Assembly (NCBI GenBank): GCA_040754495.1
Contig: JBFMCO010000061.1
Span: forward strand, 1-21,797
DNA from: Candidatus Micrarchaeota archaeon
Lineage (GTDB): Archaea; Micrarchaeota; Micrarchaeia; Anstonellales; Bilamarchaeaceae
Direction: 5' to 3'
DNA length: 21,797 nt
The notes beneath the pieces are model-generated. The model saw nothing but the letters and a program-made list of their open reading frames with translations. It made no database searches and was not told the origin of the DNA. Each line of letters starts with the position of its first letter. Positions within the stretch are counted from its first letter, which is position 1. The position numbers were made by a program, and so were the translations under genes. Shown here in pieces: positions 1 through 21,797 of this stretch.

Positions 1-1
1 G

Positions 2-121
2 ATCAAGAAGCCACTGTGGAATAGGTATTATCGGAACATACATGCGGTCCAGCAGTCTATCCGCAACTTTGTCAAGAAGGGTTTCGTGATGCCCAAAATG
101 TTCGCCTATTTATGTCCCTGA
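2..121 (+). mobile_element. 3' end of a CDS, possibly an IS630/Tc1-like transposase C-terminus (partial)
   Basis: Frame +2 reads IKKPLWNRYYRNIHAVQQSIRNFVKKGFVMPKMFAYLCP*, resembling the 'LKxxLxNRxFxxxxxLxxAIxxF' tail of IS630-family DDE transposases. Bases 1-180 are about 45% GC by my count, clearly lower than the downstream genes. No catalytic motif is visible. Confidence 0.35.
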
Positions 122-191
122 CTATGAAATCGTCTGTACGGAGTCTGTATGGATGATGTTTGATGAAACTTTGACCGGCGTTTATACGGAG

Positions 192-220
192 AAAAGTTTC
201 AAGTGAGGGGCATAGTCCGT
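192..220. repeat. Direct-repeat copy of the rnpB 3' end (att-like)
   Basis: 192-220 aaaagtttcaagtgaggggcatagtccgt vs 325-353 aaaagttggaagtgaggggcatagtctgt: 26/29 identical, with a 17-bp exact core (201-217 = 334-350). Confidence 0.9.
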
Positions 221-311
221 GAAAGGGGCTCTCCGGCCATTCTAATGCGTCCCCTTTCAGACCCCCACCTGAGATTTTGCCGAGCGCAGCGAGGCCAACA
301 ACCAGTTTTGA

Positions 312-334
312 TCCAACTTTTCCTAAAAGTTGGA
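312..334 (-). terminator. Perfect 10-bp hairpin immediately downstream of rnpB (terminator-like or REP-like)
   Basis: tccaactttt-cct-aaaagttgga abuts the 3' strand of P1. Terminator function is inferred from position only. Confidence 0.5.
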
Positions 335-644
335 AGTGAGGGGCATAGTCTGTCTTCTGTAGTTAGGCGGCATTTGACTAAGCGGCGCGAAAGCGCCTTG
401 CTCCGTCATCGGATAGGGAAACGTTCATTGGAACTTCGTTCCAAAGCTCCCAAAGCGCTTCGCGCTTTAGGATCGTTGCATCCCTCCGGCTTGCGCCTTC
501 GGGTATCGTTTCTGTACCGCTTCCCCGGCCCTTAAAACCGGATTATCCTCGCGGAGGACAGAACTTCCTCACTGAAAGGAACCTGCGGTTCCTTTCGAAC
601 CTCCCTTACGGAAGATTCACAGCGTGAGCCGCCTGCCCCTCACT
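335..644 (-). ncRNA. rnpB: RNase P RNA (archaeal, type M-like)
   Basis: On the minus strand: P1 AGTGAGGGGCA(644-634)/TGCCCCTCACT(345-335); P2 GGCGGC/GCCGCC; CR-I GAGGAAGTTCTGTC (570-557) pairs with CR-V ACAGAAGACAGACTA (360-346) to form P4 with the bulged U; P5 CTCCG/CGGAG; P7 GGATA/TATCC; P9 (541-525); P10/11 GGAAGCG/CGTTTCC; CR-II ACAGAAAC; GGAGCAAG; short P15 (397-384); CGCTTAGTCAAATG. Length is 310 nt and a TATA box lies upstream. Confidence 0.93.
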
Positions 645-667
645 CTGCAATACTTATGCCCGCTAGG

Positions 668-676
668 TAATTAAAA
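668..676 (-). promoter_or_regulatory. TATA box of rnpB
   Basis: TTTTAATTA on the minus strand, ending about 23 nt before the P1 5' end, the typical archaeal spacing. Confidence 0.65.
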
Positions 677-723
677 GGTGGTTTCCGGCCTTCAGCGCGG
701 AGCGCTGGAGGACTTGTGGCAAT

Positions 724-774
724 CGTGTCCGACGCTTCGGACACGGTGCGCAGGGAACTCTGGTTCCCTGCCGC
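724..774. repeat. REP-like twin-hairpin element, copy 1
   Basis: cgtgtccga-cgct-tcggacacg, gtgc, gcagggaac-tctg-gttccctgc, cgc. Homologous to 3428-3477. Further hairpins flank it (689-711, 841-855). Confidence 0.8.
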
Positions 775-870
775 CGCAGCCACATGGTCTTCGGTTCCGG
801 GTGGGGGTTCAGAACGCGAAACCCAGAACCCGAAACGGCCTGCCGGATGCCGGCAACTGGGTGCTGACGG

Positions 871-1830
871 CTACCTGAACGGCCTGGAATTGCGGCGGAG
901 CGGCCTCATCCCCGAGAGCGTCTGCAGAGATGCCTCGATGGATTCGAGTTCGGCCGGCTCAAGCGCGGCGCACATGTCGGCCTCGATAAGCACGGCCGGG
1001 TAGGCGAAGCTCTCGCTTATCGAGGAAAGGGCGCAGATGACCGAGGCGGCACGGGATACGTCCGAATCCAGCACCTCGATGCGCAGTGGAAGGTCGCTTT
1101 TGGAAGGCTTGAGGTAGAATACCTGTATGCCCTCGCCGAGGGCGGCCAACTCCTTGTTCGGAACCTTGTCCTCGAAATACTTCATCTCGCCCGTGCGCTC
1201 GCCCTCGTCCAGCAGATAGGAGCACAGCAGGCTGTCGGAGCATCCCGCGCCGACTTCCTTCGAGAGCTTGCGCGAGCGAGAGTCCTTTATCACGCCGCAG
1301 AGCATGCAGCCCCTCGCCCCGGAGGCCCCGTACAGCTTCCGGTACAGGCCGAGGACCTCGTCGTAGAGGGGACGGAGCTCACTGTCGTCGCCAGGCCGGT
1401 CAGACGGCAGCGGGAGAAGCGAGCCGTCCATGAGGAGCATCTGGGGGGAGAGCTCTTCGAGGCTGGATATGGCGCATGAGAGCTCGTGCTTCAGGCGCAC
1501 CAGCGAGCGGAAGGCGGCCGAGTCGTGCTCATCGAGCGAGTTCCTTATCTCGATTTCGGGCTCGGGGGACCTGCCCGGGTGATATGCGAATGAAACGAGG
1601 CTGGAATCCCTGTAAACGAAATTCACGCCGACCGCCCTTGCGACGACGATGTCGGCCCCGTGCATGCGGTGCGAGAGAAGGCCGCCATCGACGGCGCAGA
1701 CCGATAGCGAGACAGGCACGGCCTGAACGCGATGGATGGCCACCCTGCCCCGCAGCCCCCTTGCCTTTTCACGCAGGGCCGCCTGGCCCTGCCGCATTTC
1801 CTTTGCGATTGTAGCGAGCTTTTCGAGCAT
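871..1830 (-). CDS. nurA: NurA-family 5'-3' nuclease (about 319 aa)
   Basis: Motifs AVDGG, HE, LMDGSL, GVIKDSRSR, YLKPSKSDLPLRIE and YPAVLIEAD. The ATG at 1830 (MLEKLA) is preferred over the TTG at 1875. Confidence 0.85.
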   Translation of the reverse strand: MLEKLATIAKEMRQGQAALREKARGLRGRVAIHRVQAVPVSLSVCAVDGGLLSHRMHGADIVVARAVGVNFVYRDSSLVSFAYHPGRSPEPEIEIRNSLDEHDSAAFRSLVRLKHELSCAISSLEELSPQMLLMDGSLLPLPSDRPGDDSELRPLYDEVLGLYRKLYGASGARGCMLCGVIKDSRSRKLSKEVGAGCSDSLLCSYLLDEGERTGEMKYFEDKVPNKELAALGEGIQVFYLKPSKSDLPLRIEVLDSDVSRAASVICALSSISESFAYPAVLIEADMCAALEPAELESIEASLQTLSGMRPLRRNSRPFR

Positions 1831-1908
1831 GAAGAGGATATGCCAGAAAGGAATATTATCCGATCCGGCGGGCAAAAAAAATATAAAATAGCAGATGATT
1901 AGTTAACC

Positions 1909-2274
1909 ATGGGGATTTTCACCGGCATGCTTCTTGCGGTTATTGCCATTTCCGTTTTTGCGGGGGCCGCTTTTGCGGCATGGTGCACCGAAGACCTGGA
2001 CAACATGCAGGCGTTCTGCAAATATTACTGCCAGTCCCAGACAGGCGAAACCTGCAGTGTGGAAGTAGCCAGCAGCGAGCAGGAGGGCCTGATGCGCGAG
2101 TGCTCCTGCTATTGCGGCGGCGACCGCGTCTCGTATTACGGCATCGACTGCTCCGCCCCGCCGGTGGAATCACCCGGGGCCGGCGGCGGAGGCGGCTGCG
2201 CATCCGCAGCGATTTTAGGGTCTCTTGGCTTCGGCCTGTTCCTATCGATGAGGGGCATCGGACGCCCGGCATGA
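1909..2274 (+). CDS. Small secreted Cys-rich protein with C-terminal GGGGGC + TM anchor (121 aa)
   Basis: Signal peptide ending AAFA-A, 8-Cys domain, Pro/Gly linker, GGGGGC, hydrophobic segment and basic tail. ATATAAAA lies about 25 nt upstream. Confidence 0.75.
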   Translation: MGIFTGMLLAVIAISVFAGAAFAAWCTEDLDNMQAFCKYYCQSQTGETCSVEVASSEQEGLMRECSCYCGGDRVSYYGIDCSAPPVESPGAGGGGGCASAAILGSLGFGLFLSMRGIGRPA

Positions 2275-2289
2275 TTGAGGGGTAATGAC

Positions 2290-2805
2290 ATGATTCTGTC
2301 TGACAAAGACATCCGGAAAATGCTCGTGGAAGGGAAGATAAGGATAGAGCCGCTCTCGGAAGACCAGATAGGGCCGGCCAGCGTGGACCTCACCCTCGGC
2401 GACGAATGGTACTTCGTGAAGGACGAATATTCCAGGAGGATAGTGGACCTCCGCGACACCGGCTTCCAGGAGGTCTTCGAGATGAAGAAGGCCAAGGACA
2501 TCACCCTGAAGCCGGGTGAGCTGTGCCTTGGGAAGACGGTGGAGAAGCTCACGCTCCCGAACGATGTAATGGGCAAGCTGGAGGGGAGGAGCAGGTACGC
2601 GAGGATGGGCGTCATAATCCACACGACAAGCGCGCTGGTGCAGCCCGGAAGCGACAACCACCAGGTCCTCGAGATAGTCAATCTCGCCCCGTTCCCCATC
2701 AGGATACACGCGGGTATGAGGGTGTCGCAGGTCGTCTTCGAGGCCCTCAAGACGCCGACCGTGAGGCCTTATGCGAAATTCGGGCAGATAGCGAGGCAGC
2801 AGTGA
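2290..2805 (+). CDS. dcd: dCTP deaminase (171 aa)
   Basis: MILSDKDI start, QIGPASVDLTLG, EGRSRYARMG (equivalents of E. coli Ser111/Arg115), VLEIVN (catalytic Glu), GMRVSQVVF. GAGGGG SD upstream. Confidence 0.92.
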   Translation: MILSDKDIRKMLVEGKIRIEPLSEDQIGPASVDLTLGDEWYFVKDEYSRRIVDLRDTGFQEVFEMKKAKDITLKPGELCLGKTVEKLTLPNDVMGKLEGRSRYARMGVIIHTTSALVQPGSDNHQVLEIVNLAPFPIRIHAGMRVSQVVFEALKTPTVRPYAKFGQIARQQ

Positions 2806-3413
2806 TGAAGCTCGATATCGTGACGTGGGCGACAATCGGCATCATGGTCGCGCTCGTCTTCCTTGCAAGCACGTTCATCCAGCCCATGTTCGAGAACCCG
2901 AGGCTGCTCTTCAGGGAGGAGCCCCTGCACAAGAACGTAGAGCTCCAGCTCCAGCCCGGGGAGGTTTACAGGTATTCCTACCTGCTGAACAACACTGCCG
3001 TGAATATCACGTACGCGGTGTTCGAGGGGCCGGGCTGCACGGTGGTGAGGGTTGCCGAGTCGGCGAACGGGACCGGCGTCTGCCTGGATAAGTGGGGCAT
3101 GGACAGGAGCGGCTCGAACTCCACCTTCGAGGACCCGGCTATCCTCCTCTTCAAGCCCTGGATGCTTGCCCTCAACGACACGTGGCGCTGGAACAACTCG
3201 ATGTACCTCTCGTTCAACGGCGCGGAGGACCTTGTCTCGGAGAACCGCTACAGGGTGGTCCGCAGGGAGGAGTATATGGGCAGGGAGAGCTACGTCGTCG
3301 AGATAGCATCGAGCACGGGGCCAGCCGAGTACGACTGGGTGGATGCCAAGAAGAGGGTGCTGCTCAGGGTAATGGGAAGCGGCTACGAGGTAGCGCTGGC
3401 AGAAGAGTCCTGA
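2805..3413 (+). CDS. Hypothetical protein with N-terminal membrane anchor (202 aa)
   Basis: TGATG overlap with dcd, hydrophobic N-terminus, several NxS/T sequons, beta-rich C-terminus. The ORF-track extension to 2523 overlaps dcd and is rejected. Confidence 0.75.
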   Translation: MKLDIVTWATIGIMVALVFLASTFIQPMFENPRLLFREEPLHKNVELQLQPGEVYRYSYLLNNTAVNITYAVFEGPGCTVVRVAESANGTGVCLDKWGMDRSGSNSTFEDPAILLFKPWMLALNDTWRWNNSMYLSFNGAEDLVSENRYRVVRREEYMGRESYVVEIASSTGPAEYDWVDAKKRVLLRVMGSGYEVALAEES

Positions 3414-3427
3414 GTTCCGGGTTCCCT

Positions 3428-3477
3428 ATTGTCCGGCGCTCCGGACAATGGGCGCAGGGAACTGCGTTCCCTGCCGC
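3428..3477. repeat. REP-like twin-hairpin element, copy 2
   Basis: attgtccgg-cgct-ccggacaat, gggc, gcagggaac-tgc-gttccctgc, cgc, located between two convergent stop codons (3413 and 3493). Confidence 0.8.
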
Positions 3478-3492
3478 GGGGTTTTGGACGGC

Positions 3493-3672
3493 TCACGCGC
3501 TCGAGGCGCGGACCACGCTGAGGGGGATGATGTTCTTGTCGAGCTCCTCCTCGGCTATCTGTATGAAAGACGTCTTCTCGTCGCTGACCTTTATCAGCGG
3601 CGGGGCGCCCATCGAGAGCTGGAGCGCCCTTGCGCCTATGAGTCGGGCTACTTCGTATTTCGTGAGGTCCAT
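3493..3672 (-). CDS. rpoK: DNA-directed RNA polymerase subunit Rpo6/K (59 aa; absent from the ORF track)
   Basis: MDLTKYEVARLIGARALQLSMGAPPLIKVSDEKTSFIQIAEEELDKNIIPLSVVRASSA contains the TKYExARxIGARALQxxMGAP signature. Confidence 0.95.
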   Translation of the reverse strand: MDLTKYEVARLIGARALQLSMGAPPLIKVSDEKTSFIQIAEEELDKNIIPLSVVRASSA

Positions 3673-3703
3673 TTGTACACCAGAATGCGTTCAATATTAT
3701 CAA

Positions 3704-4861
3704 TCACAAAACGATATAAACGTTCCCTTTCTTGCCGAGGGTGAGGGCGGTCTCTCCTGAGAACGCCTTGGCCAGGCCCTTCACGACCTTGATGCGCATG
3801 CCCGCCTGGAGGATGGCCCCGCGGTTGTCGAAGAAGTACAGGATGCCCTCGTTGCCCTGCTCGTCGTTCACGAGCACGCGCTGCGCCATGTCCTTCTGCT
3901 TCTTGGTCTTCTGGTACTCTATATTCTCCATGCTTTTCACTACGAGGAGCTCGGTGTTGACGTTCCTCATGCCGTCCTTGATTTTCGTGATGTTGGTGAT
4001 TTTCATCTCCTTGAACCTTTTCTTGGCAAGGCGGAAGGCAAGCCCGATTTCGCGGCGGGCCTCCTCTATCATGCGGTTCATCTCCTGGCGCATGACGTCC
4101 TCATCGCCCCCCGAGACCATCATCGTCTCGTAGGCCTTCTTGAAGAACGTATCCGGGAGGTGCTCGATTTCCTCCCTCTCCTTTATCTCCTCCATCTCCT
4201 GCAATTCGAGGGTTGACGCCTCGAACCCGAGCTTGTCGGTCTCCTTCCCTACGACCTCCAGCTCGCCCTCAAGGCCGCCCTCGGGCTGCGGCTCGGCGGG
4301 CGCCTCCGGGGCATGCCCGGCCTGCGCGGGCGGGGCTTGCGGGGCTGGCTGCGGCAGGTCCCCGATCCTGTCCAAATCCGACATGACCTCCAGGTAGCTC
4401 GTGAGGAACTCCTGCATGGCCTTGCGCCCGTGGTCGTCCTTCTTCTTGCCCTGCGGCTGGTGGGCCTTCTGATAGACACGGTCTATCGTGGGCATGAGCT
4501 TGCTGCGGGCCATCTCGGCCTTCTCCTTGCCCAGGCGCTTCTCGAATATCTGGGTAATCGGGCGGAGCATCTTCTCCTTGGCTTCCGCCTCGGCCTCCGG
4601 CTCCTCGGCCTTCTCATCCTTCTTGTTGAAGATGTTGGCGAACGACATGAGCTCCGGCTCGGTCTGCTTCTTCTTCTCCAGGTACTGCTGCGCGGTCTCG
4701 CGCACGCCCGGGTCCTTGTCGAATGATAGCTCGACGAGGGCGAAGACCGCGGCAGGGTCGTTTATTTCGCCGAGGGACCTGGCGGCATGCTTCCGCACTT
4801 CCGGATTCTCGTCGAACGTGAGGGAGACTAGCTTGTTGATATTGGCCGTGACCGATTCCAT
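3704..4861 (-). CDS. HEAT-repeat protein with C-terminal SSB/RPA-like OB fold (about 385 aa)
   Basis: N-terminal HEAT motifs (DENPEVRKHAARSLGEI; DKDPGVRETA), a charged/Pro-Ala-rich middle, and a C-terminus that aligns by eye with crenarchaeal SSB OB folds. BRE/TATA-like GAAAAGTTAAATAA lies about 30 nt upstream. Confidence 0.75.
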   Translation of the reverse strand: MESVTANINKLVSLTFDENPEVRKHAARSLGEINDPAAVFALVELSFDKDPGVRETAQQYLEKKKQTEPELMSFANIFNKKDEKAEEPEAEAEAKEKMLRPITQIFEKRLGKEKAEMARSKLMPTIDRVYQKAHQPQGKKKDDHGRKAMQEFLTSYLEVMSDLDRIGDLPQPAPQAPPAQAGHAPEAPAEPQPEGGLEGELEVVGKETDKLGFEASTLELQEMEEIKEREEIEHLPDTFFKKAYETMMVSGGDEDVMRQEMNRMIEEARREIGLAFRLAKKRFKEMKITNITKIKDGMRNVNTELLVVKSMENIEYQKTKKQKDMAQRVLVNDEQGNEGILYFFDNRGAILQAGMRIKVVKGLAKAFSGETALTLGKKGNVYIVL

Positions 4862-4915
4862 GCGAATCAGCAACCCTTTCCCAGACAACTTATTTAACTT
4901 TTCCTGATGGGCCGC

Positions 4916-5359
4916 TCAGGTGCACCGGCCGACGAGCGGCTTGTCCCCGTATTGCACCTGCTCCGTGAAATTGGTGAGGTTGTAGGTCATCGTCAGGTCG
5001 AACTCGAACCCTTCCCCGGGCTCGCCGCATTCTATGCCCATATCGCCCGTCACAACCTTCTCCTCGCCGCCCCGGAACGTGACGTTCGAGACGTTGAGTC
5101 CGCTGCCGTCGAATGTCATGTTTATCAGGCGGACCTTCTCGCTGAGGCGATTGGACATCCTGAGGGTTACCGTCGTGTTGTTTATCGCGAATGCCGTTAT
5201 CGAGAACGGCCTCGCCCCGCTCCAGTATGACGCGCTCTGCACCTCGCGGGCAGGCCCGCCGAGGCCCGGAAAGAACCCGAGCAGCGCGATGACTACCAAG
5301 GCTACGATTAGCACTACGGCCAGTATGACAAGGTATTCGGTCGCTCCCTGTCCTTTCAT
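4916..5359 (-). CDS. Class III signal peptide (type IV pilin-like) protein (147 aa)
   Basis: MKG|QGATEYLVILAVVLIVALVVIALLGFFPG has K-G, +1 Q, +5 E and a hydrophobic helix. It also has NxT sequons, two Cys and a GGGGTGG SD. Confidence 0.88.
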   Translation of the reverse strand: MKGQGATEYLVILAVVLIVALVVIALLGFFPGLGGPAREVQSASYWSGARPFSITAFAINNTTVTLRMSNRLSEKVRLINMTFDGSGLNVSNVTFRGGEEKVVTGDMGIECGEPGEGFEFDLTMTYNLTNFTEQVQYGDKPLVGRCT

Positions 5360-5405
5360 TCGGCCACCCCCGGAAATCCTACGAAGAGGGGATTTTTAAT
5401 TATGC

Positions 5406-6476
5406 CTACGACGAGAGCTTCCCGATTGCGTCCAGGCAAAGGTCGAGGCTCTCCATCCTGAAGTTCCCCATGTGGGCGATGCGCAGTCCCGTGTCCTTGA
5501 ACCTGCCCCTGGAGCCGACTATCTTTATCTGGTGCTCGGTCGCGAGTCTTGCCTTTATGGTCTTGGCCTGCTCCGCGTCCTTGCACACGAAGCCCGTGAC
5601 CGTGCTCGACTCGAAGCCCTTCTCGGCAATCAGCGGGAACCCCATTTTTTGCAGCCGCGAGCGCACATGCTCCGCGGCCTCAGAGTGGCGCTTCACGGCC
5701 CCGGGCAGCCCGCCTCCGGCATCCAGCACGTCGAAAGCCTTCTCGAGCGCCCAGAAGAGGGTGATTGCAGGGGTGTTCGGCGTCTGCTGGTCCTGTTCGT
5801 AGCGCTTCCTGTGCCTGCGCAGGTCGCAGTAGTAGCTGGGTATGGACTTGCGCTTCGTGTAGACTTCCACGGCCTCCCGGCCGAGGCCGATTAAGGCCAT
5901 GCCCGGGGGGGCGGCTATGCCCTTCTGGCTTCCGGTCACGAAGGCGTCGACATTGTATTTCTTCATGTCGAATTCCGTCCCGGGCCATGCCGAGATGCCG
6001 TCAATAATCGTGAGCATCCCCTTTGATTTGGCGTAGGCGCATATCTCCTTTATCTGGTTGCGCACGCCCATGCTGGTCTCGTTATAGACCATGGCGAGCG
6101 CCCGCGCCTTGCTGTTGTCTATGTGCTCTTTCGCCCGCTCCAGATTCCAGCCCTTCCCGTCCTCCATCCGCTGGATTACGGGCTTTGCGTATACCTCCAC
6201 GGTCTTGGCCTGGTTGTCCCCGAACTCGCCATTCGGAAGGCAGAGCACCGAATCGTCCTTTTCAAGGAGGTTCAGGACGAGGGTTTCGAGGCCGAGCGCC
6301 CCGGAGCCGGTGAGGACGTAAGCTTCTTCTGCGGAGTAATAGCCCTTCAGGCGCGTCACAAGGTCCCCGTAGAGCTTCGTGAACTCGCCCGAGCGGTGCG
6401 TTATCATCTCTTTGCACTGCGCGTCGAGGATTTCCTTCAGGACGGGCACCGGGCCCGGAGCCAACAGTATGGACAT
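5406..6476 (-). CDS. Class V PLP-dependent aminotransferase (AGT/SPT-like, 356 aa)
   Basis: LLAPGPVPV, HRSGEF, GSGALGLE, YNETSMG, IIDGIS, TGSQKG (PLP lysine), TPNTP, LRIAHMG. Confidence 0.92.
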   Translation of the reverse strand: MSILLAPGPVPVLKEILDAQCKEMITHRSGEFTKLYGDLVTRLKGYYSAEEAYVLTGSGALGLETLVLNLLEKDDSVLCLPNGEFGDNQAKTVEVYAKPVIQRMEDGKGWNLERAKEHIDNSKARALAMVYNETSMGVRNQIKEICAYAKSKGMLTIIDGISAWPGTEFDMKKYNVDAFVTGSQKGIAAPPGMALIGLGREAVEVYTKRKSIPSYYCDLRRHRKRYEQDQQTPNTPAITLFWALEKAFDVLDAGGGLPGAVKRHSEAAEHVRSRLQKMGFPLIAEKGFESSTVTGFVCKDAEQAKTIKARLATEHQIKIVGSRGRFKDTGLRIAHMGNFRMESLDLCLDAIGKLSS

Positions 6477-6628
6477 AGAATCACGGGGGGACTAGGCATG
6501 CAAAGGATAAAAGGCCATCGGGCGGCTAGGCTCAGGGGTGGTCTGCGCCTGCAACGAAGACGTGATGGCTGGTGGATTAGTGTCGAGGCGCAGGTATCAG
6601 CATATGTGGTGCGATAGACGGGGTGGGA

Positions 6629-6636
6629 TTTATAAA
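6629..6636 (+). promoter_or_regulatory. Candidate TATA box for the panD-V4R-UbiA operon
   Basis: TTTATAAA in a GC-rich intergenic region, 43 nt before the panD ATG. Confidence 0.5.
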
Positions 6637-6678
6637 CACTGGATAAGAGAATCTTGCTTGCGAGCCCGGAGAATTCTT

Positions 6679-7043
6679 ATGCGATGGCTTCTCAGGTCTA
6701 AAATCCACAAAGCCACTGTGACGGAGGCCGACATCAGCTATGTCGGAAGCATAACCATCGACGAAGCGCTTATCGAAAAGGCGGGCCTTTCCGGGGGGAG
6801 AAGGTCCTTGTAGTCAGCAACAGCTCAGGCAGGAGGCTCGAAACGTACGTACTCCTGGGCGAGAGGGATTCGGGCAAAATCTGCATGAACGGCGCCGCGG
6901 CCCACCTGATCCGGCCCGGAGAGGAGATAATAATAATGGGTTTTGAGCTAACTGATAAGCCGATAGAGCAGAAACTCATCCTCGTGGATGAGAAAAACAG
7001 GTTCGTTAGGTATCTGGGCGCTGAGCTCAACGGCAGGCTGTAA
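6679..7043 (+). pseudogene. panD: Pyruvoyl-dependent aspartate 1-decarboxylase, split by a 1-nt deletion (real or sequencing artefact)
   Basis: [23 protein letters not shown]|SITIDE continues in the -1 frame after the G6 run (6793-6798) as [48 protein letters not shown] to TAA at 7041-7043. The repaired protein is 121 aa. Confidence 0.9.
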
Positions 7044-7054
7044 ATATCGGGAAG

Positions 7055-8188
7055 ATGGCAATCATGGCAGGACAGAAAGGCGAAAACCTGAAGAAGTGGT
7101 TCATGAAGAACCTCATCCTCCCGAACAACGAGATAATAGACAAGCCCGGTTACATAGCGAACCTGCAACTCGGCCAGAAGAGCGGAAAAATCTATATGAG
7201 GGAGGTCTTCGTCCCAGAAACGTACATGGCTGATGTGGAGGACGCGTTCATCGAGAGATACGGCGTCGAGGGCAAGCGAGCGCTCTATGAGGCGGGCAAG
7301 CGCTGGGGCATCCTTTTCGACGAGGTGGTGAGGGCGCCCACGAAGAAGCAGATGAGCGCCGAGGAATTCCGCGGGTTCGTGGATACCCTCATCAAATACC
7401 TTAAATCGGAGTATGCCTCGGACATGAGCTACAGCCTGGACATGGACAACGATACCCTGGAGCTGATTTCGAAGGACCTCCTGATATGTAGCAAAAACGG
7501 CAAGGGCTATTTCCTGCTCGGGGCGCTGACCGGCGCGTGGAGCTTCATAACATGCAGGGACGACGTGGAGGGGGCGCAAAGGGCATGCCAGGGGCAGGGG
7601 AGCCCGGAATGTGTCATGGTGTGCGCCCCGAAAGGAAGCCTGCGGCCCGGGGAGTATTTCAGGGTAGAGCGCAGCGAGACGATGTCGGTGGAGAGGTATG
7701 CATTCCTGAACAAGCTGAGAAAGCTCGATTACGCGAAGAATTCTCTGCTCGACCTTCTCACTGCTCGAATTGTGACCTACGAGGGCGGTTTCTTCAGGCT
7801 CGGAAACGAGAGGCTCGTCTTCAATGAATGCAGCTTCATCTATGTCCTGGAATCCGTGCTGGCGCGGCTGGAAGGGGGCGAAGAGCTGTTTTTCAAGGTC
7901 ACTTTCGATTATTTCAAGAGATTCGGCCGCAAGATGAAGATAAGCAGGAAGGGCATCACGGACCTTCTGCCCGCGCTCGGGTGGGGGGGAATTCTCGTCG
8001 GCAGCGACAACTCATCCGTTTTGTGCGAAAGCCATCCCTGGGCGGGCGCGGGGGTAAGGAGCAGGTTCGTGATGTTCCGGGGCATGCTCTCGGGCCTGGT
8101 GTCCTCGTATTCGGGGAGGGATGTATTCTACAGGAGGGCCAACACGAGCATCTCGCAGGGCGTGATGGACATGAGGCTGGAGGCGTGA
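7055..8188 (+). CDS. Tandem V4R-domain protein (377 aa)
   Basis: Two V4R-like repeats (LYEAGKRWG...LTGAW...CQGQGSPEC; FFKVTFDYF...LGWG...FRGMLSGLVS). Only the first keeps the CxxxGxxxC motif. Confidence 0.75.
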   Translation: MAIMAGQKGENLKKWFMKNLILPNNEIIDKPGYIANLQLGQKSGKIYMREVFVPETYMADVEDAFIERYGVEGKRALYEAGKRWGILFDEVVRAPTKKQMSAEEFRGFVDTLIKYLKSEYASDMSYSLDMDNDTLELISKDLLICSKNGKGYFLLGALTGAWSFITCRDDVEGAQRACQGQGSPECVMVCAPKGSLRPGEYFRVERSETMSVERYAFLNKLRKLDYAKNSLLDLLTARIVTYEGGFFRLGNERLVFNECSFIYVLESVLARLEGGEELFFKVTFDYFKRFGRKMKISRKGITDLLPALGWGGILVGSDNSSVLCESHPWAGAGVRSRFVMFRGMLSGLVSSYSGRDVFYRRANTSISQGVMDMRLEA

Positions 8189-8189
8189 C

Positions 8190-9095
8190 ATGGGGATTTT
8201 CAGGAAGGCAAGGGACATTTTCGTGCTGTCCGATTTCTACCCGGCCCTCATGGCCGCCCTCATCGCGCCTTTTTTCTACCTTTCATTCGCACTTCCATTC
8301 GACTGGCTGGTCTTCACGGCCATCCTGTTCGAATGCTACCTAATTTTCGCACTGAACAGGCTGATAGACCGGGAGATAGACGCGGTGAACGCGCCCGAGA
8401 GAACGAGGTTCCTCAACGCTCACGGGACGTTCATCCCGGTCATAGCCGCGGCCGGGTTCTCTTCGACCATGACGCTGCTGTATTCCAGCAATGTCACGGT
8501 TTTCGCCATCCTACTCGTCAATTTCCTCATGAGCTTGTTCTACAGCTTCCCGCTGATACCGCGGCCGCTTGGCGAGATGCTGGGTTTCAGGAGGTTCAAG
8601 GAAGCCCTCTTTCTCAAGACTTTTTCAGTGGCACTAATGCACGCAATATTCGTACTGGCGCTTGCAGCCGATTCCGGTTTCACCGCGCCGGCCGCGGTGG
8701 GCGTGACCTTCATCTACGTACTGATGAGGTTCTTCATCAACAGCACGTTCTTCGACATCCGCGACATCGAAGGCGACGCGAAACTCGGGATAACGACCAT
8801 CCCGATATATCTCGGAAAGGAGAGGGCCCTCATTTACATGCATTACTTGAATTTGGCCACGATGCTGCTGCCGCTCATCGCGTATTCTGTTTCCGCCGTG
8901 CCGCTCGCGTTCGTCATCTTCTCGATTGCGGCTTACGCCTACGGCCTCTACTACATCACCGAGGCGCAGAAAAGCAAGGCAGACCTGAAGAGCCTCGTCG
9001 GGTATTACGTCGAGGGGGACCTCCTTCCCGCCCTCGCCTTCACCGCCCTCGTGGTGTTTTTGAGCCCATATATCCCTGCGCCCGGACTGGGCTAG
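8190..9095 (+). CDS. UbiA-family prenyltransferase (301 aa)
   Basis: Multi-TM protein with Asp-rich motifs NRLIDREID and FDIRDIEGD, plus GITTIP. The substrate cannot be assigned. Confidence 0.85.
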   Translation: MGIFRKARDIFVLSDFYPALMAALIAPFFYLSFALPFDWLVFTAILFECYLIFALNRLIDREIDAVNAPERTRFLNAHGTFIPVIAAAGFSSTMTLLYSSNVTVFAILLVNFLMSLFYSFPLIPRPLGEMLGFRRFKEALFLKTFSVALMHAIFVLALAADSGFTAPAAVGVTFIYVLMRFFINSTFFDIRDIEGDAKLGITTIPIYLGKERALIYMHYLNLATMLLPLIAYSVSAVPLAFVIFSIAAYAYGLYYITEAQKSKADLKSLVGYYVEGDLLPALAFTALVVFLSPYIPAPGLG

Positions 9096-9853
9096 GGGTT
9101 TGAGATGGATATGCCATCCTCTCCAAAATCGAAGCCGTAGATGCCCCCCTTAATCCGGCTGTTCCTCATCTTCACCACTTCGAGAGTGCGCTGGGTGTCC
9201 TCGCCTATCGAGGTCGCCTTCATCAGCACAATCCCGTCGCACGCGAATTCGCTCAGGGTGTCCCTGCTGTACCACTCGCTGCTGCGGGACACCTCAGACA
9301 CGAGAAGGGTGCAGATGCCTTTCTGCCCCAGCAGCTTCACCAGGTCCACCATTATCTTGCGCACCACTATGCCGTCCCACTCCGGGGGCGTGGTTATCGG
9401 CGCGTTGCCGGAGCCGTAAATCAGCTCGTCCACGGGCGTCTTCTCCAAATCCACTACGCGCGAGCGCATCCGCGCGGAGAGGACCATGTACGTTATGGAA
9501 TCCACGACGAGGCGGTTCGGCTTGAATGTCTCGAGCACCTTCTGCATCTCGTCGAAAATCTGGCCGAGGCTCAGGCGCGATATGGAAAGTATCCTGAGCA
9601 TGCCGTCCTTCTCAAGTCCCTCAAGGTCCCAGCCGAACTGCGACGCCTGCTCCCTTATCTTCTCCTCACGCTCCTCGAAGGAGATATAGAGGCCCCTCTC
9701 CTTGTGCTTCCTGCAGCCTTCGGCAAGGAACTGCAGGGCGAGAATAGTCTTCCCGGTCCCCGCAGCGCCGGAAACCAGCACTACCGAGTCCATAGGAATG
9801 CCGCCGCCTACCAGGGGATCGAGCCCGGGGATACCCGTCTTGACTTTGCGCAT
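9092..9853 (-). CDS. Single-domain KaiC/RAD55-like ATPase (253 aa)
   Basis: TGIPGLD..GGGIP, Walker A GAAGTGKT, SFEE, Walker B VVDS, EFACDGIV, KMR arginine finger. The true start is the ATG at 9853. Confidence 0.92.
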   Translation of the reverse strand: MRKVKTGIPGLDPLVGGGIPMDSVVLVSGAAGTGKTILALQFLAEGCRKHKERGLYISFEEREEKIREQASQFGWDLEGLEKDGMLRILSISRLSLGQIFDEMQKVLETFKPNRLVVDSITYMVLSARMRSRVVDLEKTPVDELIYGSGNAPITTPPEWDGIVVRKIMVDLVKLLGQKGICTLLVSEVSRSSEWYSRDTLSEFACDGIVLMKATSIGEDTQRTLEVVKMRNSRIKGGIYGFDFGEDGISISNP

Positions 9854-9875
9854 AGCACGGACTTCTTTAGGAAAA

Positions 9876-9881
9876 TTTAAA
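9876..9881. promoter_or_regulatory. Palindromic TTTAAA box centred between divergent KaiC genes
   Basis: Centre is about 25 nt from the minus ATG (9853) and about 27 nt from the plus ATG (9906). Confidence 0.55.
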
Positions 9882-9905
9882 AGGCACACCTTGGAGATTG
9901 GACGC

Positions 9906-11630
9906 ATGGCCAGGAAGAAAGCGCCGGCGGAGACGCAGCCCAGCGAAAGCTCGGAAACAGGGATAGCCGAGCTCGATGAGGCGCTGGGCGGGGGCATCCC
10001 GAAGGGAAGCGTGGTCCTGCTGGCAGGGCCGTCCGGAAGCGGAAAGACGATTCTTGCGTTCCAGTGGCTTTTCAACGGCGTGCGCAAAGGCGAGAACTGC
10101 CTCTACCTTTCCCTCACCGAGCCTCTTTATAAGAGCGTGAAGAACCTGGAGACGATGGAGTTCTACGACAGGGAGGCGCTCGAGGACGAGCGGCTGAAGA
10201 TAATAGACCTGAGAAACGTCATCGGCGACAAGGGGCTTGACGCGGACAGGGTCCTCGAATTCATAGAGAGCGAGGTCGAGAAGAACGACGTGCGTAGGCT
10301 GTGCATAGACTCGGTGACGGGCATAGCCTACCACCTTGACGACAAAGGGAAGATACGGAGGTTCATTTTCGAGCTGGGAAAGCTGCTCGGGACGCTCGGC
10401 TGCACCAGCATCCTCACAAGCGAGGTCACGGACTCCGGGCACTACTCCGTCTACGGGGTGGAGGAGTTCATATCGGACGGGATATTGAGGCTCGACCATG
10501 CGCCGAACGGCAGTCTCAGGCAGAGGAGGCTCCAGATAGTGAAGATACGCGGCCGGGGATACAGCACCGATGAGCTGCGCTTCAGGATAAAGAAGGAGGG
10601 CATAGCAGTATTGCCGAGGTTCACGGCCCCGCAGGGCGCGCAGGCGAGCGCCAGGAGGCTCTCCACCGGCAATGCCATCCTGGACGACATGCTCTCGGGT
10701 GGCGTCCTGGCAGGCTCCACAACCCTCTTGACGGGCACGACGGGCACGGGCAAGAGCATTTTCTGCATGCAGTTCGTAATGGAGGGGCTGAAGAGGGGGG
10801 AGAAGTGCCTTTATGTCGGCTTTGACGAGCCCATGGCGGAGATGATGAGGAACGCCCGGAGCGTAGGCTGGGATTTCGAGCAGTACAGAAAGAGCGGGAA
10901 GCTGCTCTGTATGTGCACGCATCCGGCCGACAGGTTCCTTGAGGAGCACCTTGGCGGGATAAAAAGCATCGTCGAAAAGGATGGTGTCGGGAGGTGCGTC
11001 GTGGATTCCCTGTCCTCGCTCTCATACAGCTTTAGCGAGGAGAAGTATTTCGCTTTCGTCAAGTCGCTGAACGACTACCTCAAAAGCCAGGGCGTCACGG
11101 CCTTCTTCACAATTGCCTCGGCTTCCGGGGCAAAGCAGCTGAGGGAGGACCAGGTGACCGTCACCATGGACAATCTCCTCATGCTGAGGCAGGTGGAGAT
11201 GGAAGGCAGGCTCACGTTCGTGCTGAACGTCATGAAGACCAAGGGCAGCACGCACAGCAAGGAGATGCGCCGATACAGTATTACGAAAGGCGGGATAAAC
11301 ATAGGGCAGACGCTGGCCGGCTACGAAGGCATCATGACCGGCGTGACGAGGAAGGTGTCGGCCAGCACCGAGGACCGGATAGCCGACGAGTTCATGCGTT
11401 TCATAGGCCCCATGGGCCAGAAGGCGTTCGACGAGCTTTCCGGGAGAGGCCTTTCCGAGCAGAGCGTTTCCGAATACATAGACTCGCTGGTCTCGGACGG
11501 CATCATGAGGCAGACCGAGGCGGAGGACTTCAGGGCCAGCGTGATGAGGCATTTCGGAAAGGAGAAGCCCCGGAAGGAGGAGCCGGGAGAAGAGAAAAAA
11601 GGCTTCTTCGAGAAGCTGTTCGGAGGATAG
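9906..11630 (+). CDS. kaiC: Double-domain KaiC-like ATPase with C-terminal extension (574 aa)
   Basis: CI: GPSGSGKT, CIDS, GVEEFISDGI, KIRG. CII: GTTGTGKS, VVDS, and VLNVMKTKGSTHSKEMRRYSI, which resembles KaiC AINVFKMRGSWHDKAIREFMI. Ends with an extra helical domain and KKGFFEKLFGG. The symbol denotes the family, not a clock function. Confidence 0.88.
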   Translation: MARKKAPAETQPSESSETGIAELDEALGGGIPKGSVVLLAGPSGSGKTILAFQWLFNGVRKGENCLYLSLTEPLYKSVKNLETMEFYDREALEDERLKIIDLRNVIGDKGLDADRVLEFIESEVEKNDVRRLCIDSVTGIAYHLDDKGKIRRFIFELGKLLGTLGCTSILTSEVTDSGHYSVYGVEEFISDGILRLDHAPNGSLRQRRLQIVKIRGRGYSTDELRFRIKKEGIAVLPRFTAPQGAQASARRLSTGNAILDDMLSGGVLAGSTTLLTGTTGTGKSIFCMQFVMEGLKRGEKCLYVGFDEPMAEMMRNARSVGWDFEQYRKSGKLLCMCTHPADRFLEEHLGGIKSIVEKDGVGRCVVDSLSSLSYSFSEEKYFAFVKSLNDYLKSQGVTAFFTIASASGAKQLREDQVTVTMDNLLMLRQVEMEGRLTFVLNVMKTKGSTHSKEMRRYSITKGGINIGQTLAGYEGIMTGVTRKVSASTEDRIADEFMRFIGPMGQKAFDELSGRGLSEQSVSEYIDSLVSDGIMRQTEAEDFRASVMRHFGKEKPRKEEPGEEKKGFFEKLFGG

Positions 11631-11631
11631 G

Positions 11632-13245
11632 ATGGGGTGGAGCATAACGAAGAAGCTCGTACTCGCCTTCCTCGCAGTCGGACTCATCCCCCTCATAAGC
11701 GCCGAGCTCCTTAGCATCGGAATACTTAAGGAAGAGCTTGAATCGGCGATAGAAAAAACGATGGGATACGTCGTGGAAAGCGCAGAAGCCGAGACCTTCT
11801 CGTATTTTGATTCCGTCGCGAGCAGGACGGTCGGTTTCACTTCGGACGGCCTGATAAGGGACGAACTGGCGGCGATTGAGGGAGGCAACAACTATTCTGC
11901 CGCCGCGCTCAACAATCATCTTTCGAGGAACAAGCTGCCCCTCGTGCCGTCCCTTGCCGGTATAATGCTGATAGGCAGGGACGGCACGGTCGTTTCCGCC
12001 TCGGACCCGAAAGAGATAGGCAAGAACGCCTCGGCCGCCGCCTTCTTCAGGAACGGCAGCCAGGGCGCATTCATGAGCGGCATCGGGAACACGGGATTCT
12101 TCGGCGTGAGCAACGGCTTCGTGGTCTCCGCGCCCGTGACCGACAGGCTCAGCAACGAACCCCTCGGCGTGCTTGCGAATTTCTTCGACACGCGGGAGCT
12201 GGAAAGACGCCTATCAAGCGTCCATACGGAAGACTACGAGGAGATAGTGTCCGTGAGGGACGTGGAGGGCCAGAAGGTATATCTCGTGGATTCGGGCGGC
12301 ACCGTGGTAATCCCGGCCGGCGGCGGCACGGCATACAGCGAGCCCGTCCGGGCATGCCTGGAGGAGAAGGAGGACTTCGTAGGCGAATACACGAACCACC
12401 TGGGGCAGGGAGTCATAGGGGCAGGCGGATGCTTCCCCTCGAGGGGCCTGGTGGTCGTAGCGGAGATAGATGCTGCCGGGGCAAGCCGTCCCATAGAGCG
12501 CTCCTACGTCCTCCTCGGGTATGTCACGCTCTTCTTCGCGACATTCGTCATACTGGTGGGGCTGATACTCTCGAGCAGCATCTCCAGGCCCGTCAAGGAG
12601 CTCACCGCCGCCATCGAGCGGATAAGCAGGGGGGGCATGGATGCCGAGGTCCCTGTATGGCTCAAGCAGAGCGGGGACGAGCTCGGCAGCCTCGCGCAGG
12701 CTTTCGACAGGACGATTGTGAGCCTGAAGATGGCCATACGGCAGTCCGCGCCCGAGCTCGTGAAGGACAAGGAGAGGCTGAGAAGCACGCTTGAGGAGAC
12801 CGAAGCTGCCACGGAAACGCTGTCGGCGATATTCGACAATGCCCGGGACGGCCTCGTGCTCATAGACGACAAGGGAATGATCGTCCGCGCCAACAAGGCA
12901 GTCGAGATGCTGTGGGGGTTCTCCCCGCGCGAGATTGAGGGCAAGATGCTGGACGAGCTGGACATGCTGGGCCAAGAGACCCGGAAACGCCTGCTCGACG
13001 CGTTCTCGCGGAGGATGAAAGGCGAGAACGTCCCGCCGTATGAAGTCGAGGTAATCAGGAAAGACGGCGTGGTAGCCTACGCGGAGGTGCGCGCTTCGGC
13101 AATTATCAAGGACGGCACCCTGAAGGGCGAGGTCGTCCTGCTCAGAGACCTGACTGATGCCCCGACTATGCGCAAGGCCGGGAGCGTGGCTGCAAGCCCG
13201 GACTCAAAGAAGGGCCATAAGGGCGGCGGAAGGAGGAAGCGCTAG
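11632..13245 (+). CDS. Membrane sensor: TM-Cache-like-TM-HAMP-PAS, no output domain (537 aa)
   Basis: Two TMs flank a Cache-like region (GIMLIGRDGTVV; VVSAPV; VYLVDSGG). HAMP (RPVKEL...DELGSLAQAF), one PAS ending RDLT, and a basic tail follow. Confidence 0.85.
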   Translation: MGWSITKKLVLAFLAVGLIPLISAELLSIGILKEELESAIEKTMGYVVESAEAETFSYFDSVASRTVGFTSDGLIRDELAAIEGGNNYSAAALNNHLSRNKLPLVPSLAGIMLIGRDGTVVSASDPKEIGKNASAAAFFRNGSQGAFMSGIGNTGFFGVSNGFVVSAPVTDRLSNEPLGVLANFFDTRELERRLSSVHTEDYEEIVSVRDVEGQKVYLVDSGGTVVIPAGGGTAYSEPVRACLEEKEDFVGEYTNHLGQGVIGAGGCFPSRGLVVVAEIDAAGASRPIERSYVLLGYVTLFFATFVILVGLILSSSISRPVKELTAAIERISRGGMDAEVPVWLKQSGDELGSLAQAFDRTIVSLKMAIRQSAPELVKDKERLRSTLEETEAATETLSAIFDNARDGLVLIDDKGMIVRANKAVEMLWGFSPREIEGKMLDELDMLGQETRKRLLDAFSRRMKGENVPPYEVEVIRKDGVVAYAEVRASAIIKDGTLKGEVVLLRDLTDAPTMRKAGSVAASPDSKKGHKGGGRRKR

Positions 13246-13256
13246 GGTGGGGTGCG

Positions 13257-15372
13257 ATGGAGCTAAGGCTGAAGATTGTCCTCGGATTCTTGTTCGTGAT
13301 TTTTCTCACCGGGCTCGTGTGGTACTCGACGATTTCCGCCCTCGTCCTCTCTTCGGAGCAGCTCGGCGAGGAGGCGAGGCAATGCCTGGCCGCCGGAAAC
13401 ATGGAGGAGCGGCTTGGCAGGGTGGAGGGGATGGTAGCGGAAGCTGAAGGGCGGGGGCAGTACGCCCTTTTTGCTGCCCTGATTGCGCTGGCACTCGGCG
13501 GCGTGCTCGGGCTCATCCTTGCCAGCTCGATTCTCGGGCCAATACGGCAGCTAACCGAGGTAATAGAGAGGATAAGCCGGGGCGAGAGGGGCGTGGAGAT
13601 ACCGGCGCGGCTCAAGGAATCCCCGGACGAGATAGGGGCTCTCGCGATGGCGTTCGACAGAACGATGGTGAGCCTCAAGATGGCGATGGGCCAGACGGCT
13701 CCCGAGCTCAAGAGGCTCCTTGAGGAGAAGGCGGCGACTGAAGCGAAGCTCCTGCGCCTGAACGGCCTGCTTGCCGCGATGAACGAAATCAGCGCCGAGG
13801 GCCTCCGAACAAGGGAGCCCCGGCGGCTCTATGAGCTTGCGTGCAGCGCAGCGGTCCAGACCGGGCCTTACGTATTCGCATGGGTCGGACTTGTTGGGGA
13901 AGACGGGCATGGTCGAGCCTGCCGCCTGCGCAGGGAAAGAGGAGGGATATCTTTCCGGGATAAGAATCTCCATAGACAAAAAGAAGCCCGAGGGCAGGGG
14001 CCCGACCGGAACCGCCATACGGGAAATGCGGCCTTTCATATGCAACGACATCCGCAGCGATGAGCGGATGCTTCCGTGGAGAGATGGGGCGCTCAGGAGG
14101 GGGTTCCAGTCGTCGGCTGCGTTCCCGCTCGTAGCCGGGGGGAAGTGCCTTGGGACGATTAACTTATATTCCGGCGAGGCCGGGGCTTTCCGTGATGACG
14201 AAGTACGCGTCCTGGCCTCACTGGCATCCAACCTGACGCTTGCGGTGGAGAGGGCCAGGGAAGCGAGCCGGGTGGAGGAGAGCGAAAAGCGCTACCGGGA
14301 CATGCTTGATGGCATGCTTGAGGGCTGCCAGCTCATCGGAAGGGACTGGCGCTACGTTTATGTGAACGATGCCGCCGCCCGGCACGGCCGCGCGGCAAAA
14401 GAGGAACTGCTGGGCAGGAAGATGTGGGAGGCGTATCCGGGCATCGAAAAAACCGGCATGTTCCGATTCCTGAAGCGCTGCATGGAAAAACGCAGTCCCC
14501 ATGTCATGGAGAACGAATTCGCCTTCCCGGACGGGACGAAAGGCTGGTTCCAGCTCAGCATACAGCCGACGCCGGGGGGCATTTTCATTCTTTCCCAGGA
14601 CATAACGGAAAGGAAAATGGCCGAGAACGCGCTGAGGGAGAGCGAAGAGAGGTATAGGACGCTCGCCGAGGCGGCGCACGACGTGATTTTCACGGTGGGC
14701 GAGGATTACCGCGTTACTTATATCAACGAGACAGGCGCTAATATGCGGGGCCTGCCGAGGGAAAAGATAGTCGGGCAGACGCTGGACGAGCTGTTCGGCC
14801 CTGATGCGGTCGCAGGGCAGAAGGAGAATATATTGGAGGTATTCCGCAGCGGGAAGCCGCTGTACAACGAGCGCATCATGCATTTCCCGGACGGCGACAA
14901 GTGGCTTGCCACCTGGCTCACCCCCCTTAAGAGCAAGGCGGGCGGGGTTTCCCTGGTAATGGGGTTGTCCAGGGACGTAAGCGAACGCAAGGTGGCGCAG
15001 TACGCCCTCATGGCCGAGAAGGAGCTCGTTGAAAGGTTCCTGAACATGGCGGGGTTCATGGTCGTCGTATTGGACAAGGACGGAAAGGTAGCGAGGATAA
15101 ACGGGAAGGGGTGCAAGGTCCTTGGCCGTTCCGAAAAGGATATCCTAGGGAAGAACTGGTTCGACAATTTCATCCCAGCGCCCATGAGGGCGAAGATGCG
15201 CGCGATCTTCAGGAAAATCATGAAGGAGAGGGGCAGGGGCGGCTTCGAGTTCTACCAGAACCCCATCCTCACCAAGGACGGCCGCGAGGTGCAGGTGAGA
15301 TGGCACAACGCAGTTGTCAGGGACCGCAGGGGAAGGCCCCTCTGGAGCATCAGCGCCGGGGAAGAACCTTGA
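13257..15372 (+). pseudogene. Membrane sensor: TM-TM-HAMP-GAF-PAS-PAS-PAS, split by a +1 frameshift at about 13896-13907 (real or artefact)
   Basis: ORF 13257-14063 matches a GAF start up to AWVGLVGEDG. ORF 13831-15372 continues the same GAF from MVEPAACAG (GRGPTGTAIRE, SSAAFPL). Removing one G joins them into about 704 aa. Confidence 0.85.
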
Positions 15373-15412
15373 ACGGCGATTCGTTCAAGTACTTTCCCGA
15401 GCTTCTGTGCGG

Positions 15413-16195
15413 TTAAGGGCGGGGAAGATGCCGGCTGATTTTGCCGCCTGAAGCGGCGTACATGAGGCCTGCGATGCCAAGCCAGACATATGATACTACA
15501 TAGAACAGCGTCACGGGATGGCTCGGCGTGTATTCCTCATAAGCGGCAAGGCGCAGGTACCATATGTCCCCGGCCGCGAGCAGGAGCAGCGAAAACCCGA
15601 AAATGAGCAGTATGGGCTGGAACTCCCTTCCTCCCAGGAAGCTGATGAGGAGCGCGGCCATCATCGAAAGCAGCAGGGTGTCGCCGAGCACGTACCCGGC
15701 ATTGATGAGGTTCTCCTCCAGCGAGGCGTCGCTGGCGGCCACGATGTCCTTGGTGTAGAGGAAAGAGCCTGCGCCGACCACGAGAAAAACCAGCAGGGCC
15801 GCGGTTGCGGTCTTTGCGGCCGGAACCGCCCTCTCGAAACCAAGGTAAAGCGAGTACAGGAACGGCACGTAGCCTGCCAGCCAGAAGAAATCCGCGGGCG
15901 AGGCCGAGGGGGCGTCTATCCCGAGCACTATCTCGTAGAAAGACCATATTCCTTCAGCCAGCGTCCACATGGCCATGGCAAGCGCAAGGTAAAAGAAGCT
16001 CACCCACGGCTGGGACGACCTCATCGATGCCGCATGCGCCCGGTAGAGGGCGAGAGCTGCGAAAGCCGCCGACAGGGTGGAGAGGATGTCGAGCAAGTTG
16101 CCGTAGAATTCCGCCTGCGAGAGCAGGAGATGGGCCGTGATGAGGAGGATGGAGAACGCCAGGCCGGAAAGGAGATAGGGCGTGCTGCGGTCCAT
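15413..16195 (-). CDS. Stand-alone multi-TM protein resembling membrane sensor input domains (about 260 aa)
   Basis: About 7-8 hydrophobic segments with motifs WTLAEGIWSFYE, SPADFFWLAGY, YVLGD and AAGDIWY, typical of N-terminal membrane domains of kinases/cyclases. No cytoplasmic domain. Confidence 0.75.
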   Translation of the reverse strand: MDRSTPYLLSGLAFSILLITAHLLLSQAEFYGNLLDILSTLSAAFAALALYRAHAASMRSSQPWVSFFYLALAMAMWTLAEGIWSFYEIVLGIDAPSASPADFFWLAGYVPFLYSLYLGFERAVPAAKTATAALLVFLVVGAGSFLYTKDIVAASDASLEENLINAGYVLGDTLLLSMMAALLISFLGGREFQPILLIFGFSLLLLAAGDIWYLRLAAYEEYTPSHPVTLFYVVSYVWLGIAGLMYAASGGKISRHLPRP

Positions 16196-16221
16196 TATCT
16201 GGATTTCCCGTGCCCAAGGCA

Positions 16222-16227
16222 TTTAAA
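16222..16227. promoter_or_regulatory. Palindromic TTTAAA box between divergent genes
   Basis: About 30 nt from both the minus ATG (16195) and the plus ATG (16256). Confidence 0.5.
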
Positions 16228-16255
16228 GCTTCTGAAAGAAATGGACGCTGATAAG

Positions 16256-16828
16256 ATGGATTCAGAGTCCCTCAAAGCAGCGCTCGTGAAAGCGCTGCAG
16301 AGCCACGCCGGCGGGGTAATCATGATGGAACTGCCGGCTGAGGATTACTTCGAGGCCAACGCGGCTGCGGTCGCCCAGCTCGCGGAAGACGGCTTCGAAG
16401 GCGTGTACATAAGCTTCCAGAGGCCGTTCGGAAACGTGTCCGGCATGCTGAAGCAGAGGGGGGTCGACACCGGAAAGATTATTTTCATAGACGTAGCGAC
16501 GGCCCTCGGCGAGGAGGAGCACGAGAAGCACAGCCGGTGCATACACATATCCCGGGAGGTAAGCGTGGATGAGCTCGTGAGGGCGGTCCACACCGGCCTG
16601 CGCCGCCTCGGCGGGAAGAAAAAGTTCGTGTTCATAGATTCGCTCACGACGATAACGCTCCACAAGCCCCTATCGGAGAGCATGAGATTCTACGAGTTCC
16701 TCGTGAGCACGGCCAAGGTCGGCGAGAGCGGCCTCGTTCTAGTGCTCAGCGTCGCGAAGGAACTCAGGCAGAAAAGGTTCATAGAGGACGTCGCAGTCCA
16801 TGCGGACGAGGTAATAGGGGTGCAGTGA
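16256..16828 (+). CDS. Inactivated KaiC/RecA-fold protein (about 190 aa; alternative start 16241)
   Basis: GVYISFQRP, KIIFID, Walker B-like FVFIDSLTT and ADEVI are present. The P-loop position reads ELPAEDY (no GKT). Confidence 0.75.
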   Translation: MDSESLKAALVKALQSHAGGVIMMELPAEDYFEANAAAVAQLAEDGFEGVYISFQRPFGNVSGMLKQRGVDTGKIIFIDVATALGEEEHEKHSRCIHISREVSVDELVRAVHTGLRRLGGKKKFVFIDSLTTITLHKPLSESMRFYEFLVSTAKVGESGLVLVLSVAKELRQKRFIEDVAVHADEVIGVQ

Positions 16829-17382
16829 TGGCGGATATCAAGAAACTGGCCAGGGAACTGGCCGAGGCGGACGAAGGAGCCGTTATCCTCGTCGAAACCC
16901 CCATAGAGAACGCACCGGAGGTCGGGCTCGAGGCCATCCGGGCCATGGTGAAGAGGGGGTACACCGGGATCATCGTCTCGGCCAGCAGGCCGTACACCAA
17001 CCTGGTCAGCGTCTATGCGAAGAACGGCATAGACACGAAAAAGGTCTTCATAATAGACTGCGTGACCAAGGCGAGCAGCGTGGAGCCCGAGGAGGCCGCC
17101 AACGTCGTCTACCTGGACAGCGTCTCGGACCTTACCACCATGTCGCTCGCGATAAACAACGCCATGGAGAGCGTGAAGGGCGGCAAGTTCATCTTCCTCG
17201 ACTCCATAAGCACGATGCTAATCTACAACAGGCCGGACATCTTCGCGAAATTCGTTCATATAATGCTGACCAAGATGAGGGTGGGCAACGTGAGCGGGAT
17301 ACTCATCTCGTTCGAGAGCGAGAACAACAAGGAGGTCCGGGCCGAAATCGTGCAGCTCTGCGACAAGGTTATTAAGGTGTGA
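16828..17382 (+). CDS. Inactivated KaiC/RecA-fold protein, paralog of the upstream gene (184 aa)
   Basis: GIIVSASRP, KVFIID, FIFLDSISTML and CDKVI are present. The P-loop position reads ETPIENA. TGATG coupling to the upstream gene. Confidence 0.78.
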   Translation: MADIKKLARELAEADEGAVILVETPIENAPEVGLEAIRAMVKRGYTGIIVSASRPYTNLVSVYAKNGIDTKKVFIIDCVTKASSVEPEEAANVVYLDSVSDLTTMSLAINNAMESVKGGKFIFLDSISTMLIYNRPDIFAKFVHIMLTKMRVGNVSGILISFESENNKEVRAEIVQLCDKVIKV

Positions 17383-17403
17383 AGCGCACCATAGTAGGGG
17401 AAG

Positions 17404-20058
17404 ATGGCATCCGACGCTGATTCTGGGGGGATGTTCAGGCGCATAGTCGAGTCGGCACGCGAGATGATATTCGTGGTCCGGCCGGACGGCAGGATAGAAT
17501 ACGCGAACCCGTACGCCGTCTCGCTCATGAAAAGGCGGCCAGGCGAAATCAGTGGAAAGAGCATAGGCGAGCTTTTCGCCCCGGAAGCGGCAGGGGGCTT
17601 CCAGGAGATACTCAGGGAGGTGTCCACGAAGGGCGAGGCATCCTACAGGGAGGACAAGGTGCATACCCCTGCCGGCGACATCTGGCTCGGAAGCTGGCTG
17701 ATTCCCATGGGGAAGGGCGGGAAAGTCGCAGGCTTCGCAAGGGACATAACAGCGATAAAGGATGCCGAGGCGTCCCTGGAAGAGAGCCGCAAGAGGTATC
17801 TGACGATGTTCGAGGCCTCGCCGGAGGGCGTCGTCCTGCTTGACAGGAATGGGTTGATACTGGATGCCAACGCGCGCCTCAAGGAGTGGCTGGGATATGA
17901 GCCTTCCGAGGCGATAGGAAAACCGCTCTCGGAGATGCCGTTCCTTCCGCCGGCAACGAGAGAGCTGCTGCTTTCCAGGCTCAGGGAGAGGGTAAAGGGC
18001 AGGGAGCTCGAGCCGGCCGACTTCGAGGCGGTGGCCAAGGACGGAAAGCACGTCTGGCTCAGGGTGAGCTCCAACCCGGTCAGGGACGAGCGGGGGAGGA
18101 CCCAGGGGGTGCTGGCGGTCGTAGCCAACATAACCGACAGGAAGGAAGCGGAAATGACGCTCGCGGAGAGCGAGGAGAGGTTCCGCAGGATGTTCGAGGA
18201 GGGGACCGTCGGCATTTCCATTGTAGGCCTCGACGGCAGGTTCGCCAAGGCGAACAACGCGCTGTGCGGGATGCTCGGCTACAGCGAGGCGGAACTCAGG
18301 AAAATCGCGTTCGGGGAACTGACGCACCCGGATGAGAGGGAAAGGGACATAGATGCCGCGAAGCAGATGGCGGAGGGCAAGAGGCAGTCCTACCGGGTGG
18401 AGAAAAGGTACATCCGCAAGAGCGGGGAAACGCTATGGGCATCGCTCAACGCCTCGCTCATGCGCGGAACCGACGGAAAGCCCAAGTATTTCCTCTCGGT
18501 CATAGAGGACATAACAGAGCGGAAGGCGGCGGAGGAGGCCCTCAGCGAAAGCAAGGAGACGCTCAGGCAGCTCGCGGACGCATCCTTCGAAGGAATCGCA
18601 ATAACCGACAACGGAAAGATACTGGCCGTCAACAGGACGCTCGAGGCCATGCTTGGCCGCGGCGGCTCCGAGCTGGCCGGGCGCAACGCGGCCGAGTTCA
18701 TAGCCCCCCGCTCAAGGAAAGATGCCCAAAGAAGGCTGGACGAGGGAGGGGAAGAGCCGTTCGAGTGCGCATGCATAAGGAGCGACGGCTCGGAGATAGA
18801 AACCGAGGTCAGGAGCAAGGCCATAGCATATCATGGAAGGAAGGTAGATGTCATCGTCATGAGGGACGTCACCGAGGCCAAGGCGGCTCGCAAGGCGCTC
18901 GCGCAGAGCGAGGAGAGGTTCAGGCTCATAGTCGAGCGGAGCAGGGATATCATCATGCTGACAGACCCGCGCGGCACCATCATCTACCTCAGCCCTGCCT
19001 GCAGGGAAATCCTCGGCTACCATCCCTCGGACCTTGTGGGGAAAGAGATGATAATGGTGCACCCGGACGATGCCCCGATGGTCAGGAGGGCCATGATGAG
19101 CGCCGCCTCGGGGCAGAGCGTCTCGCTCGAATACCGGATAGCTGCCAGGGACGGCACCGCCAGATGGGTCTCGCACTCGCTCGGGCCGATAAAGGACGAT
19201 GGCAAGGTCATCATGGTCGTCGGCGTCATGCGGGACATCACCGAGCGCAGGGGCGCAGAGGAAGCCATGAGGGAGTCCAGGGACGTCTATGCCGACCTCG
19301 TAGAGAACCTCAATATAGGGATATTCCGCTGGAGCGCCGGCGTGAGCGGGCGGTTCCTCCAGGTGAACCAGGGGCTTGCCGACATGTTCGAGGCAGGCTC
19401 GAAGGACGACCTCATGCGGATGCCGCTTGTCGAGCTGCATGCGAACCACTCCGACAGGCGGATGGTGCTCGACAAGCTCATGAGGGAGGGGTGCCTCAAG
19501 GGCGAGGAGGTGGAATTCGTCACCCTGGGGGGCAGGCGCTTCTGGGGCTCGCTCACCGCGGTCAAGAAGGTCGGCAGGGACGGGGGCCCGTATTTCGACG
19601 GAATCATCGAGGACGTGACTTCAAGGAAGCTGGCCGAGCGGATGATGCTCGAGGAGACGGGGAAGGCGAAGGAACTCATAGACATAGCCGACGAGATGAT
19701 AATAGTCATCGGGGCCGACGAGCGGGTGGAGCTGGTGAACAGGAAGGGATGCGGTATTCTGGGCTATCCCGAGGCCCAGGTGGTCGGAAAGAACTGGTTC
19801 GATTCTTTCATACCCGAGAGGAACAGGGAGGCCATGAGGGAGGTCTTCAGGCAGCTCATCGATGGGAAGGCCACCGCCCCGGAGTTCTACGAGAATCCCG
19901 TCCTGGGAAAGGGCGGGAAGGAGATGAACGTGAGATGGCATAACACTGTCCTGCGGGGAAGCGGCGGGAGGATTACGGCCACGCTCAGCTCGGGGACGCT
20001 GACAGGGCGGCCGGCGGAGGGGCGCAGGGCCGCCGCGCCGGGGCATCAGGCTTATTAA
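17404..20058 (+). CDS. Cytoplasmic protein of seven tandem PAS domains, no output domain (884 aa)
   Basis: Six PAS/PAC units end in RDIT, ANIT, EDIT, RDVT, RDIT and EDVT with ERK-type linkers. A seventh GKNWFD-type PAS ends the protein. Confidence 0.9.
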   Translation: MASDADSGGMFRRIVESAREMIFVVRPDGRIEYANPYAVSLMKRRPGEISGKSIGELFAPEAAGGFQEILREVSTKGEASYREDKVHTPAGDIWLGSWLIPMGKGGKVAGFARDITAIKDAEASLEESRKRYLTMFEASPEGVVLLDRNGLILDANARLKEWLGYEPSEAIGKPLSEMPFLPPATRELLLSRLRERVKGRELEPADFEAVAKDGKHVWLRVSSNPVRDERGRTQGVLAVVANITDRKEAEMTLAESEERFRRMFEEGTVGISIVGLDGRFAKANNALCGMLGYSEAELRKIAFGELTHPDERERDIDAAKQMAEGKRQSYRVEKRYIRKSGETLWASLNASLMRGTDGKPKYFLSVIEDITERKAAEEALSESKETLRQLADASFEGIAITDNGKILAVNRTLEAMLGRGGSELAGRNAAEFIAPRSRKDAQRRLDEGGEEPFECACIRSDGSEIETEVRSKAIAYHGRKVDVIVMRDVTEAKAARKALAQSEERFRLIVERSRDIIMLTDPRGTIIYLSPACREILGYHPSDLVGKEMIMVHPDDAPMVRRAMMSAASGQSVSLEYRIAARDGTARWVSHSLGPIKDDGKVIMVVGVMRDITERRGAEEAMRESRDVYADLVENLNIGIFRWSAGVSGRFLQVNQGLADMFEAGSKDDLMRMPLVELHANHSDRRMVLDKLMREGCLKGEEVEFVTLGGRRFWGSLTAVKKVGRDGGPYFDGIIEDVTSRKLAERMMLEETGKAKELIDIADEMIIVIGADERVELVNRKGCGILGYPEAQVVGKNWFDSFIPERNREAMREVFRQLIDGKATAPEFYENPVLGKGGKEMNVRWHNTVLRGSGGRITATLSSGTLTGRPAEGRRAAAPGHQAY

Positions 20059-20081
20059 GGTATTTTCCGCTTATGACGTCC

Positions 20082-21797
20082 ATGCGGGGGCAATCGAGCG
20101 CGGAATTCCTCATCCTCCTTGCGGTAACCCTTACCATCCTTGTCATAGTGTTCGTCATCGCATGGGACCAGTTCTCGAGCCTGCAGCTGACGAAGGGCGG
20201 CATGGAGGCGCGCAACTCGGTTGAGACGCTCAAGGCCGCCGCGACCGAGGTCTACGGGCAGGGAGAGGGCGCCCGCAGGCTCGTCTACATAAAGATACCG
20301 CCCAACTACGCGCCGAACGCCTCCTTCGTCGCCAACAGGACGATTGCCCTGAAGGTGAGGGAAAACGACATAGCGAGCACGACCGATTTCGACGTCTACG
20401 GCTCCCTCCCAGGCACCGAGGGCGGGCATTTCGTGTGGGTCATTTCCGAGGGCAACCGCGTCCGCATAGGCAACATATTCCTCTTCGTCGACAAGAACTC
20501 AGTGCTCGTCCAGATGCTCCAGACGCAGACGAAGGGCGACAACTTCACCGTGCAGAACATCGGCGACAAGCCGATAAACGTGACGCTCACCCCCTCATGG
20601 ACGCATTCGCCGGTAGTGAACCTCACGCTCAGCGACACGAATTTCAGCCTCGGACCGGGCGATTCGCAGACGGTCGAGGTAGAATTCACCTCATCGTCCA
20701 GCGCGGCAGGCGACTACACCGGGACGCTCGAGGTATTCGGCGATGACGGGGACATCCAGGAAACGTTCCCGCTCCTGCTGGACGCTGACGTGCTGGTGCC
20801 CGACGTGCAGGCGAATATATCCAACGTAAGCGGCGTCGGCGTGATAGGGCATATCTGGTACCAGGCGGTGCCGAGAAACCAGTCGGCCTCAAGGACGTTC
20901 TCCATCTGCAGCCTTCCCAACATAAGCGTGACGACGCTGACGTTCACCGGCACCGGCACGGCCGGGGCGTGGCTGCAGAACACGACGGCCGGCCCCCTTC
21001 CCCCGGACAGCTGCCTCAACCACATGCTGACGCTTAACGTGCCGGCCGGGGCAGCCCTCGGCAACAACACGGGCACGATAGAGATATCGGGCGACGGCAT
21101 CTACAACGACACGATAATAGTGATAATTAACGTCCTGCCCATGGACACCCAGCCCCCAGTCATCACCAACATGAGCCGCTCGCCCCAGCCCGCATTCGTG
21201 CACCAGTTCCTCACCATAAACCTGAGCGTCACGGACGTCAATACCGGCAACAGCAACATAAAGTACTGCGAGATAAAGATAGACAACGGGACACTGCAGA
21301 ACATGACTGCCGTGGACGGAATCTTCGATTCACCCAGGGAGAATGCTTCAATCAGCTATGCGCCGTATTTCATCCGGGCAGGCAACCATACCGCTTCGGC
21401 AAGGTGCGCGGACGCGGGTGGCAACCTCGGGAATTTCACGAACCTTTCATTCGTGATGCACAAGGAGATACTCGTGGTCTTCAAGGACGACGAGCCGGAG
21501 GAGGACGAGGCGCTGTGGGTATACTTCCTGAGCTTCCAGACATCGCAGCTGGGCTATGCCTGGAGCTACGACATGGCATTCGCAGACGACGTCAATAGCG
21601 GAGCCATCGCGCTGAACGCGTACGCGACGCTGCTTTACGGGGATTATGAGGAGGGTGTCGGCAACGACGACACGGTAAGGGCCTTCAACTCGAGCGGGAA
21701 GGCGACCATGCTTTTCTCCGATGCGCTCAAGGAGGGGCCGAGGGAACTCGGCCTCACGAACAACCGGGGGGTGTCGCAAAGCCCGACCACGACCATG
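20082..21797 (+). CDS. Large class III signal peptide surface protein (pilin-like N-terminus plus Ig-like domains), 3' partial; absent from the ORF track
   Basis: MRG|QSSAEFLILLAVTLTILVIVFVI (alternative ATG at 20073). The frame is open to the window end (at least 572 codons). It has beta-rich repeats, a DTQPPVIT Ig-like motif and about 22 NxS/T sequons. Confidence 0.85.
   Translation, partial: MRGQSSAEFLILLAVTLTILVIVFVIAWDQFSSLQLTKGGMEARNSVETLKAAATEVYGQGEGARRLVYIKIPPNYAPNASFVANRTIALKVRENDIASTTDFDVYGSLPGTEGGHFVWVISEGNRVRIGNIFLFVDKNSVLVQMLQTQTKGDNFTVQNIGDKPINVTLTPSWTHSPVVNLTLSDTNFSLGPGDSQTVEVEFTSSSSAAGDYTGTLEVFGDDGDIQETFPLLLDADVLVPDVQANISNVSGVGVIGHIWYQAVPRNQSASRTFSICSLPNISVTTLTFTGTGTAGAWLQNTTAGPLPPDSCLNHMLTLNVPAGAALGNNTGTIEISGDGIYNDTIIVIINVLPMDTQPPVITNMSRSPQPAFVHQFLTINLSVTDVNTGNSNIKYCEIKIDNGTLQNMTAVDGIFDSPRENASISYAPYFIRAGNHTASARCADAGGNLGNFTNLSFVMHKEILVVFKDDEPEEDEALWVYFLSFQTSQLGYAWSYDMAFADDVNSGAIALNAYATLLYGDYEEGVGNDDTVRAFNSSGKATMLFSDALKEGPRELGLTNNRGVSQSPTTTM

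Follow-up and report, generated by a model that had tools for sequence, protein, structure and literature searches.

The minus strand of the 21,797-nt window (i.e. the whole stretch of Micrarchaeota DNA that was analysed) carries a genuine RNase P RNA gene at positions 336–643, whose product we read as a catalytic RNA with a type-M-like core typical of its clade, into which probably mobile hairpin repeats have been inserted and are tolerated. From comparison of sequences and predicted folds we put the probability of this reading at about 0.72. The locus would encode the catalytic RNA of an RNA-protein RNase P, and two kinds of small hairpin-forming repeat would have entered outer, permissive sites of a core of roughly 205 nt: a two-hairpin element of 49–53 nt, after the J12/13-type motif and before the P11 3' strand, and a 23-nt palindrome in P3. 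Both inserts would remain in the mature RNA as tolerated expansion segments pointing away from the active site. The identity and fold of the gene are demonstrated, as are the dispersal of the two-hairpin element and its patchy distribution.

A genuine RNase P RNA gene with a reduced core

The gene is 308 nt long with its 5' end at 643, and the Rfam model RF00373 (RNaseP_arch) covers it over its full length (model positions 1–288, 71.4 bits, E 1.1e-19), in agreement with an earlier note that had called it an archaeal RNase P RNA. The score lies below the curated gathering score of RF00373 (84 bits), and an Rfam scan of the window at the gathering threshold returned nothing; the match surfaces only when hits are reported by E-value. 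The inserts probably cost the gene its Rfam score, since members of the genus without inserts, which are ∼200–225 nt long, reach 96–107 bits; the majority of the insert-bearing RNAs in the genus also fall below the cut-off. Standard pipelines will therefore miss many such genes. The match is the only one to an RNase P RNA in the source genome (labelled G000; 1.63 Mb, 80% complete), and the fold is much stabler than that of shuffled sequence (z −6.7). Matches to the RNase P proteins Pop5 (60.7 bits), Rpp29 (77.1 bits) and Rpp21 (38.6 bits) are present in the same genome, together with a weak Rpp30-like match (22.3 bits, under its cut-off). The organism, whose gene neighbourhood the earlier note had described as DPANN-like, is indeed a micrarchaeon, as judged from the relatives of the neighbouring NurA gene. 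A TATA-like box read from the sequence, CUUUUAAUUA (664–677, minus strand), lies ∼24–33 nt upstream of the 5' end, and a TTTTAAT/TTTATAA-type box is found at a similar distance upstream of most of 28 RNase P genes from the genus; we take the box to be a putative promoter.

Helices were placed by hand from the Rfam alignment and from genus alignments, and are given here in window coordinates on the minus strand: P1 (643–634/345–336), P2 (633–628/371–366), the base of P3 (624–621/573–570), P4 (565–557/354–347), P5 (556–553/404–401), P7 (548–544/415–411) and P10/11 (524–518/423–417). A covariation alignment of relatives, proposed earlier as a check on the fold, gave 92% standard pairs for this helix model in 28 sequences from the genus, with 50 of the 97 pairs changed on both sides; in the control, where the 3' partners were slid by 1–3 columns, pairing fell to 41–48%. 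CR-I (557–571) reads GAGGAAG followed by the P4 5' strand AG-U-UCUGUC, which pairs with 354–347. The P4 pseudoknot formed by CR-I and CR-V, with its bulged U, comprises 8 pairs that are 100% paired in the 28 sequences, two of them changed on both sides; P4 is UCUGUC/GACAGA here and UCUGCC/GGCAGA in the majority of the genus. CR-II (J11/12; GUACAGAAACGAUA, 504–517) matches the Rfam consensus, and CAGAAACG within it is invariant in the 28 sequences. P12 (503–482) is short, with 6 bp, a symmetric internal loop and the GCAA cap that had been read from the sequence before (CCC/GGG, GAA/GGA loop, GGC-GCAA-GCC). It is followed by the CR-III or J12/13-type motif AUGCAACG (474–481), which is conserved in the genus as GGGAUG(A/C)AACG immediately after P12. 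A check by eye (for P12, against the Kt-7 pattern) found no K-turn in P12 or in the inserted element. Other families of the order retain a long P12 with a GAUGAUGA...GAGG region.

The core thus keeps P1–P5, P7, a single hairpin at the P8/P9 position, P10/11, the short P12 and a stub of P15. Only one hairpin (525–541; 5 bp capped by the conserved 7-nt loop UUUAAGG) stands between P7 and P10/11, and the Rfam alignment deletes one of P8 and P9, which bears out the type-M-like architecture without P8 that the earlier note had proposed. The surviving hairpin is named P9 by the type M convention; in two relatives from the order, Rfam places the same UUAAGG-looped hairpin at P8. A single P8/P9 hairpin is the rule in the genus, and one other family (represented by G038) has both. 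In the genus alignments the stems of this hairpin covary around a loop of the form UYUAAGG. The loop is conserved throughout the genus, and two further families of the order share it; it may be a contact or protein-binding site.

P15 (397–384) consists of 5 bp closed by a UUUC loop (GGCGC-UUUC-GCGCC), and L15, P16, P17 and P6 are absent: in the Rfam alignment the model's 37-nt P15–P17 interior shrinks to 6 nt, and J5/7, where the P6 5' strand would be, is only 4 nt. The stem is 92% paired in the alignment, with four of its five pairs changed on both sides. The earlier reading of a short, UUUC-capped P15 and of missing P16 and P17 is therefore correct. However, a short P15, with 1–6 nt replacing the P15–P17 interior, is present in all 10 of the order relatives aligned (10/10), which speaks against its being the mark of a discrete subtype. 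Judged on these alignments, the reduced type-M-like architecture appears to be the usual one for this clade of Micrarchaeota.

Hairpin repeats at the P13/P14 position and in P3

The inserted two-hairpin element (423–475, minus strand) comprises hairpin A (472–448, 11 bp) and hairpin B (444–428, 7 bp), each with a GAA triloop in the form C[GAA]G. Read 5' to 3', AUGCAACG (481–474) is followed by the hairpins (472–428) and then by the P10/11 3' strand (423–417). The earlier note had described two GAA-triloop hairpins between P12 and the P10/11 3' strand and had placed them where bacterial RNAs carry P13 and P14; both statements hold, the pair lying between a J12/13-type motif and the P11 3' strand. 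An extended P12 is ruled out as an explanation, since the conserved GGGAUGCAACG directly follows P12 as it does in insert-free relatives, and the hairpins come only afterwards. We also rejected AUGAACG, just past the insert, as a second J12/13 motif, because a UGA-type end belongs to the consensus of the element.

Among the 41 RNase P RNAs of the genus, which come from 40 genomes, five have the insert (G000, G017, G018, G022 and one of the two copies in G015). Across these five carriers 96.7% of its positions in helices are paired, and both sides have changed in 8 of 18 pairs; this covariation is no proof of selection on RNase P function, since the copies outside RNase P genes keep their pairing too. 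The carriers are scattered on a tree built from 203 core columns of the RNase P RNA itself: at least four changes are needed and a single clade is rejected (AU p 0.0004), although recombination or repeated loss could mimic several gains on such a tree. G022 has the insert and its sister G044 (support 100/99) does not; G044, G051 and G047 all lack it beside the carriers G022 and G017, and G004 and G007 have the same P12 sequence as this RNA, yet no insert. The undescribed structural subtype suggested by the earlier note is not borne out by this distribution, as the insert defines no clade and is a member of a dispersed element family with many copies outside RNase P genes. Probably mobile hairpin inserts, on a type-M-like core that is typical of the clade, take the place of the "new subtype".

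We followed the family with two covariance models, R2, built from the five copies at the P13/P14 site, and R1, built from modules at the P18 site only (see below). R2 scores 78.3 bits on the window copy (423–475), a circular result as that copy is in its training set. Full-length copies outside RNase P genes score 30–55 bits (top 54.7), with per-genome E-values of 1e-8 to 7e-17, and R2 has matches in 30 of the 40 genus genomes at E <= 0.1 and in 37 of 121 genomes of the order at E <= 1e-4, spanning 15 of 41 genera. The family consensus is CGAnCUUnAA-stem-C[GAA]G-stem-GAGnG-linker-GGAAC-GAA-GUUCC-UGAnC, and the element measures 49–53 nt at the P13/P14 site. The two-hairpin family is dispersed and is probably mobile. 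Rfam assigned no known RNA family at the loci with repeat copies, and no link of the copies to tRNA genes was seen, with a tRNA nearby at 1 of 27 loci.

A second copy in the source genome (C50:4901-4960, locus L128) lies over the stop codon of ftsZ, which was identified by its Pfam Tubulin and FtsZ_C domains. Hairpin 1 of this copy has as its 5' arm the last six codons of ftsZ plus the stop (DLEVLG*), and the element is followed by a 21-nt repeat of the end of the gene with synonymous differences only. A sequence arrangement much like this one is found in G018 (L112).

In ∼19 other RNase P RNAs of the genus a similar hairpin pair occupies the bacterial P18 position, after P15 and before the P4 3' strand, and ∼24 of the 41 genus RNAs have a module at one site or the other. 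R2 picks up ∼10 of the P18-site modules in RNase P RNAs, and R1 picks up the P13/P14-site copies at 11–17 bits, the window copy weakly (10.7 bits); across the whole source genome R1 gave chance-level matches only (E > 1). From these cross-matches we read the modules at the two sites as one element superfamily. Two RNase P RNAs of the genus (L059 and L051, from G003 and the first copy in G015) have ∼50 nt with two hairpins at the P8 position, after P7 and before the UUUAAGG hairpin; in G015, a genome with 6% contamination, the two RNase P RNA matches lie on separate contigs. In seven genus genomes (L054, L055, L058, L070, L071, L073 and L074) the 5' end of the Rfam match cannot pair with the 3' strand of P1, and these genes may have more inserts in P1–P3 or start further upstream.

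We examined the flanks of 30 copies and found that the 5' arm of a copy is more similar to that copy's own downstream flank than to the flanks of other copies (mean 6.2 vs 4.9; 0 of 5000 permutations). For the five RNase P copies this does not hold: the own flank ranks 7–23 of 30, and no clear duplication of the target is seen around them. A search for a Y1 transposase found none in the source genome (80% complete), and within the genus 9 of 40 genomes have the enzyme, its presence not evidently related to copy number; mobilisation by IS200/IS605 is thus unsupported.

The second site is P3, which is bifurcated, as had been claimed: hairpin P3a (618–597; 9 bp, GUAA loop, from the minimum-free-energy fold) is followed by P3b (596–574; 10 bp, GCA loop), a 23-nt palindrome. 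P3b is contained in a repeat copy (572–605) that is 94% identical to G000:C17:9119-9153 over 35 nt. P3a has a counterpart in G018, where a similar hairpin (CCUUCC-GCAA-GGGAGG) occupies the same spot; for P3b none aligns in the other 40 genus RNase P RNAs. AGGAACC-N(2-5)-GGTTCCT palindromes occur four times in the source genome, as against none for a control pattern, and two of the four are located shortly ahead of start codons. The lack of a counterpart in the genus, the C17 copy and the palindrome repeats together indicate that the P3 branch is a species-specific repeat insertion. It therefore fails as a subtype trait, P3b being confined to this genome and copying a repeat that the genome has at another locus. 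At C12:5837 and C46:32042, palindromes with the pattern GAAAGGAACC-NN(N)-GGTTCCTTTC, each preceded by AAAGGAAGAT, lie directly upstream of a Shine-Dalgarno-like site and start codon; they may be related to P3b and serve as an operator or as a hairpin in the 5' UTR.

Repeats also surround the gene. The trailer (192–335, minus strand), which lies outside the modeled mature RNA, holds a hairpin element at 296–333 and then a near-copy of the gene's 3' end: a blastn comparison with the genome itself showed that the last 26 nt of the gene (325–350) recur with 92% identity at 192–217, 133 nt downstream. In G022 and G044 the gene tail is likewise repeated ∼135 nt downstream. The trailer hairpin element (..GGTTTTGATCC-AACTTTTCCTAAAAGTT-GG) has covarying copies on contigs C59, C5, C50, C4 and C58. 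On C59 (11904-12215, minus strand; L077), tRNA-like 5' and 3' halves with acceptor, D-arm and T-arm lie ∼250 nt apart, separated by hairpin repeats that include the trailer element, and ARAGORN called no tRNA at this locus even with long introns allowed. Positions 1–125 of the window are 100% identical to the ends of C65, C32, C56, C10 (both ends), C46 and C19, and are a multi-copy repeat that breaks the assembly just past the RNase P trailer. Just upstream of the putative promoter, positions 685–788 are a repeat too, found at C33:5568-5671 (97%) and C53:5886-5962 (100%); the matches on C32 and C28 are shorter. Further along the window, at 9702–20058, a KaiC-like ATPase gene is followed by genes for HAMP/PAS and multi-PAS sensors, a signalling cluster unrelated to the RNase P finding.

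Tolerated passengers or new arms

GNRA tetraloops are classic tertiary-contact loops. The dispersed copies mostly have C[GAA]G loops, with a GNRA loop on hairpin 1 in 4 of 32, whereas in RNase P-borne copies hairpin 1 has a GNRA loop in 15 of 24 and, at the P18 site, hairpin 2 has one in 16 of 19. These counts come from non-independent copies, and R2 is biased towards GAA on hairpin 2. This enrichment hints at adaptation in some species, and the GNRA loops of RNase P-borne copies in those species argue against a purely passive role there. The window copy looks unmodified, since both of its loops are C[GAA]G, the form typical of the dispersed copies.

One alternative is that the mobile two-hairpin element has been recruited, species by species, as a new arm of the RNase P RNA at the P13/P14 and P18 sites, its GAA triloops then being replaced by GNRA loops that possibly make tertiary contacts; the window copy would be an early, unmodified stage. 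We regard this as tentative, with odds well short of even. If it were true, it would amount to present-day, traceable growth of a ribozyme by capture of mobile hairpins.

A somewhat less probable claim is that selection has made the hairpins a functional part of the RNA, namely an archaeal counterpart of P13/P14 (and, at the other site, of P18) that braces an S-domain deprived of P8 and of the long P12; wherever they came from, the enzyme would now need them. The exact topological position of P13/P14, the pairing maintained across the five species, the GNRA enrichment at both hairpins and the modules carried by more than half of the genus RNAs would all fit such a role. Against it, close relatives do without the insert (G044, G051 and G047, as well as G004 and G007), so that the inserts are dispensable in very similar RNAs. 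Moreover, the window copy has unadapted GAA/GAA loops, the pairing is a property of the element, being kept by the copies outside RNase P genes as well, and a loop of the L14 or L18 type would have no P8 on which to dock. We therefore consider this claim unlikely for the RNA described here.

A third possibility is that the inserts are intervening sequences cut from the precursor, for example by the archaeal splicing endonuclease of broad specificity, leaving the minimal core as the mature RNA. The tRNA-like gene on C59 that looks interrupted by ∼250 nt of hairpin repeats would be a parallel. However, when the insert boundaries were scanned for bulge-helix-bulge motifs, four of the five copies had no strict motif and none lay at equivalent positions, and we accordingly rejected a bulge-helix-bulge intron, there being no consistent motif at the boundaries of the five copies. 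As the element folds into two self-contained hairpins its ends would also not be brought together, and we hold excision to be improbable. That the gene is a decaying, repeat-riddled pseudogene, with tRNA 5' processing done otherwise, is hardly credible: the Rfam score below the cut-off and the repeats inside the gene and on either side of it would suit such decay, but the conserved regions are all intact, with a compensatory change in P4, the gene is the only copy found in the genome, genes for RNase P protein subunits are present and the inserts avoid the core.

The reading that we prefer, i.e. tolerated repeat insertions on a clade-typical core, has consequences beyond this gene. RNase P RNA is an ancient ribozyme whose outer helices define its structural types. 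In a single archaeal genus, helices at the positions of bacterial P13/P14 and P18 appear and disappear by way of a dispersed hairpin repeat; because helices can be gained and lost through the insertion of such repeats, structural "types" can be shaped by mobile DNA. That the inserts are copies of dispersed hairpin repeats suggests one way in which an ancient RNA can gain arms, and if they stay in the mature RNA and gain contacts they would provide a concrete mechanism by which large RNAs grow new ones.

Comparison with known systems

REP/BIME elements, MITEs and hairpin elements derived from IS200/IS605 are short palindromic mobile repeats. The two-hairpin element resembles them in being short, hairpin-forming, multi-copy and often located at gene ends, and in having stems that vary while staying paired. 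It differs from them in that no link to a transposase was found and in that some copies are followed by a repeat of the end of the interrupted gene, which is atypical of those families.

To our knowledge, the nearest precedent for the inserts is provided by the short repeats inside cyanobacterial rnpB (cited in PMC2858038). Vioque reportedly described such repeats in 1997 in heterocyst-forming cyanobacteria, as tandem heptamers that are said to be located in P12. The two cases are alike in that a short repeat found genome-wide lies within an outer helix of the RNase P RNA gene. They differ in that discrete two-hairpin modules occupy junction sites in archaea here, whereas tandem heptamers are involved in the bacteria. 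Our literature search for RNase P RNA combined with Micrarchaeota, DPANN or mobile hairpins, most subscription journals lying outside its coverage, returned no description of a Micrarchaeota RNase P RNA and none of hairpin elements inside an archaeal RNase P RNA.

Type M RNAs are defined by the absence of P8, P16, the P6 pseudoknot and the P15 recognition loop (PMC4919922; PMC2858038). The RNA described here likewise does without P8, P16, the P6 pseudoknot and the P15 substrate-recognition loop, and has genes for archaeal protein subunits alongside it. However, type A and type M share a double K-turn in P12 that binds L7Ae (PMC5499556), and the stub-like P12 of this RNA has no such double K-turn; the extra hairpins, in turn, are absent from type M. 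The host also differs, as Micrarchaeota stand outside the groups in which type M has been described (Methanococci and Archaeoglobus). Type-M-like reduction is therefore wider than thought, and for the same reason the likeness may be convergent: the RNA resembles type M in layout and is not a member of it.

In bacterial type A RNAs, P13 and P14 occupy the same secondary-structure position as hairpins A and B, i.e. after J12/13 and before the P11 3' strand, and bacterial P18 occupies the same position as the P18-site modules of the sister species, between P15 and the P4 3' strand (PMC4919922). The bacterial L13 and L14 tetraloops make contacts with P12 and P8, whereas both loops here are GAA triloops and there is no P8 to serve as a receptor. 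There is also no sequence homology with the bacterial helices; in their place these archaea have a side-by-side hairpin pair that comes from a dispersed repeat and is present in some species only.

Follow-up and report, generated by a model that had tools for sequence, protein, structure and literature searches.

We analyzed a 21,797-nucleotide stretch of DNA from a Candidatus Micrarchaeota archaeon (the window) and consider it reasonably probable, though well short of secure, that positions 7055-20058 encode a KaiC-centered signal-transduction cassette, in which receptors signal by direct contact with a complex of KaiC and P-loop-less KaiC-fold proteins (iKaiC). The core of this cassette, which runs from a double KaiC with a C-terminal tail through an output-less HAMP receptor to iKaiC-A and iKaiC-B, recurs in that order across archaeal phyla.

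Pfam and NCBIfam scans of 7055-20058 revealed two HAMP domains, one GAF domain, 11 PAS domains (1+3+7), and a Cache-like domain, together with a tandem V4R-fold protein that was recognized by its fold. The HAMP, GAF, and PAS counts match those of the first-pass annotation, as does the finding by motif scan of three KaiC domains with an intact P-loop and two KaiC-fold proteins without one. No gene in the interval matched HisKA, HATPase_c, REC, GGDEF/EAL, MCPsignal, or HTH models at E ≤ 0.01, which bears out the earlier claim that output domains are absent. By the same scans, none of these genes has the HisKA/DHp and HATPase_c pair of a two-component histidine kinase, and PF00015, the MCPsignal domain that follows HAMP in methyl-accepting chemotaxis proteins, was likewise absent. 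PADLOC models of anti-phage defense gave just short P-loop-level matches to the locus (mad8, AbiO). The sensor genes had been described as lying 11-40 nt from the next gene, and the gaps 3' of sensor 1, sensor 2, and the seven-PAS gene indeed measure 11, 40, and 14 nt. Within the 1.63-Mb genome (80% complete), 10 of 11 PAS_9 matches and two of three HAMP matches lie inside the window, which holds nearly all the sensor domains of this small symbiotic archaeon, a clustering beyond chance. The stretch does not, however, consist of input and transmission modules only, as had been proposed, because positions 8190-9095 encode a UbiA-family enzyme.

The putative hub is a 574-aa double-domain KaiC (9906-11630, plus strand), the true start of which, at 9906, lies inside a longer open reading frame (9702-11630). 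Two stretches of the protein match PF06745 (E = 2.8e-98), which indicates two tandem RecA-like domains, and a motif scan located Walker A sequences from residue 41 (GPSGSGKT) and residue 277 (GTTGTGKS). KaiC chains in the PDB match the protein at E = 2e-88 to 1e-79, and scores of 373.3 bits for NF006799 and 283.2 bits for TIGR02655 fall under the equivalog cut-offs of 408 and 546, respectively. Identity to cyanobacterial KaiC and KaiC of solved structure is ~40%, and in an alignment of double-KaiC orthologues the Ser/Thr equivalent to S431 is kept in eight of eight (Thr418 here, Ser in the other seven), which suggests that the double KaiC is probably an autokinase. The earlier label of a kinase-free network is therefore wrong, and a histidine kinase is also encoded elsewhere in the genome. 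At the T432-equivalent position, this protein has Val and its orthologues vary. A conserved extension of ~75 aa continues beyond the C-terminal end of the core. KaiB (PF07689) was not found in the window's genome (G000, 80% complete) or in the genomes of the genus-mates G005, G006, and G010. A single-domain KaiC-like ATPase of 253 aa (9092-9853, minus strand; PF06745, E = 6e-56) retains Walker A (GAAGTGKT) and the catalytic EE pair according to the motif scan, and an orthologue that is 58% identical occupies the same position in G010.

The two P-loop-less proteins of ~190 aa are encoded side by side, and the motif scan found no G..G.GK[ST] in either (16256-16828 and 16828-17382). iKaiC-A (190 aa, plus strand), which starts at 16256 within an overshooting open reading frame (15518-16828), matches the Pfam KaiC model weakly (E = 5.7e-4; 19.8 bits, under the cut-off of 26.6). 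Its AF2 model (pLDDT 90) has PH0321, PH0284, SSO2452, and KaiC as best Foldseek matches, and this predicted structure confirms a KaiC/RecA fold. In alignment, QR occupies the position of the catalytic EE of KaiC, as in a pseudo-ATPase. iKaiC-B (184 aa counted from the ATG of a TGATG overlap; plus strand) matches DUF7504 at 35.3 bits, over the cut-off of 27, and KaiC at E = 1.2e-7. Comparison of the family alignments with hhalign (99.8% probability, E = 1.6e-29) indicates that the two are paralogues, and the TGATG overlap of their genes couples them translationally. Homologues of iKaiC-A number 138, share ~50% identity, and are spread across archaeal phyla. iKaiC-A is present in 14 of the 301 genomes sampled from the phylum, which indicates that the cassette is rare and patchy and, therefore, dispensable.

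Between the double KaiC and the iKaiC pair lie two membrane receptors. Sensor 1 (537 aa; 11632-13245, plus strand) comprises a transmembrane segment (TM), a dCache-like domain, a second TM, HAMP, one PAS domain, and a basic tail (…KKGHKGGGRRKR). The Cache-like domain noted at first pass is present, although dCache_1 scores only 24-26 bits here, under the cut-off of 45; relatives in the same clade reach 56-64 bits. The clade alignment shows that the HAMP domain belongs to a clade-specific subtype, ...AFDRTxVSLK(L/M)A...APEL.... Sensor 2 (13257-15372, plus strand) contains two TMs, a HAMP domain of the same subtype, GAF, and three PAS domains; a frameshift located between 13893 and 13909 divides its gene. 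Its single GAF domain aligns at 13713-13892 in one frame and at 13900-14259 in another, and the GAF domain of G005 used as a tblastn query returned two abutting matches in different frames. At least one component may consequently be non-functional or mis-assembled.

In a tree of Cache-HAMP relatives, sensor 1 falls in a clade of 15 rows (SH-like support 99), all of which are without a kinase. KaiC/iKaiC cassettes are the source of five of these rows, and a further three, when looked up, also proved to be in one. The HAMP and post-HAMP motifs are near-invariant throughout this output-less clade, which spans several phyla. Because a well-supported clade uniformly lacks the kinase, the sequences indicate that the missing output is a stable lineage trait of the receptors and not decay. 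The first-pass annotation had raised the prospect that orthologues normally carry kinase domains, which does not apply within the clade but does describe more distant homologues: among the 68 Cache-HAMP representatives nearest to the receptor, 37 have HisKA and 36 have HATPase_c. When the 301 sampled genomes were surveyed for the special HAMP subtype with a match threshold of 80 bits, all eight matches, in six of six genomes, lay within ~3 kb of iKaiC-A.

A search for the gene set in other archaeal genomes, as had been suggested, showed that the KaiC/iKaiC cassette recurs across phyla. The order of double KaiC, output-less HAMP receptor, and iKaiC-A (then iKaiC-B) is found in the genus-mates G010, G005, and G006, in Undinarchaeales, and in the contexts of the relatives P0127 and P0123. 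An unclassified archaeon has the same order with a MASE3-HAMP receptor, the HAMP domain of which is of the sensor 1/sensor 2 subtype. In Hadesarchaea, Woesearchaeota, Thermoplasmatales, and one more metagenome contig, KaiC, iKaiC-A, and iKaiC-B occur but a HAMP receptor is missing. Core cassette genes are separated by gaps or overlaps of 1-11 nt, and active KaiC, iKaiC, and sensor-domain proteins share a conserved neighborhood across archaeal lineages, as in a KaiC signaling hub. In Thermoplasmata, one orthologue is fused as KaiC-KaiC-PAS-GAF-PAS-HisKA-HATPase and is followed by iKaiC-A and iKaiC-B; PAS-DUF835 and REC-PAS-PAS-DUF835 fusions also exist, and DUF835 is an iKaiC family. In these proteins, PAS arrays are physically linked with KaiC or iKaiC domains. 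T2SSE/T2SSF genes lie within ~5-8 kb of the cassette in three loci, which, with the pilin-like genes of the window and G006, brings pilus or pilin-like neighbors to about five of 14 contexts.

The remaining genes of the locus are accessory to this core. At 7064-8188 (plus strand), a 374-aa protein was assigned a tandem V4R/Bet3 fold from AF2 and Foldseek. The earlier count of two V4R domains does not stand by sequence, since PF02830 matches at E = 0.18 (12.4 bits, cut-off 31), but does stand by fold: the AF2 model (pLDDT 87) finds Bet3/TRAPPC3 and the V4R sensor domains of MopR/DmpR/PoxR as best Foldseek targets, which each align over roughly half of its length, with target TM-scores of 0.5-0.62. 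Its 26 homologues include some named "predicted hydrocarbon binding protein" and one with a precomputed PF02830 match, and a cysteine cluster (C145, C178, C186, C190) is nearly invariant among them. We predict that this protein is a sensor of small hydrophobic ligands. After a 1-nt gap follows the UbiA-family membrane prenyltransferase (301 aa, ~7 TMs by TM scan; 8190-9095, plus strand), which scores over the PF01040 cut-off (E = 2.1e-17, 63.7 bits) and has NCBIfam matches at the family level alone. The same trio of V4R-fold, UbiA, and convergent single-KaiC genes is also present in G010, the P0127 context, and locus L038. The stand-alone membrane domain proposed at first pass exists as a 269-aa polytopic protein with at least five TMs (15413-16222, minus strand), whereas 8190-9095 is the UbiA enzyme instead. 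No Pfam or NCBIfam model matched the 269-aa protein; homologues are found at the equivalent site in G006 (34% identity) and locus L035 (30%), and the P0127 context has a 261-aa minus-strand gene there. The seven-PAS cytoplasmic protein (884 aa; 17404-20058, plus strand; seven PAS_9 stretches, E = 1e-91) has relatives that are mostly kinases, the best non-self one being 31% identical, and its final PAS domain is similar to the final ones of sensor 2 and P0123. It has no close orthologue, and none is conserved in the related cassettes compared, so that it is assigned to the system by adjacency alone. A large type IV pilin-like surface protein (20073-21797, plus strand, running off the contig end) begins 14 nt 3' of the seven-PAS gene with a class III signal peptide (MRG|QSSAEF...); its Class_IIIsignal and Ig-like matches are weak, and its G006 orthologue, which is 33% identical, adjoins a KaiC gene.

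We propose that the tailed double KaiC acts as the hub, with predicted ATPase and Ser/Thr autokinase activity at Thr418, and that the ATPase-dead iKaiC-A and iKaiC-B are probably its heteromeric adaptor or ring partner. Membrane receptors of a single lineage, which have no histidine-kinase transmitter and keep the distinctive HAMP subtype and basic tail, would contact the KaiC/iKaiC complex directly and thereby alter both its ATPase activity and its phosphorylation. Receptors have interchangeable sensing heads (dCache, MASE3), cytoplasmic inputs would be added by the PAS and GAF domains and by the separate seven-PAS protein, and the V4R-UbiA-single-KaiC trio would form a second, ligand-sensing branch. 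Output would most likely occur through contact with other proteins, perhaps the nearby type IV pilus-like machinery.

It is unlikely, in our assessment, that the output-less sensors serve instead as co-sensors of two-component signaling, which would form HAMP/PAS heterodimers with the orphan PAS histidine kinase or control the stand-alone receivers while the KaiC proteins are mere neighbors or act in parallel. The genome-wide check recommended at first pass found the locus free of histidine kinases and receivers but revealed one PAS histidine kinase (PAS-HATPase, contig C41) and three receiver proteins elsewhere, with stand-alone receiver proteins on contigs C56 and C33. In each of the cassette-bearing genomes G005, G006, and G010, one or more histidine kinases and one or more receiver proteins are likewise encoded outside the cassette, which makes cross-talk with two-component systems possible. 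Many histidine kinases have a homologous sensor module, and in the Thermoplasmata relative a full kinase is fused to KaiC. However, apart from that fusion, kinase and receiver genes are missing from all the cassettes examined. Of 40 genus genomes, 34 encode receiver domains, irrespective of whether they carry the cassette, which indicates that there is no specific co-occurrence, and the HAMP subtype is tied by adjacency to iKaiC-A in six of six genomes.

We give still less credence to a KaiC-based timer, such as a KaiBC-type hourglass or clock, in which the iKaiC pair replaces KaiB/KaiA and the sensors only entrain. The similarity of the double KaiC to circadian KaiC and its retained S431-equivalent site fit such a timer, as does the resemblance of its C-terminal extension to the long tail of Rhodobacter KaiC, represented among the sequence matches by PDB 8dba and 8fwi, but KaiB was not found in the four genomes searched, the T432 position is not kept, and the circadian equivalog scores fall short. 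The proposal that the sensors are decaying histidine-kinase remnants of a shrinking symbiont genome, with no present signaling role, seems very improbable. Although the frameshift in sensor 2, the orphan seven-PAS protein with its kinase relatives, and the ending of both PAS-rich proteins exactly at a PAS domain boundary could be read as erosion, sensor 1 is intact and 68% identical to its relative P0121, the cassettes keep their gene order and translational coupling, and the output-less clade keeps its motifs across several phyla.

The proposed contact of receptors with a KaiC/iKaiC complex has partial parallels in known systems. ArlH and CirA, which regulate the archaellum and motility, offer a precedent as KaiC-like proteins that act by binding a type IV filament ATPase (PMC10983859 and the papers it cites); several cassettes here similarly combine KaiC-like proteins with pilus or pilin-like genes, whereas archaellum genes are absent from this locus and the pilus link comes from gene neighborhood alone. 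Receiver-driven fusions of PAS domains to the inactivated KaiC-fold domain DUF835 (PMC5847659, Table 2) also couple PAS sensors to an inactive KaiC fold, but the cassette has separate genes, no receiver, and DUF7504/DUF7090-like iKaiCs in place of DUF835. With Cache-HAMP(-PAS) histidine kinases, the receptors share the module TM, dCache, TM, HAMP, PAS; in contrast to those kinases, the whole receptor clade is without DHp/HisKA and HATPase, its HAMP domain diverges at the end (AFDRTxVSLKLAM), and its tail is basic. Like cyanobacterial KaiABC with CikA and SasA, the cassette features a double KaiC with Walker motifs and an S431-equivalent phosphosite, signal-sensing partners that would act by binding KaiC, and, in the fused Thermoplasmata relative, a histidine-kinase link. 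The cassette departs from KaiABC in several respects: neither KaiB nor KaiA was found, conservation does not extend to the T432 equivalent, the scores lie under circadian-KaiC cut-offs, and the place of KaiA/KaiB is taken by two dead KaiC paralogues and membrane HAMP receptors.

To our knowledge, no member of this cassette type has been studied experimentally. Makarova, Galperin, and Koonin reportedly proposed in 2017 (mBio 8:e01959-17; cited in PMC5847659 and PMC10983859) that archaeal KaiC-like ATPases are signaling hubs with iKaiC and sensor inputs, so that the first-pass view of the system as uncharacterized does not extend to the concept, whereas the specific anatomy of the cassette does differ. 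As in those hubs, active KaiC-like ATPases lie beside P-loop-less KaiC-fold and sensor domains in archaea poor in two-component systems, and signaling is predicted to proceed through protein-protein contact. The general hubs are distinguished from the present cassette by its tailed, bona fide double KaiC, dedicated receptor clade and HAMP subtype, and fixed iKaiC-A/iKaiC-B pair. Because the cassette recurs across archaeal phyla, it provides a concrete candidate for the proposed archaeal KaiC signaling hub.

The window carries a cassette whose core runs from a double KaiC through output-less HAMP receptors to two KaiC-fold proteins that lack a P-loop. Based on an ORF listing and Pfam/NCBIfam scans, the gene map begins with a 374-aa protein without a significant Pfam match (7064-8188, +), followed by a UbiA prenyltransferase (8190-9095, +), a single-domain KaiC (9092-9853, -) and the double-domain KaiC (9906-11630, +). 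Sensor 1 (11632-13245, +) then consists of a TM segment, a dCache-like domain, a second TM segment, HAMP and PAS, and sensor 2 (13257-15372, +) of two TM segments, HAMP, GAF and three PAS domains. A 269-aa polytopic membrane protein (15413-16222, -) precedes the P-loop-less KaiC-fold proteins iKaiC-A (16256-16828, +) and iKaiC-B (16828-17382, +), after which come a 7-PAS protein (17404-20058, +) and a large pilin-like protein that carries a class III signal peptide, from 20073 onward (20073-21797, +). The long ORFs at 9702-11630 and 15518-16828 each extend upstream of the true gene start. The counts in the first-pass annotation were borne out, with two HAMP, one GAF and 11 PAS domains (1+3+7), three KaiC domains that keep Walker A and two copies that lack it, and so was the absence of output domains that it described: HisKA, HATPase_c, REC, GGDEF/EAL, MCP and HTH all lacked a match at E<=0.01 in the Pfam/NCBIfam scans of the locus. 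However, the stretch is not purely sensory, because UbiA is an enzyme, and the stand-alone membrane protein is present but encoded on the minus strand. The proposed pair of V4R domains found no support in sequence (E 0.18) but did in fold, as the AlphaFold model of the 374-aa protein (25 homologues, pLDDT 87) resembles Bet3/TRAPPC3 and the V4R-type aromatic sensor domains of MopR, DmpR and PoxR, each matching about half of the protein. Four cysteine positions in it show almost no variation.

A frameshift interrupts sensor 2: when the GAF domain of its orthologue in the genus-mate G005 is aligned to the window, 13713-13892 and 13900-14259 are matched in different frames. The one-base shift that splits the domain lies at 13893-13909, near G-runs, and could be an assembly error or mark a real pseudogene. 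Upstream of the cassette (871-6476) are genes for a NurA nuclease, a HEAT-repeat protein and a class V aminotransferase, with the HEAT protein and NurA kept in the genus-mate G010 and the HEAT protein and aminotransferase in G005; a family search with the ORFs within 1876-3703 returned no match.

The window is the entire 21.8-kb contig C61 of a Micrarchaeota genome (1.63 Mb, 72 contigs, 80% complete). This genome encodes one real histidine kinase, a PAS and HATPase protein on contig C41, and its remaining HATPase_c matches are GyrB, TopoVI-B and a MORC-like protein. A histidine kinase is therefore missing from the locus but not from the genome. Three receiver proteins are also encoded, two on contig C56 and one on C33. 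Kinases or receivers encoded elsewhere, which the first-pass annotation considered as possible partners of these sensors, may still play that part, as some are present in all four cassette genomes examined. A specific association between receivers and the cassette was not seen, because of the 40 genus genomes 34 have receiver domains, and the cassette is missing from most of them. The window holds 10 of the 11 PAS_9 matches and two of the three HAMP matches in the genome, along with four of its approximately seven KaiC-like proteins. Because nearly all PAS domains of the genome are at this locus, it is probably the main sensory organ of the organism. The third HAMP protein (C31:9027-9473; L036:4028-4474) is a minimal TM-TM-HAMP protein of 148 aa that ends ...SFNRIITSLKFAV... 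plus a basic tail and resembles the cassette HAMP subtype (34 bits); any KaiC gene is far away, and the neighbours are uninformative.

Gene order is conserved within and beyond the genus. The genus-mates G005, G006 and G010 encode double KaiC orthologues (about 50% identity), each followed by a same-strand output-less dCache-HAMP(-PAS/GAF) receptor and then iKaiC-A. The receptor is preceded by a small membrane-protein gene in G010 and by the minus-strand membrane-protein gene in G006. Also retained in G010 are iKaiC-B, the divergent single KaiC and the V4R-UbiA pair. Loci beyond the genus were identified as contexts of iKaiC-A homologues. The order is double KaiC, dCache-HAMP, iKaiC-A, iKaiC-B, PAS-MetOD1, KaiC, KaiC in Undinarchaeales; double KaiC, MASE3-HAMP, iKaiC-A, iKaiC-B in an unclassified archaeon; and double KaiC, a 120-aa membrane protein, iKaiC-A, iKaiC-B in Woesearchaeota. 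Hadesarchaea, Thermoplasmatales and one further contig have KaiC, iKaiC-A and iKaiC-B, and in Thermoplasmata a 1512-aa KaiC-KaiC-PAS-GAF-PAS-HisKA-HATPase fusion is followed by iKaiC-A and iKaiC-B. The contexts of two receptor homologues, P0127 and P0123, repeat the gene set of the window, minus-strand membrane protein included, and that of P0127 adds a 370-aa gene, then UbiA, then a KaiC gene. Another Micrarchaeota contig (L038) keeps V4R, UbiA and the convergent KaiC with an iKaiC gene nearby; a HepT/MNT-type toxin-antitoxin pair (L038:7595-8403) lies between an iKaiC gene and a KaiC gene of this related cluster.

An exhaustive search recovered 3425 relatives of the dCache-HAMP part of sensor 1, and among the best 68 of these 3425, HisKA was found in 37, HATPase_c in 36 and GGDEF in three. 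In a FastTree phylogeny of 153 rows, the window receptor falls within a clade of 15 (SH-like support 99) that includes the receptors of G005, G006, G010 and Undinarchaeales, and none of the 15 carries a kinase. Kinase labels were assigned by phmmer with one kinase as query. Outside the clade, rows labelled 'no-kinase' may in many cases be fragments cut at contig ends or kinases that went undetected, and only the all-output-less clade was therefore used. The concern in the first-pass annotation that orthologues normally carry kinases applies to more distant homologues but not to the orthologues. Throughout the clade, the HAMP end and post-HAMP motif are near-invariant (AFDRTxVSLKLAMxxTAPELK), and some members stop about 50 residues past HAMP. 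The clade alignment also shows a short Lys/Arg-rich C-terminal tail, whatever precedes it (e.g., window 13210-13245). A similar tail is seen in the Woesearchaeota 120-aa membrane protein (L033) that stands in the place of the receptor. The same HAMP subtype occurs in the MASE3-HAMP receptor. When a profile of the 65-residue segment was searched against 301 evenly drawn genomes of the phylum, eight matches of at least 80 bits were found in six genomes, and each of the eight has an iKaiC-A match no more than about 3 kb away. These are not six independent events, because five of the six genomes are genus-mates; the Undinarchaeales and unclassified-archaeon loci add independent cases. Based on the conservation of the HAMP subtype and its adjacency to iKaiC-A, we conclude that the transmitter element of these receptors is HAMP itself and that their constant companions are the KaiC and iKaiC genes.

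Solved KaiC structures match the double KaiC across both domains (E 2e-88 to 1e-79, about 40% identity). The S431-equivalent is Ser in seven of eight aligned orthologues and Thr418 in the window, and the T432-equivalent varies among the eight, with Val in the window. A search for KaiB in this genome and in three genus-mates with the cassette was negative, and the window KaiC scores under the cut-offs of the NCBIfam circadian-KaiC models. The match to KaiC and the retained phosphosite, together with these two results, suggest that the double KaiC is probably a KaiC-type ATPase and autokinase rather than a clock component. Seven of the eight orthologues share a C-terminal extension of ~75 aa (EFxRFIGPMG...YIDSLV..GI.K.EDA..F), for which a Pfam search gave no match. 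The Atlas model of this tail (window 11340-11630; KaiC residues ~478-574) resembles small helical DUF8082-like domains, which occur in Ser/Thr kinases, cyclases and an archaeal HAMP kinase cluster, in a stretch too short for reliance. A related-locus search of genome contigs with the double KaiC gave one bacterial match, which was irrelevant.

The two P-loop-less proteins are paralogues (hhalign 99.8%, E 1.6e-29), and in iKaiC-A the catalytic EE of KaiC is replaced by QR. When iKaiC-A and the single KaiC were compared as single-sequence profiles, the match was weak (12% probability), and the KaiC fold of iKaiC-A was then settled by a fold search, in which the nearest structures to its model (pLDDT 90) are archaeal single-domain KaiC-like proteins and KaiC. 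Its homologues are ~50% identical across Hadesarchaea, Undinarchaeales, Thermoplasmata, Aenigmarchaeota, Woesearchaeota and Micrarchaeota. Weak Pfam matches to Elongator subunits were observed, Elong_Iki1 for iKaiC-A and PAXNEB for KaiCs (16256-17382, 9092-11630), and yeast Elongator (8asv_G) is among the Foldseek matches. With three RecA-fold paralogues in one operon, the arrangement is reminiscent of the Elp4/5/6 heterohexamer.

The Undinarchaeales PAS-MetOD1 gene (L029:11223-12155) lies directly after iKaiC-B. MetOD1, an output-type domain that is otherwise known in methanogen receiver proteins, suggests a form that the missing output might take. Fusions joining PAS arrays to KaiC-fold domains include KaiC-PAS-GAF-PAS-HK and, among relatives of the 7-PAS protein, PAS-DUF835; a REC-PAS-PAS-DUF835 fusion is also listed (Galperin et al., 2018; PMC5847659). 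Such fusions speak for a physical link between PAS arrays and KaiC-fold domains. The Thermoplasmata fusion (L030:5441-9979), which shows how the KaiC route and histidine-kinase signaling can join, is without the conserved KaiC tail, and downstream of it are a 1223-aa PAS-rich protein and a CHASE4-HAMP protein. Type IV pilus genes (T2SSE, T2SSF, pilins) are close to the cassette in three contexts (L030, the P0127 context and L038), with T2SSE/T2SSF within about 5-8 kb, and pilin-like genes abut the cassette in the window and in G006. On either side of the window locus lies a gene whose product has a class III (type IV pilin-like) signal peptide (4916-5359, -; 20073-21797, +). Because pilus genes are near cassettes and the KaiC-like proteins ArlH and CirA act on filament machinery (PMC10983859), a pilus output would be a sensible guess, though a weak one.

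The simplest account is a KaiC-centered cassette in which the HAMP and PAS modules of the receptor would act by contact on a KaiC/iKaiC complex; which subunit would be touched, which way the signal would flow and what the output would be are inferences. A complex prediction pairing the KaiC CII domain and tail with two copies of the sensor 1 HAMP-PAS-tail scored 0.15 (mark, 0.32) and weighs on neither side of the binding question. An anti-phage defense system was considered for the cassette and rejected, as matches to PADLOC models were short and at P-loop level (mad8, AbiO). We hold as a speculative and rather doubtful extension that transmembrane receptors from one dedicated HAMP lineage gave up their histidine-kinase transmitter and came to use a KaiC-type Ser/Thr autokinase ring in its place, reached through a heteromeric adaptor pair of dead KaiC proteins, that the genes were transferred among archaeal phyla, and that in host-dependent DPANN the cassette may control pilus-like attachment structures. 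If true, this extension would represent a third general design of prokaryotic transmembrane signaling, besides two-component and chemotaxis-type systems.

Two-component systems are few in most archaea. A computational proposal made in 2017 by Makarova and colleagues reportedly described a KaiC hub with dead KaiC partners and sensor inputs, and to our knowledge no receptor-linked module of this kind has been tested experimentally. Fusions of iKaiC were listed in 2018 (PMC5847659). The present analysis adds the fixed order of the core genes, a dedicated clade of output-less receptors that has a HAMP subtype of its own, conservation of the KaiC tail and phosphosite, and a fusion that includes a histidine kinase. 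The cassette makes the hub hypothesis directly testable in a compact, clearly delimited and widely conserved case of four or five proteins, among them the double KaiC, one HAMP receptor and two dead KaiC paralogues. The contact model predicts that the HAMP end of the receptor contacts the KaiC/iKaiC complex and that Thr418 phosphorylation and ATPase activity respond to the receptor.
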